Source: an uncultured Gemmatimonadota bacterium (lineage in GTDB: Bacteria > JAAXHH01). Taken from it: a stretch of 64,000 nucleotides of DNA. The stretch's first letter is position 1, and the number at the start of each line of letters is the position of its first letter. Of this stretch, positions 1 through 64,000 are shown piece by piece. The stretch covers positions 2,624,001-2,688,000 of the forward strand of contig OX638340.1 of NCBI GenBank assembly GCA_951812955.1, in the 5' to 3' direction. A model generated the notes under the pieces. It made no database searches, had not been told where the DNA came from, and was given only the letters and a program-made list of their open reading frames with translations. The translations under genes were made by a program, and so were the position numbers.

Positions 1-277
1 CTTCCTTGAGGTAGACGAACTGCCCGCCACTTCGGGGCATCATGGTACCGAGTTCGGCGAAGCACAGGGCCCCCGCGAAACCCAATGCCCCACCCAGAAT
101 CCATACCAGCAGGAAAAGACCGGGGTTGCCGAGTTGCTGGGCGATGCCCGCCGGCGCGCCGAAGATTCCGGACCCGATGATGCCGCCGACGATAATGGTC
201 GTGGCGGATACGACGCCCAGATCGCGCCTGAGTTCGGTTTCGAGTTGGAAGGGACTGGAAGTGTGACCGGTTTTCAC
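1..277 (-). CDS. APC-family amino acid permease (partial, N-terminal part only; gene continues beyond window start)
   Basis: Reverse-strand translation from GTG at 277 gives MKTGHTSSPFQLETELRRDLGVVSATTIIVGGIIGSGIFGAPAGIAQQLGNPGLFLLVWILGGALGFAGALCFAELGTMMPRSGGQFVYLKE; GSGIF and GGxFxYL motifs typical of APC permeases. Confidence 0.5.
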   Translation of the reverse strand, partial: MKTGHTSSPFQLETELRRDLGVVSATTIIVGGIIGSGIFGAPAGIAQQLGNPGLFLLVWILGGALGFAGALCFAELGTMMPRSGGQFVYLKE

Positions 278-701
278 TGGTGCGTATTCCGTGATGCGTC
301 ATGCATCGTTCGAATCGTCAAAGTCCTCGCGTGCGTAACCGGGAGGCGGCAGCGTTGTAGGGTCCGGTGGTATACGAGCGGGTGCGTCCAGAGATAATAC
401 CATGCAACGGGAGCGGCACGCCACCGTTTTATTCCCGGCGGTCACCGGGACCTGTTGTCGGGCGCACCCCAGGCAACGCTATCCGCAGGCATGAAATCAG
501 GTCACCTTGGCGCTTGACAATCGTCCCGGCTGATATCTACCTTATGGCATGGCCGGCCGGGAGGATCACGGCTGTGCCGGACCGCCGATTTCCTACGGTC
601 TATTCAGTCTCCGCAGGATACCCATACCGCGTATCCGGATAACCAGACTTGACTTAGAGATTCCTTGCCATGAAACCCGCATATCGTAATCGGCCGGACT
701 A

Positions 702-711
702 CACACGTGTG
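702..711. promoter_or_regulatory. Perfect 10-bp palindrome CACACGTGTG upstream of first LacI-family gene; candidate operator
   Basis: Seen directly in sequence about 70 bp upstream of the GTG start at 780; related CGTGTGT/CACGTG cores recur upstream of the two downstream paralogs. Confidence 0.3.
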
Positions 712-779
712 CGCTTGAAGAAAAGGGCATTGATTCTTGCTGCCACCGCGAACCGCGCGCGGCCACAGGAGCCAGACCC

Positions 780-1796
780 GTGAGGAACCGGCCGGTCACC
801 ATAAAGGACATCGCGCGGCACCTGGGCATTTCGTACTCCACGGTCTCCAGGGCGCTCTCTCCCCGCATGTCCCATCTAGTTAAAGAACAGACGCGCGTTC
901 TTGTACGGCAGGCCGCGATAGACATGGATTATTCGCCCAATCTCATGGCTCAGGCTTTCGTGAAGGGTACAGAGGGAGTCCTGGGATTGTTGACCACCCG
1001 GCACGGGACGGAGTTCACCCGCAGGCAGATCAACCACCTGGTGCGGGCAGCCGCCGAATACGGTTACCAGGTGCTGATCGCGGCGGTTTCGGACCAAACA
1101 GCATCTTCTGTGGACAACGAACGGGTCGATCGGTTTATGCAACTGAAGTCCCGCGACGTGGACGGAATTCTGATCCAGGCGTTCGGCGAAGAGACCGGAT
1201 CGTCCCGGATCGTCCATGCCGCGGTCGGTGAACTGCCAGTGGCAACCGTAGGATACGCAGGGGACGGTATCGCAGGCGTTTCACTGAACCTGGCATCGGG
1301 CATGCAGGAGGTAACCGAGCATTTGATCGGACTCGGTCACGAACGGATTTGCTTTCTGGGTGAAGACTGGACTGGAGCGGACGGCCTGCGGTCGATTGGA
1401 AATGGATACCGCGACACGATGCGCAGGCATGGCCTGACGCCCCGTGTCACGCCCGTCGAATCCTCACGCGCCCGATCCGGTTACAACCTGGGCAAGGCAC
1501 TGCGCGACCGGTTTACGGCTTTCGCATGCTGCTGTGATTACACGGCCCTCGGCGTCTGCCGCGGACTGATCGAAACCGGTGTACGCGTTCCGGACGACGT
1601 CGCGGTAACGGGCTTCGGCGACTTCGAAGTGTCGGCTTACGTCAGCCCATCCCTGACAACGCTTACCATCCCCTACGAGGATGTGGCCGCCACGGCTGTA
1701 CGTGGCATCCTTCGACAACTCAAGGGCCACTCTGACTCCGGCCGAAGCATATTCAAACCCCGGCTTACCGTACGTGAATCCTGCGGCGCGGGATAA
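780..1796 (+). CDS. LacI-family transcriptional regulator (paralog 1 of 3)
   Basis: N-terminal HTH VTIKDIARHLGISYSTVSRAL; periplasmic-binding-fold C-terminus; GTG start with AGGAG 9 nt upstream. Confidence 0.8.
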   Translation: MRNRPVTIKDIARHLGISYSTVSRALSPRMSHLVKEQTRVLVRQAAIDMDYSPNLMAQAFVKGTEGVLGLLTTRHGTEFTRRQINHLVRAAAEYGYQVLIAAVSDQTASSVDNERVDRFMQLKSRDVDGILIQAFGEETGSSRIVHAAVGELPVATVGYAGDGIAGVSLNLASGMQEVTEHLIGLGHERICFLGEDWTGADGLRSIGNGYRDTMRRHGLTPRVTPVESSRARSGYNLGKALRDRFTAFACCCDYTALGVCRGLIETGVRVPDDVAVTGFGDFEVSAYVSPSLTTLTIPYEDVAATAVRGILRQLKGHSDSGRSIFKPRLTVRESCGAG

Positions 1797-1965
1797 GATC
1801 ACACCGTTCCAAAAAAAGATTGACACGTGGCCCGCTCCGGGCCAAATTCGGTTTTGCAAACGTGTGTAATTACCCCATCAAACCAACTGAATGGGCGTCG
1901 GGTCCGGTCTGCTGGCGGAACGCGGGCCGCCTTGAACGCATTCGTGAGCCGGGGCGGAAGGAACG

Positions 1966-3006
1966 ATGAAAAAGAAGCGGGTGACCATCAAGGATCTTGC
2001 GAAAACGCTGGGAATCTCCCACTCCACGGTCTCTCGCGCCCTGTCCAGGAACAAGTCGCACATGGTAAGCGAGGAAACCCGCAGGCGGGTAGAACAGGTT
2101 GCCGAGGAGTTTTCCTACCGGCCCAACCTGCTGGCCAAGGGGTTTTCCACGGGAAGGACGGGAACACTGGGCCTGCTGGCCAGCGAGTGCCACGAGGAGC
2201 AGTCCGGCGCACAGATCGAGAGTTTTCTCAAGGCCGCGGACGAATGGAACTACCGGCTCCTGGTGGGCATATCCGCCGAATGGGATTCCTCGTCCCCGGA
2301 ATTCGGCCAGGCGGCGCAGATGGAGCAGTTCGTATCGAGGGGCATAGACGGGCTTCTGCTCCAGACCTTAGGCGACGAGGGAGAGTCGGAGCGCATCCGG
2401 AGCGTGGTCGACGGCCGGGTACCCGTGGTGACTCTAAACTATCCCGCCCCGGGCTTCCCGGGCGTGGTTCTGGATTTCGCGACGGGATTCTACCGGGCGA
2501 CCGAGCACCTGATCGCGCTGGGTCACGAACGCATAGGATTCCTCGGCGATACATGGGACGGGTCCGGTCAGGATGCTGCCCGGGGCAGGGGGTATTTCGA
2601 CGCCATGAATGAACACGGCCTCCACCCCGAAGGACTGCCCGTAGGCCGCCATCAGACGGAATCCGGCTATCGGCTGTCCAGGGAGATAAAAGACCGGTTC
2701 TCCGCCCTCCTTTGCTGCAGTGACTACACGGCCATCGGCGTATACCGCGGCCTGGCCGAATTGGGGATCCGCGTACCTGAAGACGTGGCCGTCGTGGGCA
2801 GTGGCGATTCGGACGTCTCGGCTTTCGTGACACCCGCGCTCACCACGCAGTCGACACCAACCAGAGGAATCGCAAATGCGGCGATGGAACTGATGAAGAA
2901 GATAATCGAAGGCCAGGAGGTGGCGTGCCAGGTCGTTCTTTCGTCCAACCTGATCGTAAGGGAATCCTGTGGATCGGCGTTCATGGACCGCTCCAGGATA
3001 CCGTAG
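1966..3006 (+). CDS. LacI-family transcriptional regulator (paralog 2 of 3)
   Basis: MKKKRVTIKDLAKTLGISHSTVSRALS HTH; ATG with GGAAGG SD. Confidence 0.8.
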   Translation: MKKKRVTIKDLAKTLGISHSTVSRALSRNKSHMVSEETRRRVEQVAEEFSYRPNLLAKGFSTGRTGTLGLLASECHEEQSGAQIESFLKAADEWNYRLLVGISAEWDSSSPEFGQAAQMEQFVSRGIDGLLLQTLGDEGESERIRSVVDGRVPVVTLNYPAPGFPGVVLDFATGFYRATEHLIALGHERIGFLGDTWDGSGQDAARGRGYFDAMNEHGLHPEGLPVGRHQTESGYRLSREIKDRFSALLCCSDYTAIGVYRGLAELGIRVPEDVAVVGSGDSDVSAFVTPALTTQSTPTRGIANAAMELMKKIIEGQEVACQVVLSSNLIVRESCGSAFMDRSRIP

Positions 3007-3367
3007 CGAACCGCACCGAACCGCACCGAACCACGTGATTGGCATCCGGTTTACGTAGGCTTCTGAGTCCGTTTCGCGATTCACCGGCATGGTTCCGCGC
3101 GGGGTCCCCCGCCTTCCGCAACCGCCCTCGATCCGCGGTCTCAACTTCCTTGACACGAGACCGCCTCATTCTATCTTAAATGATGTTACAAATCTCTGCC
3201 GTCGTACTGATTCGAGAACGACGCCACAGGGTCCCAACCAGCGCGACTCACGTCCTGACTTGATTGTTCTGAACTCCTTCGGGATCAGGGATCGGTTCGA
3301 CCGGCCCCTTGCCGCGTTGGATAGCTGCCGATGTCATTTCGGCCCCACAGGTAGACCGGATCGGTCC

Positions 3368-4390
3368 ATGAGAGTCAAGCAGGTTACCATCAAAGACATC
3401 GCCCAGCGGCTGGGTATTTCCCATTCCACGGTTTCGCGGGCTCTATCCAACAGCGCGGCTTACCTCGTCAACGAGAAGACCCGGATGCTCGTGAAGCAGA
3501 CCGCGGACGAGATGCAATATACTCCCAATCTGATGGCGCAGGGATTCGTAACCGGCAAGACGGGTACGCTGGGTTTGCTCACCTACCAGATTTCACTTGA
3601 AACGTACGGAAACCAGACCGAACAGATTCTCAGAGCGGCGGAAAATCAGCATTATCAACTGCTGATGGGCATGGCCGTAAGCCGGACTTCCAGGTCTTCC
3701 CAGGACGACCAGCGTACGCAGATCAGGCAGTTGATTTCAAGGGGCGTGGATGGACTCCTGATCAACACGCGGGGCGACAGGGAGGAATCGGATCGGATTA
3801 TCGAAGCGGTGCGGGACCGCATTCCAGTGGTGACGTATCATTATCCAACGGATCACATCAGTGGCGTCGTGCTGGACCTCGAGTCGGATTTCTATCAGGC
3901 GACGAAACACCTGATCGAATTGGGACACCGCAGGATCGGTTTCATCGGCCGGGTCATGGACGCGGAAAGTCCGGTGTCGTCCAAAGGGAGAGGGTACTTC
4001 AGGGCGATGAGAGACCACGACATGCCCCACGAGATCATTCCACCCCTGGGTATCCGGGGCGAGGGCGGCTACATCCAGGGCCAGAACCTGCGAGACCGGT
4101 TCACCGCGCTGGTGTGCAGGGATGACTACACGGCCATCGGCGTATGCCGCGGCCTGCGCGATGCGGGACTTCTAATACCGGAAGACGTGGCCGTGGTGGG
4201 CTTTGGAGATATCGACGTATCGGCCTACCTGTCGCCCGCGCTGACCACGATGGCCGTCCCTTACGAGGAAATAGCCCGGTCGGCGATGGAGCTGTTGCTG
4301 CGAAAGATCGGCGGAGAAGACACGACAGATCGGGCAACGCTCCGCTCCCGCCTCATCATACGCGAGTCCTGCGGTGGATACAGGGAATAA
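3368..4390 (+). CDS. LacI-family transcriptional regulator (paralog 3 of 3)
   Basis: MRVKQVTIKDIAQRLGISHSTVSRALS HTH; the long upstream extension of ORF 3089.. has no homology and is rejected, so start set at ATG 3368. Confidence 0.75.
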   Translation: MRVKQVTIKDIAQRLGISHSTVSRALSNSAAYLVNEKTRMLVKQTADEMQYTPNLMAQGFVTGKTGTLGLLTYQISLETYGNQTEQILRAAENQHYQLLMGMAVSRTSRSSQDDQRTQIRQLISRGVDGLLINTRGDREESDRIIEAVRDRIPVVTYHYPTDHISGVVLDLESDFYQATKHLIELGHRRIGFIGRVMDAESPVSSKGRGYFRAMRDHDMPHEIIPPLGIRGEGGYIQGQNLRDRFTALVCRDDYTAIGVCRGLRDAGLLIPEDVAVVGFGDIDVSAYLSPALTTMAVPYEEIARSAMELLLRKIGGEDTTDRATLRSRLIIRESCGGYRE

Positions 4391-4461
4391 GCCTTTTCCC
4401 ACCCTCTCGGAAACATCCCCTACAAAACAACCGCGATGGTCCGTGGCGCAATGCGGAAGGC

Positions 4462-5310
4462 CTATTCCCAGCGGTCCAGGCCCAGCAGCCGGCGTCCCAG
4501 GGCGGTGAGGCGCGCGGGACCGCTTCGTCGTTCGACGCCGCGCGGATCTCCCGGGAAAACTTCCGGATGCAAGCGGTTTCTCCAGAGCGAGATGCGGTGT
4601 TGCCGATGGTTTTCGTCATCTTCCTGGTTGGGCTTGGCGGAAATGTACTGGCACCAGCGCGGCCTGTCGGAAGTGTTGCGGCTGTTCCCGTGGGGCAGCA
4701 GACTGTGCCAGATGAGCAGGTCGCCGGCCTTTCCGGGAATCGCGGCAGGTTCCAGGCCCGTCATGTCCGGTCGCATGGGATCCCGGTCGGAAGGCTGGGT
4801 CTTCACCCATTCGAAAAACCGTTTGTGAAACCCCGGGACGCACTGGAAGCCGCCCTGGTTCTCCGCCGTATCGGTGAGGTACAGCACGCCCTGTACATTG
4901 AGCGCTTCGGGATGGGCCGTCGTGTCGATGTCCCAGTGTATCAGCGGCTCGTTGAAACCGTGCGGCCTGCTTTCCCGCTCCGGCGGCGTCATGTTGGTCC
5001 GGTCGATGCTCACCCACAGTTTCTCGTCGTCCCAAAGACGCTTGAAGGCCTCGTATACCCGGGGATACTGCCGGTTGTCCCACATCGCCTGGTGATGGTA
5101 CATTTCGACGAAACCGAGACGGCGCGGCGGACCTTCATACCATGTCTCCGGATCGCGTGGGTCCAGTTCCAGGAATGCGGCGATCGCCGATATCGTGGCC
5201 TCGAGATGCGATTCGGGTACAGCCCGGGGAATGATCACGTAGCCGTTTTCGTCCCAGCAGGTTTGCTGTTCATCGTTAAGCAACGCATTCCCCCGGTGTA
5301 ACGCATACAC
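4462..5310 (-). CDS. Phytanoyl-CoA dioxygenase (PhyH) family Fe(II)/2-oxoglutarate oxygenase
   Basis: 282-aa product with PhyH-like sequence (…HWDIDTT…, …GFHKRFFEW…); operon partner of the downstream Gfo/Idh/MocA gene. Confidence 0.6.
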   Translation of the reverse strand: MYALHRGNALLNDEQQTCWDENGYVIIPRAVPESHLEATISAIAAFLELDPRDPETWYEGPPRRLGFVEMYHHQAMWDNRQYPRVYEAFKRLWDDEKLWVSIDRTNMTPPERESRPHGFNEPLIHWDIDTTAHPEALNVQGVLYLTDTAENQGGFQCVPGFHKRFFEWVKTQPSDRDPMRPDMTGLEPAAIPGKAGDLLIWHSLLPHGNSRNTSDRPRWCQYISAKPNQEDDENHRQHRISLWRNRLHPEVFPGDPRGVERRSGPARLTALGRRLLGLDRWE

Positions 5311-5340
5311 ACTGGTGAATCGAATCGTCGTGCGGCCATA

Positions 5341-5440
5341 GCGCTCAGATCAAGGGTTCGATGGGCATTTCGCACCGCGTTTCGGCCGGAGCGCTCAGAT
5401 CAAGGGTTCGATGGGCACTTCGCGGCCCGTTTCCGCGGAT
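5341..5440. repeat. Imperfect 50-bp tandem duplication covering the 3' end and stop codon of the oxidoreductase gene
   Basis: Unit 5341-5390 vs 5391-5440, about 42/50 identical; second unit contains the stop codon of the gene 5395..6444. Confidence 0.7.
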
Positions 5441-6444
5441 CGGTAAATGCCGTTCAGAATCTGTTGCACAAGAAGGCCGTGCTCGCCCGGCGCTTCGGAC
5501 GGTTTACGGGTCCTCACGCAATCGATGTAATGTTCCATCTTGTAGCGGAAACCATTCAAATCGGGAAGATAATCCGGCGTCATGTTGACCATGGTGCCGG
5601 ACTGGTCCTTGAATACCCGGGGCGGACTGAACTCGCCGCCGGCCTTCTCTCCCATGAGGGAGAAGGTCCATTCGCCCTTGCCGATATGGGCCGCGAAAGA
5701 CGCTTCCACAGAGAGCGTGGCGCCGTTGTCGAACCTGATCATTCCCACCGCCAGGTCCTCGACCGAGTAGGTTTCGTGATCCCATTCGGGCCACATGGAA
5801 ACCGTGTCGCTGGGCCGGTCTCCCAGGTAGGTGTAGGCGCTCCCGAAGGCGCTGACGGGTTGCGGCGATCCCATGAGATAGTGAGCCGCTTCAATCATGT
5901 GCACGCCGATATCGATCAACGCGCCCCCGCCCTGAAGGTCTTTGCGGCCGAATACGCCCCAGTTCGGAATTCCCCGGCGGCGCAGGGCAAGGCATCGTCC
6001 GTACAGGATCCTGCCGAATTCTCCACGGTCGATGAAGCGCTTGAGCATCTGCGCCTCGGGCGCGAACCGGTGTTGAAATCCGATCACCAGGATGCGGTCC
6101 GTATCCCGGCTCGCTTTAACCATTCCCGCGGCCTCTTCCGCCGTAATGGCCATGGGTTTTTCCACAAGGACGTCTTTACCGGCCCGGAGCGCGTCGATGG
6201 TCGGTTCGTAATGGGCGCTGTTCGGCGTGCCCACGGTGACCGCGTCGATCGAATCCATCTCCAGCAGTTCCCGGTAGTCCTTGAAACAGTGTGAGATGCC
6301 GTACATATCCCGGCAGGTTTCCAGGGCGGCATCGCTGATGTCGGCGACCGCCGCAAGCTCCACGTCTTCCAACTCGGACAGGTACTTCATATGCTCCCGG
6401 GCGATACCGCCCCCACCGATGAAACCCACCTTCGTTCTACGCAC
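5395..6444 (-). CDS. Gfo/Idh/MocA family NAD(P)-dependent oxidoreductase
   Basis: N-terminal Rossmann fold KVGFIGGGGIAREHMKYL; EKPMA motif. Confidence 0.8.
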   Translation of the reverse strand: MRRTKVGFIGGGGIAREHMKYLSELEDVELAAVADISDAALETCRDMYGISHCFKDYRELLEMDSIDAVTVGTPNSAHYEPTIDALRAGKDVLVEKPMAITAEEAAGMVKASRDTDRILVIGFQHRFAPEAQMLKRFIDRGEFGRILYGRCLALRRRGIPNWGVFGRKDLQGGGALIDIGVHMIEAAHYLMGSPQPVSAFGSAYTYLGDRPSDTVSMWPEWDHETYSVEDLAVGMIRFDNGATLSVEASFAAHIGKGEWTFSLMGEKAGGEFSPPRVFKDQSGTMVNMTPDYLPDLNGFRYKMEHYIDCVRTRKPSEAPGEHGLLVQQILNGIYRSAETGREVPIEPLI

Positions 6445-6791
6445 GCTCCCATCCTTTCTTCATCCCGCCTCCATCGTTTCGTATTTCCCGGCAGGCTCAT
6501 TTCGCCAACGATCGAATCGATAAGGGGAACTGATTCATATGGTTATGTATTCTATATATTAGACACGCATCATGCGCCGTGCCGCGCGGTCGAAGCGGTG
6601 ACCTCCCGTTCGCCGCCGTTCGGTCATTCCCGGGCGGTGCGGATGCAAATAATACTTTTGCCGGTCAACGATATGCAAATATATTGCTTGATAAATCCCG
6701 ACACAACTGTATCAACGCACCGTGGCAGGCTAATTCGATCTAGGTGCGCGCCGGCTATGCGGTGTGCCACCTTGCGCGCAGTGGAGGTTCG

Positions 6792-8123
6792 ATGTTCGGC
6801 GTTGCAGGTTGCATGAACATCCTTCTGGTGGCCGGGTTGCTTCTGGCGGTTCCGGCCGCACCGGCGGCGGCGGGTCCACCGGACCGCGGTCCCGATCAAC
6901 CGGCCAGAATCAACCCGGGTCTCGCCGTGGTGGATATCGTCACTTCACGCGGCGAGTCGGTCGACAGCACGCGCGTCGACTGCTACTACCGCCTTTCAAA
7001 CGAACTGTTCAATTTCGTCAAGGCCGGGGATCGCTTCGCCGCCCGTTTCGAGCTTTCGCTGATCGTGATCGACAATGACGATTACCAGGTGACCGCCGAG
7101 ACCATCCTGGATTCGGTCCTGGTGGAAACCGAAACCGAAACGCGCGTGATGGACCATTCCAGGGCGAAGCTGTATACCACCTACCTGCCGCCGGGCAAGT
7201 ACGACCTGGAGATCAAGCTTTACGAACAGGAAACCGGCAAACAGCATGATATGGCCAGGTCCTTCGAGGTGCCCGATTACTACAAGGACCGGCTCAGCAT
7301 AAGCGACATACAATTCGCCGGACTGGTCCTTGAAGAATCTTCCCAGATCGGCCTGGAACGCAGAGGCATCCGGATCGTGCCCAACCTTTCCCGCGCCTTC
7401 GGCGAGGATCATACCGACATGTACATCTACTACGAGGTGTACTCGGACGCGGCCGAGGAAGCACAACAGCCCCTTTCGGTGGTATACACAATCAAGTCGC
7501 CATCGGGCCGGGAGATGTTGAACCGGGAAGAACAATTGGAACGGCAGGGCAATATCGGCGCGTACAGCGGCCGATTCGACACCAGCGGCCTGTCCCAGGG
7601 GGTGTACACACTCGAAGTCGAAGTCGATGACCGGGCCGTGCGAAACCGCGCGAAATCCAAGTCGGAGTTCCATATCACCTGGCGGTTCCTGCTGCCCCTG
7701 TCGACGGCCAAGAACTTCAGGGAGATCACCGAACAGTTGAGATATATCGCCAAGAACGAAGAACTGGATACGCTGAAAAAATACCGGGACGCGCCGGCCG
7801 GGGAACAGAAAGTCGCCCTTGAAGCGTTCTGGAAACGCCGGGACCCCACGCCGGAGACGGACCGGAACGAGCATATGATCACCTACTACCGGCGGATAGC
7901 TTACGCGAACGAACATTTCGACGATGGACTCAGGAAAGGCTGGCGCAGCGACCAGGGCCGGATCTATATCGTCTATGGTCCCCCGGACGAATTAGAACGG
8001 CACACCTGGGACCGCGCCTACTCCCATCCGTACCAGGTATGGCACTACAACAACATAAGCCGAAGTTTCGTTTTCGTCGACTTCGATGGCTACGGTAGAT
8101 ATCAGCTATATCGGGTGTATTGA
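6792..8123 (+). CDS. GWxTD domain-containing secreted protein
   Basis: Signal peptide MFGVAGCMNILLVAGLLLAVPAAPAAA; C-terminal GWRSD/…YQVWHYNN…FVFVDFDGYGRYQL resembles the GWxTD family; ATG 6792 with GGAGG SD. Confidence 0.6.
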   Translation: MFGVAGCMNILLVAGLLLAVPAAPAAAGPPDRGPDQPARINPGLAVVDIVTSRGESVDSTRVDCYYRLSNELFNFVKAGDRFAARFELSLIVIDNDDYQVTAETILDSVLVETETETRVMDHSRAKLYTTYLPPGKYDLEIKLYEQETGKQHDMARSFEVPDYYKDRLSISDIQFAGLVLEESSQIGLERRGIRIVPNLSRAFGEDHTDMYIYYEVYSDAAEEAQQPLSVVYTIKSPSGREMLNREEQLERQGNIGAYSGRFDTSGLSQGVYTLEVEVDDRAVRNRAKSKSEFHITWRFLLPLSTAKNFREITEQLRYIAKNEELDTLKKYRDAPAGEQKVALEAFWKRRDPTPETDRNEHMITYYRRIAYANEHFDDGLRKGWRSDQGRIYIVYGPPDELERHTWDRAYSHPYQVWHYNNISRSFVFVDFDGYGRYQLYRVY

Positions 8124-8140
8124 AACGGCGGTTACAGCCT

Positions 8141-10600
8141 ATGGCGGCTTCCGTCCGGTTTGCCGAAATAGCCCTCCCTCTTCCGGTCGACCAGGTATTC
8201 TCCTACAGCATTCCGGAAAATCTCCTCGACGCGGCGCTGCCGGGACGCAGGGTGTCCGTCGTCTTCACGAACCGCAGGATGACCGGCCTGATCACCGCGC
8301 TCTCGGACACCTGTCCCGTGGAACGGTACAGACCGTTGCTGGACGTCCTCGATCACGAGTCGGTCCTGGACGCCACGCTGCTCGAACTCACGGGGTGGAT
8401 TGGCCGTTACTACCTCTGCCCGTGGGGCGAAGCGATCAAGGCGGCCCTGCCCGCGGGCCTGTTGTCCGAAAGCGAACAGATCGTCAGCAGGGACGGTCCG
8501 TGTCCTCCCGAGTCCATGGACCGGCTCCGGCGTACCGCCCCGCGACAGGCCGAACTGCTCGCCCAGGTCCCCGAACAGGGCGCCGTAACCCTGTCCAGCC
8601 TACGGCGCCGGACCCGCATCCGGCAGCCCTTTGCGGCCCTCCGAGGTCTCGAAGCAAAGGGGCTGGTGTCGATAACAATCGGAGAGTCTGGCGGCGCTCC
8701 GGGCATCCGGTACGAGACCTGGGTCGAATTGATCCCTTCGAAGGAGGAAGCGGCGCGAATCGTGTCCAGGCTGATCCCCCGCGCGACGCGGCAGGCCAGC
8801 TGCATCAATCTCCTGGCGCGGCACGATGGACGGTTGACCACCGAACAGCTCCGCCATCTGGGCAAAATCGAACGGGACGTTGTCAGAAGACTCGAGAAAA
8901 AAGGCCTGGTGTCGCTCAACGAGGTCGAGTCGATACGCGATCCCTACCGGGACGCCGAACTGCCCGATCCAGCCGAGGTCGATCCGACGAGCGAGCAGGC
9001 CGAAGCGCTGCGCGAGATCCACGGCGCTATCGGCGACGGCGCGTTCAAGTCCCTGCTGCTCTACGGCGTCACCGGCAGCGGGAAGACGCACGTGTACGTC
9101 AAATCCATAGAAAAGACCCTGGAAGCGGGCAAGTCGGCCATCGTGCTCGTCCCGGAACTCGCCCTGACCCCGCAGGCCGTTCGGCAGTTCCGCGCCCACT
9201 TCGGCGATCTCGTGACCGTCCTGCACAGCGGCCTGTCCCCGGGAGAACGGTACGATTCCTGGCGAAGGACCCGCGCCGGGGATTACCGCATCGTCGTGGG
9301 CGCCCGATCCGCCGTGTTCGCGCCGCTGTCCAACCTCGGCCTGGTCGTCATCGACGAGGAACACGAGCCGTCCTACAAGCAGTTCGACGATCCCCCGCTC
9401 TACCACGCGCGGGACGTGGCGATCGTCCGGGCCCGCATGGTGAACGCGGTGACGGTCATGGGCAGCGCGACGCCTTCCCTGGAGACTTACGCCAATACGC
9501 GGAACGGCAAGTTCGCATGCTGCCGCCTGACCCGGCGGGTGGATCGGCGCCCGCTGCCGGGCGTGCGGATTGTCGACATGCGGGAAGAGCGCAGGCTCGG
9601 CCGCCTGTCGGTTTTCTCAAGCCCCCTGGCCAGCCGGATCAAGGACCGCCTGGACCGGAAGGAGCAGATCATCCTCTTTCTGAACCGGCGGGGATTCTCC
9701 CCCTTCGTACAGTGCTATGACTGCGGGCATTCCGTTTCTTGTCCCCACTGCAGCGTGACCATGACCTACCACGCCGACAGCCTGTTCATGCGGTGCCATT
9801 ACTGCGACCACCGGGACCAGGCGCCGGAGGTCTGCCCCAAGTGCCGTTCCGGTTCGATCGGATACCGCGGCGTGGGCACCCAGCGCGTCGAGGAGGAACT
9901 GAAGGACCGGTATCCGGAAGCCAGGATCGTCCGCATGGACATGGACACCACGTCTCGGAAAGGCGCCCACCAGGACATCTTCCACCGCGTGCTCAATCAC
10001 GAAGCGGATATCCTGCTCGGTACGCAGATGGTGGCCAAGGGGTTCGATTTTCCGAACGTGACGCTCGTAGGCGTCATCTCGGCCGACACCTCCCTCAACC
10101 TCCCCGACTTCCGGGCCAGCGAAAGAACCTTTCAATTGCTAACCCAGGTGGCCGGAAGGACCGGGCGGGGAAAACTGGGCGGCGAGGTGATTGTCCAGAC
10201 CTATTCACAGGGCCATCACAGCATAGCCAGCGCGCAGACGCATGACTACGAGTCCTTTTTCGCCCGGGAAATCGCCGACAGAAAGGCACTGAGCTATCCG
10301 CCCTTCGGACGCATGGTCGGCATGCTGTTCCAGGGCGAACAGGACGATTACGTGATGCGGGAGGCGCGCCGTTTCGCCGATCTGATGCGGAAGCAACCGG
10401 GCGCGCTGAACATACTCGGACCGGCGCCGCCGGTGATCGCCCGGGTGCGCAACCAGTACCGCTGGCAGATCGTCGCGCGGAGCAGCCATTCCGCGCGTCT
10501 GCGCGATGCCGTGCGTCGAGTCCGGCAACACTGGGAGCGCGCCGCCGACAACCGGCGCGTTCATCTGAAAGTCGACGTGGATCCCGTGGGGTTGATGTGA
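8141..10600 (+). CDS. priA: Primosomal protein N' (replication restart helicase PriA)
   Basis: Walker A GVTGSGKT, DEEHE box, Cys-rich zinc-binding CYDCGHSVSCPHCSVTMTYH…CHYCDH…CPKC; N-terminal MAASVRFAEIALPLPV matches PriA N-termini. Confidence 0.9.
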   Translation: MAASVRFAEIALPLPVDQVFSYSIPENLLDAALPGRRVSVVFTNRRMTGLITALSDTCPVERYRPLLDVLDHESVLDATLLELTGWIGRYYLCPWGEAIKAALPAGLLSESEQIVSRDGPCPPESMDRLRRTAPRQAELLAQVPEQGAVTLSSLRRRTRIRQPFAALRGLEAKGLVSITIGESGGAPGIRYETWVELIPSKEEAARIVSRLIPRATRQASCINLLARHDGRLTTEQLRHLGKIERDVVRRLEKKGLVSLNEVESIRDPYRDAELPDPAEVDPTSEQAEALREIHGAIGDGAFKSLLLYGVTGSGKTHVYVKSIEKTLEAGKSAIVLVPELALTPQAVRQFRAHFGDLVTVLHSGLSPGERYDSWRRTRAGDYRIVVGARSAVFAPLSNLGLVVIDEEHEPSYKQFDDPPLYHARDVAIVRARMVNAVTVMGSATPSLETYANTRNGKFACCRLTRRVDRRPLPGVRIVDMREERRLGRLSVFSSPLASRIKDRLDRKEQIILFLNRRGFSPFVQCYDCGHSVSCPHCSVTMTYHADSLFMRCHYCDHRDQAPEVCPKCRSGSIGYRGVGTQRVEEELKDRYPEARIVRMDMDTTSRKGAHQDIFHRVLNHEADILLGTQMVAKGFDFPNVTLVGVISADTSLNLPDFRASERTFQLLTQVAGRTGRGKLGGEVIVQTYSQGHHSIASAQTHDYESFFAREIADRKALSYPPFGRMVGMLFQGEQDDYVMREARRFADLMRKQPGALNILGPAPPVIARVRNQYRWQIVARSSHSARLRDAVRRVRQHWERAADNRRVHLKVDVDPVGLM

Positions 10601-10682
10601 CCATAACAGGTCGGATGACCCGGCCGCCCAGTGAGGTTCCGGCCGGATGGGATGACCCGGCCGCGCGGGACTGGAAGCAGAT

Positions 10683-11510
10683 ATGGCTACGAGCGTACGT
10701 GAAATTACCTGCAAGACGATCCTGACCCGCACGGGCGGGTTTCTGGAAGGCTATACCCACACCCTTCAGCCCTACGTCGGCTGCGTGTACCGGTGCCCCT
10801 ACTGCTACGTGCAGGCCCTGCCCGTCCACCTCTATCACGGCGGGACGTGGGGAGACTACGTCGACGTTAAGATCAATGCGCCTGAACGGCTCGAGGCCGA
10901 GATGGCCCGTTTGAAGAAGCGGGACCGGGCGGTACGGGTGTTCCTGAGTTCCGCCACCGACCCCTACCAGGGCGCCGAGGCGAAGTACCGGATCACCCGG
11001 CAGTGCCTGGAGGTGTTTGCCGGCATGCAGCCGGACCGGCTCGTCGTGCAGACGCGCAGCCCCATGATCCGGCGGGACTTCGACGTACTGAAGCGCATCG
11101 ACCGGGTCGAGCTGAACCTGACGCTCGAAACCCACGACGAGGCCGTCCGCCGCAATCTAACGCCCCATGCCCCGTCCGTTGCCTCGCGGCTCAAGACGCT
11201 CGACGCCGCCATGGAAACCGGCCTTCCGGTCAGGGTCACCATCAGCCCCATGCTGCCCAACGATCCGGCGACGTTCGTGGAAACGCTCCGGGACCGCTGT
11301 CACTCCGTAGTCGTGGATACGTACTTCGACGGAGACGGGTCGGGTGGCATGCGGACTGAGCGCCTCCAGGTAAGGGAGATGTACGAGCGGTTCGGATACG
11401 GGGAATGGTACCGGATCGGCGCCCATCACGCCCTGGTGGACGCGCTGAAGGCCAGCCTGGGTGGCGAGCGTGTCGCGTACAGCAAAGAAGGGTTCAATCA
11501 GTCCGCGTAG
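10683..11510 (+). CDS. Radical SAM domain protein, SplB/DNA-photolyase-like (COG1533 type)
   Basis: CVYRCPYC (Cx3Cx2C) radical-SAM cluster motif near N-terminus; 275 aa. Confidence 0.6.
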   Translation: MATSVREITCKTILTRTGGFLEGYTHTLQPYVGCVYRCPYCYVQALPVHLYHGGTWGDYVDVKINAPERLEAEMARLKKRDRAVRVFLSSATDPYQGAEAKYRITRQCLEVFAGMQPDRLVVQTRSPMIRRDFDVLKRIDRVELNLTLETHDEAVRRNLTPHAPSVASRLKTLDAAMETGLPVRVTISPMLPNDPATFVETLRDRCHSVVVDTYFDGDGSGGMRTERLQVREMYERFGYGEWYRIGAHHALVDALKASLGGERVAYSKEGFNQSA

Positions 11511-11696
11511 GCCGCCCGCCCGGACTGCCTGGGACCGCTCAGGCAGGCGGGTACCACCCAGCCAGGCGGGACCGCTCAGGGCGACCGCCGGGGCCATATA
11601 GTGATGGACACGCGACGGTGTTTGGGTTATCATCCGTCGAGCGTTTTCGCCCCGACCATGTTCCACAGGATGCCTTAAACCAACACCACCACTTCA

Positions 11697-12119
11697 ATGC
11701 CCAAGGTAACCGTCGAAGAACTGCAGGATTTCGTAGATCGCGTGCCCTACGTCCACGACCTCGGTCTGCAGATCGTGGAAGTGGAAGAGGGCGTCTGCCG
11801 TGCCCGACTGCCCTACCAGCCCCGCTTCGCCCAATACTACAACCTGGTCCACGGCGGGGTCACCGCGTCCCTGGCCGATACGATGCTGTACATGGCCCAC
11901 GCCACGCTTAACGGCATCACCACGGACACGGTTACCACCAACCTGTCGGTCACCTACCTCAACGCTGCGAGCGAGGAAGCCCTGAACGCCGAGGCCCGCG
12001 TCATCAAAAACGGCAGGAAGATGATCTTCGGCGAAGTACGGATCACCAACGACGCCGGGACGCTGACCGCCCATGCCACGGTGACCTATCTCAGGCTGAA
12101 CTACGAGCTTCGCGGGTAG
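11697..12119 (+). CDS. PaaI/hotdog-fold thioesterase family protein
   Basis: 140 aa; …YNLVHGGVTASLADTM… motif typical of PaaI-type thioesterases. Confidence 0.6.
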   Translation: MPKVTVEELQDFVDRVPYVHDLGLQIVEVEEGVCRARLPYQPRFAQYYNLVHGGVTASLADTMLYMAHATLNGITTDTVTTNLSVTYLNAASEEALNAEARVIKNGRKMIFGEVRITNDAGTLTAHATVTYLRLNYELRG

Positions 12120-12150
12120 GTGCTGCCTGTTCGCGGGTAGGCGCTGTCTG
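12109..12150. repeat. 21-bp x2 tandem duplication spanning the stop codon of the thioesterase gene
   Basis: ttcgcgggtaggtgctgcctg / ttcgcgggtaggcgctgtctg, 18/21 identical. Confidence 0.7.
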
Positions 12151-12315
12151 CAGGACCCCCCGTATTCATCCGCCACCGTATATACATTGCGTGACAAAGT
12201 ACAGTCTGTCTGACTCCACACGTATGTCCGCTGGTATGTTTTGCGCGATCAGGCGCAAAAAATGCGTCGGCAGGCGCTTCATCCAGACGGGCCGGATTCC
12301 ATTCGCTATGTGGAT

Positions 12316-13458
12316 CTAAGAACTAAGCCTGGTCAGTCCGTGCAGGGCGATGTCGTGCGGGGTTTCCCCCGTGGTGGCGAGGTCGGCCATGATTTCCCCG
12401 ATGACGCTGCAGAACTTGAATCCGTGGCCGGAGCACGGAGAAGCGACGTAGACGTTCGCATGCTCCGGATGTGCGTCCAGGATGAAATGGCCGTCGCCGG
12501 TGTTGGTGAAGGCGCAGACCTGCATGCTCATGGTAGGACCCGAGCCATCCGGGAAGTAGCGTTCGGCGAATTCCCGGAGCACGGCCTCGTCGCGGGGATG
12601 GGTGGACCGGTCGATGCCGTCCATGTCCACCCTTTCTTCCAGGTGATGGTAACGGCCGATCTTGAATCCCGGCACGCCATGGACCGGTAGTCCGTAGTAC
12701 CGGCCCTCTGCCACCTGCAGGTTGAATACCGGGAACCGGTCCGGCAGGAACAGATCGAGCCGCTGGGGCTGAAACCAGCCCAGGACCTGGCGTTCAGTCT
12801 GCACCATCCGGTCCAGCCGTTTTACCACCTTGCCGATCCAGCCGCCCGCGGTAATCACCAGCCGGTCCGCCGTGTAGGTCGATTTCGAAGTATCTACCGT
12901 GACGCCGTGCCCGTTGGAGGTCCAGCCCAGCACCGGTTCGCATGCGTGGATCTCGGCGCCATGCTCCTGTGCCGTCTCGACGTGGGCGACAATGCAGCGC
13001 TCCGGCAGGAGATAGCCCCCGTCCGTTTGAAAGACCGCCATGAGGTCGTCCGGCAGCCGGTATCCGGGAAACCGCCGGTTCACTTCCACGCCGGTGAGGA
13101 TCTCGTGTGCGAGGCCGTGTTCTTCGCAGGACGCCTTCGAGCCCTGGAAGACCCAGTCGTCTGCGGGACCGGCGTCCAGGGCCCCCGTGATGTGCAGCAG
13201 ACGCTCGCCCGCACGTTCCTCGATTTCGCGCCACAGGGCGTACGCACTGCGAAGAAGGGGTACGTACGACGGATGTTCCGAGTAGGCCAAGCGGATGATG
13301 CGCGTCTGACCGTGGGACGATCCCAGGTCGTGGGGGATGTTGAACTGCTCGAGTCCAAGTACGCGGCACCCGCGCCGGGCGAGATGCCAGGCCGTGGCGC
13401 TGCCCATGCCGCCCACACCGATCACGATGACGTCGTATGAGGAGGATGGCCGGTTCAT
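12316..13458 (-). CDS. FAD-dependent sarcosine/N-methyltryptophan oxidase family (monomeric MSOX/SolA-like)
   Basis: N-terminal dinucleotide fold YDVIVIGVGGMGSATAWHLARRG; overall MSOX-like. Confidence 0.75.
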   Translation of the reverse strand: MNRPSSSYDVIVIGVGGMGSATAWHLARRGCRVLGLEQFNIPHDLGSSHGQTRIIRLAYSEHPSYVPLLRSAYALWREIEERAGERLLHITGALDAGPADDWVFQGSKASCEEHGLAHEILTGVEVNRRFPGYRLPDDLMAVFQTDGGYLLPERCIVAHVETAQEHGAEIHACEPVLGWTSNGHGVTVDTSKSTYTADRLVITAGGWIGKVVKRLDRMVQTERQVLGWFQPQRLDLFLPDRFPVFNLQVAEGRYYGLPVHGVPGFKIGRYHHLEERVDMDGIDRSTHPRDEAVLREFAERYFPDGSGPTMSMQVCAFTNTGDGHFILDAHPEHANVYVASPCSGHGFKFCSVIGEIMADLATTGETPHDIALHGLTRLSS

Positions 13459-13537
13459 GGTTCAGAAGTTTCAGGAAGCATAGCTAGGCCGTTCAATTTA
13501 AACCGCGCGTCTATTAAACTTCGCGCCTTTCGTAATG

Positions 13538-13598
13538 TCGCAGCCGGTCGAAAGAGGGCGCTCTAAGATCTACCGCAGCCGGACGGAAGAGTGCGCTC
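13538..13598. promoter_or_regulatory. Two imperfect 26-bp direct repeats in the divergent MSOX/purB intergenic region
   Basis: tcgcagccggtcgaaagagggcgctc (13538-13563) and ccgcagccggacggaagagtgcgctc (13573-13598), 21/26 identical. Confidence 0.3.
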
Positions 13599-13851
13599 GC
13601 TTGGCTATGTTAAAGGTGGGCTGAATATAGTGTGTTGGCGCGCGCCGAATCAAGCACATCATCGTTCCCTGAATTCCCTTTCATCATGACATGTAAGAAA
13701 GAAACTTGCCGATTCCCATGGTCGAAGGGTATACTGAATCCGCAGTTGCGCTACATGGCCGGTTAGGGTCGGGAAGGACCCGCCGATCCGTGGGAATCTG
13801 CTGGTCTGCGTGAATACGAACTTACGGTTTTGAAGAAAATCGAGGCGACTC

Positions 13852-15216
13852 ATGTCCCTGCGTACAATATCCCCACTGGACGGCCGCTACGGCGATCGGC
13901 TAAAGAACCTGTCCTCCTACTTCTCCGAATGGGCGCTGATCAAGTACCGGGTGCACGTGGAGATCGAGTGGCTGATCACCATGGCGGAGCGGCCCGAGAT
14001 CGAGCACGTACGTCTGTTTACGAAAGAAGAGACCGATTTCCTCCGGTCGCTGGTCATCGAGTTCGGCGACACCCAGGCCCTTCGGATCAAGGAGATCGAG
14101 CAGGAAACCCGTCACGACGTCAAGGCGGTTGAGTATTACGTACGGGAAGCCATCGCGGGAACATCCCTGCGGGACGTCACCGAGTCGGTCCATTTCTGTT
14201 GTACCTCCGAAGACATCAACAACCTCGCCTACGCCCTTATGCTCAAGGACGGGATCCAGGAGGAATGGCTGCCGAACGCCCAGGAGCTGATCTCCGCCGC
14301 GGCCGCCCTCGCAGCCGAAACGGCGGACATCCCGATGCTGAGCCGTACCCACGGCCAGTCCGCCACGCCCACCACCGTCGGCAAGGAGCTGGCCGTGTTC
14401 GTTTTACGCTGGCAGCGCCAGATCGACCAGGTCGCCGACAGCGAGTATCTCGGCAAGTTCAACGGGGCGGTGGGAAACTACAACGCACATCTCGTCGTCT
14501 ATCCCGACGTGCCGTGGGAAGCCGCGGCGCGCCATTTCGTGGAAGGCCGTCTCGGGCTAACCTTCAATCCCCTCACCACCCAGATCGAGTCCCACGACTA
14601 CATGGCCGAACTATTCCACCGGATGATGCGCTTCAATGCGGTGCTGCTCGATTTCGACCGGGACATGTGGTCGTACATCTCCCTCGGCTATTTTCGTCAG
14701 AAGGTCGTCGGCGCCGAGACGGGGTCGTCCGTCATGCCCCACAAGGTGAACCCCATCGATTTCGAGAACTCCGAGGCCAACGTGGGTATCAGCAACGCGC
14801 TGCTGGATCACCTGGCCGGAAAACTGCAGGTCTCGCGGCAGCAACGCGACCTGAGCGACTCCTCCGCCCTCCGGAACGTGGGCGTGGCCATCGGCCACTC
14901 GCTACTGGCGATCCACTCCGCCATCCAGGGTCTGAGCCGGGTCGAAGTGGACCGCGACGCGCTACGCGCCGATCTCGACGGCGCCTGGGAGGTGCTGGCG
15001 GAAGCGGTGCAGATGGTCATGCGCAAGGCCGGTCTGGAGAACCCCTACGAGCAGGTCAAGGCGCTGACCCGGGGGCAGGCCATCACGCAGGAGACCATGG
15101 AAGACCTGATCCGCAACCTGGATCTGCCGGACGAAGACAAGCTGCGCCTGCTCGCCCTGACCCCCTCGGATTACGTCGGACTCGCATCCGAACTGGTCCG
15201 GCACATCGACCGATAA
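13852..15216 (+). CDS. purB: Adenylosuccinate lyase
   Basis: MSLRTISPLDGRYGDRLKNLSSYFSEWALIKYRVHVEIEWL N-terminus and fumarate-lyase signature region; 454 aa. Confidence 0.9.
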   Translation: MSLRTISPLDGRYGDRLKNLSSYFSEWALIKYRVHVEIEWLITMAERPEIEHVRLFTKEETDFLRSLVIEFGDTQALRIKEIEQETRHDVKAVEYYVREAIAGTSLRDVTESVHFCCTSEDINNLAYALMLKDGIQEEWLPNAQELISAAAALAAETADIPMLSRTHGQSATPTTVGKELAVFVLRWQRQIDQVADSEYLGKFNGAVGNYNAHLVVYPDVPWEAAARHFVEGRLGLTFNPLTTQIESHDYMAELFHRMMRFNAVLLDFDRDMWSYISLGYFRQKVVGAETGSSVMPHKVNPIDFENSEANVGISNALLDHLAGKLQVSRQQRDLSDSSALRNVGVAIGHSLLAIHSAIQGLSRVEVDRDALRADLDGAWEVLAEAVQMVMRKAGLENPYEQVKALTRGQAITQETMEDLIRNLDLPDEDKLRLLALTPSDYVGLASELVRHIDR

Positions 15217-16740
15217 ATGCCGTCTCTCCCGACAAATTTCGGAACCCTGGACTGGCTGATCGTCGCCGTATACATGGCAGCCACGGTGGGCGTAGGCCTG
15301 TACATGAACCGGTACATCCGGGACATGGGAGACTATATCGTGGCGGGCAGGTCGCTCAAGTCCCGCCTGGCCGTGGCGACCATGATCGGGAGCGAATTGG
15401 GCCTGGTGACGGTCATGTATTCGGCGCAGAAGGGCTTCACCGGCGGGTTTGCCGCCTTCCACATCGCGGTCATCGCCGGCGTGGTCACCTTCATCGTCGG
15501 CATGACCGGCTTCATCGTCGTGCCCCTACGCCGATTGGGCGTAATGACGATCCCGGAGTTCTACGAGAAGCGCTTCAGCCGGGGCGTGCGGATATTCGGC
15601 GGCCTGCTCCTCGCCTTTGCCGGCATCCTGAACATGGGGCTCTTCCTCAAAGCCGGCGCCCTGTTCGTGACGGGCCTCACGGGCCTGACCGATCCCAATG
15701 CCGTCGCCGTGGTGATGTCCGTCATGCTGGCGCTGGTCATCGCCTACACCATCATGGGCGGCATGGTGTCGGTGGTGATCACCGATTACATCCAGTTCGT
15801 GGTCCTCTCCTTCGGCATGATCCTGACCTGCGGTATGGCCGTCTACGCACTCGGCTGGCCGACCATCGTGGAAACCGTGGCGGCCGTCCACGGCGAGTCC
15901 GGGTTCAATCCCCTGATCGAGGGCAGTGGCTTCGGACCCTCCTATATCATGTGGATGATCTTCACGGCGGGACTCGTGTCCTGCGCCGTGTGGCAGACCT
16001 CGGTCATGCGCGCCTGCGCCGCCGAAAGCGTAGAAGTGGTGCGCAGGTTGTACAAGTGGTCCTCCATCGGCTTCCTGATCCGGTTCATGATCCCCCAGTT
16101 CCTCGGCATCTGCGCGCTCACGTATTTCTTCAACGAACCCGGGTTCCGTGCCTTCTTCTTCGATGAAAACGGATCACCCACCGCTGACACCACCATGACG
16201 CTGCAGGCCATGCCGCTCTTCCTGTCCCAGATCCTGCCCACCGGTATCATCGGCCTCGTCGGTGCGGGACTCCTCGCCGCCTTCATGTCGACCCACGACA
16301 GCTACCTGCTCTGCTGGGCGTCGGTGCTGACTCACGACGTCGTGGCGCCGGCCACCAATGAGCGATTGACCACCCGGTGGCGTCTGATGCTGTCGCGCAT
16401 CTTCATCCTGATAATCGGTCTGTTTCTGCTCGTATGGGGACTCTGGTACGACCTGGGGCAGGACCTGTGGGACTACATGGCCGTGAGCGGCGCCATCTAC
16501 TTCACCGGTGCCTTCACGCTGCTGCTGGCGGGACTGTACTGGAAGCGCGCGAGTACCGTGGGCGCCTACCTGGCGCTCATCGCGGGCATCGGCGCCGTGA
16601 CGGGCCTGGGACCCGTAAACAAGGCGCTGGGCCTGGGCATGTACAGGAGCGACGAGATTGGGCTGTCCGTAACCGCGCTGGCCCTGGTCCTCATGTTCGC
16701 CGGATCGCTGCTGTTCCCGGACCGGAAGGAGGAAGTGTGA
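15217..16740 (+). CDS. Sodium:solute symporter (SSS) family transporter
   Basis: 507 aa, about 13 predicted TM segments, SSS-like pattern; start 1 nt after purB stop. Confidence 0.8.
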   Translation: MPSLPTNFGTLDWLIVAVYMAATVGVGLYMNRYIRDMGDYIVAGRSLKSRLAVATMIGSELGLVTVMYSAQKGFTGGFAAFHIAVIAGVVTFIVGMTGFIVVPLRRLGVMTIPEFYEKRFSRGVRIFGGLLLAFAGILNMGLFLKAGALFVTGLTGLTDPNAVAVVMSVMLALVIAYTIMGGMVSVVITDYIQFVVLSFGMILTCGMAVYALGWPTIVETVAAVHGESGFNPLIEGSGFGPSYIMWMIFTAGLVSCAVWQTSVMRACAAESVEVVRRLYKWSSIGFLIRFMIPQFLGICALTYFFNEPGFRAFFFDENGSPTADTTMTLQAMPLFLSQILPTGIIGLVGAGLLAAFMSTHDSYLLCWASVLTHDVVAPATNERLTTRWRLMLSRIFILIIGLFLLVWGLWYDLGQDLWDYMAVSGAIYFTGAFTLLLAGLYWKRASTVGAYLALIAGIGAVTGLGPVNKALGLGMYRSDEIGLSVTALALVLMFAGSLLFPDRKEEV

Positions 16741-16883
16741 TGGAATTCTGGAGCACGCTCTGGACCGTGGTCTTCGTCCTGTGCCTGTTGATTTTTGCCG
16801 GCGTAGCTGTCTACGTCGGTGTAGGAGCGATCGGCGATATCAGGGCGTTGTTTAAGAGGATGGAGAGGCGGGGACCGAATTAA
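16740..16883 (+). CDS. Small (47-aa) single-pass membrane protein translationally coupled to the SSS transporter
   Basis: ATG overlaps TGA of the SSS gene (TGATG); MEFWSTLWTVVFVLCLLIFAGVAVYVGVGAIGDIRALFKRMERRGPN is one hydrophobic helix plus basic tail. Confidence 0.45.
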   Translation: MEFWSTLWTVVFVLCLLIFAGVAVYVGVGAIGDIRALFKRMERRGPN

Positions 16884-16893
16884 TGGTAGTGTA

Positions 16894-17115
16894 TCAGTTT
16901 GAATCCGGCAGGGTCTTCCCTCTGTAGATGGCCAACCATTTGGCGTGAATAGCCTCCCAGTATTCGATGTCCCTGTCGATCTCGTCATCGACTGTTGTTC
17001 CCGTCCAGGGCGTTTCTCTGAGCGGCCTCAGCTTGTGCCATTCAATAAGAAACATCTGGTGTCTGGCATTCATCTTTGACGCCCAGTTAATGCGTCGTGT
17101 ATCTTGCACAGACAT
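16894..17115 (-). CDS. Hypothetical protein (island)
   Basis: 73-aa ORF, no recognised domain. Confidence 0.3.
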   Translation of the reverse strand: MSVQDTRRINWASKMNARHQMFLIEWHKLRPLRETPWTGTTVDDEIDRDIEYWEAIHAKWLAIYRGKTLPDSN

Positions 17116-17319
17116 AACCTTCTCCTTTTCGTGGGAGATCAGTGTTCGGCGGGCGCAAACGCCGTAGATGTACGAATGCCCTTACCCTGTTGCCGAAGGA
17201 CCTCGTTTCAAACTTCTGAGTACAAGAAAACCCTGTCGGCCTTACTGGTCAATCGGGTTTTTGTTTCATTGCATCTCTTAAGTTGAGTCACCTTAGTCTG
17301 ACGGATCTGCCATCGCCAC

Positions 17320-17529
17320 CTAAAATCGTGTTAGAGTGTCTCCAATTCCTCTAGCAATTTCTCTTGCCTCATCATCGTCAAATTCAATCCTGAAATCTTC
17401 AAGGCCTCTATTCGTTTTCTCGATGAGCTTGTCGCGTAGATCTTTTTCATGGAAATACCCTTTTAACAGTTGAGTTAAAAGGTGTTCGATGAACAGGAAT
17501 CTTTTGTAGAATGCCCTTACATCAGTCAA
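17320..17529 (-). CDS. Hypothetical protein (island); TTG start preceded by a 10-codon upstream ORF with strong SD
   Basis: 69-aa ORF; upstream AAGGAG-ATG mini-ORF ends in TTGA overlapping the TTG start. Confidence 0.35.
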   Translation of the reverse strand: MTDVRAFYKRFLFIEHLLTQLLKGYFHEKDLRDKLIEKTNRGLEDFRIEFDDDEAREIARGIGDTLTRF

Positions 17530-17578
17530 TGGGGTGAATCAGGTTGAAACAATTTCATCTTTTTTACTCCTTCTACGT

Positions 17579-17938
17579 TCACGATCCCTCTCGGCGCAGG
17601 GTTTCGTAATCCCTGGCCCTGTCGCCTATCTCTAACTCGGCCAGCGTGTCGTCGATTCCCGCCTGGTAGGCCTCTCCTACCTGCGAATTGAGCGACTTGA
17701 CCTCCGCTTCCAACTCATCGACTCTGTTTTGTAGTTTCTTTGACGGATCAGGTGTGTACTCTTCCCCAAACAGACGGCTGATAACCTCTTCGAAAGGACT
17801 GGTTGCCGGTTGAGTGACTGCAGGCGGAACATATCCTAAAGCAGCTCGTAATGCGCCCCCGCCTTGGATACCACCGCTGATTCGCTTTAATTTTCTTCTT
17901 GAATCATCAGCTGGTTGATTTTGTTTATTCAAAGGCAT
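17579..17938 (-). CDS. Hypothetical coiled-coil protein (island)
   Basis: 119 aa, ATG with AGGAGA SD 6 nt upstream; Gly-rich then heptad-like region. Confidence 0.5.
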   Translation of the reverse strand: MPLNKQNQPADDSRRKLKRISGGIQGGGALRAALGYVPPAVTQPATSPFEEVISRLFGEEYTPDPSKKLQNRVDELEAEVKSLNSQVGEAYQAGIDDTLAELEIGDRARDYETLRREGS

Positions 17939-18120
17939 GGCCTTTCTCCTTTCTAGGTGATGCCATTAACAGTTCGGCCGTTGCCACCGCCGGATGAAAT
18001 ACAAAGAGACCCATACAGATCTCCCACTCTGAGGTCTTGCTGAAAGCCTTCTTTCAAGTTAGCCCGGTCGACTTATGCGGTCATCCGGGTTTCCTGTATT
18101 GCCTGTCCTACCGATCAGTT

Positions 18121-18357
18121 CTAGGCGAAGATGATTTCTCTCACTACTCTCTCCGCGATAGCGTACGACAGACGCGATTCAACGTAGATAAAGAACCAAC
18201 CCTCATTGAAAACGATACGATCTACTTTCCGTTCCTCCCCTTCTTCAGCATGGATATCTCCCACGCTGACACTACGCCGGGCGGTAAGGAGTCCTATTCG
18301 AGATTGATCTGCCGACGGGTCTAATTCCAACTTCAAAGACGCGATGTTTCCTAGCAT
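18121..18357 (-). CDS. Hypothetical protein (island)
   Basis: 78 aa; ATG preceded by GGAGG; preferred over overlapping + strand ORF 18037..18324. Confidence 0.45.
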   Translation of the reverse strand: MLGNIASLKLELDPSADQSRIGLLTARRSVSVGDIHAEEGEERKVDRIVFNEGWFFIYVESRLSYAIAERVVREIIFA

Positions 18358-18385
18358 ACCATCCTCCGAAAAGCATGAGTTGACC

Positions 18386-18407
18386 GGCCCCGCCGCGCGG
18401 CGGGGCC
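18386..18407. repeat. Perfect 22-nt GC palindrome GGCCCCGCCGCGCGGCGGGGCC
   Basis: Self-complementary as read; lies just upstream of the minus-strand gene start 18357. Confidence 0.6.
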
Positions 18408-18577
18408 GTGATATACGGACCGTCTATCTGACTCGGATCCGTCGTGTACGAATCGTGGTCCTTACCGTGCAGGTACGGGTGACCTTTACACGGACCGGGA
18501 CGCGTCTCGTACGTACAGGACTCCTTCGAATCCTGGGCATAGTACGACCCTCCATTTTAAACAGGGCCACTTTTTTG

Positions 18578-18606
18578 TTGATTTCCACACGAGGGAGGGT
18601 TATAAT
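18578..18606 (+). promoter_or_regulatory. Predicted sigma70-type promoter (-35 TTGATT, 17-nt spacer, -10 TATAAT)
   Basis: Exact -10 consensus and 17-nt spacing read directly; no + strand ORF for about 450 nt downstream. Confidence 0.4.
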
Positions 18607-18821
18607 ACGGAGCGACCCTCAGAAAGCGCGCCCTGTTGGTCAATCACCTGTGGCCCGGAGTTCCCTATACTTCGGGCCACTTCTTTATAACGGTGTAATA
18701 TACCTTACGCGGCTTCGTTCGTCAACCTGTTTTGCGCATCATATTCTATCGTTTTCTTCCTGCTCCGCCGATCACCGCAACATGTTGTGTGCTACACATT
18801 TATTGACCTAATAACGGGTGT

Positions 18822-18914
18822 TTAGTACGTCGATAACATGCTCTTGCCGGAATCGGCTTTCTGGAGAACCTGGAGCTTGAACTCACGGAAGAACTGACGG
18901 CGTTTCAGGGACAT
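18822..18914 (-). pseudogene. IS3-family transposase OrfA N-terminal remnant (30 codons then stop)
   Basis: MSLKRRQFFREFKLQVLQKADSGKSMLSTY* resembles IS3/IS911 OrfA N-terminus (…RRxFSxEFKLxAVxLV…GxSV). Confidence 0.35.
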
Positions 18915-19069
18915 GGGGTGTCTCCTCGTTCAGAAGGAAGCTTAACTCTGTGTCCCGTTCAACGGTGCAGTACATCATTCCTACCTAACCCCGCTTTGTT
19001 GTGACGTATACTACCGTGTACAAGCTCCGCAAAATTTGTTATGTACGTCGTGTGTAGGAGATTTCAACT

Positions 19070-19483
19070 ATGGAACAAATCGTTCCCCTATTTCTGAAAT
19101 ACGAATGGTGGCAAATAGTTGCGATTTTCCTCGCCTTGAGTGCGCCGGTCGCTGTTTACTGTATTTTTAAAAACTTCAACCTAACAGAATGGCGCAAAGC
19201 TCGAGACGAAAGGCACAGGGAACGAATGCAGTCCTGCTGTCCCCACGCTGAACGTGTATTGCAAGAAAACGGTGTAGTTTATTTCAAACCACTTATAAAC
19301 TCGTCCGTAAAAACTCGCGAAGGAGTCTGTTCCGAATGTGGAAAATCCTTTCTCCACGGCAGAACTGCCGTACTTGACACTGCAGTCCATTACGAAATGC
19401 ATATCGAAACATATCAAGAACGCGCAAAGGAATACAACACACTCGCCAAAAAATACGGTAAACGACTCCTGAACGTTAAGTAA
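19070..19483 (+). CDS. Hypothetical membrane-anchored Cys-rich (zinc-ribbon-like) protein
   Basis: N-terminal TM helix; CCPH…(39 aa)…CSECGKSF… Cys pairs. Confidence 0.45.
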   Translation: MEQIVPLFLKYEWWQIVAIFLALSAPVAVYCIFKNFNLTEWRKARDERHRERMQSCCPHAERVLQENGVVYFKPLINSSVKTREGVCSECGKSFLHGRTAVLDTAVHYEMHIETYQERAKEYNTLAKKYGKRLLNVK

Positions 19484-19740
19484 ACCTGGCCTCTGTTTTG
19501 TCCCACATTCGACAATGTCTACCCTTTTCACTTTACATTCCAAAAAAGCGCCTGACCGATAACAGTAAAGTGTGTATACTTTCCGCAGACATTCCAATCG
19601 ACTTACTTACATTAACCTTATAGATTTATATATAGTTATGTGACGTAATTCGGAACAGTTAAGCAGGTATATACAAACTTGCTTTTTAAACTGCCCGAAG
19701 ATTCTACAAGTCGTTAGACGGAATTCAAAGTAAAGGTATC

Positions 19741-22422
19741 ATGAGTCAAGACAAAATCACATTGGCCCAACTAGAGTCCTTCCTATTTAAAGCAGCCGAC
19801 ATCCTGCGCGGGAAGATGGATGCATCCGAATTTAAGGAGTTCATTTTCGGCATGCTGTTCCTGAAACGGCTCTCCGATGAGTTTGATCAAACGCGCGAAC
19901 AGTTACGCGAAAGGGTCTACGCCCACCTAGAACCCGATACAAAGGCAGGAGTGCTTGAGGATAAAACGTCCTATGGAGAGACATTTTACGTACCCGTTCG
20001 TGCACGTTGGCATGAGGAGTGGAAGGATGAGAATGGCGACTTAGTTCCAGCACTCAAGGATCTTAAGAGCGACATTGGCAATATGTTGAATAAAGCTATT
20101 GCTGCGGTCGAGGATGAGAACGACTCACTAGCAGGGGTGCTGAAGAACAACATTGACTTTAATGCTGTTAAGGGTAAGACGAAGATATCTGATCAAAGGT
20201 GGAAGGACTTACTCGATCATTTCAACCAACCTCAGTTTGTCCTGGTTAACGACAATTTTGAGTTCCCCGATCTACTCGGTGCAGCTTATGAATACCTGAT
20301 CAAGTATTTCGCGGACAGCGCAGGTAAAAAGGGAGGCGAGTTTTACACCCCCGCGGAGGTAGTGCGTCTGTTGGTTCAGCTAACCAAACCAACTGCCGGG
20401 AATGAAATCTATGACCCAGCTGTTGGTTCTGGTGGCTTTCTGATTCAGGCACACCAGTATGTCGAAGAGCAGGGTGAGGATCCCAACAATCTGGCCCTAT
20501 ATGGTCAGGATTCCAACGGCACCACCTGGTCGATCTGTAACATGAACATGATTCTTCACAACATCACGCGTTTCACGATTGAGAACGACGACACTTTGGA
20601 AAATCCTCTGATATTGCAGAATGGTCAGGTTCGAAAGTTCGACCGCGTGCTGGCCAATCCCCCATTTTCGCAGAACTACACCCGCGCCAACGTGAAATTT
20701 ACCAATCGTTTCCGAGAGTGGTGCCCAGAGACAGGCAAGAAAGCTGATCTAATGTTCGTCCAGCACATGTTGGCAAGTCTCAAAGGCGACGGCCACATGG
20801 CTACCATTATGCCTCACGGTGTCCTCTTTCGCGGAGGCAAGGAGAAGCTGATTCGGGAACTGTTGATAGACGACGATGTTATCGAGGCAATCATCAGTTT
20901 GCCTCCAGGGTTATTTTACGGGACTGGCATACCGGCTTGCGTGCTCGTTTGCGATAAGAACAAGCCCGACGAGTTGCGCGACAAAGTCTTATTCATCAAC
21001 GCAGACCGCGAGTATGCCGAAGGAAAGAATCAAAACAAGCTGCGGCCGGAGGATGTGGAGAAAATCGACTTTGTGTTCTCCAACAAACTCGAGATCCCCC
21101 AATATAGCCGGCTCGTACATAAATCAGAGATCGCCGACAAGCACGACTACAATCTGAACATTCGACGCTATGTAGATAATACCCCTAAGCCAGAGCCGGA
21201 GGACGTGCAAGCCCATCTAATCGGCGGCATCCCTGAATCTGAAGTTGCAGCGAAAGAAGATAGTTTCTCTAAGTTTGGCTTTCAGGCCAAAACGCTATTC
21301 TGCCCTGATCGACCAGGCTACCTCGCATTCAGAGAGTCGATTACAGGCAGATCGGTCATCAAAGAGATCATTGAAGGGGATCCATCGATCGTGCAGACGT
21401 TGAAAATACATCGCAATGCACTCAAGCAATGGTGGAACGTAGCCCGTGATGAATTCGCCGAGCTTGAGCATGGCAATCACAGCGGTCGAAAGATGCCCAA
21501 AGTGCGTCATGAGCTTATGAAGACACTCAAGGGTAAGCTCGTTCCGCTATGTGTACTCGACGAGTTCAAGAGTGCGGGCGTTTTCGTCAACTGGTGGCAG
21601 CAAATTCGCTATGACCTGAAGACCATTGTTTCAACAGGATGGCATCATACACTCATCCCAAAAGAATATCTGACCGCCGCGTTTTTCCAGAGTGATGCAG
21701 ATGCTATTGAGGAACTGGAGACCCGTATAGGTGAACTACAGGCAGAATTTGCTGAAGCCGTGGAAACTGCTCAAGAGGTCGCCGCGTATGAGCCGGAAGA
21801 AGATAAAACGGTAACGGCATCGGCCATTAAGACAGCTCTAACGGACCTCATTAATGACCTAAAGGATAGCACTGGCGAGTCGGCCAAGCGAGAGCTTAAC
21901 ATACTCAAGGCACAGGATGTTGCTATAAAGGACATAGAAAAGAAGATCAGGAGCAGCAAAATTTCATTAAAGAATAAGACCATGGAATTGGAAGACAAAC
22001 TCCAACTCAAGCGACTCGGAGGAGATGGATTCAAGAGCGAAAATCAGAGACTCATAGAGGAAGACGAAAGCCAGATTGCATTACTGAATCCAAGCAACAA
22101 AACTGAAAATACAAAGATCAATGCGTTAAATAAAGATATCGCTGTACTTGAGGAACGTATCGCCAAGACCCACGCGGTACTGGAGGCACTCGGTGGTTCA
22201 CTAACCGATGACGAAGCCAAGCATCTCATCCTCAAGAAGCTCTACGACATCGTGAGCACTGAATTCGAACGCTACCTCAATGCAGAGATACGTCACCTAA
22301 TTTCAGGTGTCGAAAAACTGTGGAGTAAATACGCCAGCAGCAGCCAGAAGATAGAAAGCGACCGAGAAATCACGCTCGGCCAGCTCAATGCATTTCTAAG
22401 TAGATTGGGATATATGGGATGA
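19741..22422 (+). CDS. hsdM: Type I restriction-modification system methyltransferase subunit HsdM (N6-adenine), with about 350-aa C-terminal coiled-coil extension
   Basis: HsdM N-terminal domain [24 protein letters not shown]; NPPF catalytic motif ([10 protein letters not shown]); AdoMet motif [10 protein letters not shown]. Confidence 0.9.
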
Positions 22423-23618
22423 GTAAGAAATTTGAAACGCTATCGAAAATCGGTCTTCTTCGAATGGGAGAAACGATTATCGCAAAGGACTGTTCTGGAG
22501 ATGGTTTGCCAATCTATTCCGCAAATAAAGGGAACAAGCCATGGGCGCATTCCGACCACTTTAGATGCAAAAATGAAAGAGGCTGTATTGTCATAGGGGC
22601 AAGAGGAACTATTGGCTATCCACGTCTTCCGAAAGATGAACTGTTTGGCGCAACTCAAACCACAATCGTATTTTCTCCTGACAAAGATCATTTTATCCCG
22701 GAATTCCTGCACTACAGCCTGCAACAAGTTGATTTTGAGAGTCTCGGAGCACAGCAGGCAATTCCTATGCTCACTGTTTCCAATTTAGAGAACCTAACGA
22801 TTCGTTCGTTCAAAAAACCTGAACAATCTAAGATCGCCAAGATTCTTACAACGGTCGATCAGGCGATTGAACAGACCGAAGCGTTGATAGCAAAACAGCA
22901 ACGCACCAAGACCGGTCTGATGCAAGACCTGCTCACACGCGGTATCGACGAAGATGGAAACCTTCGCTCCGAAGACACCCATGAATTTAAAGATTCACCG
23001 TTTGGGCGTATTCCGGTGGAGTGGGTAGTGAAAGAACTAAGTGATTTTTGCGACGTAACATCCAGTAAACGCATATACTTACATGATTACAATACAGAAG
23101 GTATTCCGTTCTATCGTTCAAAAGAAATCATCGAACTGGTAAGGGAAGGAAAAACTCTTGGTGGATTATATATCACGAAAAGTAAGTATCTTGCAATAAA
23201 GCGCATCTTTGGAACTCCTAATAAGGGCGACGTACTCATTAGCTCAGTAGGAACTCTTGGAATTTGCTATTTGGTCAGGGACAACGATCGATTCTATTTT
23301 AAAGATGGAAATCTCATCTGGCTCCGTCGATTTCAAAAACATATGAATCGGATATTTTTAATAGAATTACTACCAAGGATGATCAATACCCAATTTGATG
23401 ATCTTGTGATTGGGACAAGTCAAAAGGCATTCACGATTGAGAAGCTTAAGCGTCTCAAGCTTTATTTCCCATCGACCGAGGAGCAGAATAGACTAGCGGT
23501 TTCTGTTCAACAGTTCCAAGCTAAAATCGATTGCGAGATACAAAGTCTGCAAAAACTCCGATTCCTCAAGACCGCTTTAATGCATGACCTCCTCACTGGC
23601 AAGGTTTCTGTCAGGTAG
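22419..23618 (+). CDS. hsdS: Type I R-M specificity subunit HsdS
   Basis: 399 aa with two target-recognition-domain halves and conserved central/terminal helices; ATGA overlap with hsdM. Confidence 0.8.
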
Positions 23619-23644
23619 TTAATCACAGAAGCGGAGAGCAGTAT

Positions 23645-26600
23645 ATGAGTAAAAACGAGTCTCCAGCGCACATTAAACTCGACGAAAGGAATCACGTTGA
23701 GAAGCCAATTCTTGATCAGCTTGAGGGTATGGGCTGGGAGATTATCGACCTCGACAGTCAGCAACTCCCTGTAGATACTCACCGCGAGACTTTATTGGAA
23801 GTTGTCATGTTCCCAGTGTTGCGTGAGCAACTCAAGGTCATCAATCCCTGGATAGAGAACGATCAGGTTGAAGAGGTCGTCAAGCAACTTTCTGCGAGTT
23901 TCCCAGGCACGGGGCTGACTGAGAGTAACAAGCATGTGCTTCATCTGCTGCTCGGAAACACAATCGTCAGTGAAAATCGGCAATCCGGTGAGAATAGCCC
24001 GACTGTGCGCTATATCGACTTCAAGAACCTGGACAACAACCGATTCATTGCAGTTTGCCAATTCAAAGTCCGCATCTTGGGCACGGAGAAACACATCATC
24101 CCGGATATCGTGTTATTCGTAAATGGTCTACCGGTGGTTGTAGTCGAGTGCAAGTCCCCTAAAGTAAAGGATGCCATCCCAGAGGCCATCGACCAGATAC
24201 TACGCTACAGCGAGCAGCGGGGTGACAAAGGCGAGGGAAGTGCTCCACTCTTTTATTACAACCAGTTTGTAGTCGCCACATGTCGCCAGGAGGCCAAGTT
24301 TGGGACGATAACCACGCATATTGAAAAACATTTTTTTCGTTGGGCTGATCCTTATCCAAAAACGCTCAATGATCTCGAGCATGGCTCTGGTACTCCAAAC
24401 GATCAGCAGCGCCTGGTCGCTGGGATGATGGCTAAAGATAACCTGCTCGATCTCATTCGCACCTTCACTCTGTTTTCAACCAACGATAAAGGTCAGACCA
24501 TTAAGATCGTCGGACGATATCAGCAGTACCGCGCGGTCAAAATCGCTGTTAAGCGTCTCATGGAAGGCGCGACCCCACGGGAACGCAGCGGCATCATCTG
24601 GCACACTCAGGGATCCGGTAAATCGCTGACCATGATGTTTATGGTGCGTGAGATGTACCAACAACCGAAACTGGCAAGCTGGAAAGTGGTATTCGTCACT
24701 GATCGGACACAACTCGAAAATCAGTTGAGCGAGACCAGCCAAAGCATTGGGTTCACAGTGAAGACGGCGAACAAGATCAGCGAGTTGAAGGAACTCCTGA
24801 GCACTGATACGTCGGATTTGGTCATGGGTATGATCCACAAATTTCAAGAAGACGATCTTGAAGAGACCTTCCCACAGCTAAACGACAGCCCCAATATACT
24901 GGTCATGACTGATGAAGCTCACCGTTCTCAATACAAGCTACTTGGTGCGAATCTTGACAGAGCTATACCCAATGCTGCAAAAATCGGCTATACAGGCACT
25001 CCGATTGATAAGACAGAGCAAGTCTTTGGCGACTACATCGACAAATATACCATGCGGCAGTCCATAGACGATGGTGTGACTTTGGAGATAGTCTATGAAG
25101 GTCGCACTCACAACGCGGAAGTCTCTGACCAGGAAGGTATGGATGAGGCGTTCACTGATGTGTTCAGCGATTACAACATTGAGGAAAGACTTGCAATCCT
25201 TGGCTACGGTACCCGAAGAGCCTATCTGGAAGCAGAAACAACGATTGAAGCCAAAGCCAAGGATATGATTAATCACTACCTGAAGCATGTATATCCGAAT
25301 GGCTACAAGGCACAGATTGTAGCCACTTCTCGGGAGGCTGCTGTCCGCTACAAGAAGCACGTAGACAATACCCTTGAAGCTTCAATTGCTGATCTGGAAA
25401 AATCAAATCCAAATGGTCTTGATTTGGATCTGTTAAAGTCTATTGAGACAGATGTAGTGATTTCTGGGGAAGGAAACGATTTAAGTCATCTAAAAACATA
25501 CTCAAACCCGACCAAGCACGAGAGTAGCATCAAAAGTTTCAAGATGGATTTCGGTGGTGAAGTTGACGGTCTTCATGGAAACATGGGAATACTTATTGTC
25601 AATAACATGCTTATCACGGGATTCGACGCCCCTGTAGAACAGGTTATGTATTTGGACAAAGTCATTTTTGGCCACAACTTGTTGCAGGCCATCGCAAGGG
25701 TAAATCGTGTTGCAGGTGAGGCCAAGGGTAAAGGCTTTGTAATCGATTATGTTGGGATTGGTCATAACCTAAAGAGGGCAATTGATCTTTATGATAAGAA
25801 AGAAAAGAACGAAATCATCGATACACTTGTTTTTCCTGAAGAAGCATTGCGTGAATTGGAGGATAGCCATGCCGAGATCTTAGCTTTTCGGGAAGCGAAC
25901 GGCTTAGAGGAATTGGCAGACTTGGATGCATATTACGATGTGTTTTATGATGAGGCACTACGTTTTGAATACATGCAGTCTTTCAAGAAGTTCACTAGGA
26001 ATCTGAATTCAGTGTTCCCAGCTAGGCAGGCTTTGGAATACATGGACGAATATAATGTATACGCTGAAATCAACACACTTGCTGGAAAGCATTTTAGAGA
26101 TGAACGATTAAGTATGAAGGGAATCCCACCGAAGCTCCTCGCAATCACAGACAAGTACTTGGTGTCAGAAGGTATACATCAGCAGGTCAAACCAGTCTCA
26201 ATTTTGGACGATTCATTCCAAGAATCTGTTAACAGCCATACACGTACAAAGACAAAAGCAGCTGAAATCGAGCATGCTATTCGACACCACCTAGATGTAG
26301 AATTGAATGACGATCCAGATTTGCAGGCATCCTTTGCAGAAGCGCTTGCTAAAATACTGCAAGAGTTCAAGGACAATTGGAGCAAGGTTTACGAGGAATT
26401 GGAGAAGTTACGACAGCGTATCATCAACGTTAGTAAAGAGCCCACATATGGGCTTAGTCGAAAAAAACAGATGCCATTCTTTCGATGTTACAAAAGGGAG
26501 ATGTTTGGCGAAAATGAGCTTAATGAAGATGAGATTTCACTTCTTGTCGACTTAACTAAGCAGGTATTTTCTGTGATAGAACTTGAGCTGAAGTTGATTG

Positions 26601-26773
26601 GTTTTTGGGAAAGCATTTCTGCACGCAACAAACTAAGGGCTGAAATTCAGAAAAAACTGCTTGGATCTACTTACGCGGCATTACCACACATAGTAGAGAA
26701 AAAAGACAGCATTATCAGCCGCACGATGGAGATCGCGGAGAAGAACAACGATATCATACTTTATGCGGAATAA
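23645..26773 (+). CDS. hsdR: Type I restriction enzyme R subunit HsdR (EcoKI-like endonuclease/helicase)
   Basis: 1042 aa; SF2 helicase motifs (TQGSGKSLTM Walker A, MTDEAHRSQY DEAH box); HsdR N-terminal nuclease region (VVVECKSPK). Confidence 0.9.
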   Translation: MSKNESPAHIKLDERNHVEKPILDQLEGMGWEIIDLDSQQLPVDTHRETLLEVVMFPVLREQLKVINPWIENDQVEEVVKQLSASFPGTGLTESNKHVLHLLLGNTIVSENRQSGENSPTVRYIDFKNLDNNRFIAVCQFKVRILGTEKHIIPDIVLFVNGLPVVVVECKSPKVKDAIPEAIDQILRYSEQRGDKGEGSAPLFYYNQFVVATCRQEAKFGTITTHIEKHFFRWADPYPKTLNDLEHGSGTPNDQQRLVAGMMAKDNLLDLIRTFTLFSTNDKGQTIKIVGRYQQYRAVKIAVKRLMEGATPRERSGIIWHTQGSGKSLTMMFMVREMYQQPKLASWKVVFVTDRTQLENQLSETSQSIGFTVKTANKISELKELLSTDTSDLVMGMIHKFQEDDLEETFPQLNDSPNILVMTDEAHRSQYKLLGANLDRAIPNAAKIGYTGTPIDKTEQVFGDYIDKYTMRQSIDDGVTLEIVYEGRTHNAEVSDQEGMDEAFTDVFSDYNIEERLAILGYGTRRAYLEAETTIEAKAKDMINHYLKHVYPNGYKAQIVATSREAAVRYKKHVDNTLEASIADLEKSNPNGLDLDLLKSIETDVVISGEGNDLSHLKTYSNPTKHESSIKSFKMDFGGEVDGLHGNMGILIVNNMLITGFDAPVEQVMYLDKVIFGHNLLQAIARVNRVAGEAKGKGFVIDYVGIGHNLKRAIDLYDKKEKNEIIDTLVFPEEALRELEDSHAEILAFREANGLEELADLDAYYDVFYDEALRFEYMQSFKKFTRNLNSVFPARQALEYMDEYNVYAEINTLAGKHFRDERLSMKGIPPKLLAITDKYLVSEGIHQQVKPVSILDDSFQESVNSHTRTKTKAAEIEHAIRHHLDVELNDDPDLQASFAEALAKILQEFKDNWSKVYEELEKLRQRIINVSKEPTYGLSRKKQMPFFRCYKREMFGENELNEDEISLLVDLTKQVFSVIELELKLIGFWESISARNKLRAEIQKKLLGSTYAALPHIVEKKDSIISRTMEIAEKNNDIILYAE

Positions 26774-26776
26774 CTG

Positions 26777-27460
26777 ATGAACGTGGACTATACAGTAAAG
26801 CGATCGCATAAGCGAAAGAAGCTGACAATTACAGTTGAGCGTGACCGGCAGGTTGTGATCTCCGCTCCCGAGTCAACTTCTGAGGAGGCAATTAGAAGAT
26901 ACATCGAATCGAAACGCCAGTGGATTTACGAGAAGTTGAATCACCTGCAGAAATACGAAACTCAACCTCATCCGCCTGGTAAGGAATTAGTAAATGGTGA
27001 ATCTACGCTTTATCTTGGCTCCGAGTATCAGATCCAGATTATCACTAGCAGTACGACTGAGATACGATTAGAGCAACGTTTTCTAGTTCCGAATTCTTTG
27101 GCGGGAGAAAGAAGGAAGGTATTTCAAAAATGGTATGTCGACCGGGCTAAAGAGAACATATTACCAAAAGTAAAATCGTTCGCCAGTATGCTCGGAGTGG
27201 AGTTTGCCAATGCGAAGATCATGGATAGTCGCTACCGTTGGGGCTCTTGTACAATCAAAGACAACATCAACTTAAACTGGCGTTTAATTAAAGCACCTAT
27301 GTTCGTAATCGACTATGTAGTAGTTCACGAACTCGCACATCTGATGGAGGCAAACCACACCTCTCGATTCTGGAATATCGTTAGGACGCACGCACCATTG
27401 ATGGAAAAGGCTCAAAGATGGCTTAAAGAAAATGGCCAGATACTCGAACAGGATATCTAG
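26777..27460 (+). CDS. YgjP/DUF45-family metal-dependent hydrolase (HExxH, WLM/SprT-like)
   Basis: HELAH zinc motif in YVVVHELAHLMEANH; 3 nt after hsdR stop; family frequently linked to hsdR. Confidence 0.75.
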   Translation: MNVDYTVKRSHKRKKLTITVERDRQVVISAPESTSEEAIRRYIESKRQWIYEKLNHLQKYETQPHPPGKELVNGESTLYLGSEYQIQIITSSTTEIRLEQRFLVPNSLAGERRKVFQKWYVDRAKENILPKVKSFASMLGVEFANAKIMDSRYRWGSCTIKDNINLNWRLIKAPMFVIDYVVVHELAHLMEANHTSRFWNIVRTHAPLMEKAQRWLKENGQILEQDI

Positions 27461-27525
27461 CGCGCAGTTCGAATAAACCAGTATCAGGTATTAACTGAAT
27501 CGTCGATTCATCCGCTTTTTTTAGA

Positions 27526-27921
27526 TTATCCGCATCCGCACACCAGCGCCTTACCCTCGGTGGCCTGCAGCCCCTCGGTTTCGTAGCCGTCCCGCATCCA
27601 CCAGTCCAGCCCGCCAATTAGTTCCTTTACGTTGAAACCCAACCTCGCCATGTTGAGCGCGCCCTTGGTCGACGCGTTGCAACCGATCCCATCGCAATAG
27701 GTTACGTACAGTGATTTTTTGTTCAGGTCGGCCGTGGAATCGGGATCCATGGTCCGGTGGGGAATGTTAACGGAGCCGGGGATATGCCGTTCGGTGTACG
27801 CTTCGGCGGACCGCGTGTCCACTACGACGATGTCATTGCCCAGGGTGATGGATTCCCACAGGTCGTAGGCATCGATCTCGTATTTCAGCTTACTCTCGTA
27901 GTGGGTAATCTGGTCTTTCAT
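27526..27921 (-). CDS. Single-domain rhodanese-like sulfurtransferase
   Basis: Active-site Cys loop CDGIGCNAS; ATG 27921 with GAGG SD; visibly GC-richer than its island neighbours. Confidence 0.65.
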   Translation of the reverse strand: MKDQITHYESKLKYEIDAYDLWESITLGNDIVVVDTRSAEAYTERHIPGSVNIPHRTMDPDSTADLNKKSLYVTYCDGIGCNASTKGALNMARLGFNVKELIGGLDWWMRDGYETEGLQATEGKALVCGCG

Positions 27922-28271
27922 TGTGCCTCTAACTGGTATGAGCCAAAGTGGGTGGTTCTGCGACACATCTATCTTAGGGAATACAAGAAGCTACCCAGCT
28001 CATTTCTAGTATAACAAATTAGCGTGCTGGATAGTGTATTCGTCTCAATTCTTCTTTAGGTTTATAACGCGGTTGGAATTTCTATACACGGCCATCAAGC
28101 CGAAAAATCCAGTTTATATTAGGAGTTGTGTCTGAAACTTCGGACCTATGGCGGGCATTACTCGCGAGGATTTGTAAATCTTTATATAAAACTAAACTCA
28201 AGTTACTCGCCCAATCTATCGATTAATGGTTTCATCTTAGCAGTTGATGTTTAATCTGAAATGAATGGATA

Positions 28272-29018
28272 TCAATGGACAAGAGCTTGAAACTCTTTCC
28301 CATTCATAGGCTTGTGTTTCGTCCAGCTTCCGCTCATTTCAACCAGGATTCGCTGCATCCATGAGTATGAATCAGAGGTGTAGATTTTCAGCACTCTAGC
28401 TTTGTATTCGGGATGTTCTTTCATAGCTTTAGTTAAATCATAAACCAAGTAACGAGGTGACCAACCAATCATGTGATAATCTAAAGTCTGGATTTGAACT
28501 GCCACCTTTGATACAGGATTGGTTAGTTCCAAGGTTACATACAACGGTTCATCTTCCTCTAATTTACTTAATCGGTTCTTTGCCGGTTTATTGATATGTC
28601 GAGTTCCGTGAAGAAAAAACCGGCACGTAAAGCTACCATCCGCTTCCTTGCGGATTTTCGGAAACACCTCATATGAATCAGTTACACGATTACCTCCATT
28701 AATGGATAGGATCTCAATTGGATCTGCTTCGTCACAGAGATCAAACCCCTTAAGGTAGTCCTCAAATTCTGGCCTCGATCGATTCAGAATTCGATTCTTA
28801 AATAACGGAAACAACTCCTTTGATGTATATTCATGGTCGAAACTAGGGAATTCAACCAGTGGAGCGAATCGTGCTTTTTCCATTGCCCGTTTTGCGCCGT
28901 AGATATAACGAAACTTAAAGAAAGGTTCGTTGATATCGGCATCAAGTCGACCTACGGGATACCATTCTCGGGTTGTTACCTGATCTTGCCAAGCAAGAAA
29001 AAGTGTTCTGAAGTTCAC
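28272..29018 (-). CDS. Uncharacterised 248-aa partner of the HipA-like kinase; N-terminal region weakly HipA-N/HipS-like
   Basis: GTG start overlaps kinase stop (GTGA); N-terminal …REWYPVGRLDADINEPFFKFRYIYGA…FPLFKNRIL… loosely resembles the HipA N-subdomain (V-G-L, F-x-Y, …F.NLLPE…) pattern. Confidence 0.45.
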   Translation of the reverse strand: MNFRTLFLAWQDQVTTREWYPVGRLDADINEPFFKFRYIYGAKRAMEKARFAPLVEFPSFDHEYTSKELFPLFKNRILNRSRPEFEDYLKGFDLCDEADPIEILSINGGNRVTDSYEVFPKIRKEADGSFTCRFFLHGTRHINKPAKNRLSKLEEDEPLYVTLELTNPVSKVAVQIQTLDYHMIGWSPRYLVYDLTKAMKEHPEYKARVLKIYTSDSYSWMQRILVEMSGSWTKHKPMNGKEFQALVH

Positions 29019-29905
29019 GAATCTATCTCCAATAGTTTTTGACGGTTATATAACATTAAATTCATTGCGAATTGTCGGGCGTGTATGCTCATCCAATCAT
29101 CTGGAATACGATTAACGATTTCCTCAAGGCTGCTTATGTCAAGTTGGTAGAGTCTTTGCAAAACGGAACTAAAAGACTCCGGTAGTTCATTGAATGTAGT
29201 GCGCACGACGCCAAGGGGGCTTAGCCCTCTAGTGTCTTCGCTAGACCTGTAAATCGGGCTTCGACCTTTTTCGGCATATTGTCCAACTCTATCCTCATCT
29301 AACAATCGAATACGCCTGTCATCATCGATTTCTCTTCCCAGAGACGATGCGTGGTCATATGACGGTGCCATAGTTTTCGACACCATAGAAAAATCCATCA
29401 AAACTCCCCAGTTTTCGTGATGTCGATCAGTGTTTCCAATAAACGCATCTAAGATTATGTATTCACAGAAAGTTTGTTTTGCACTATCGGCTTTTTCTTG
29501 TTCAAATACTGTCTCAAGAACGCTCCAGATATTAAAGATGGTATGGTCTGATTGCTTTTGTGTCTTTTCTGGCTCATATTCATTAAATATAAAACTCAGA
29601 AGTTGGTTACCATGAATCAGTTCATGGTAACGATCGGTAAATGACTTGGTAGCTGTTCCTTTGGTTTGCCTGAAAACGGCTAATTCGACGATTGCATGTG
29701 GGATATTGAGTAATTCTGCAACTTCAGATGCAACCTTTTCAGCCCAATGTTCGCCCCTACTCTCTCGATGGTATTTAAAAAGCCATAGTTCATCTTCAGA
29801 TTCGGATCGATTGAACCAGAATTTAGGTTTGCTTCCCATTTCTTCCTGAAGATACTGGTCTTCCTTAATTTCCTCGATCTGATAGTCATTCAACTTCCGC
29901 CCCAT
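29015..29905 (-). CDS. HipA-C-domain (HipT-like) Ser/Thr kinase, stand-alone kinase core
   Basis: Gly-rich loop MGSKPKFWF (cf. HipA GAQEKTAL), catalytic ILDAFIGNTDRHHENWGVL (cf. HipA ATDGHAKNFS), APSYDHASS (cf. HipA TPFYD); 296 aa, lacks HipA N-subdomain. Confidence 0.75.
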   Translation of the reverse strand: MGRKLNDYQIEEIKEDQYLQEEMGSKPKFWFNRSESEDELWLFKYHRESRGEHWAEKVASEVAELLNIPHAIVELAVFRQTKGTATKSFTDRYHELIHGNQLLSFIFNEYEPEKTQKQSDHTIFNIWSVLETVFEQEKADSAKQTFCEYIILDAFIGNTDRHHENWGVLMDFSMVSKTMAPSYDHASSLGREIDDDRRIRLLDEDRVGQYAEKGRSPIYRSSEDTRGLSPLGVVRTTFNELPESFSSVLQRLYQLDISSLEEIVNRIPDDWMSIHARQFAMNLMLYNRQKLLEIDS

Positions 29906-30794
29906 TTTTCTCGGTCTATGTCATTGGGCCTTAACATCCTGTTTTGCAATATCCAATGCGATGTTTGTTTTTTACGGTCCATCCCCAGTCACTAATGCGT
30001 CCACTTATGGCCTTTGGACAGATAAATTGCATGTCCTCGGTTTCCTCGGCTCGGTAGGAATCCTGCCGACTTGGACCACACGTCATTTCACGTCTGAGTG
30101 GCGGTTTTCACGACATGGCCCTCCAGTATGTGTCATTTCCTTATTTAACGCTATTAAACCAAAAAGTACCAGATGAACTGCAGGTGCTCCTCCAACTTGT
30201 CTGAGCACGTTCAATAGATCTCGATCATAATTTCGACTAAGTCTACGACAGTCATCCGTATTTCGCAATCCTTTCTCAAGCCGTAGAGCGGTGAAGTTAC
30301 GATCAGTTTTGAAACTGTCGTCTGGGAAAATTGCTATATATGTAAAATGTCTTCGTAGACTAGGTTTAGCGAAAAACTAATTACATCACGACTAGACTTG
30401 TCTGTGGATTTGCCATCATAGTCTGGCAATTTTCACCAATGTCTACCCAGGTAGACACATACTCTGGGTGACTCCTTTCGGGATGAAGGCGGACAGGTCC
30501 GCCCTGTCCGACCGAACATAAATCTTTGTTCGGTATTGCAATTATACGGTTTTCCGGGGGCCATAGCAATACTAAATTGAACAGGTACTATTCAGATGCG
30601 ATTTCTAATTGATACACATCCGCGTGTTGATCAGTACAGGTCAATATACTGGTCAATACCGTCTTGCTGTCTTGACCGTACAGCACTTCTTTTTCTAAGC
30701 ATTCCCACGCTTACTATAGAAAGTGTTTCAGTTTCTTTGGCGAACCATTTCCGTCAAATCGGTGATAATTCACCTCCATCGACAACAGGGGTAA

Positions 30795-32453
30795 TCTCAC
30801 ATTTCTGCTAATTACCTAAGCCTTAAAACCACCATCCAGTGGATCGGCCTGATCGCCGGTCCAGTCGTGGCGATCCTGCTCTACAGCCAGTTGCCCCATG
30901 CGTACATGAGCGGCACGGGCGAGGTGGTGGCGTTCTCGAACGCCGGCCGTGCGACATTGGCCCTGGCGGTGTGGATGGCGATCTGGTGGATGACAGAGGC
31001 CGTCGAGCTTTACGCCACGGCATTGTTGCCCCTGGTCGCCCTTCCGTTGGCCGGTGCGTCACCGGTGCGGGAAGCGGCCGCTCCCTACGCACACGAGTTG
31101 ATCTTCCTCTTCATGGGCGGTTTTCTCATCGCCCTGGCCATGCAGCGATGGGGGCTCCACCGACGCATGGCGTTCAAGGCCCTGCGTGCGGCCGGCGACC
31201 ACCCGGCGGGCATCGTGGCGTGCTTCATGGGCGTGACGGCCTTTTTCAGCATGTGGGTGTCCAACACGGCCACCGCGGTCATGATGCTCCCCATTGCCCT
31301 CAGCATCATCGCCTTGGTGGAGCAGGTGGAACCCGGTAGCGTGGCAGGCGGCGCTGGAAACGGCAGCACAGATAACAATGGTGCAGGAAGCGGAAATTCT
31401 GCCGCCGGAAACGGTGGCCCCGGAAGCGGCGTAGCAGTAGACGGTGACACGGGCAACGGCGGCCCCGGAAACAAAGGGCCTGAAACAAAGACGCGGCCCC
31501 ATTTCGCCCTGTGCCTGCTTCTGGGCATCGCCTACGCCGCATCCATCGGCGGGATCGGTACGATCATCGGCACGCCGCCCAACGTATTCCTCGCGTCCTT
31601 CATCCAGTCCAACCTGGGCCAGGAGATCAGCTTCGTCCGGTGGATGGGCGTGGGACTTCCCCTGGTGGCCGTTTTCCTGCCGCTGACGTGGCTGATGCTG
31701 ACCCGAGTCCTTTATCCCCTTCGGGCCGTGCGCATCGAGGGAAGCCGGGAGGTGACGGATAAGGCCTACCGGGAACTGGGCTCCATGTCGCGGGGGGAGA
31801 GGGTCGTGCTGGCGGTGTTCCTCCTCGCCGCCGTATCCTGGATTGCCCGTCCGTTGCTGGTCCAGGTCCAGATAGGTGACCTGACCCCGCTGGCCGGTCT
31901 GTCCGATCCGGTCATCGCCATGGTTGCGGCGCTGGCCCTCTTCGTCGTGCCGGTGGACGTAAAACGGCGAATCTTCGTGATGAACTGGGAAACGGCCGTG
32001 AAGCTTCCCTGGGGGATCCTGCTGCTCTTTGGAGGTGGGCTCAGCCTGGCCGCGGCCATCCGGGCCAATGCCGTGGGGGAATACATCGGGCACCAACTGG
32101 CCTTCCTGTCCGGCATCCCCACGCTGCTGCTCGTTATGGCCGTCATCGCGCTGGTGATCTTCCTGACCGAACTGACCAGCAACACGGCCACCACGGCCAC
32201 GTTCATCCCCATCCTGGCCGCCCTGGCGCCGGTTTTCGACCTGCACCCCTTCATGCTGATCGTGCCGGCCGCCATCGCCGCCAGCTGTGCCTTCATGCTG
32301 CCGGTCGCCACCCCGCCCAACGCCATCATCTTCGGTTCCGGTCACGTCACGATCCAGCAGATGATCCGCGCGGGGTTCTGGCTGAATCTGACCGGCGTCG
32401 TACTGATAACCTTGCTCGTATACACCGTGATGATGCGGATGCTCGGGGTCTGA
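30795..32453 (+). CDS. DASS (SLC13-like) divalent anion:Na+ symporter family transporter, 5' end removed at the island junction (no canonical start before GTG 30867)
   Basis: VSNTATAVMMLP DASS signature; in-frame open from 30795 with homology starting …IQWIGLIAGPVVAILLY (TM1) immediately at the GC shift; G/N-rich low-complexity loop. Confidence 0.7.
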   Translation, partial: SHISANYLSLKTTIQWIGLIAGPVVAILLYSQLPHAYMSGTGEVVAFSNAGRATLALAVWMAIWWMTEAVELYATALLPLVALPLAGASPVREAAAPYAHELIFLFMGGFLIALAMQRWGLHRRMAFKALRAAGDHPAGIVACFMGVTAFFSMWVSNTATAVMMLPIALSIIALVEQVEPGSVAGGAGNGSTDNNGAGSGNSAAGNGGPGSGVAVDGDTGNGGPGNKGPETKTRPHFALCLLLGIAYAASIGGIGTIIGTPPNVFLASFIQSNLGQEISFVRWMGVGLPLVAVFLPLTWLMLTRVLYPLRAVRIEGSREVTDKAYRELGSMSRGERVVLAVFLLAAVSWIARPLLVQVQIGDLTPLAGLSDPVIAMVAALALFVVPVDVKRRIFVMNWETAVKLPWGILLLFGGGLSLAAAIRANAVGEYIGHQLAFLSGIPTLLLVMAVIALVIFLTELTSNTATTATFIPILAALAPVFDLHPFMLIVPAAIAASCAFMLPVATPPNAIIFGSGHVTIQQMIRAGFWLNLTGVVLITLLVYTVMMRMLGV

Positions 32454-32494
32454 GGTGAAGATCGCAACGCAAGCTCCCGCCTGCGGACTGGACC

Positions 32495-34882
32495 ATGATA
32501 ACAAGCGACATGATTATAGCGCTGCGGCACCTGAGACGGCACAAGGGCTACGCGATGGTCAACGTCCTGGGCCTGGCGGTCGGCATGGCCTGCGCGATCC
32601 TGATTTTCCTATATGTCGTGCATGAACTGAGTTACGACCGCTACCACGATCAGGCTGGCCGGATCTACCGGGTCGTGTTCAACGACAACGCCAAAACGCC
32701 CCGCAGCGTGGGACCCGCCCTGCAGACCGACTTCCCTGAAGTGCAGGACCTGTTGCGCATGCATCCCACGACCGGCACCTGGATCATGAAGTACGAAGAT
32801 CGCGTTTTCTACGAAAGAGCGGTGTATTGGGCGGAAGACTCGCTGTTCGACTTTTTCTCGCTGCCCCTGGTTCGGGGAAATCCCGAGACCGCGCTCGAGG
32901 CGCCGTATAACCTGGTCATCAGCGAGGACACGGCCCGCAAGTACTTCGGCGACGAAGATCCTATGGGCAAGACGATCATCGCCGACAACGGCTTCATGTT
33001 GCTGACCGTCACCGGGGTCATGAAAAACATGCCGGCGAACACCCATTTCCAGGCCGATTTCTTCATTTCACTGGCTTCGGGGTACGAGGAATACGGGCAC
33101 TGGTCGCGGGAGACCTGGGACGCGTTCTTCTTCTACACCTACATCATGTTGGGAGACGGCCATTCGCCGAGGGATTTGGCGGCGAAGCTCCCCGATTTCG
33201 TGGACCGGCACGTGGGAGAGCAGCTCCAGGTGCGTGGCGGCCGATACGAGTTCTCGCTTCAGCCAGTCACCGATATTCACCTGTATTCCCACCTGGAGAA
33301 CGAACCCGGCGCCAACACCGACGTCAGCTATGTCTATATCCTGGCCGCCCTGGGCCTCTTCATCCTCGTGATCGTCTGCATCAACTACGTGAACCTGTCC
33401 ACCGCGCAGTTCGTCCACCGGATGGGTGAGACCGGCACGCGAAAGGTACTCGGCGCGTCGCGGCTGCACCTGGTCCGGCAGTACCTGGGAGAGTCCGTCC
33501 TGCTGGCCCTGGCGGCCCTGTTGATCTCCCTGCTGGCGGTTTGGCTCGTTTCTCCCTGGTTCGATGGGCTGACGGGCATGCCGGCATCCGACGGATTCAT
33601 GGCGCACGCACTCTGGTTGGTAGCCCTGCCGGTCGCGGCGGTCATCATCGGCCTGTTGTCCGGCGGATATCCGGCCGTCAGGCTCTCCTCCTTCGGGGCG
33701 ATTCCAGGGCTCAAGGATGGCCGGCAGTTCGGAACGGACCGAGCGCTTTCGAGGAAAGTGCTCGTCGTCATCCAGTTCGCAATTTCCATCGCGCTCATCA
33801 TTGGCACGGGCGTCCTGTTCAGCCAGATCAGCTACATCCAGAGCAAGCACCTGGGTTTCGACAAGGAATACGCGATCGCTATTCCGTCGATCGCCCAGGT
33901 CGCCTACAAGTACCAGCCGTGGAAGGATGAACTGCTCGGGTACAGCGGGGTGTCCGCGGTGAGCCAGGGCATCTACCTGCCCGGCCTGACGGGAAACATC
34001 GGACGAATCACCACCGAAACGGCCTGGCGCGTCGATGATCCGGACCAGGTCAAGCACGACCTGCAGGGCATCATCGTCGCGGCGGGTTACGTGGAGACGC
34101 TGGGCCTGGAGCTGCTGGCGGGAAGGTCGTTCGGCGGTCCGCTGGATAGCCAGGCGGAATCCGGTAACATCCTGCTCAACGAAAGTGCGCTTCGCCTACT
34201 GGGCTGGGATACGCCGGAGGAGGCGCTGGGAAACCAGGTTCGGTTCGGCATCGGCTTGACGCAAACGGTCATCGGCGTGGTCAGGAACTTCCACCTGCGC
34301 TCGCTGCACCTGCCCATCGAACCCCTCGTGATCATGTACGGCCGCGGACAGCTCATCGCGGCCCGAATCCACCCGGAGGACACATCGGGTACCCTCGATT
34401 ACATGGAACGGGCGTGGGTGCGGCACTTCCCCGATTTTCCCTTCGCCTTCTCCTTTATCGACGTAGATATCGACCGATTGTACCGTGCCGAACAGCGCAT
34501 GGGATACGTCTTCGCGGTTTTCGCCGTGGTGGGGGTACTGCTCGCGTGCCTGGGTCTCTTCGCGCTGGTCTCCTACACGGTCGAGCGGCGGGTCCGGGAG
34601 ATCGGCATCCGCAAGGCGCTGGGCGCTTCCGCGCGCCGCATGCTCGCCGCGCTGTCCGCCGAATTCATTGGGCTCGTGGTCGTCGCCAACGCCCTCGCCT
34701 GGCCTGCCGCCTGGTTCGTCATGAGCCGCTGGCTCGATTCCTTCGCCTACCGGATCGAGATGGGTTGGGAGATCTTCTTCGCTTCCGGTGGCGCGGCCCT
34801 GCTGATCACGATGCTGACCATCGCATACCACGTAACCCGGACCGCGCTGGCCAATCCCGCCGAAGTGCTGCGCAGCGAGTAA
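32495..34882 (+). CDS. MacB/FtsX-type ABC transporter permease with two FtsX domains (paralog 1)
   Basis: 795 aa; N-terminal TM plus MacB-like periplasmic domain, central FtsX 4-TM, second periplasmic domain, C-terminal FtsX. Confidence 0.8.
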   Translation: MITSDMIIALRHLRRHKGYAMVNVLGLAVGMACAILIFLYVVHELSYDRYHDQAGRIYRVVFNDNAKTPRSVGPALQTDFPEVQDLLRMHPTTGTWIMKYEDRVFYERAVYWAEDSLFDFFSLPLVRGNPETALEAPYNLVISEDTARKYFGDEDPMGKTIIADNGFMLLTVTGVMKNMPANTHFQADFFISLASGYEEYGHWSRETWDAFFFYTYIMLGDGHSPRDLAAKLPDFVDRHVGEQLQVRGGRYEFSLQPVTDIHLYSHLENEPGANTDVSYVYILAALGLFILVIVCINYVNLSTAQFVHRMGETGTRKVLGASRLHLVRQYLGESVLLALAALLISLLAVWLVSPWFDGLTGMPASDGFMAHALWLVALPVAAVIIGLLSGGYPAVRLSSFGAIPGLKDGRQFGTDRALSRKVLVVIQFAISIALIIGTGVLFSQISYIQSKHLGFDKEYAIAIPSIAQVAYKYQPWKDELLGYSGVSAVSQGIYLPGLTGNIGRITTETAWRVDDPDQVKHDLQGIIVAAGYVETLGLELLAGRSFGGPLDSQAESGNILLNESALRLLGWDTPEEALGNQVRFGIGLTQTVIGVVRNFHLRSLHLPIEPLVIMYGRGQLIAARIHPEDTSGTLDYMERAWVRHFPDFPFAFSFIDVDIDRLYRAEQRMGYVFAVFAVVGVLLACLGLFALVSYTVERRVREIGIRKALGASARRMLAALSAEFIGLVVVANALAWPAAWFVMSRWLDSFAYRIEMGWEIFFASGGAALLITMLTIAYHVTRTALANPAEVLRSE

Positions 34883-34890
34883 GGAACGGA

Positions 34891-35898
34891 CTACGCCGTG
34901 CCCAGGTAGAGGTCCCGCCCCGCCACCAGGCTGGCCATCTTGCGGTCCGCCACGCTGCGGGGAAGCATCCAGAAACCGCAGTCGGGGTGCACCCAACGCA
35001 CGCGCTCAGGGCCGAGTACGTCGACGGAATGCTCGATGCGCCGGGCGACCTCGTCCGGAGATTCGACCCCGTTGTCCTTGATGTCGATCACGCCCACGCC
35101 CAGGGCGATGTCTTCGCGCAGTTCTCTGAACAGCGGCAACTCGTCGTATCCCCGCCGGGCGAACTCCAGCACCAGGTGATTCACGTCGAGGTTGTTCAGG
35201 AAGCCCATAAGATCGTTCCACAGGCCGCTTTGGATGCTCTGGCCGCCGTAATTTCCGAAGCAGAGGTGCAGCCCCTTCTCGCCCTTCACGGCGCCCAGCA
35301 CGTGGTTGACGGGCTCGTGGGCCCAGCTCGCGTCCTTCGGGTGGCCGGTCAGATTGGCCTCGTCCACCTGCAAGATCGGCGCGTCGATCTCGCCGACCTG
35401 CTTGCGCAACACCTCCGCGATGTCCATCGTCATCTTCTGCAGATCGCCGTAGTGCTCGTCCAGCAACGTCTTGGCCAGCATGTAGGGCGAGGTGACGGTG
35501 AACTTGAGCGTCCGGTCCGTGAGGGGCCGGATCATCTTCCACGCGGCCGGAAGATTCAGCGTGCCCTCTTCGATCCAGTCCTTCACGATGCCGCCCGGGG
35601 TACTGCGAAAGGCCATCCCTTCCCGCTTTCTGAATTGGGCAAGGACCTCGCGGGAAACATCCGTCGTGATCCCGGACATGGGCCGGATGAAATACTCGAT
35701 CATCCCATTGGTCTCCGGGTGGCTGACGTCGAAACGGGAAAGCTCGCCGTCGGTGAGCACATCGATCCCGGACAGTTCCTGGGTCTTCAGGATCACCTTG
35801 GCCGCGTCGATCAGATTGGGCGTAGTGGGATAGGCCGCCAGCCAGTCGGGGATGGGATAGCTGCCAACTACGGTCGTCTTGATTGCGGGTACCGCCAT
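34891..35898 (-). CDS. Cobalamin-independent methionine synthase (MetE) catalytic-domain family protein (short form)
   Basis: 335 aa; VVGSYPIPDWL, DGE motif, …HLCFGNYGG… typical of MetE C-terminal domain-like proteins. Confidence 0.6.
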   Translation of the reverse strand: MAVPAIKTTVVGSYPIPDWLAAYPTTPNLIDAAKVILKTQELSGIDVLTDGELSRFDVSHPETNGMIEYFIRPMSGITTDVSREVLAQFRKREGMAFRSTPGGIVKDWIEEGTLNLPAAWKMIRPLTDRTLKFTVTSPYMLAKTLLDEHYGDLQKMTMDIAEVLRKQVGEIDAPILQVDEANLTGHPKDASWAHEPVNHVLGAVKGEKGLHLCFGNYGGQSIQSGLWNDLMGFLNNLDVNHLVLEFARRGYDELPLFRELREDIALGVGVIDIKDNGVESPDEVARRIEHSVDVLGPERVRWVHPDCGFWMLPRSVADRKMASLVAGRDLYLGTA

Positions 35899-36203
35899 TG
35901 TGTGGACTCCCTTTACCGATAAGGTCCTTCAGAGCCTTCGTTCCGGTTCCAGTTCTTTTCACATAACATAACGCTGACATCAAGTATACATTATGCATCT
36001 CAAAGTGGGTATCAATACCGAACACTCAGGTCCTGCAACAGCGTGTTATTTCCGATGGCGCGTGCCGTTGCCATCCGTTGCCATTGGTACGCTGTAAGAT
36101 GTCGCTTTAAGTTGCCGTAGTAGGACCGCAATAGGTATGCATACGCGCCTCATGTCCATTCTCCGCATACGGATCCAGAAAGCCCTGCCAGCAAGGTCCT
36201 GAG

Positions 36204-38567
36204 ATGCTCAAAAGCTACCTGACCATAGCGATCCGGAATATGACGAGGCAGAAGGGATATACGGCGATCAACGTGCTCGGACTGGCCGTGGGCATGGTCT
36301 GCGCCATTTTGATCTTCTTTTACGTCGATTTCGAGCTCAGTTATGACCGGTATCATGAGAACGCCGGCCGTATCTACCGGGTCGCGGTCAACAACGACGC
36401 CCGGACGCCTCCAGCCCTGGCGCCCGCACTGCAGCAAGATTTCCCGGAAATCACGCGTTCTGTTCGCCTGCTGCCGACAACCGGTGTGTGGATCATGAAC
36501 CACGCGGAGAACATATATTACGAAAACCGGGTTTACTGGGCGGACAACGCGCTGTTCGACATTCTTGATTTTCCCTTGATCCAGGGAGATTCCCGGTCTG
36601 CGCTCGTTGCGCCTTTATCCGTGGTAATCAGCGAAGATACGGCCCAAAAGTACTTCGGAGAAACGGATCCGATGGGCAAGACGATTATCGCCGATAACGG
36701 TTTCCTGGTACTGACCGTTACGGGCGTCATGGAAAACACGCCGGCGAATACACACCTTCAGGCAGACTTCATCATTTCCCTTTCCACGGCATACCAGGAT
36801 GACCTGAAATACTGGTCGTGGATCAATTTCTACACCTACATCCTGTTGTCCGAGGGCCAGTCACCAGAGGCTACCGAGAGGAAACTGCCCGATTTCGTGA
36901 ACCGGCACATCGGGGAACGCGAGGGCCGTTTCGATCTCTTTCTGCAGCCGGTCACCGACATTCATCTCCATTCCAATCTCGAGCATGAACCCGGCGCGAA
37001 CAGCGATATCACCTACGTTTACATCCTGTCGGCCATCGCCGTCTTCATCCTGGTCGTCGCCTGCATCAATTTCATCAACCTGTCTACCGCACGGTTTGCC
37101 GTCCGCGCTCGAGAAGTGGGACTGCGCAAAGTGCTGGGAGCCCACCGAATCCAGCTGATACGTCAGTTTCTGGGAGAATCGGTCCTGGTAACCGCCGCCG
37201 CGCTGATCATCGCCCTGGTGGTCCTTTTGCTGATCTCCCCGTATATCGACGGCTTTGCAGGGAAACCGGTAACCGCGGCATTCACGGGACATCTCCCCTG
37301 GCTGCTCGCACTGCCGGTGGTTGCGCTGGTCATCGGGTTGTTATCCGGCAGCTATCCCGCTTTCCTTCTTTCTGCCATGCAACCGATACAGGGCGTGAAG
37401 GGAGGCCGCCGGCTCGATTCGGCCGGGGCCATGTCGAGGAAGATTCTGGTTGTTATCCAGTTCTCGATATCCATCGCGTTGATCATCAGCACGGGGATTT
37501 TGTTCAGTCAGATGGAATACCTCCGCAACAAGCGTCTGGGCTTCGATCAGAACCAGGTGATCGTGATACCCACGTTTAACGATGTCCTGGATGACTTTCA
37601 ACCCTGGAAAGAAGCCTTGCTGCAACATGCAGGCGTGATCGGGGTGACCCAAAGCAGGTCGCTGCCAGGACTGGCCGGCAACATCGGCCAGGTTGAGACC
37701 GTCACGATACAGCGTGTCGATGACCCCGGCAATACCAGGCACGACGCGCAGGGACTGAACGTCGGTCTGGATTTCGTGGAGACCCTGGGCATGGAACTGA
37801 TTGCAGGGCGGTCTCATGATGGTGCGTTTGCCAGGGAAGCGGAGAGACTGAACATCGTAATCAACGAAACGGCGCTCCGCGCGCTGGGCTGGGAAACCCC
37901 GGAGGCGGCCATCGACCAGCAGGTACGGTTCGGCAACGACGCGACGCGGACTGTTATCGGAGTGATCGGGGATTTCCATTTTCGATCGTTGCATCTGAAG
38001 ATCGAACCGCTCGTGTTGTTTCTGGGCGGCGGTTCCCACATGGCGGTCAAGCTCCAGCCCGGGGTCGTGGAAGATACGCTGGATATGATTGAAAGCCAGT
38101 GGTCGCGGTTCTTTCCGGATTTCCCCTTCGCTTATACGTTTCTCGACGAGAACATCGATCGGCTGTACAGGTCTGAAGTCGCTACCAGTTACGTGATCGG
38201 CATATTCGCCATGGTGGCTGTTTTCCTTGCCTGTCTCGGACTGTTCGCGTTGGTTTCGTTCACGGTGGAGCTGCGAACCAGGGAGATCGGCATTCGGAAA
38301 TCGCTCGGTGCTTCCGTCCATCGGATGCTGGCCCTGCTTTCCAGCGAGTTCATCGGCCTCGTGCTCCTCGCCAATTTCTTCGCCTGGCCGGCTTCGTGGC
38401 TGGTCATGCAGCGGTGGCTCGAGTCTTTCGCTTACCGCACGGAGGTCGGATTGGGCGTCTTCTTTCTTGCGTGCGGTCTGGCCCTGCTGATCACGCTGAT
38501 CACCATCGCCTTTCATGTGACCCGTACCGCCCTGACCAATCCGGCGGAGGTGTTGCGAAACGAGTGA
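36204..38567 (+). CDS. MacB/FtsX-type ABC transporter permease (paralog 2)
   Basis: 787 aa, high similarity to paralogs 1 and 3 throughout. Confidence 0.8.
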   Translation: MLKSYLTIAIRNMTRQKGYTAINVLGLAVGMVCAILIFFYVDFELSYDRYHENAGRIYRVAVNNDARTPPALAPALQQDFPEITRSVRLLPTTGVWIMNHAENIYYENRVYWADNALFDILDFPLIQGDSRSALVAPLSVVISEDTAQKYFGETDPMGKTIIADNGFLVLTVTGVMENTPANTHLQADFIISLSTAYQDDLKYWSWINFYTYILLSEGQSPEATERKLPDFVNRHIGEREGRFDLFLQPVTDIHLHSNLEHEPGANSDITYVYILSAIAVFILVVACINFINLSTARFAVRAREVGLRKVLGAHRIQLIRQFLGESVLVTAAALIIALVVLLLISPYIDGFAGKPVTAAFTGHLPWLLALPVVALVIGLLSGSYPAFLLSAMQPIQGVKGGRRLDSAGAMSRKILVVIQFSISIALIISTGILFSQMEYLRNKRLGFDQNQVIVIPTFNDVLDDFQPWKEALLQHAGVIGVTQSRSLPGLAGNIGQVETVTIQRVDDPGNTRHDAQGLNVGLDFVETLGMELIAGRSHDGAFAREAERLNIVINETALRALGWETPEAAIDQQVRFGNDATRTVIGVIGDFHFRSLHLKIEPLVLFLGGGSHMAVKLQPGVVEDTLDMIESQWSRFFPDFPFAYTFLDENIDRLYRSEVATSYVIGIFAMVAVFLACLGLFALVSFTVELRTREIGIRKSLGASVHRMLALLSSEFIGLVLLANFFAWPASWLVMQRWLESFAYRTEVGLGVFFLACGLALLITLITIAFHVTRTALTNPAEVLRNE

Positions 38568-38641
38568 CCGGGGCCGGGGGCGGGAGTTCTGATTTCAGTT
38601 CCCGCCGGGGCAAGCGAGGTTTCGTAGCGATACGCAAAGGG

Positions 38642-40066
38642 ATGGTCAACTCCATGAAACACGTCGTCATCGTGGGCGGCGGCTTTGCCGGACTGAACGC
38701 GGCCAAGAAACTCGGCGGCCGGACCGATGTCCGCGTCACCCTGGTGGACCGGCAGAACTACCACCTGTTCCAGCCGCTCCTCTACCAGGTGGCCATGGCC
38801 GGCCTGTCGCCCGCCGATATCGCCACGCCCATACGCAGCGTGCTTGCCCGGTGCGGGAACATTTCGGTGCTGCAGGGCTCGGTCGAGCGGGTCGATCTGC
38901 AGGAACGGACCGTATCGGTGGATTTCGGCCAGCTTCAATATGATTATCTGATGCTCTGTTGCGGGTCGATCCCGAGCTATTTCGGTCACGAGGACTGGGA
39001 GGAGCACGCACCCAGCCTGAAGACGATTCCGCAGGCCACCGAGATTCGCCGGCGCCTGCTGAGTGCCTTCGAAGAAGCGGAACGGACCGACGACACTGAG
39101 CGGCGCCGGCAACTGCTGACCTTCGTCGTCATAGGCGGCGGACCCACCGGAGTGGAGCTAGCGGGCGCCATCGGCGAAATGAGCCGTTTCACCCTCGCGC
39201 GGGACTTCCGCAACATCGACACGAAACTTACCCGCGTCATCCTGATCGAATCGGGCCCGCGCATCCTCTCGATGTTCTCCGAAAAGCTGGCGTCCCGGGC
39301 GACGCGGGACCTGGAAAAGCTCGGCGTGCAGGTCTGGCCGAACACGCTCGCGACGGATATAGACGAGCATGGCGTGCAGGCGGGACCGGAACGCATCGCG
39401 TCCTCGACGGTACTCTGGGCGGCGGGCGTTCGGGGCGTTGAAATCGAGGGACAGCGGCAACAGGGCGTGGAGGCGGAGCGAGTGGGGCGCGCGGAAGCAG
39501 ACTGCGAGGGACACGTGGAGGTAGACTGCGAGGGACACGTGGAGGTAGACCGCGGTGGACGCGTGGAGACGGACCGCGGAGCGCACGTGGAGGTGGACCG
39601 CGGGGGACGCGTAGTCGTCAACGAAGACCTGAGCATCCCAGGACACCCGAACGTGTTCGTCGCGGGCGACCAGGCCTGTTTTACCCACCAGACCGGCAGT
39701 CCCCTTCCGGGCACAGCGCCCGTGGCTATCCAGCAGGGACGCTTCGTGGCACAGACTATTCGCCGCGACCTCGCGTGCAGACCGCGTGAGGCCTTTCGAT
39801 TCGTCGACAAGGGACAGATGGCGACGATCGGTCGCAGCCGTGCCATCGTGGAAATCGGTAAACTCAGATTCTCAGGCTGGTTCGCGTGGGTCACCTGGCT
39901 GGTGGTGCACGTCTACTTCCTCGTGGGTTTCAAGAACCGGCTGCTGGTCGTACTGCACTGGGCCTGGTCCTATCTGACCTTCCGCCGCGGCGCCAGGCTG
40001 ATCGTGGAGCGCGAGTGGCGTTTCGGCGGGCGCAAGGACGAGACCATGCCTGACAGGGAAGAATAA
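38642..40066 (+). CDS. ndh: Type II NADH dehydrogenase (NDH-2) family FAD-dependent oxidoreductase, carrying an in-frame repeat insertion
   Basis: KHVVIVGGGFAGLNAAKKL FAD fold; second dinucleotide fold FVVIGGGPTGVELAG; …NVFVAGDQA…; start at ATG 38642 (MVNSMKH). Confidence 0.8.
   Translation: MVNSMKHVVIVGGGFAGLNAAKKLGGRTDVRVTLVDRQNYHLFQPLLYQVAMAGLSPADIATPIRSVLARCGNISVLQGSVERVDLQERTVSVDFGQLQYDYLMLCCGSIPSYFGHEDWEEHAPSLKTIPQATEIRRRLLSAFEEAERTDDTERRRQLLTFVVIGGGPTGVELAGAIGEMSRFTLARDFRNIDTKLTRVILIESGPRILSMFSEKLASRATRDLEKLGVQVWPNTLATDIDEHGVQAGPERIASSTVLWAAGVRGVEIEGQRQQGVEAERVGRAEADCEGHVEVDCEGHVEVDRGGRVETDRGAHVEVDRGGRVVVNEDLSIPGHPNVFVAGDQACFTHQTGSPLPGTAPVAIQQGRFVAQTIRRDLACRPREAFRFVDKGQMATIGRSRAIVEIGKLRFSGWFAWVTWLVVHVYFLVGFKNRLLVVLHWAWSYLTFRRGARLIVEREWRFGGRKDETMPDREE
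39500..39619 (+). repeat. In-frame 24-bp tandem repeat x5 inside ndh (DCEGHVEV-DCEGHVEV-DRGGRVET-DRGAHVEV-DRGGRVVV)
   Basis: First two units identical; last unit corresponds to the conserved DRxGRVVV(N/D) segment of NDH-2. Confidence 0.85.
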
Positions 40067-42456
40067 TGCCCGGAAGCAAGTTCACCATAAGTCTACGGCA
40101 CATGAGCCGCCAACGGGGATATACCGCGATAAACGTCCTCGGGCTGGCCGTGGGCCTGGTCTGCGCGATCCTGATCTTCCTGTACGTGCGCTGGGAACTG
40201 AGCTACGACCGCTACCACGAAAAGGCCGACCGTATCTACCGGGTAACGCTCAACGACAGCGCCCGATCGCCCCGTGAACTGGGTCCGATACTGCAGGCCG
40301 ACTTCCCCGAAATCCAGCAGTACGCCCGATTGCTTCCCACCATTGGAACCTGGATCATGAAGTACGAAGACCGGGTTTACTATGAAAAGAACGTGTACTG
40401 GGCCAACAACGAGCTGTTCCACGTATTTGACTTTCCCCTCGTCAGAGGAGATCCCGATCATGCCCTCGTAGCACCGTACACGGCGGTGATCAGCGAGGAT
40501 ACGGCCAGGAAATATTTCGGCGAGGACGATCCCATGGGGAAGACCATAATCGCCGACAATGGCTACATGCTGCTGACCGTCACAGGCGTCATGGAGAATG
40601 TTCCGGAAAACTCCCATTTTCATCCCGAATTCCTGATATCCTTGCCTACCGGATATGACAAATTCCAATGGAGCGAGACCCCGAGAATCTGGTATAGCGA
40701 CCTTTTTTACACCTACGTCGTCATGCCTGAAGGCCATCCGCCGTTGGAGACCCAGGAGAAACTGCCCGGTTTCGTGGAGAAACACGTAGAAGCGAGTTTC
40801 CTGGAGGACATCGGCCGTTTCGAACTGACGCTGCAACCCCTCACCGATATCCACCTTCATTCCCATCTTGAAAACGAGCACGGCACGAACACCGATATCT
40901 CCTACGTGTATATCCAGTCCGCCATCGGGCTGTTCATCCTGATCATCGCTTCGGTGAATTATGTAAACCTGTCCACCGCGCAGTTCGCGCACCGGGCCCG
41001 CGAGATCGGCATGCGCAAGGTTCTGGGGGCGTCCCGGGGACAGTTGATTCGGCAATACCTGGGCGAATCGGTCCTGATGACCATCGCGGCCCTGTTGATC
41101 GCCCTGGCGGCGGTCTACTTTCTTGCGCCGTATTTCGACGCGCTGCTGGGCCTGCCGGTAACCGCGGTCCATGCGCTGCACCCCCTGTGGTGGTTCGCCA
41201 TGCCGGCCATCGCGATCCTCATCGGGCTCCTTTCGGGTGGTTACCCGGCCCTTTTGTTCTCCTCCATGCGGGTCATTCCGGGGCTCAAGGCAGCGCAGCC
41301 CTACCAGCTTGGCGGCGCGTGGTCCAGGAAGATCCTGGTCATCGCCCAGTTCGTCATTTCCATCGCGCTGATCATCGGAACGGGCATCCTGTTCAGCCAG
41401 TTGAACTTCATTCAGAACAAGAAACTGGGATTCGAAAAGGACCTGGTGATCGTGATTCCCACGGTTCAGCAGGTGGCGGTCAACTACCAGCCGTGGAAAG
41501 ATGCCCTGTTGCAGTACACCGGAGTGGACGGCGTGAGCCAGGCCATCACCCTGCCCGGCCTGTTCGGTACCATAGGCCGGATGTCGACCGGTACGATCCA
41601 GCGCGTCGAGGATCCGGACCACGTCCGGCATACCGTCCAGGGATTTCAGGCCGCCGTGGATTTCGTGGAGACGATGGGCATGGAACTGCTCGCGGGCAGG
41701 TCTCATCGCGGGTCATTCAGAAACGACACCGAAACTGAAAACATCGTGATCAACGAAGCGGCTATGCGCGTCCTGGGCTGGGAAACGCCCGAAGAGGCCA
41801 TCGGCCGGCAGGTCCGCTTCGCCAGTGGAAACATCCACACGGTAGTCGGCGTGGTCCGGGACTTTCACTTCCGTACGCTTCACCTTGCCATCGAGCCGCT
41901 CGTATTCTTTCACGGCACAGGCCTGCACCTGGTGGTCCGGATCCGACCCGAAGACATCAGTCGCACGCTGGAATTCATCGAAGGGACATGGTCCGAGTTC
42001 TTCCCCGATTTCCCCTTTGCCTATACGTTTCTCGACGAAGACATCGACCGCCTGTATCGGACAGAGGCTCGTATCGGCTACTTCTTCGGCGCATTCGCCC
42101 TGGTTGCTGTTTTCCTCACCTGCCTGGGCCTCGTCGCGCTGGTATCGTTCACGGTCGAACGGCGGACCCGGGAGATCGGCATACGCAAGGCACTGGGCGC
42201 TTCCGTGCGGCGGCTACTCGCCATGCTGTCCGCCGAGTTCGTAGGACTTGCGCTCGTTGCCAATGTCTTCGCCTGGCCTGCGGCGTGGCTGATCATGACC
42301 CGCTGGCTCGAGGATTACGCCTACCGTGTCGAGTTCGGATGGGACATATTCTTCCTTTCGGGCGGCGCAGCGGTGCTGATCACCCTGGTCACCATCGGGT
42401 ACCACGTAATCCGGACTGCGTTGGCCAACCCCGCGGACGTGTTGCGGAGTGAGTGA
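40066..42456 (+). CDS. MacB/FtsX-type ABC transporter permease (paralog 3)
   Basis: 796 aa; ATG overlaps ndh stop (TAATG). Confidence 0.8.
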   Translation: MPGSKFTISLRHMSRQRGYTAINVLGLAVGLVCAILIFLYVRWELSYDRYHEKADRIYRVTLNDSARSPRELGPILQADFPEIQQYARLLPTIGTWIMKYEDRVYYEKNVYWANNELFHVFDFPLVRGDPDHALVAPYTAVISEDTARKYFGEDDPMGKTIIADNGYMLLTVTGVMENVPENSHFHPEFLISLPTGYDKFQWSETPRIWYSDLFYTYVVMPEGHPPLETQEKLPGFVEKHVEASFLEDIGRFELTLQPLTDIHLHSHLENEHGTNTDISYVYIQSAIGLFILIIASVNYVNLSTAQFAHRAREIGMRKVLGASRGQLIRQYLGESVLMTIAALLIALAAVYFLAPYFDALLGLPVTAVHALHPLWWFAMPAIAILIGLLSGGYPALLFSSMRVIPGLKAAQPYQLGGAWSRKILVIAQFVISIALIIGTGILFSQLNFIQNKKLGFEKDLVIVIPTVQQVAVNYQPWKDALLQYTGVDGVSQAITLPGLFGTIGRMSTGTIQRVEDPDHVRHTVQGFQAAVDFVETMGMELLAGRSHRGSFRNDTETENIVINEAAMRVLGWETPEEAIGRQVRFASGNIHTVVGVVRDFHFRTLHLAIEPLVFFHGTGLHLVVRIRPEDISRTLEFIEGTWSEFFPDFPFAYTFLDEDIDRLYRTEARIGYFFGAFALVAVFLTCLGLVALVSFTVERRTREIGIRKALGASVRRLLAMLSAEFVGLALVANVFAWPAAWLIMTRWLEDYAYRVEFGWDIFFLSGGAAVLITLVTIGYHVIRTALANPADVLRSE

Positions 42457-42490
42457 CGCGGAGGAAAGTATCGACTGTATGGAGGGCCGG

Positions 42491-43246
42491 ATGAGTACAT
42501 CGCAATCCTGGGACCCGGAACGTTACGCCCGTAACGCCCGGTTCGTGGCGGACCTGGGCATGCCCGTGGTCGAGCTGCTGGAACCGCAGCCGGGTGAGTG
42601 CATCCTGGACCTGGGATGTGGCGACGGGGCACTGACGGCGAAGCTCGTCGATATGGGCTGCAGCGTCGTCGGCGTGGACAGCAGCGCGGAGCAGATCGAG
42701 GCGGCCAGGCAGATTGGTCTCGACGCACACGTCATGGACGGGCATCGGCTGACTTTCGAAGACGAATTCGACGCGGTGTTCAGCAATGCGGCGCTCCACT
42801 GGATGGGCCATCCGGACGAGGTGATCGCGGGCGTGCGGCGCGCGCTCAAGCCCGGCGGGAGGTTCGTGGCTGAATGCGGCGGGCACGGGTGCGTGGACAC
42901 CATTGTAAGGGCCCTCACTGAGGCGTTGAAACGGCGCGGTCTATGGGCGGACGGGATCAATCCGTGGTATTTTCCAACGGACGAGGAGTATCGCGAACGG
43001 TTGATCCGGCAAGGATTCGACGTGAAGTACATCGCGCTTATCCCCCGGCCCACCCCGCTTCCGGGCGACATCGGAGGCTGGCTGGAGACCTTCGCCGAAA
43101 ACTTCACGTCTCGGGTGCCCGAGGCGGAACGTCCCGCGTTTCTCGAAGAGGTCCGGGAAGCGATGAGGCCGAAGTTGTGCGATGCAGAGGGAGCGTGGAC
43201 GGCGGACTATATTCGGCTGAGGTTTAAGGCGGTGAAGGAGGGTTAG
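42491..43246 (+). CDS. Class I SAM-dependent methyltransferase, trans-aconitate methyltransferase (Tam)-like
   Basis: MSTSQSWDPERYARNARFVADLG…ILDLGCGDG motif I. Confidence 0.65.
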   Translation: MSTSQSWDPERYARNARFVADLGMPVVELLEPQPGECILDLGCGDGALTAKLVDMGCSVVGVDSSAEQIEAARQIGLDAHVMDGHRLTFEDEFDAVFSNAALHWMGHPDEVIAGVRRALKPGGRFVAECGGHGCVDTIVRALTEALKRRGLWADGINPWYFPTDEEYRERLIRQGFDVKYIALIPRPTPLPGDIGGWLETFAENFTSRVPEAERPAFLEEVREAMRPKLCDAEGAWTADYIRLRFKAVKEG

Positions 43247-43341
43247 ATTTGAAATCGTCAGATGCCGGCGCGGCACCTGTTTAAGTGTCCGGTGATTAAT
43301 TCGAAGTGCGATTCCAACAACATGGGAAAGGACAGTAAATC

Positions 43342-43764
43342 ATGTCTCCAAATAACGCATCATTAGATTCGGAATTGGTTCAACGATTCGTTTCCGACGC
43401 CCATAGAGATTTCGATAGTGTCAAGGATATGGTCGAAAAGGAACCCAAGTTGGTCAACGCCTGCTGGGACTGGGGTGGCGGTGACTGGGAAACCGGGCTC
43501 GGTGCCGCCGCGCACACGGGAAGCAGGGATATTGCGGAGTATCTGCTGCAAAAAGGGGCGCGCATAGATCTGTACGCTGCGGCTATGTTGGGCAAGCTGA
43601 GCGTCGTGCAGGCTATTCTTGAAGACAATCCATCTGAAAAAGACAAGCCGGGTCCCCACGGGATTAAGCTCATGACCCACGCGAAAAAGGGAGGTAAGGA
43701 AGCCGCGGAGGTCGTTAAGTTGCTGCAGTCCCTCAACAAGAAACCGAAGTCTAAGGAGAAGTAA
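43342..43764 (+). CDS. Ankyrin-repeat protein
   Basis: …GAAAHTGSRDIAEYLLQKGARIDL… ankyrin-like repeats; Lys-rich C-tail. Confidence 0.55.
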   Translation: MSPNNASLDSELVQRFVSDAHRDFDSVKDMVEKEPKLVNACWDWGGGDWETGLGAAAHTGSRDIAEYLLQKGARIDLYAAAMLGKLSVVQAILEDNPSEKDKPGPHGIKLMTHAKKGGKEAAEVVKLLQSLNKKPKSKEK

Positions 43765-43768
43765 CGAA

Positions 43769-44131
43769 TTGCCGAGACCCACGCAGACTCATTCGACGGA
43801 ACGCGATGGCAAGCGGTACATCTGGTATACGGAACGCCTGTGGAAACTGGCGAAGGATCTTCCGGAATACGAGGTGGAAGTGGAGCGTTTCGCGGAGTTG
43901 GACCGCGACTGCTGGTTCGGAGAAGGCAGGACGCCAACAATTCGTCAGGTGGCTGCCCACTGCCGTCGGATTAACGAGGCCGACCCCGAAATCCCTGTCA
44001 TCGTCAACGACAACGGACGGCTGATGGACGGTGGTCACCGCCTTGCGCGCGCCCTGCTCGAAGGGCGAGAGACCGTGAAGGCGGTACAATTTGTGGAGAT
44101 GCCGGCGCCGGACGAGGTGGAGGAGTTGTGA
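43769..44131 (+). CDS. Small ParB/Srx-like domain protein (hypothetical)
   Basis: …IVNDNGRLMDGGHRLARALLEG… resembles ParB N-terminal/sulfiredoxin DGHHR-type motif. Confidence 0.35.
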   Translation: MPRPTQTHSTERDGKRYIWYTERLWKLAKDLPEYEVEVERFAELDRDCWFGEGRTPTIRQVAAHCRRINEADPEIPVIVNDNGRLMDGGHRLARALLEGRETVKAVQFVEMPAPDEVEEL

Positions 44132-44485
44132 TGCGGAGTTGGTCTGAATGTTTATACAAGCCTATCGGACGCTTACAGATCTGATCTACTAAAAACCGGA
44201 CTATTAGTACATTGGTCCAGGCCTATACTCATTACCCCATCTGCTCCTGTGAATGTGCGAACTGCTCCGCCACAAACCGAGCATATGATGTAGAGCTACA
44301 AGTTAATGATGTCGTGAAATCACACGTGAATAATGTTGTTTATCTTCTTTGGTGAAAGCTGATAGGGGCGGACCCGCGTGGCGGAGGGCCAAAAGTAACA
44401 GGAGCTCTTGCACAGGAACGGTGCCGGCGTGTAAACCAGAAAGCGTAAGTCTGCCCCTCCCAGGCGAGCCCCCAACTGGTCCAGA

Positions 44486-45601
44486 CTACCCCATCCTCAA
44501 ACCGCGGTCCTCAAGCGGCAGATCAACGCGAACGTTTCCCCTGCGGTGAGATTCCCTTAAGGCAATGGCGATTTCGAGGGCTTCGCGGCCGAACTCGCCG
44601 GGACAGGTCGTCTCCCTTCCATCTTCGATCGAACGGCACACACCCTCGATGGCGTCGACCATGGAGCTCCTGGGATGCCAGGGTCCGGGCAGGTGCGTCT
44701 GGGTAGGTGCGCCGGTTTCGGGGTGAGGCGTCCATAGCTCGAACTGGGCATGGGAATTCCGGGATACGATGCGGCCGGTTTCGCCGATGAACTCGAGGGA
44801 CCAGGAGTAAAGCAGGGATTCGGACCGGGAGTTCAGGATGGTGCGGATTCCGTTTTCGTATACAATTATCCCCGATCCGGGGATGTCGCCCTCTGAAGCG
44901 GCCTGGTCGTCTGTATCGATCAGACCGACTACCCACCGGGCGGGCGCACCGGCGAATAGACGCAGCAGGGCCAGGGTGTGGCTCTGGATGTTGGACAGCG
45001 TGGAGTGGCTGTGGCAGACCATGCTCTTCAATGGTCCAATGGCGCCTTCGGCGATGAGCCTGCGCGCCGTCGTGTAATAGCTGTACCAGTTGAGATGGCA
45101 GGCCATGGCGAGGATGACGCCGTGCCTGGCGCAGGCATCGATCATGGCATCGGCTTCGGCCAGCGTGCGGCACATGGGCTTCGTGGCAAAAATGGCCTTA
45201 ACCCCCAGTTCGGCCAATCCCACCGTGATCTCCGTGCGCGGCTCGGGCCGGGTGGTCAGGCAGACCAAGTCGATCGCTTCCTTTTCAACCATCTCCCGAT
45301 AGTCGGTGTAGAGGGCCGAAACGCCCCAGCGCCGCTTGAAATCCTCGAGTTTGGCGGGATCCTCGTCCGCCGCGGCGACGAGATCGATCCCCCGCGCCTC
45401 CATCATGGCGGGCGCGTGCGCCCAGGGCCAGGGGTAATGGGGCTGACCGACATGTTCGTCGTCGATGGTGCTGCCCATCCTTCCGCATCCGACCACGGCG
45501 CCCCGGTAGGTATGCTTTGGCGCTGTGTCCTCTACGGCCTGGAAGGCTTCATCGTTGGATTCGGGCATGGGGGACATTCCTTCTTCTGTCTTGCCAGTCA
45601 C
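44486..45601 (-). CDS. Gfo/Idh/MocA family oxidoreductase
   Basis: GAVVGCGRMGS Rossmann motif; 371 aa. Confidence 0.7.
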   Translation of the reverse strand: MTGKTEEGMSPMPESNDEAFQAVEDTAPKHTYRGAVVGCGRMGSTIDDEHVGQPHYPWPWAHAPAMMEARGIDLVAAADEDPAKLEDFKRRWGVSALYTDYREMVEKEAIDLVCLTTRPEPRTEITVGLAELGVKAIFATKPMCRTLAEADAMIDACARHGVILAMACHLNWYSYYTTARRLIAEGAIGPLKSMVCHSHSTLSNIQSHTLALLRLFAGAPARWVVGLIDTDDQAASEGDIPGSGIIVYENGIRTILNSRSESLLYSWSLEFIGETGRIVSRNSHAQFELWTPHPETGAPTQTHLPGPWHPRSSMVDAIEGVCRSIEDGRETTCPGEFGREALEIAIALRESHRRGNVRVDLPLEDRGLRMG

Positions 45602-45634
45602 CGGTCAGAGAGAACCGTGCTTACCAAGTGGAAC

Positions 45635-46033
45635 CTATTTGGAAGAAATGCGCTGCGAGGTATGGTTTGGCCCGAGTTCGACCGGTTTGCCGTGCGGCGT
45701 GTTCAGATACGCCCTTCGCCATGCGTCCTTGCGGTTCGACGCTTCCGCCTGAGACACGAGCCCGCGCGCTCTGCAGAAGCGCTCAAGGGCCCGGAGCCAG
45801 TGCCGGTAATACGTATTGCCCTGGTCGGGGTCGCCCTCCCGCTGTGCCGCACGTATCTCCTCGCTCAGCGTGGCGGCCCACTCGCCCCACGTGAAGTAAC
45901 CTTCGCCGGAGAGACGCACCGCGAGCGCGAACGCCGATGCCTCCCATGGCGCGGCGAACACCGGCGAGCCATCGTCCCCAAGCGGTATGTCTCCCAGCCC
46001 ATGCGTGACGCCGGGCAGTTGCGAGTCTGTCAC
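45635..46033 (-). CDS. Nitrile hydratase accessory/activator protein (beta-subunit homologue, self-subunit-swapping chaperone type)
   Basis: …PVFAAPWEASAFALAVRLSGEGYFTWGEWAATLSEEI… resembles NHase beta N-terminus; GTGA overlap with beta gene. Confidence 0.65.
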   Translation of the reverse strand: MTDSQLPGVTHGLGDIPLGDDGSPVFAAPWEASAFALAVRLSGEGYFTWGEWAATLSEEIRAAQREGDPDQGNTYYRHWLRALERFCRARGLVSQAEASNRKDAWRRAYLNTPHGKPVELGPNHTSQRISSK

Positions 46034-46701
46034 GGTTCAGGCTCCAGGTACGATTCCCAGAGGTCGACGTATACGGCGCTGTTCAAGTTGGCCGATTCCC
46101 CCCACAGATCACGCCCCTCGAAGCGAACGTTGTAGAGATGCCTTCCCTCGTCCACGCCCTGGGCGCTCAGGTCTGGGTACACCTGTGACCCGTAGTGCTC
46201 CCGCACGATCCCCGTGTGGCCTCGAACATAACGCGGTGCGCGTGTGTGCCCGCTTGGGTGGCGGTTGATTGCGCGCACACGGTCGCCGGGCGTAAAGCGG
46301 GCCGGGCCGGGCGCGGGCCGGACGTAGCTCGCAGTCATGTAGGGAGCCCCCAGCACCTGTTCGGCATGCACGACCCGTTCCATGATGTATTCCGGCACGG
46401 GGGTCGCCGCCCTTCCGGTCTGCAATTCCTCTTCGGAAACGAGGCCGGACCTGACCAGTTGCTTCTGTATACCCGCGAACCAATTCTCGTAGTATGAGTT
46501 GGCGAGATATTCGGCAGGAGGCAACTGCTCCCTGTTGTGGCGGGACATGTCGATGTTCCACAGTCCCAGAAGCCCGATAAGACGGACGATGCCGTACACC
46601 CGGCTCTCCCATTCCTCGTGGAAGACCGGCTCCTCGGACTCCGGTTCAGGTTGCACCGGTCCGAACCCCTTCATCCCGCCCAGGTCGTGTACGCCCTTCA
46701 T
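46030..46701 (-). CDS. Nitrile hydratase beta subunit
   Basis: Starts [10 protein letters not shown] (classic MNGxHDLGG); C-terminal …[10 protein letters not shown]…. Confidence 0.8.
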
Positions 46702-47333
46702 GGTTTGCCGCCTTGCGCTGCCGGTTGCCGCGCCTCCTCGACTCCGATCATGGCGTTGCGCGTCACGAGTTCCATGAGTTCCTCTTCGCTCCATCCCTCC
46801 GTGCCTTCGGGTCGCTGCGGCAGCACGAGGTAGCGCATCTCAGAGGTGGAATCCCATACGCGCACCTCTTTCCGATCGGCAATCTCCGAACCGAACTGCC
46901 TGATCACGCCTCGCGGATCGATGACGGCCTGCGCTCTGTATGGCGCGGACTTGTACCAGACGGGCGGCAGGCCAAGGAGCGGCCACGGGTAGCAGGAGCA
47001 GAGCGTACAGACGACGAGGTTGTGTACGTCGTCCGTGTTTGCCACGACACGCATCTGCTCGCCCTGCGCCCCCACGTAGCCCATCGATGCGATGGCGGCA
47101 TCCGGGTCGTCAAGCAGCCACCGCCTGTACGCTTCGTCCGACCAGGCATGCGCAACGACGTGCTTGCCGTTCGCCGGACCGATCTTGTCCTGGTACAGGT
47201 CAATGAGCGCGTCCAGCGCCTCCGGATCGACGAGGCCTTTCTCCACGAGCAGTGACTCGAGCGCTTTCACGCGCAACTCGATATCCGGGGGCGGCTCCGT
47301 GTGGTCTTGATGGTGCCGGTGATCGATGGCCAT
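46698..47333 (-). CDS. Nitrile hydratase alpha subunit, cobalt-type
   Basis: Metal-binding [10 protein letters not shown] (Co-type CTLCSCY rather than Fe-type CSLCSCT). Confidence 0.85.
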
Positions 47334-47365
47334 GGCGTTCTTCTCCCGCTCGGGAAGCTCCGGTG

Positions 47366-47578
47366 TCAGCGGTCAATCTGATGGTCGTCGGAAATCCGGA
47401 GATGTCCTTCGTCCCTACCCAGGTGGGTATTCCTATCGTGCATTTCGATTCGAACCTCGGAGAACTTTACGTTCATTTCAGTTCGTAACTCTTCAATATC
47501 GTCTCGCAGGGAGGCGATGTCCTTCCGGATAGCAATGGTAGAACGCCCCATGAAGGTCAGGATCGCCACGACCAGCAC
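47366..47578 (-). CDS. Small membrane protein (copy 1 of a duplicated gene)
   Basis: 70 aa, N-terminal [14 protein letters not shown]; 3' portion contains the ~67-bp repeat shared with copy 2. Confidence 0.35.
47412..47479. repeat. Direct repeat copy 1 (~67 bp, identical to 48997-49064) flanking the phosphotransferase cassette
   Basis: ccctacccaggtgggtattcctatcgtgcatttcgattcgaacctcggagaactttacgttcatttc read at both sites. Confidence 0.85.
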
Positions 47579-47683
47579 ACCACGGCTGTGATCCCCTGCA
47601 TTTACTAACCTGTGTTTTCCGTATTTAAAAGCATTATATCATGTTTTTGACTTTATGATGGAGACTTCGGAAAGTATTCCCTT

Positions 47684-48781
47684 TTACGCCTCGGTTAAAC
47701 TCAAATCCGTGATTGCTGCAATAAATCTCTCGGACACTGCTCGTGCGAGTCTGTTTTCTCGGTCATTTTCCGGATTCAAAGAAGCTACCATAAGTACAGC
47801 CTGGATAAAATAACGTAGCATGGCGAGACGGTAGTCTTTCCAGCAATCATCCAAGGTGTATCCTCTGACTCCATTGGCCTTCAGGGTTTCATGGTAGAAT
47901 TTAAGGAGTTGGCGTTCTTCGGCTTGTCGTTTTGGTGTGGTTTTTAAACATCCACCGATATACCATGCGATATCCGAAACGCCCTCTCCGCACGATACGT
48001 CCTGCCAGTCGATCACGGCGAAGCCCGGCTCTCCAAGAGAAGCACCAAAAAACACGTTCTCCAAACGAAAATCTCCGTGAACCATGGTTCTCGGCGGTTT
48101 ACCCAATTGGGATTCATTTTTTAACTTCTCGGGTAATTGTTTTCCAAATGTCTTGACTGCATCCGTCATCAAGTCTTCAGTTTTATCGGCAAAGACTGGA
48201 AAAGCTTCTTTATACTGATCAAGGATCCAATTCGAAACAGCGTCAGAATCCTTCGGCGAATTCGCCAGCCAATCAAACGCTTCGAGTCTTTTGTTTTCCC
48301 ACCAATAGGCGTGAAACCTGGCTATTTCGTGGAGAGCATGTGCCGTCTCTTTCATTGTACTTCCACTGATTTGATCTCCAACTTTCGCGGGAGCAAGGTC
48401 TTCAAGAATCCTGATGTACTTTCCATGAGTAACACTCATCGCACTGAAATAACAGAGGGGTGTGCGAAGGGGTATCTCGCTGGCAATTTGCTGATAAAAC
48501 AAAATCTCGCACTTATCTGGTGTAGGTAGACGCGTTTTTGCTCGTAGAGGCTCATCTGGTGCATGTAGTTTGGCAATCAGCTTTTTGGGCAGTTCTGATT
48601 GAGGTTGATTAAAGCCAAGGTGCAAGCGTGCTAACTGTCCGTCACAAGTCAATTCTGCAATCGGCTCGATACGAAGCGAGGCTATACCGACATTCGAAAA
48701 CGTATTTGTTGAAACTAGTGCTGCGGTGAGCCAATGAGATGTTATATCCAGAGGTGTATTGGGAATACTCAAAAGAGTCAT
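47684..48781 (-). CDS. APH/choline-kinase-like phosphotransferase (kinase-like fold, HGDxxxxN)
   Basis: …MVHGDFRLENVFF… Brenner motif; …VIDWQDVSCGEG…; AT-rich relative to surroundings. Confidence 0.65.
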   Translation of the reverse strand: MTLLSIPNTPLDITSHWLTAALVSTNTFSNVGIASLRIEPIAELTCDGQLARLHLGFNQPQSELPKKLIAKLHAPDEPLRAKTRLPTPDKCEILFYQQIASEIPLRTPLCYFSAMSVTHGKYIRILEDLAPAKVGDQISGSTMKETAHALHEIARFHAYWWENKRLEAFDWLANSPKDSDAVSNWILDQYKEAFPVFADKTEDLMTDAVKTFGKQLPEKLKNESQLGKPPRTMVHGDFRLENVFFGASLGEPGFAVIDWQDVSCGEGVSDIAWYIGGCLKTTPKRQAEERQLLKFYHETLKANGVRGYTLDDCWKDYRLAMLRYFIQAVLMVASLNPENDRENRLARAVSERFIAAITDLSLTEA

Positions 48782-48996
48782 CAGAATTCCAGCCGCCTAG
48801 ATGTAGCCGAATAACGAGCACGCTTACTACATCAGTGTTCGAGAGGAATAACCAGTAATGAGTTACAGGTTTATGATATGGCGGTGCCAATTACACAGAA
48901 CTACAGACTCAAACAACGGCGCTGAGATCACCGTTCGCCCTTACTGTGGTCGTTGGAATTCGTAGATCTCCTTCGACCGTACCCAGGCGGTTATTC

Positions 48997-49064
48997 ACCC
49001 TACCCAGGTGGGTATTCCTATCGTGCATTTCGATTCGAACCTCGGAGAACTTTACGTTCATTTC
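48997..49064. repeat. Direct repeat copy 2 (~67 bp)
   Basis: Identical to 47412-47479; preceded by an extra 20-bp imperfect duplication (tacccaggcggttattcacc / ctacccaggtgggtattcc). Confidence 0.85.
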
Positions 49065-49207
49065 TGTCCGTAGCCCTTGAAATCGTCCCTCAAAGTCCCG
49101 ATGTCTTCCCTCAGAGCGTTTGTCGAACGCCCCAGGAAGGTGGGGATCGCCACGACCAGCACGCCGACAGCAGTGATTCCTTGTATGAATATGCCGAGTG
49201 ATTCCAT
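49058..49207 (-). pseudogene. Small membrane protein copy 2, frameshifted relative to copy 1
   Basis: MESLGIFIQGITAVGVLVVAIPTFLGRSTNALREDIGTLRDDFKGYGQK* ; 1-nt difference from copy 1 puts the shared repeat out of frame. Confidence 0.4.
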
Positions 49208-49311
49208 GACCAGGATGTGTGGATGAGAGTTTAGGAATTATGACACACTAACTATATCAGTGTGAGAAGTCCTGGAAATCTTGGTGGTTTTTTAATTTTT
49301 AAAAAAGGACC

Positions 49312-50658
49312 TTACGCGCCGTCCTGCCCGATCAGCAGTTCGAGCGGTTGCTCGAGGACTTCCCTGAGGTGGGAGAGGAACCGGCCGGCGACCGCGCCGT
49401 CGATAAGCCTGTGGTCGGAGGAGAGCGTGATCGACATCATGGCCTTGATCTCGACCTTGCCGTCCACCGCGACCGGGGTGTCCTTCACCCGGCCCACGGC
49501 GAGGATGGCCGCTTCCGGCGGGTTGATGATGGCGGTGAACTGGTCCACGCCGAACATGCCGAGATTGGAGATGGTGAAGGTGCCATAGCCGTAGTCTGAG
49601 GGGCCCAGGCCCTGTGCCCGTGCCTTCTTGCCCAGCGCACTGGTCAGCGCGGCGATCTCGAAGACCGATTTCTGATCGGCGGACGCCACGACCGGGACGA
49701 CCAGCCCGTCATCTAGGGCGACGGCGAAACCCACGTTCACGTCCGCATACTCCACGATATCCCCGCCTTCGAGGGACGCGTTGACGGCGGGGAAGGACCG
49801 CAGGGCGATCCCGGCGGCCTTGATGATCAGGTCGTTCACGGAGACCCTGGCCAAGCCGCGTTTTTCGCCGTAGGCGATCAGCTGTTCCCGCAGCCCGGTA
49901 AGCCGCGTCATGTCCACGTCCATGGTGAGGTAGAAGTGGGGAATGGTTGAAGCGCTTTCGGCCAGTCGCGTCGCGGCGACCTTGCGCAGGCCGCTGAGCG
50001 GCGCGCGGCGTTGGACGCGTTTCGAACCGGGACTGGATGGGGCCGAGGCCGTTGCTGGCTCCGTCACGGGCGTCGCCGTTGCTGCCGCTGGAATCGGCGC
50101 GGCGGCGGCCTGGGCAGCAAAGGCTTCCACGTCCGAGAAAACAATCCGCCCACCGGGGCCCGTCCCCGCTATATTTCCGATGTCTACGCCGAGATCTCGT
50201 GCGTGCCGACGCGCCTTGGGCGAAATTTTGACGCGGCCGGGTTGTCCGGGCCGTCCGTCCGGTTCGGTCATGGCCGCCTGCCCCTGGCCGTTTTGTTCGG
50301 GAGCTACGGCGGCCGGGATACCTTCCCCGGTCGTTCCAGCCGGGTCGGACACCAATGCATCCGCGCCACCTGTCGCGCCTCCGCCATCGCCGGGGTCTCC
50401 GTCGCCGCCGACGGTCTCACCCGCTTCGCCGATGTATCCGATGACCTGCTGAATGGGCACGTCGTCTCCCGGTCCGTGCATAATCTTGAGCAGCGTGCCG
50501 GAAGCCTTTGCCTCGACTTCCATCACGCTCTTGTCCGTTTCGACGTTGAAGAGCACTTCGCCCTCTTTGACGGAATCGCCTTCATTTTTCATCCACTCGA
50601 CGATGATTCCGGATTCCATGGTCATGCCGAGTACGGGCATGATGACTTCTGTGGCCAT
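49312..50658 (-). CDS. Dihydrolipoamide acyltransferase (E2) of a 2-oxoacid dehydrogenase complex
   Basis: Lipoyl domain (…ETDKSVMEVEA…), Pro/Gly-rich linker, subunit-binding region (ISPKARRHARDLGVDI), catalytic C-terminus; start MATEVIMP. Confidence 0.85.
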   Translation of the reverse strand: MATEVIMPVLGMTMESGIIVEWMKNEGDSVKEGEVLFNVETDKSVMEVEAKASGTLLKIMHGPGDDVPIQQVIGYIGEAGETVGGDGDPGDGGGATGGADALVSDPAGTTGEGIPAAVAPEQNGQGQAAMTEPDGRPGQPGRVKISPKARRHARDLGVDIGNIAGTGPGGRIVFSDVEAFAAQAAAAPIPAAATATPVTEPATASAPSSPGSKRVQRRAPLSGLRKVAATRLAESASTIPHFYLTMDVDMTRLTGLREQLIAYGEKRGLARVSVNDLIIKAAGIALRSFPAVNASLEGGDIVEYADVNVGFAVALDDGLVVPVVASADQKSVFEIAALTSALGKKARAQGLGPSDYGYGTFTISNLGMFGVDQFTAIINPPEAAILAVGRVKDTPVAVDGKVEIKAMMSITLSSDHRLIDGAVAGRFLSHLREVLEQPLELLIGQDGA

Positions 50659-50988
50659 TACGGGCTCCCGGGGTCCTTTGATACGTCCGATCCTGGTCTG
50701 TATTCTCTGTGCTAAATCTTTTGTATCTATGTGACTTACAACGCGATAAAAAGTCCGTAGAGCATACACTTCCGCATGGCCGGCGTCAAGCATTTTTTGA
50801 TTGACTTGGACCGGAGGAAAGGGATAGATTCATCCCGGTTCCGCATTCGAAAAACACGGGAGGGAAACCGTCCCGAGGTACGGATTCTTCCATCCTGAAC
50901 GAATGTAAGAACAGTTTTTCGGAACGTCCGCGTTTCGAGGACCTGTTCGGCTGTTGTTCACCCTACCTGCGTGGAGGATCCGAGCCAC

Positions 50989-51279
50989 ATGGAAATCAAA
51001 GTCGATCGATACACGAAAGTGGTGTTGACACTGATCGCCGTCGGTCTGCTGGCGAATGTATTCAAGGATGAGTTGTCCACCATGTCCACGCCGTTGAATC
51101 CCCAACCGGCCATGGCCAAGAACATCGTCATGGGATCCACGATCGCGAATATGGGACAGCGTTTCATCACGGCCAGCCCCGACGGGAAGATCGTCTACAC
51201 TTGGTTTCGGGAAGAGGACCGGCAATGGTACGATCGCGACAAGGTGTATTTCATAGACGCTACGCACGCGGACGATTGA
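50989..51279 (+). CDS. Hypothetical small membrane-anchored protein
   Basis: 96 aa, one N-terminal TM. Confidence 0.3.
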   Translation: MEIKVDRYTKVVLTLIAVGLLANVFKDELSTMSTPLNPQPAMAKNIVMGSTIANMGQRFITASPDGKIVYTWFREEDRQWYDRDKVYFIDATHADD

Positions 51280-51343
51280 TGGGCGGTCCGCGGGCAAAGG
51301 ACCTGCTGAAGGGCGCTGGGCGGGCGAAAGTTCGGCAGATTCG

Positions 51344-51955
51344 ATGATATCGGGTCTCGTACTCGCCGCCGGCCGGTCCGAGCGCATGGGGACGCCGAAG
51401 CAGTTGCTGCCCTTTGGAAGCTTGACGTTGATCGAACAGGTGATCCGGACGCTGACACGTTCGCGCCTGGGGAAAGATGTTGTCGTCGTGCTGGGCCACC
51501 GCGCCATGGATATCGTAAAGCGGATCTCGGGTATGCCGGTCAGCCTCGCGTACAACCCGGACCCGGAAGGCGACATGATCTCGTCGATCCGATGCGGTCT
51601 GGCGTACATCGAACCCGAACAGGCATTCCTGATCGCCCTCGGCGATCAGCCCCTGGTCACGACGGGGATCGTGGACCGGTTGATTGACGAATACGAGCGG
51701 CGTCCCGAAGGCATGGTACTCCCGGTGCATGAAGGAAAGCGGGGCCATCCCATGATCCTGTCGCCAGCGTACAGGGAGGAAATCCTGTTTGAATCGATGC
51801 CGGGTGGCTTGAAGGCGTTGCGCGACCGGCACGCCGATAGCGTCCGCCCGGTGCCCGTGGATACGGATGCGGTCCTGATCGACCTGGATTACCGGAGCGA
51901 TTACGAAGAAGCACTGCGAAGATGGCGAGAGGAAACCGATCTTGATGAACAGTAG
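51344..51955 (+). CDS. MobA-like NTP-transferase (molybdenum-cofactor cytidylyl/guanylyltransferase-like)
   Basis: LVLAAGRSERMGTPKQLL nucleotide-binding motif. Confidence 0.65.
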   Translation: MISGLVLAAGRSERMGTPKQLLPFGSLTLIEQVIRTLTRSRLGKDVVVVLGHRAMDIVKRISGMPVSLAYNPDPEGDMISSIRCGLAYIEPEQAFLIALGDQPLVTTGIVDRLIDEYERRPEGMVLPVHEGKRGHPMILSPAYREEILFESMPGGLKALRDRHADSVRPVPVDTDAVLIDLDYRSDYEEALRRWREETDLDEQ

Positions 51956-51970
51956 AGGAAACCGGACCTG

Positions 51971-52951
51971 TTGAACAGTAACGTGCTCGTTACGCGGCGA
52001 ATCCCCGACGAATCTATCGGAATGCTGGAAGCGGCCTGCGGCGTGGTGGACGTCAATCCCCACGACCGGGCCATGACCCGCGAGGAGTTCCTTGCGGCGG
52101 CCCGGGACCGCGACGGGCTGCTCTGCCTGTTGACCGAGGACATCGACGACGAGGTCCTGGATCTGTCCCCGGACCTGAAAGGCGTGGCCATCTACGCGGT
52201 CGGATATAACAATATCGACGTGGATGCCTGCACGCGGCGCGGCATCCCGGTGACCAACACGCCGGATGTGCTGACCGACACGACCGCCGACATCGCCTGG
52301 GCCCTCATGTTCGCCGCGGCGAGGCGGGTGGCGGAAGGCGACCGGTACGTGCGTGAGGGCCGATTCTCGGGGTGGGGCCCCTTGCTGATGCTGGGCAGCG
52401 ACGTCACCGGCGCGACGCTGGGCATTGTAGGAGCCGGTCGTATCGGCACGGCCACGGCAAAGCGGGCGGCCGGGTTTTCCATGCCCATCGTTTATGCCAG
52501 CCGACGCCGCAGCGAGGCGATCGAGCGCCTAGGAGCGCGGTACCTTCCGCTGGACGACCTGCTCCGGGAATCGGATTTCGTGTCACTGCACGTGCCGCTC
52601 ACGACTGAGACCACCCACCTCATCAGCGAACGCGAACTGGATCTGATGAAGTCCACGGCATATCTCATAAATACGACCCGCGGCCCCGTGGTCGACGAAA
52701 AGGCCCTGGTGCGGGCGCTTCGCGACGGCGTCATCGCCGGTGCGGGACTCGATGTCTTCGAACGCGAACCCGAACTGGAACCTGGGCTGGCGGACCTGGA
52801 GAACGTGGTCATGCTGCCCCACGTCGGCAGTGGGACGGTCGCCACGCGCATCCGGATGGGCAACACGGCCGCGGCGAACCTGATTGCCATGGTCAACGGG
52901 GCGGACCCGCCGAATTGCGTGAATCCGGAATGGAAGGAATATCGTACGTAA
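51971..52951 (+). CDS. D-isomer-specific 2-hydroxyacid dehydrogenase (glyoxylate/hydroxypyruvate reductase-like)
   Basis: GIVGAGRIGTATAKRA NAD fold, catalytic region …LPHVGSGT…; TTG start inferred. Confidence 0.75.
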   Translation: MNSNVLVTRRIPDESIGMLEAACGVVDVNPHDRAMTREEFLAAARDRDGLLCLLTEDIDDEVLDLSPDLKGVAIYAVGYNNIDVDACTRRGIPVTNTPDVLTDTTADIAWALMFAAARRVAEGDRYVREGRFSGWGPLLMLGSDVTGATLGIVGAGRIGTATAKRAAGFSMPIVYASRRRSEAIERLGARYLPLDDLLRESDFVSLHVPLTTETTHLISERELDLMKSTAYLINTTRGPVVDEKALVRALRDGVIAGAGLDVFEREPELEPGLADLENVVMLPHVGSGTVATRIRMGNTAAANLIAMVNGADPPNCVNPEWKEYRT

Positions 52952-53018
52952 AACACACGACAGCGTGTGAATATGAATCGTCAAACCCGGCCGGGAAGAC
53001 CGGATACAGGAGCCTGAA

Positions 53019-53864
53019 ATGAAACTTGTGACCTATGGAGAAAGCGGACAGGAACGGATCGGCGCGGTCGCCGGCAGCGAGATCGTCGACCTTCAGTCGG
53101 CCGATTCGTCCCTGCCCGGCACCGTGCTGGGCGTGATTGAAGCGGATGCCGTCGAGGCGGTATCCCGCGCGGTGGAAAGCGGAGCCGGTGCGCGGACGCC
53201 CCTGGAAAGCGCCCGGCTGGCATCTCCCATTCCCCGACCGCCCAAGATCGTCTGTGTCGGGCTCAACTACCTCGATCACGCGACGGAGCAGAACGTGCAG
53301 CTGCCCGAGCACCCGCTGCTGTTCTCCAAGGCCACCTCGTCGGTGGTCGGTCCCTACGACGACGTGGTACTGCCGGCCGAAAGCGAGCAGGTGGACTACG
53401 AGGTCGAACTCGCCGTGGTAATCGGGAAGACCGCCACCGCCGTACCGGAGGCGGATGCCTACGATTACGTCGCCGGGTACACCGTGGCCAACGACGTCAG
53501 CGCACGCGACATCCAGTTCAGGCAGCAGCAGTGGCATCAGGGCAAGAGCTACGACACGTTCTGTCCCATGGGCCCGTGGTTGGTGACGAAGGACGAGATC
53601 CCCGATCCGAACGCGCTCGCCGTGAAACTGACGCTGAACGGGACCGTCCTGCAGGACAGCAACACGGACAATCTCATTTTCAACGTACCCACGCTGGTGT
53701 CGCGCATATCGAGCGCCATGACCCTGTTGCCGGGCGACGTGATCTCGACCGGAACGCCCGCGGGCGTGGGCGTGTTCCGCGATCCGAAGATCCTGCTCAA
53801 GGCCGGCGACTACATGGAGACCTGGGTGGAAGGCATCGGCACGCTGAAGAATCACGTGCGGTAG
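53019..53864 (+). CDS. Fumarylacetoacetate hydrolase (FAH) family protein
   Basis: …CVGLNYLDHA…, …DYEVELAVVIGK…; 281 aa. Confidence 0.75.
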   Translation: MKLVTYGESGQERIGAVAGSEIVDLQSADSSLPGTVLGVIEADAVEAVSRAVESGAGARTPLESARLASPIPRPPKIVCVGLNYLDHATEQNVQLPEHPLLFSKATSSVVGPYDDVVLPAESEQVDYEVELAVVIGKTATAVPEADAYDYVAGYTVANDVSARDIQFRQQQWHQGKSYDTFCPMGPWLVTKDEIPDPNALAVKLTLNGTVLQDSNTDNLIFNVPTLVSRISSAMTLLPGDVISTGTPAGVGVFRDPKILLKAGDYMETWVEGIGTLKNHVR

Positions 53865-53925
53865 CCACCGTGCCGCGAAGGCTGAAATTCAGACCACCGG
53901 TGATCGATCCGGTAAAGGAAGGATC

Positions 53926-54501
53926 ATGGAGAAACTGAACAGGGAACAGGTGCTGGCCAGGGCGGCGGACACGGGCGACCTCAACGGCGTTGACCTGGGT
54001 GGCCTGGATCTGTCGGAGGCCATTCTGCCCCGTGTCGATTTCAGGGACGCCAACCTGGAGGGAACGAATTTCCGGGAGGCGGATCTGACCGAGGCGGAAT
54101 TCCGCGACGCGAAGATGAGCGGCGCCGATTTTTCGGGCGCGAAGTTGGAAAGAGCGGTGCTGATCGGCGCCAGTATCGAGGGAGCGCGATTCGACGGCGC
54201 CCACATGGTCGGCGCCTTTCTCAACGGTACGGCCGCGTCGGGCGCAAGTTTCAGGAAAGCGGACCTGCGTGCGGCCCGAATCGGCGTACCCAGGTTCCAG
54301 TCAGACGATCCCTTCGCCGCGGTCACGAGCTTCGAAGGCGCGGATATGACCTGGAGTCTATTCGGCGAGGCGGACCTGACGGGGGTGGACCTCAGGAACG
54401 CGAACCTTTCCCACGCCCACATGTACGAGACGGAGATGCGCAGCGCCTTGCTGGACGGAGCGATCCTGACCGGCGTCCGGTTGAAGCGGCAGACAGTCTA
54501 G
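53926..54501 (+). CDS. Pentapeptide-repeat protein
   Basis: Consecutive A(D/N)LxxA-type pentapeptides throughout. Confidence 0.75.
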   Translation: MEKLNREQVLARAADTGDLNGVDLGGLDLSEAILPRVDFRDANLEGTNFREADLTEAEFRDAKMSGADFSGAKLERAVLIGASIEGARFDGAHMVGAFLNGTAASGASFRKADLRAARIGVPRFQSDDPFAAVTSFEGADMTWSLFGEADLTGVDLRNANLSHAHMYETEMRSALLDGAILTGVRLKRQTV

Positions 54502-54577
54502 CCTGGACTGCCGGGCATGACCCGTTTACTCGACCAGGCGGCCAATCTGACCGTTCACTCGACCAGGTACGACCCGT

Positions 54578-55441
54578 TCACCCGACCAGGCGGCGCAGGT
54601 ATTCGCAGTACGCGTTGTCTTCCACATAATTTCCGATCTTCAGCACCTGGTCCCGGTCGATGTACCCCTTCCGGTAGGCGATTTCTTCGACGCAGCCGAT
54701 CTTCAAGCCCTGCCGGTGTTCGACGGCCTGGACGAAATTGCTCGCCTCCAGCAGGCTTTCCGGCGTGCCGGTATCCATCCAGACGATCCCTTCGTCGAAC
54801 CGCTCCACCTTCAGCTTGCCCCGCTGGAGATAGATGTTATTCACATCGGTGATCTCGAGTTCTCCGCGGCCCGATGGCCGCAGCGTTTTTGCAATGAATA
54901 CGACTTCGTTGTCGTAGAAGTAGAGCCCCGTGACGGCGTAGTTGGATCGTGGATTGCGGGGTTTCTCTTCAATGCCGACGACGCGCTCGTGCTCGTCGAA
55001 TTCGACCACGCCGTACCGTTCGGGCTCCTTGACGTAGCAGGCGAAGACCAGTCCTCCGTCTTCGTGCTGCGCGGCCTTTTCGACGATCTCGGTCAGGTTG
55101 CTGCCGTAGAAGAAGTTGTCTCCGAAGATCAGTGCACATGATTCATCGCCGATAAACGATTCCCCTATCAGAAAAGCCTGTGCCACCCCCGCGGGCGCGG
55201 GTTGTATGGCATATTCGAAGTGCATCCCGAGGGCGCTGCCGTCGCCGAAGAGCCTGCGGTACAGGTCGATGTGATCGGGAGAGGAAATGATCAGGATTTC
55301 CCGAATCCCCGCCATCAAGAGGACCGACAGCGGATAGTAGATCATCGGCTTGTCGAAGATGGGGATGATCTGCTTCGATATGGCCTGGGTCTGCGGGTAT
55401 AGACGCAATCCGTGCCCACCCGCGAGTATGATGCCCTTCAT
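54578..55441 (-). CDS. rfbA: Glucose-1-phosphate thymidylyltransferase
   Basis: Starts MKGIILAGGHGLRLYPQT; 288 aa; the 51 upstream ORF codons lack homology, so start set at ATG 55441. Confidence 0.85.
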   Translation of the reverse strand: MKGIILAGGHGLRLYPQTQAISKQIIPIFDKPMIYYPLSVLLMAGIREILIISSPDHIDLYRRLFGDGSALGMHFEYAIQPAPAGVAQAFLIGESFIGDESCALIFGDNFFYGSNLTEIVEKAAQHEDGGLVFACYVKEPERYGVVEFDEHERVVGIEEKPRNPRSNYAVTGLYFYDNEVVFIAKTLRPSGRGELEITDVNNIYLQRGKLKVERFDEGIVWMDTGTPESLLEASNFVQAVEHRQGLKIGCVEEIAYRKGYIDRDQVLKIGNYVEDNAYCEYLRRLVG

Positions 55442-55761
55442 TTGTGGTCTCCGGTTGTCGTAGGGGCGACTAGCACTAGAGGATCCTGTTTTAGGTGTCA
55501 TACACGCTTTCACAAGTTGAATTGCAAAAGATGGACAAGCGAAGAATCGCTGGACTGAGCACATCAGCAAAAAACGCGAAGTTGAATCCGGCAAGCCGAT
55601 TCTTTTTACGAGGCTACAAATCTGTTTTCGACTAAGTTTGTAGTCAAAGTAAACGCTTCATGCCGTAAAAAACACATGTCATTTTTTAAAATTAGAAACA
55701 ATCGCAATCGAAACTGGAGATAAACCACCCCTCATCGAACTCAAAAGCAAAGAAGCGACAT

Positions 55762-56650
55762 ATGGCTGATGACTCTACCACGACTGCTATACCACCAAAA
55801 CAACCGGATACGAGTAGTTCGATTGCAATTAAGTGGCTTCATTCCAAGCTTGTGGAGATTGAAGACCATACATGCATGGATGCGTTAACGATATTTGGTC
55901 CCATAACGGAAACAGTAGATCATCGAGTCAGGTTGGCGATCGAGAGTTTACCGAATCACCGCAACGGCTTGTTGGTCATTATCGATACACCCGGTGGAAT
56001 TGTAGAGGTAGCCGAACGTATTGTAACCACTATCAGGCATTACTACAAAGAGGTCAAGTTTCTCATACCTGATAAAGCGATGTCAGCAGGTACGGTTCTG
56101 GTGATGTCTGGAGATGCGATATTGATGGATCACTTTTCTTGTTTAGGCCCAGTTGATCCACAGTTGTATATCGAAGGCAAACCAATCCCGACGTCTGTCC
56201 TTTCTTATCTTGAACAATATGAACGATTTGTTCAAAAATCCATGGAAGGTACCTTGACGAGTGCTGATTTGGTTCTGCTTCAAAAGCTTGACGCTGCTGA
56301 CTTACGACAGTACGAACTGGCGGCCGAGTTATCTGTGCGCCCGTGATTGGCTTGTTCGGTATAAATTCAAGGATTGGTCCAAGCACAGTTCCACAGGGAA
56401 CACGGTTTCAAAAGAGGAAAAAACAATCCGTGCCGAAGAAGTTGCGAGAGCGCTTAATGATCAGGAAAGATGGGGTACCCATGGAAGGGGAATAAACCGA
56501 GAAGTTCTTGTCAAATTAAAGCTCAAGATTGATAATTTGGAATCCGATACTGAATTAAGTAGTCTAACAAAAGAGTATTTCTGGTTTTTTAGAGACTTAG
56601 CATTCAAAGAGGAGTCGCAAAGTCTTGTACACAACCGGTTATTCATCTGA
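55762..56650 (+). pseudogene. SDH-family (PF01972-like) Clp-fold serine protease, apparently frameshifted (55762..56346 frame A then 56261..56650 frame B)
   Basis: LLVIIDTPGGIVEVAERIVTTIRHY…KAMSAGTVLVMSGDAILMDHFSCLGPVDPQL matches the family core; frames A+B sum to the family's usual ~290 aa; AT-rich. Confidence 0.55.
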
Positions 56651-56660
56651 GAGGAATATC

Positions 56661-56882
56661 ATGAAAACAAATGACAAACTTGTCCTCACTAAGGAACAAC
56701 TGGTTGAGAACCCCGCTGTCAATCCCGGGATTGTAAAAGAAGCGCTGAAAATGCGCCTTGAACTGGAGCGTTTAGGAGTATGGGATAACAGTGGGACACG
56801 TGTGGTATCGCCTTCCGAAATCAGGCCAGCTAAGAATCCCATCGGGAATATCAGACGTCGGTCTATTTCTCAAATCCGGTAA
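56661..56882 (+). CDS. Hypothetical small protein
   Basis: 73 aa from MKTNDKLVLTKEQL; AT-rich like the preceding protease gene. Confidence 0.3.
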   Translation: MKTNDKLVLTKEQLVENPAVNPGIVKEALKMRLELERLGVWDNSGTRVVSPSEIRPAKNPIGNIRRRSISQIR

Positions 56883-57015
56883 TCCTAGCCTGCAGCCGTA
56901 TTATCCTCAGGTATTAAGTCCTTGTTCCGGATTCAATACCCATACTGAATGGTTTGATTAGGCAGTAGCGAAGAAAACGAGCCCGCCCGTTCCTCACCCG
57001 CTCTTCACCCGCTCT

Positions 57016-58065
57016 TCATCCACTCCTCACCCACTCCAGATCGAACCGGACCAACTTGATCGTCTCGTAGGGATGATCTTCTCCCCGTTCATAGAGGCAG
57101 GCGACGGTACCGTCTGGAAGCACGGCGAGGGATGAATAGGCGGACGGCCCGGGATGCAGCACCTTTTCACGTGGCCAGGATCCGCCGGCTTCATCGGAAA
57201 GTCTCACGGTCAGGTTACACCGCTCGTCCCGGCTGGCCGGATTCGAGAACAGCAGGCGGTCGCCCGCGCCGGGATACCGGACGAGGGCCGCCTGGCAGAT
57301 CGGTTCGATCAGCGTTTCGTCGTGGCGCTGGTTACGCCACGTCATCCCGCCGTCTCCGCTGACGGCGAACTGCCTGGTGCGCAAGGCCCGGTCGTAATTT
57401 CGCATGTTGAGCAGGACGTCGCCGTTTTCCAGCTCGGTGACGCAGCATTCGTTGACCTGGTCTTGCAAAGTCGTGCCGCCCATCCGCCAGGTTTCCCCAT
57501 GGTCTTCGCTGTATATGACATGAGAATAGTAGCGTTTGGTGCTTGCCTCTATGTGGTCGCAGGGTATCAGCATCCGGCCCGACGATAGCTGAATTCCGTT
57601 GCCCGGTCCGGTGGCGTACCACGTCCAGTCCGCGCGCTTCGCGGTGGAGGTGATATCCCGCGGTTCGCGCCACGTGCGGCCGTCGTCTTCGCTGGCCGTG
57701 ACCCAGACGGTCCGTGAGCCCTGGCTCGTCCCCTCGATGATCTCGGATTCGCGGTCGATCCCCATGTTGTGGGTCATGAGCAGCCATACTTTCCCGGTCT
57801 CGCCGTCTACCACCGGACAGGGATTGCCGCAGGTATTCCCTGCGTCCGCCCAGACCAGCTCCTGGTCCGACCAGGTGCGCCCGCCGTCTTCGCTCCGCTT
57901 CACCAGCATGTCGATATCGCCGGTGTCGCTTCGGCTGCTCCTCCGGCCTTCGCAGAAGGCGAGGACCGTACCCCGGGTTGTCGCGATGATCGCTGGAATG
58001 CGGTAGGTATCGTAACCTTCCGTGCCGCTGGTCCAGATATCGGATTGTTTACAGGAGCCGCTCAT
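57016..58065 (-). CDS. Exo-alpha-sialidase (GH33, BNR/Asp-box repeats)
   Basis: YRIP motif (YDTYRIPAI) and Asp-boxes SEDGGRTW, SEDDGRTW, SGDGGMTW. Confidence 0.85.
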   Translation of the reverse strand: MSGSCKQSDIWTSGTEGYDTYRIPAIIATTRGTVLAFCEGRRSSRSDTGDIDMLVKRSEDGGRTWSDQELVWADAGNTCGNPCPVVDGETGKVWLLMTHNMGIDRESEIIEGTSQGSRTVWVTASEDDGRTWREPRDITSTAKRADWTWYATGPGNGIQLSSGRMLIPCDHIEASTKRYYSHVIYSEDHGETWRMGGTTLQDQVNECCVTELENGDVLLNMRNYDRALRTRQFAVSGDGGMTWRNQRHDETLIEPICQAALVRYPGAGDRLLFSNPASRDERCNLTVRLSDEAGGSWPREKVLHPGPSAYSSLAVLPDGTVACLYERGEDHPYETIKLVRFDLEWVRSG

Positions 58066-58164
58066 GGGATTTCCTGGGCAATGAACGAGATTTCAGTCAA
58101 TCGGCCGACCACACCGGATCGGTTCAAGGCCTGAACTGATATATGCGGCCGGATTTCGTCATTT

Positions 58165-60120
58165 TCAGTTGAATATGATGTGCCCCGTTATGCCCGTCAA
58201 TCCATCTATGATGACCCATAGGCCTGCGCTGACGAACTCGCCGAGAATCAGCCCCAGGAAGAAGGGCAGCATCTTCCGATAGATGTCGATCCCACCGTAC
58301 TTGAGGATGAGTCCCTTGATCATCCAGGCGAGGAATATGGAAAACCACGCGGTGAGGAGCGGGGCGGAGGCGCCAACGGGAAATCCGATGAAATGGAGGG
58401 GCCACCAGATGAACTTCTGCCTCACGTACATAAGCGCCCACATGATGGTAGCGCCCAGACCGAAGAAGAACCATCGCCCGGCGGGTTCGGACGTGGAGGT
58501 GATGGTGGTCGCATAGTAGCTGAACCGGTTCTGCTGAAGCTCTCCGAAGAACTGCCAGTTGAGGTTGATGCCGCCGTGTTCATAGGCCAGGTACATGACC
58601 GTGTAGATCGAGCTGGCCAGGCTGCACAGGATGGCCAGGCCGATGGCCGCGGTGAGCCAGCGCTGGTTCCGGATCTTCGCCGTATCGGCCAGTTTCAGGC
58701 CGTTGACCATTGAGGGCATGATGAGCGTTCGGGTGTGGGTGAACCAGAACTTGGTCAATCCGATGGCCACCAGGTTGCGCGCGCCGACGAAGGGGCCGGT
58801 GAATCCGTGGATCATGAACTCCTGGGGATTGAAGGTCTCCGCGAAGATCACGCCCCCTTCCGCCACGATCCGCGCGAAGCCGACGTAGACCGCGAGTACC
58901 AGGATCAGCAGAATGATGGCCAGCCAGGCGGAGAGGCCGATCATCCATAGCCAACCGAGCAGGAACAGGACGCCCAGTCCCCCGCCGATCACGGCGAAAC
59001 GGTAGGAAAGGCATTCGTTGGAGTCGTCCGGCTCGCCGCCTCCGCGGAACGCCTTGCCCAGGATCTCGCGGATATGCGCCCGGGCCAGCCAGAGACTGAA
59101 CAGGGCGAGGACCATCAGCGCGCCGAACATCTGGTATTCACCCGGCAAGGTGGTACTGCCCGCCAGGTCCACGCCGAAGCTCGCGTTTACCAGGTTTTGC
59201 AATCGCCCGATGAGAAAGAAGAGCCACAGGCTGAATGAAATCTCGAGACTGAGCAGATAGGCGAAGCCCACCAGCGGGAACGACAGGTTGATGGGCAGCA
59301 CCAGCTGGTTGTTGAAGAGCCCGATGGTCTCCTGGAAGTAAATTGTCGGGAAAAAGTAGATATAGTTGTGTACGGCGTTCCAGGCGTTGATCAGGAAGGG
59401 AATGGCGAACCCCGCCCACATGATCCGGTTCCGGAAGAACGACGCAAGGCGGGAACTCGACCCATCCTCTCCCGGATCGATCATCTCGGCGGGCAGCTTG
59501 ACCAGGGGGAAGACGAGACGTTCCCGTTCCACCCATTGCTTGCGCAGGATTACGGTGATGCAGAACACCACGAAATATAGCACCAGGACGAAACTCAGCC
59601 AGGCGGCCAGGGGTACGGCCCATTCGCCCCAGGGGATGCTCCCGCCCCGGGGCAGGCCTTCGAAGAACGATCGCACCGCCTCGGAGTCCTGGGGCATCAG
59701 CCAGGGCTCGACATGGGGCCCCACGGTCTCGAGCCAGCGGTTCTCCGGCGTGGCGTAGTACATGGAGGCCATGGCCGGCAGGAGGACCTCGGTCAGGCCG
59801 TAAGACGGGATGGCCGACGCGATGAGCGACATGATGTAGACGACGGCCAGTTCGCCCTGCGTGAGCGCGTGGCCCGGCGACCAGGTCCGCAGCAGCGTGT
59901 TCACGATTCCGACGAGGACGGCAAAGAGGAAGACCACGCCGATTGGGGTGAAGTTGCTGCCCAGGTACGATCCCTGGATGATCATATTGGAATAGGGATC
60001 GGCGATACCCAGGATCAACGAGCAGGCCATCCCCACGGCCACGGCGCGAGGGGTGACCATCTCCCTCGGCGTAGATACGTGATGTTCATCCCGGGATGTA
60101 ACTGGACGGGGGACCGACAT
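58165..60120 (-). CDS. Large polytopic membrane protein of unknown family
   Basis: 651 aa, >12 hydrophobic segments, no recognised transporter signature. Confidence 0.5.
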   Translation of the reverse strand: MSVPRPVTSRDEHHVSTPREMVTPRAVAVGMACSLILGIADPYSNMIIQGSYLGSNFTPIGVVFLFAVLVGIVNTLLRTWSPGHALTQGELAVVYIMSLIASAIPSYGLTEVLLPAMASMYYATPENRWLETVGPHVEPWLMPQDSEAVRSFFEGLPRGGSIPWGEWAVPLAAWLSFVLVLYFVVFCITVILRKQWVERERLVFPLVKLPAEMIDPGEDGSSSRLASFFRNRIMWAGFAIPFLINAWNAVHNYIYFFPTIYFQETIGLFNNQLVLPINLSFPLVGFAYLLSLEISFSLWLFFLIGRLQNLVNASFGVDLAGSTTLPGEYQMFGALMVLALFSLWLARAHIREILGKAFRGGGEPDDSNECLSYRFAVIGGGLGVLFLLGWLWMIGLSAWLAIILLILVLAVYVGFARIVAEGGVIFAETFNPQEFMIHGFTGPFVGARNLVAIGLTKFWFTHTRTLIMPSMVNGLKLADTAKIRNQRWLTAAIGLAILCSLASSIYTVMYLAYEHGGINLNWQFFGELQQNRFSYYATTITSTSEPAGRWFFFGLGATIMWALMYVRQKFIWWPLHFIGFPVGASAPLLTAWFSIFLAWMIKGLILKYGGIDIYRKMLPFFLGLILGEFVSAGLWVIIDGLTGITGHIIFN

Positions 60121-60388
60121 GGAGGAGCCTTTCGGGCCGGCACGTGGCGTACGTCTCGCGGTCGGTCATCGGGGACGACCGGTGAAGGAAAAGGGTATAG
60201 CGTCGGGAAAGCCGATGTCAAGTTGATTGTCCGTGTGCCGGGGGCAGGTTGTCCCGTGTCAAGCATGTCGGCGTGCTCCTTTCTCGGCTTACTCGGTGCG
60301 GTGGGTGCGGCCGGCGGTACCCGGTTGCCTCCGGTGAACACGAAGATAGACTTGACGCTGCCCTTCTCCTCGCATACGGTTGTAGCCT

Positions 60389-61204
60389 ATGATGCTCACC
60401 AGTTTCCAGAATCCCCGGGTCAAGGCGATTCGGGCTCTTTCGCGGCGTAAAAACCGTCGGGAGACCGGGTTGTTCTTCGCGGAAGGCATCCGGCTCGCGG
60501 GCGAGGCCGTGCAGACCGGGGCGGACATCGAAACGCTCGTGGTCGCTCCGGAACTGCTGCGCAGCGATTTCGGACAAGATACGGTGCGCCGCGCGGAGCA
60601 GGATGGTGTCGAGACGCTGAACGTCAGCACCGCGGTGTTTCAGACGCTTTCGATGAAGGACGGCCCGCAGGGTATCGGGGCTGTCGTCCGGCAAAGGTGG
60701 ACCGCGCTCGACGAGGTGAGCGCGGACGACTTGGCGCCTGGCAAGACACTCGGCTGGGTGGTTCTCGAGGACGTGGGCAACCCGGGCAACCTGGGTTCGA
60801 TCCTGCGCACGAGTGAGGCGGTGGGTGGGTCCGGTGTCATCCTGCTGGGTGATACGGCGGACCCATACGATCCTGCATCGGTACGTGGCAGTATGGGGTC
60901 CATTTTCACGCAGCGGGTCGTTCGAACCTCGCTCGAATCCCTGATCGACTGGCAGAACGAGACCGATCTTCCGATGGTCGGCGCGTCAGACGCCGCGACG
61001 GTCGATTACCGGGATGCCGAATATGCCCCACCCATCCTCCTGTGCCTGGGTAGCGAACAACACGGTCTGTCTGAAATCCAACGCGCCGCCTGCGATCAGG
61101 TCGTACGCATTCCCATGGTCGGCCGGGCCGATTCCCTGAACCTGGCCGTGGCTGCCGGCGTGCTGCTGTACGATGTTTTCAATTGGGCGCGTGGTGCGGA
61201 CTGA
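60389..61204 (+). CDS. TrmH/SpoU-family RNA 2'-O-methyltransferase
   Basis: SpoU substrate-binding N-domain and SPOUT motifs LEDVGNPGNLGSILRTSEAVG, …LCLGSEQHGLS…, SLNLAVAAGVLLY. Confidence 0.8.
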   Translation: MMLTSFQNPRVKAIRALSRRKNRRETGLFFAEGIRLAGEAVQTGADIETLVVAPELLRSDFGQDTVRRAEQDGVETLNVSTAVFQTLSMKDGPQGIGAVVRQRWTALDEVSADDLAPGKTLGWVVLEDVGNPGNLGSILRTSEAVGGSGVILLGDTADPYDPASVRGSMGSIFTQRVVRTSLESLIDWQNETDLPMVGASDAATVDYRDAEYAPPILLCLGSEQHGLSEIQRAACDQVVRIPMVGRADSLNLAVAAGVLLYDVFNWARGAD

Positions 61205-61315
61205 CCGATTCCGTTTAATCGAGTTTTGCTTGTCATGATCGCGCCGGCCGGGTTATTATACCGTTCTGACTTTCGCAATCACAGGATACTCAATCTACAA
61301 CAAAGAGGTCGACCC

Positions 61316-62476
61316 ATGCCAGTTACCCGCCGCGCTTTCCTGGAAACCTCCGCCCTCGCGTTGACCGGTCTGGCCGCGTCCGCGAAGGCACACGCCGACA
61401 CTGCACCCCAGGATACGAGTTCTGTCCTCGCTCCGCCGACGGTAGTCGCGTCGCGTAACGGTATTCGCGGCGTCAGGAAGGCCTACGAGATGATGACGCA
61501 GGACCAGGCCGACCCACTCGACGCGGTCATCGCCGGCGTGAACATCCAGGAGCTGGACCCCAATGACCAGTCCGTAGGGTACGGGGGCCGTCCCAACGCG
61601 GACGGTGTCGTTACCCTGGACGCATCCGTCATGCACGGACCCACCCGGCGGGCCGGTTCGGTCGCCGCGCTGGAGGACATAGCCTCGGCGTCGTTGGTGG
61701 CCAAGGCGATCATGGACTATACCGATCACATCATGCTGGTCGGAAAAGGCGCGAAGCGCTTTGCCCTCGGCCTGGGATTCAAGGAACAGGACCTGTTGTC
61801 CGAGGAGAGCAGGCAGGACTGGCTGCGCTGGCGGTCCCAGCTCAGTCCGGACGACGACTGGCTGGACCATGAGGACGACATCGTGATCGATCGGCCGGGC
61901 GGCACGATCAACATGTGCGGGGTGGACGCCAACGGCGACATCGGCAGCGTAACGACCACGAGCGGCCTGTCCTGGAAGATCCCGGGCCGCGTGGGCGACA
62001 GCCCCATAATCGGTACGGGGCAGTACTGCGACAACGACGTGGGCGCTGCCGGGTCCACGGGCCGAGGCGAAGCGAACATCAAGGTATGCGGGGCCTTTCT
62101 GACCGTGGAATTCATGCGGCAAGGCAAGTCACCCCAGGAAGCCTGTCTGGCTACGCTCGAGCGGGCCGTGGCCATGACGGAGGACCGGCTGCTGGACGGC
62201 AAGGGCCGCCCCCTATTCAGCCTGAACTTCTACGCCGTGTCCAAGGACGGCCGGTTCGGCGGGGCGACCATGTACCAGTACCCGGACGAGTATCTCGAGG
62301 TGCTGCCGGGACGGGGCAATTACGCCGTGGCCAACGCGGATGGCGCCCGCCACGTGCCTCTACAGTACGTGTACGACCAGACGCAGCTTCCCGGATCGCT
62401 GAAGGACCGGATGATGGAGCGCGTGGAGCGGATCAGGAAGGAACGAGCCGAGATGGAAAACCAGGAGAACCAATAG
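61316..62476 (+). CDS. Asparaginase-2 family Ntn hydrolase, glycosylasparaginase-like, Tat-exported
   Basis: Tat signal MPVTRRAFLETSALALTGLAASAKAHA; Ntn-hydrolase asparaginase-2 family pattern around …GTINMCGVD… and …IIGTGQYCDNDVGAAGSTGRGE…. Confidence 0.6.
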   Translation: MPVTRRAFLETSALALTGLAASAKAHADTAPQDTSSVLAPPTVVASRNGIRGVRKAYEMMTQDQADPLDAVIAGVNIQELDPNDQSVGYGGRPNADGVVTLDASVMHGPTRRAGSVAALEDIASASLVAKAIMDYTDHIMLVGKGAKRFALGLGFKEQDLLSEESRQDWLRWRSQLSPDDDWLDHEDDIVIDRPGGTINMCGVDANGDIGSVTTTSGLSWKIPGRVGDSPIIGTGQYCDNDVGAAGSTGRGEANIKVCGAFLTVEFMRQGKSPQEACLATLERAVAMTEDRLLDGKGRPLFSLNFYAVSKDGRFGGATMYQYPDEYLEVLPGRGNYAVANADGARHVPLQYVYDQTQLPGSLKDRMMERVERIRKERAEMENQENQ

Positions 62477-62484
62477 AGGGTTTC

Positions 62485-63282
62485 ATGGTACTGAATGACC
62501 AGCAGATCGCCGCGTTCGAGGAATCGGGCTACCTGTTCTTTTCCGGATTACTCGACGAAGAGGAAGTGAAGACGCTGCAGGAGGCGGTTCCGGAAGTGCT
62601 AAGCCGCCAGGGACCCGAGGTGGTACGGGAGAAGGACGATCCCACGGCCGCCCGGCTGGCTTTCGGAGCGCATACCTATTCCGAGCCCTTCGGACGCCTG
62701 GCGCGGCTTCCCCGGCTGATGGACCCGGTCCGCCAGTTGGTGGGAGACGAGGTCTATCTCCACCAGACTCGCATGAATCCCAAGCAGGGCTTCGGAAGCG
62801 GGGCATCGTGGACGTGGCACCAGGATTATCCATCGTGGTACAAGGTGGACGGCATGCCCGAACCGAATTGCATCATGGCGTCGGTATTCATCGACGACTG
62901 CACGCCGGTCACATCTCCGCTCATGATCATTCCGGGGTCCCACCGATGGGGGCTGCTAAACTCGGAACTCCACGCTGACGCCAAAGGCCGGGGTTATCAC
63001 CTGTTTAACATCGACCGACCGACCCTGGAGCAGCTGGCCGACGAGCACGGCATCGAGCCGCTGATCGGCCCGGCGGGCTCGGTCGCCCTGATCCACAGCA
63101 ACATCGTCCACGGCTCTGCCGACAACGTATCGCCCTGGCGCAGGGCCATCTTCTACCTGATCTACAACGCGGTCGGCAACGCGTGCACTCGAGAGGTCCG
63201 GCCCTGGTACCAGAATAACCGGGACTTCACGCCCCTGGAACCGATCGAAGACGACGGGTTGCGGGTCCTCTCGACAGCCTGA
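62485..63282 (+). CDS. Phytanoyl-CoA dioxygenase (PhyH)/ectoine-hydroxylase-like Fe(II)/2OG oxygenase
   Basis: …WHQDYPSW… His/Asp motif and …IHSNIVHGSADN… distal His. Confidence 0.65.
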   Translation: MVLNDQQIAAFEESGYLFFSGLLDEEEVKTLQEAVPEVLSRQGPEVVREKDDPTAARLAFGAHTYSEPFGRLARLPRLMDPVRQLVGDEVYLHQTRMNPKQGFGSGASWTWHQDYPSWYKVDGMPEPNCIMASVFIDDCTPVTSPLMIIPGSHRWGLLNSELHADAKGRGYHLFNIDRPTLEQLADEHGIEPLIGPAGSVALIHSNIVHGSADNVSPWRRAIFYLIYNAVGNACTREVRPWYQNNRDFTPLEPIEDDGLRVLSTA

Positions 63283-63410
63283 TTCGCCGGGCCTGGCCCC
63301 TGTCGCCCGGAACCAGGCCACTTTCTCAGGTTGGGAACCTACCGGTCCGGGATCAGCACCCAGGCCGCCGCGCCTCCCAGTCATCCCGCCGCCCAGTCCG
63401 CCCCTGCCGG

Positions 63411-64000
63411 TTAGTCCGCCGCATTCGCCGCCTGGATCGCGGCATGGATGTACCCGTAGGCGTAGGCGAATCCCACCTGGCCCGCCTCGGGTCCTGAAAT
63501 CCCGGGCACGTGATCGGGCATGATCATGTACTCGTACCCCACTTCTTTGTAGGTACGCATCGCCTTCAGCATATCGACGTCGCCCTCGTCGGGGAACACC
63601 TCCACGAAGTTGTTCAGCCGACCCTTGATGTTCCGGAAGTGGACGTTGAAGATCTTCTTCCTGCTGCCGAAATATCGGATCACGTCGTAGATCTCCTCCG
63701 AGGGGTTCTCCAGGCTTTCCGACATGCAACCCTGGCAGAAGTTCAGCCCGTTGTAGGGACTGTCATAGAGTTCGATCAGTTTCTTGAAGCCGTCCGACAT
63801 CCCCAGCACGCGGGCGACACCGCGGTACGTCCGGCCGTGCCCGATGCCCGGGTCCGACGGATGGCAGGCCATCTGGACCTTGTATTCTTCGGCCACGGGG
63901 ATGATCGTCTTCAGCCAGTGATCGATGCGTTCCCACATTTCGTCTTCATCGGCGGGCCCCCCTTCGAATTCGGGTCTGCCCTGGTCGAGCTTGTCGTATT
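63411..64000 (-). CDS. uxuA: Mannonate dehydratase (C-terminal part; gene continues past window end)
   Basis: 175-aa C-terminal segment …[13 protein letters not shown]… matches UxuA family; reading frame stays open to the window edge. Confidence 0.7.

What the first reader, a model, noticed from the sequence alone, without database searches (positions are those of the whole stretch)
57016..62476. N-glycan scavenging neighbourhood with an uncharacterised 651-aa polytopic membrane protein
A GH33 sialidase, a Tat-exported glycosylasparaginase-like Ntn hydrolase and, further on, mannonate dehydratase imply degradation of sialylated glycoconjugates. Immediately downstream of the sialidase is a 651-aa membrane protein with more than 12 TM segments and no recognisable transporter signature. 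It may be a new importer or sensor for the released sugars.
Basis: inference. Interest (0 to 1): 0.5.

Follow-up and report, generated by a model that had tools for sequence, protein, structure and literature searches.

The report
Transporter-plus-cytoplasmic-sialidase gene pair
The "mystery" membrane protein belongs to a large uncharacterised family (DUF6785/DUF6784) whose predicted structure matches a plant iron-chelate/oligopeptide transporter. It forms a conserved two-gene unit with a sialidase that has no export signal, which suggests the bacterium imports sialic-acid-capped molecules whole and removes the sialic acid inside the cell.

Summary
On the minus strand, however, the 651-aa membrane gene (58165-60120) lies upstream of the sialidase gene (57016-58065), not downstream.

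**Sialidase.** It carries the complete GH33 catalytic set but has no signal peptide.

**Linkage.** The pair recurs in every orthologue clade member that was informative except two. In one, five genes are inserted between the two genes. In the other, no sialidase lies within 8 kb. From the sialidase side, all 6 homologues at ≥67% identity have the transporter directly upstream; none of 74 at 55-63% identity do. Most of those 74 look exported, and some sit beside a NanM-SSF transporter and NanA.

**Rest of the neighbourhood.** The glycosylasparaginase, SpoU methylase, PhyH and UxuA genes are not conserved neighbours.

**Best reading.** An OPT-fold importer takes up sialylated oligosaccharides or glycopeptides, and the sialidase cleaves them in the cytoplasm. 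This is inferred, not shown.

**Verdict.** A new variant of a known kind, of moderate interest.

The parts
58165..60120 (-). 651-aa inner-membrane protein, Pfam DUF6785 (residues 23-516) plus DUF6784 (550-645). Predicted YS1/OPT-fold secondary transporter and first gene of the pair.
57016..58065 (-). 349-aa GH33-type exo-alpha-sialidase without a signal peptide; second gene of the pair. Catalytic set R22, D47, E206, R222, R282, Y310, E326. Asp boxes at 58, 125, 186 and 236.
   Evidence: 349 aa is the longest possible ORF. The N-terminus MSGSCKQSD... has no hydrophobic segment, and the same holds in all orthologues.
58066..58164 (-). 99-nt spacer between transporter stop and sialidase start, with an AGGAAA ribosome-binding site before the ATG. 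No terminator-like hairpin lies in the spacer, so co-transcription is likely (inferred).
60194..60221 (-). Promoter-like element TTGACA-N17-TATACC, about 74 nt upstream of the transporter ATG.
   Evidence: It is identical or nearly so in L084, L001 and L002, but these are close relatives, so the conservation carries little weight.
60164..60180 (-). Imperfect palindrome GGTCGTC-CCC-GATGACC between the promoter-like element and the start codon. Possible operator (speculative).
61316..62476 (+). Neighbour, not part of the conserved unit: Tat-exported glycosylasparaginase-like Ntn hydrolase. The ORF opens at 61226; the probable start is M31. T227 (ORF numbering) aligns with the first residue of the beta chain, the nucleophile.
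   Evidence: Absent from L081, L082, L086 and L087.
60389..61204 (+). Neighbour, not part of the unit: SpoU/TrmH-type RNA 2'-O-methyltransferase, transcribed divergently from the transporter.

Best explanation
A two-gene operon on the minus strand. The first gene encodes an inner-membrane secondary transporter with the Yellow-Stripe-1/OPT fold (Pfam DUF6785 plus DUF6784). By analogy with YS1, it probably works as a proton-coupled elevator-type carrier with a large central cavity. It would import a small sialic-acid-capped molecule intact: a sialyl-oligosaccharide or a sialoglycopeptide. The second gene encodes a GH33 exo-sialidase that stays in the cytoplasm and removes the terminal sialic acid there.

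Shown:
- the fold assignment on a predicted model
- the intact catalytic signature of the sialidase
- the absence of an export signal
- the conserved adjacency of the two genes

Inferred:
- direction of transport
- proton coupling
- identity of the substrate
- co-transcription
For: 2. **Sialidase.** E about 1e-46 to many solved GH33 sialidases. The Arg triad, Asp acid/base, Tyr/Glu nucleophile pair and four Asp boxes are invariant in six orthologues.
3. **Cytoplasmic location.** The longest ORF starts MSGSC.. and there is no hydrophobic N-terminus in any orthologue.
4. **Linkage from the transporter side.** The sialidase is adjacent in L001-L003 and L084 (85-99% id), L081 (78%) and L082/L083 (71%). 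The outer neighbours differ in the more distant ones.
5. **Linkage from the sialidase side.** All 6 metagenomic homologues at >=67% identity have the transporter orthologue directly upstream on the same strand. None of the 74 at 55-63% identity do.
6. **Contrast with the other sialidases.** 55 of those 74 have a strongly hydrophobic segment in the in-frame sequence upstream of the catalytic domain (signal-peptide- or lipobox-like leaders, or larger N-terminal extensions), against 0 of 6 in the linked clade. Exported ones (L095, L117, L118, L099) lie beside a NanM-SSF fusion and a DHDPS/NanA-family gene, the classic free-sialic-acid route.
7. **Family-wide context.**
   - About 7,800 cluster representatives at 50% identity.
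   - Up to 5 paralogues per genome among the 80 best loci.
   - Neighbours include MR_MLE dehydratases, GFO/IDH/MocA oxidoreductases, PfkB kinases, amidases, aldo-keto reductases and sulfatases.
   - All 6 neighbouring sulfatases examined also lack signal peptides.
Against: - No sequence-level link to OPT. Pfam OPT gives no hit even at E<=10, and the family profile finds nothing in PDB sequences. The fold evidence rests on a predicted model.
- The linkage is not universal. One orthologue (L086, 72% id) has no sialidase within 8 kb, and in L087 (74% id) five genes are inserted between the pair.
- Thirty-nine window ORFs were annotated with Pfam and the window was searched by tblastn with NanA and NanM-SSF queries. 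No sialic-acid catabolic gene (NanA, NanK, NanE) turned up, so the fate of the released sugar is unknown.
- Signal-peptide-less sialidases can act outside the cell after lysis, as shown for Clostridium perfringens NanH (PMC8092135).
- Known OPT substrates are peptides and metal chelates, not glycans.
- The signal-peptide assessment used a hydrophobicity heuristic, not a dedicated predictor.
Confidence: 0.5

Rival explanations
1. The transporter takes up free sialic acid, or another small solute. The sialidase acts outside the cell after lysis or non-classical release, as proposed for C. perfringens NanH.
For: NanH lacks a signal peptide yet reaches the medium by cell lysis. The gene pair alone does not fix the order of cleavage and import.
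Against: Exported homologues of this same sialidase use a different partner for free sialic acid, a NanM-SSF transporter with NanA. The DUF6785-linked clade is precisely the one that lacks a leader. The YS1 fold has a large cavity suited to substrates of 300-1000 Da. Sulfatases next to paralogues are likewise leaderless, which argues for a family habit of importing capped substrates.
Confidence: 0.15
2. The protein is a general oligopeptide or glycopeptide importer of the OPT type. The sialidase is only one of several downstream enzymes, and the true theme is peptide scavenging.
For: The OPT family carries oligopeptides. In orthologues L081, L086 and L087 a giant M28-peptidase-FtsX protein is encoded directly upstream, and in P0126 an FtsX/MacB_PCD protein is fused to a DUF6785 paralogue. 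M42 peptidases and amidases occur next to paralogues. A glycosylasparaginase lies nearby in the window.
Against: The M28-FtsX gene is absent from the window's own locus. Most paralogue neighbours are sugar-acid or sugar enzymes and sulfatases. There is no sequence similarity to OPT peptide transporters. This rival overlaps the main explanation if the peptide carries a sialoglycan.
Confidence: 0.15
3. The membrane protein is not an importer but an exporter, flippase or sensor, and its adjacency to the sialidase is regulatory or coincidental.
For: Direction of transport cannot be read from sequence. One orthologue lacks the sialidase.
Against: There is no signalling or enzymatic domain. The only structural relative is an uptake symporter. 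Neighbours across the family are catabolic, not biosynthetic. The pair is retained in different contexts, and the link holds from both sides.
Confidence: 0.07

Closest known systems
Barley Yellow Stripe 1 (HvYS1) and the OPT family (TC 2.A.67, Pfam PF03169)
   Different: About 12-13% sequence identity. No HMMER match to Pfam OPT or to the YS1 sequence. Bacterial, and mostly from uncultured phyla. Genomic partners are glycan- and sugar-acid-processing enzymes rather than peptide or metal-chelate pathways. None of this family has been characterised: a search of the paper library found nothing mentioning DUF6785 or DUF6784.
Import-then-cleave sialoside use in bifidobacteria (intracellular sialidases in sialic-acid clusters)
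   Same: The sialidase is predicted to be intracellular and encoded with an uptake system, so sialylated sugars are taken up before being cleaved (the mechanistic detail is from my own knowledge).
   Different: Those systems use ABC transporters with solute-binding proteins and carry the nan catabolic genes in the cluster. Here the partner is a single-polypeptide OPT-fold carrier, and no nan genes are nearby.
Canonical secreted sialidase with NanM mutarotase, SSS (SiaT-type) transporter and NanA lyase
   Same: The same sialidase family, at 55-63% identity to the window enzyme. This shows that these enzymes deal with sialic acids.
   Different: In those loci the sialidase carries a signal peptide or lipobox, and the transporter is a NanM-SSF fusion for free sialic acid. 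The window clade has lost the leader and has a DUF6785 transporter instead.
Clostridium perfringens NanH ('small', signal-peptide-less sialidase)
   Same: A compact catalytic-domain-only GH33 enzyme without an export signal.
   Different: NanH is thought to act after cell lysis and has no dedicated large-cavity importer encoded beside it.

Membership tests
Pfam DUF6785 / DUF6784 family | Full-length match to both profile HMMs above their gathering scores | tested here: met
   454.3 bits (cut-off 25) covering profile 1-498/498, and 103.9 bits (cut-off 26.4). More than 300 homologues share the same two domains.
OPT / Yellow-Stripe-like transporters (PF03169, TC 2.A.67) | Significant sequence or profile similarity to OPT family members | tested here: not met
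   No PF03169 hit at E<=10. A profile of 44 homologues finds no PDB sequence, including HvYS1, at E<=10.
OPT / Yellow-Stripe-like transporters (PF03169, TC 2.A.67) | The YS1 fold (core plus scaffold domains) over the whole chain | tested here: met
OPT / Yellow-Stripe-like transporters (PF03169, TC 2.A.67) | Internal inverted repeat of N- and C-halves | tested here: inconclusive
   hhalign of the N-half against the C-half profile gave nothing significant (E 0.38, 18 columns). Structural repeat analysis could not be run.
OPT / Yellow-Stripe-like transporters (PF03169, TC 2.A.67) | Proton-coupled inward transport | not testable with these tools
   Needs uptake assays.
GH33 exo-alpha-sialidase | Catalytic Arg triad, Asp acid/base and Tyr/Glu nucleophile pair | tested here: met
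   R22 (YRIP), R222, R282, D47, Y310, E206 and E326 align with the conserved residues of solved sialidases and are invariant in six orthologues.
GH33 exo-alpha-sialidase | Beta-propeller with Asp-box (S-x-D-x-G-x-x-W) repeats | tested here: met
   Four canonical Asp boxes at residues 58, 125, 186 and 236. BNR_2 match over residues 32-322.
GH33 exo-alpha-sialidase | Hydrolysis of terminal sialic acid | not testable with these tools
   Indirect support only: homologues at 55-63% identity sit beside NanM-SSF and NanA-family genes.
Canonical nan (sialic-acid utilisation) cluster | NanA lyase and a NanT/SiaT/TRAP-type sialic-acid transporter near the sialidase | tested here: not met
   No DHDPS/NanA hit in the window or in 15 orthologous loci by tblastn. 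The only SSF-like hit is weak and 42 kb away (15232-15807). Pfam annotation of 39 window ORFs shows no nan gene.
Glycosylasparaginase (Ntn hydrolase), for the neighbouring gene | Closest similarity to characterised glycosylasparaginases, plus the Thr nucleophile at the autoprocessing site | tested here: met
   1p4k at E 1.3e-59, against about 1e-30 for isoaspartyl peptidases. T227 aligns with residue 1 of the beta chain. The residues before it are G-G rather than the H-D of the Flavobacterium enzyme.
Conserved 'N-glycan scavenging' gene neighbourhood | Co-occurrence of sialidase, glycosylasparaginase and UxuA across related genomes | tested here: not met
   The glycosylasparaginase, SpoU and PhyH genes are found only in relatives with 85-99% identity (L001, L002, L084). 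They are absent around the 71-78% orthologues.

The most novel reading that the evidence does not exclude
DUF6785/DUF6784 proteins are a large, unrecognised branch of the YS1/OPT elevator fold. In uncultured glycan degraders (Gemmatimonadota, Latescibacterota, Poribacteria and others) they import anionic, 'capped' glycans or glycopeptides whole, whether sialylated, sulfated or uronate-containing. Leaderless cytoplasmic sialidases and sulfatases then remove the caps. This would be a single-polypeptide route for 'selfish' uptake of host or algal glycoconjugates, distinct from the SusCD, ABC, TRAP and SSS routes.
Probability: 0.35. Interest if true: 0.7.

Novelty: new variant of a known kind. Interest (0 to 1): 0.5.

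Why it matters
This would be the first functional lead for a protein family with roughly 7,800 sequence clusters at 50% identity and no characterised member. It would also extend the OPT/Yellow-Stripe fold, known for peptides and metal chelates in eukaryotes, to glycan uptake in bacteria.

It offers one answer to an open puzzle: why some bacteria make sialidases, and sulfatases, with no export signal. It also bears on how sponge-associated and marine Gemmatimonadota and Latescibacterota feed on sialylated and sulfated host matrix. GH33 genes are reported to be enriched and laterally transferred in sponge symbionts (PMC8163846).

The cassette is only two genes, so it is easy to test in a heterologous host.

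Tried and rejected
- **Sequence link to OPT.** Pfam at E<=10 and a 44-sequence profile against all PDB sequences both found nothing.
- **Internal repeat.** hhalign of the two halves gave nothing significant.
- **AlphaFold-database fold search.** The library was not available.
- **Exact-sequence look-up of the window protein in public assemblies.** Not on record.
- **Literature on DUF6785, DUF6784, or OPT together with sialidase.** Nothing relevant.
- **Promoter/terminator scan.** No more sites than in shuffled sequence. The promoter-like element I report comes from an alignment of close relatives only.
- **Rfam scan of 55.5-64 kb.** No RNA family.
- **N-glycan neighbourhood idea.** Rejected as a conserved unit, because the glycosylasparaginase and UxuA genes do not travel with the pair.
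- **Sensor idea.** Rejected, because there is no signalling domain.
- **Clade-specific residues in the sialidase-linked transporters.** Examples are K208, K457, H462 (D in 72% of others), R532, and loss of R270, R428 and R618. Without coordinates I could not place them in the cavity, so they remain candidates only.
- **Gene calling in fetched loci.** I used a crude longest-ORF method and a hydrophobicity heuristic for leaders. Counts are approximate.
Full report
**What is there.** The window has about 60% G+C. Its closest public relatives are Gemmatimonadota metagenome-assembled genomes, including a sponge-derived one (L003, 99% identity over residues 70-651 of the transporter).

On the minus strand lie a 651-aa ORF (58165-60120) and, 99 nt further on, a 349-aa ORF (57016-58065). 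On the plus strand, running away from them, lie:
- a SpoU-type RNA methyltransferase (60389-61204)
- an Asparaginase_2 Ntn hydrolase (ORF 61226-62476, probable start 61316, twin-arginine leader)
- a PhyH/ectoine-hydroxylase-like dioxygenase (62488-63282)
- on the minus strand, the C-terminal part of a UxuA-family gene that runs off the window end (63411-63938)

The membrane gene, however, is the first gene of the pair, not the one 'downstream' of the sialidase.

**The membrane protein.** It is not unclassifiable. It matches Pfam DUF6785 (6e-136, whole profile) and DUF6784 (6e-30). NCBIfam has no model for it. A search of the paper library found nothing mentioning either DUF.

The family is large. 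A profile of 44 homologues finds 7,805 cluster representatives at 50% identity with E<=1e-3, and 2,834 with E<=1e-30. Named sources are mostly Latescibacterota, Gemmatimonadota, Poribacteria, Planctomycetota, Omnitrophota and similar uncultured groups. Several copies occur per genome, up to five from one MAG among the best 80 loci alone.

An AlphaFold2 model built on the alignment is confident (pLDDT 86, pTM 0.89). Against solved structures it matches one protein only, barley Yellow Stripe 1:
- Foldseek E 2.4e-8, TM 0.65-0.70 over the whole chain

YS1 was the only OPT-family entry among the structural matches. Its authors described it as a new fold with a 'YS core' and a scaffold domain. It works as a proton symporter by a proposed elevator movement, and has a large central cavity (PMC9691689).

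At the sequence level the relationship is invisible. Pfam OPT gives no hit at E<=10, and the family profile finds no PDB sequence. I therefore treat the protein as YS1/OPT-like in fold and probable mechanism, but not as a demonstrated member of the OPT sequence family.

Two stretches are almost invariant across the family: YYATPENxW (121-129) and DDSxExLSYR (365-374). They fall in extended segments between helices. They may correspond to the two hairpin loops of the YS core that hold substrate and protons in YS1. This is inference only.

**The sialidase.** It matches dozens of solved GH33 sialidases at E of about 1e-46 to 1e-30. Examples are the Micromonospora viridifaciens enzyme, Bacteroides and gut-metagenome enzymes, and human cytosolic Neu2.

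The catalytic set is complete and invariant in six orthologues, and there are four canonical Asp boxes. The set comprises R22 in YRIP, D47, E206, R222, R282, Y310 and E326.

The 349-aa ORF is the longest possible, and it begins MSGSCKQSD. There is no hydrophobic leader, and all orthologues start the same way. The enzyme is therefore predicted to be cytoplasmic.

**Is the adjacency meaningful?**

*From the transporter side.* Of the 80 best genomic loci, only the three close orthologues carry the sialidase. Those three are too similar to the window to be informative, so I looked at more distant orthologues on metagenomic contigs:
- L081 (78% identity) and L082/L083 (71%) have the sialidase directly downstream. 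The remaining neighbours differ partly (L081) or entirely (L082).
- L087 (74%) has the sialidase 4.5 kb downstream, after five inserted genes.
- L086 (72%) has none within 8 kb.

*From the sialidase side.* I scanned metagenome contigs with the sialidase alignment.
- All six hits at >=67% identity have a transporter orthologue (77-99% identical) immediately upstream on the same strand.
- None of the 74 hits at 55-63% identity has one, although about 39 of them have enough upstream sequence to show it.

The 74 unlinked homologues differ in a telling way. In 55 of them the in-frame sequence upstream of the catalytic domain contains a strongly hydrophobic segment. These are signal-peptide- or lipobox-like leaders, or larger N-terminal extensions. 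None of the six linked homologues has one.

Some exported homologues lie beside a NanM-mutarotase/SSF-transporter fusion and a DHDPS/NanA-family gene. That is the textbook route: sialidase outside, free sialic acid imported, then cleaved by the lyase. So within one sialidase family, the branch that lost its leader is the branch paired with the DUF6785 transporter. This is the strongest argument that, in this branch, import comes before cleavage.

**The rest of the family.** Same-strand neighbours of the 38-49% identical paralogues are diverse:
- enolase-superfamily (MR_MLE) dehydratases
- GFO/IDH/MocA oxidoreductases
- PfkB kinases
- aldo-keto reductases
- amidases
- M42 peptidases
- CMP-sugar-type cytidylyltransferases
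- sulfatases
- second DUF6785 copies in tandem
- FG-GAP/ASPIC, T9SS-tagged and PpiC proteins

The nearest outgroup to the sialidase-linked clade (P0015, 49% identity) is followed by a sulfatase. All six sulfatases next to paralogues begin directly with the catalytic domain and have no leader. This pattern fits a diversified importer family feeding cytoplasmic catabolism: many paralogues, each beside a different set of enzymes, several of which are leaderless 'de-capping' hydrolases. It does not fit a housekeeping protein or a sensor.

**The supposed N-glycan neighbourhood.** The Ntn hydrolase really is glycosylasparaginase-like and probably periplasmic. But it, the SpoU gene, the PhyH gene and the UxuA gene accompany the pair only in relatives whose transporter or sialidase is 85-99% identical (L001, L002, L084). 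Even there an extra gene is inserted in L084. Around the 71-78% orthologues they are absent.

In three of those orthologues (L081, L086, L087) a giant M28-peptidase/FtsX protein is encoded directly upstream of the transporter. In a distant paralogue (P0126) an FtsX/MacB_PCD protein is fused to the DUF6785 domain. This keeps a glycopeptide substrate on the table, but it is not a feature of the window itself.

No sialic-acid catabolic genes were found. I annotated 39 window ORFs with Pfam and searched the window by tblastn with NanA and NanM-SSF queries.

**Mechanism proposed.** An OPT-fold, probably proton-driven carrier brings a small sialylated glycoconjugate across the inner membrane. The leaderless GH33 enzyme then removes the sialic acid in the cytoplasm.

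A promoter-like TTGACA-N17-TATACC lies about 74 nt upstream of the transporter (60194-60221), followed by an imperfect palindrome (60164-60180). The 99-nt spacer before the sialidase has a ribosome-binding site and no terminator, so one transcript is likely.

The shown parts are the fold (on a model), the catalytic signature, the lack of a leader and the linkage. Direction of transport, coupling ion, substrate and co-transcription are inferred. I put the whole chain at about 0.5.

**Rivals.**
- Uptake of free sialic acid, with the sialidase released by lysis as for C. perfringens NanH.
- A general peptide or glycopeptide importer.
- An exporter, sensor, or chance neighbour.

The first is weakened by the contrast with exported homologues, and the third by the two-sided linkage test. 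The second overlaps the main reading.

**Comparison and novelty.** Import-then-cleave use of sialosides with an intracellular sialidase is known from bifidobacteria, where ABC transporters do the uptake (the mechanistic detail is my own knowledge). The YS1/OPT fold is known for metal chelates and peptides.

What is new is the combination:
- an uncharacterised, very large bacterial family with that fold
- its pairing here with a cytoplasmic sialidase, and elsewhere with cytoplasmic sulfatases and sugar-acid enzymes

I rate it a new variant of a known kind and moderately interesting. Everything rests on prediction and gene context, the fold assignment is easy to reproduce, and the substrate is unknown.

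Noticed in passing
window 19741-29905: Low-G+C island (41-49% against about 60%). It carries a type I restriction-modification system (HsdM 19741-22422, HsdS 22419-23618, HsdR 23645-26773), a YgjP-like metallopeptidase (26777-27460) and a HipA-like kinase (29015-29905, minus strand). Probably horizontally acquired.
   Followed up: partly
window 55762-56882; L084 13220-14098: The segment just past the sialidase stop has low G+C (43-46%). It holds an SDH-type ClpP-like protease gene that looks split by a frameshift (55762-56346 and 56261-56650), plus an 85-aa ORF. At the same position the 94% orthologue locus L084 has a BrnT-like toxin pair and a duplicated fragment of the sialidase 3' end (residues 284-349). 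The site looks like an insertion hot spot.
   Followed up: partly
L081 5290-9927; L086 3343-7920; L087 3265-7842; protein P0126: A giant (about 1,525-1,545 aa) M28-peptidase/FtsX protein is encoded directly upstream of the transporter in three orthologous loci. In P0126 (2,120 aa) an FtsX/MacB_PCD protein is fused to a DUF6785/DUF6784 domain that is 38% identical to the window protein. This may be a functional partnership or a gene-calling artefact. It is absent from the window.
   Followed up: partly
L005, L007, L022, L049, L070, L085 (neighbours of DUF6785 paralogues): All six Cys-type sulfatases encoded near DUF6785 paralogues start directly with the catalytic domain (M..PNILF..) and have no signal peptide. 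This would place them in the cytoplasm, which is unusual for sulfatases.
   Followed up: partly
window 780-4390: Three LacI-family regulator genes in tandem (780-1796, 1966-3006, 3089-4390), followed on the opposite strand by a PhyH dioxygenase and a GFO/IDH/MocA oxidoreductase.
   Followed up: no
window 32495-42456: Three paralogous MacB_PCD/FtsX permease genes of about 790 aa (32495-34882, 36204-38567, 40066-42456), preceded by a DASS/CitMHS-type anion symporter (30867-32453).
   Followed up: no
window 15217-16740: A 507-aa ORF with weak similarity to sodium:solute symporters (23% identity to the SSF part of a NanM-SSF protein, E 2e-9). It is 42 kb from the sialidase and was not annotated further.
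   Followed up: no
window 46698-47333: Nitrile hydratase alpha-subunit gene (Pfam 1.2e-83). A low-G+C kinase-like gene (EcKL/APH, 47684-48781) lies next to it.
   Followed up: no
L087 10090-14293: In one orthologue, five genes are inserted between the transporter and the sialidase: a dodecin, an MTTB-type methyltransferase, a URO-D-like protein and two unknowns. URO-D-like genes also recur beside unlinked sialidase homologues (L126, L148, L151).
   Followed up: no
L005 9899-13982: Two DUF6785/DUF6784 genes in tandem in a Latescibacterota chromosome. Several homologues carry 100-350 extra residues inserted between the two Pfam domains or at the N-terminus (P0141, P0207, P0267, P0122).
   Followed up: no
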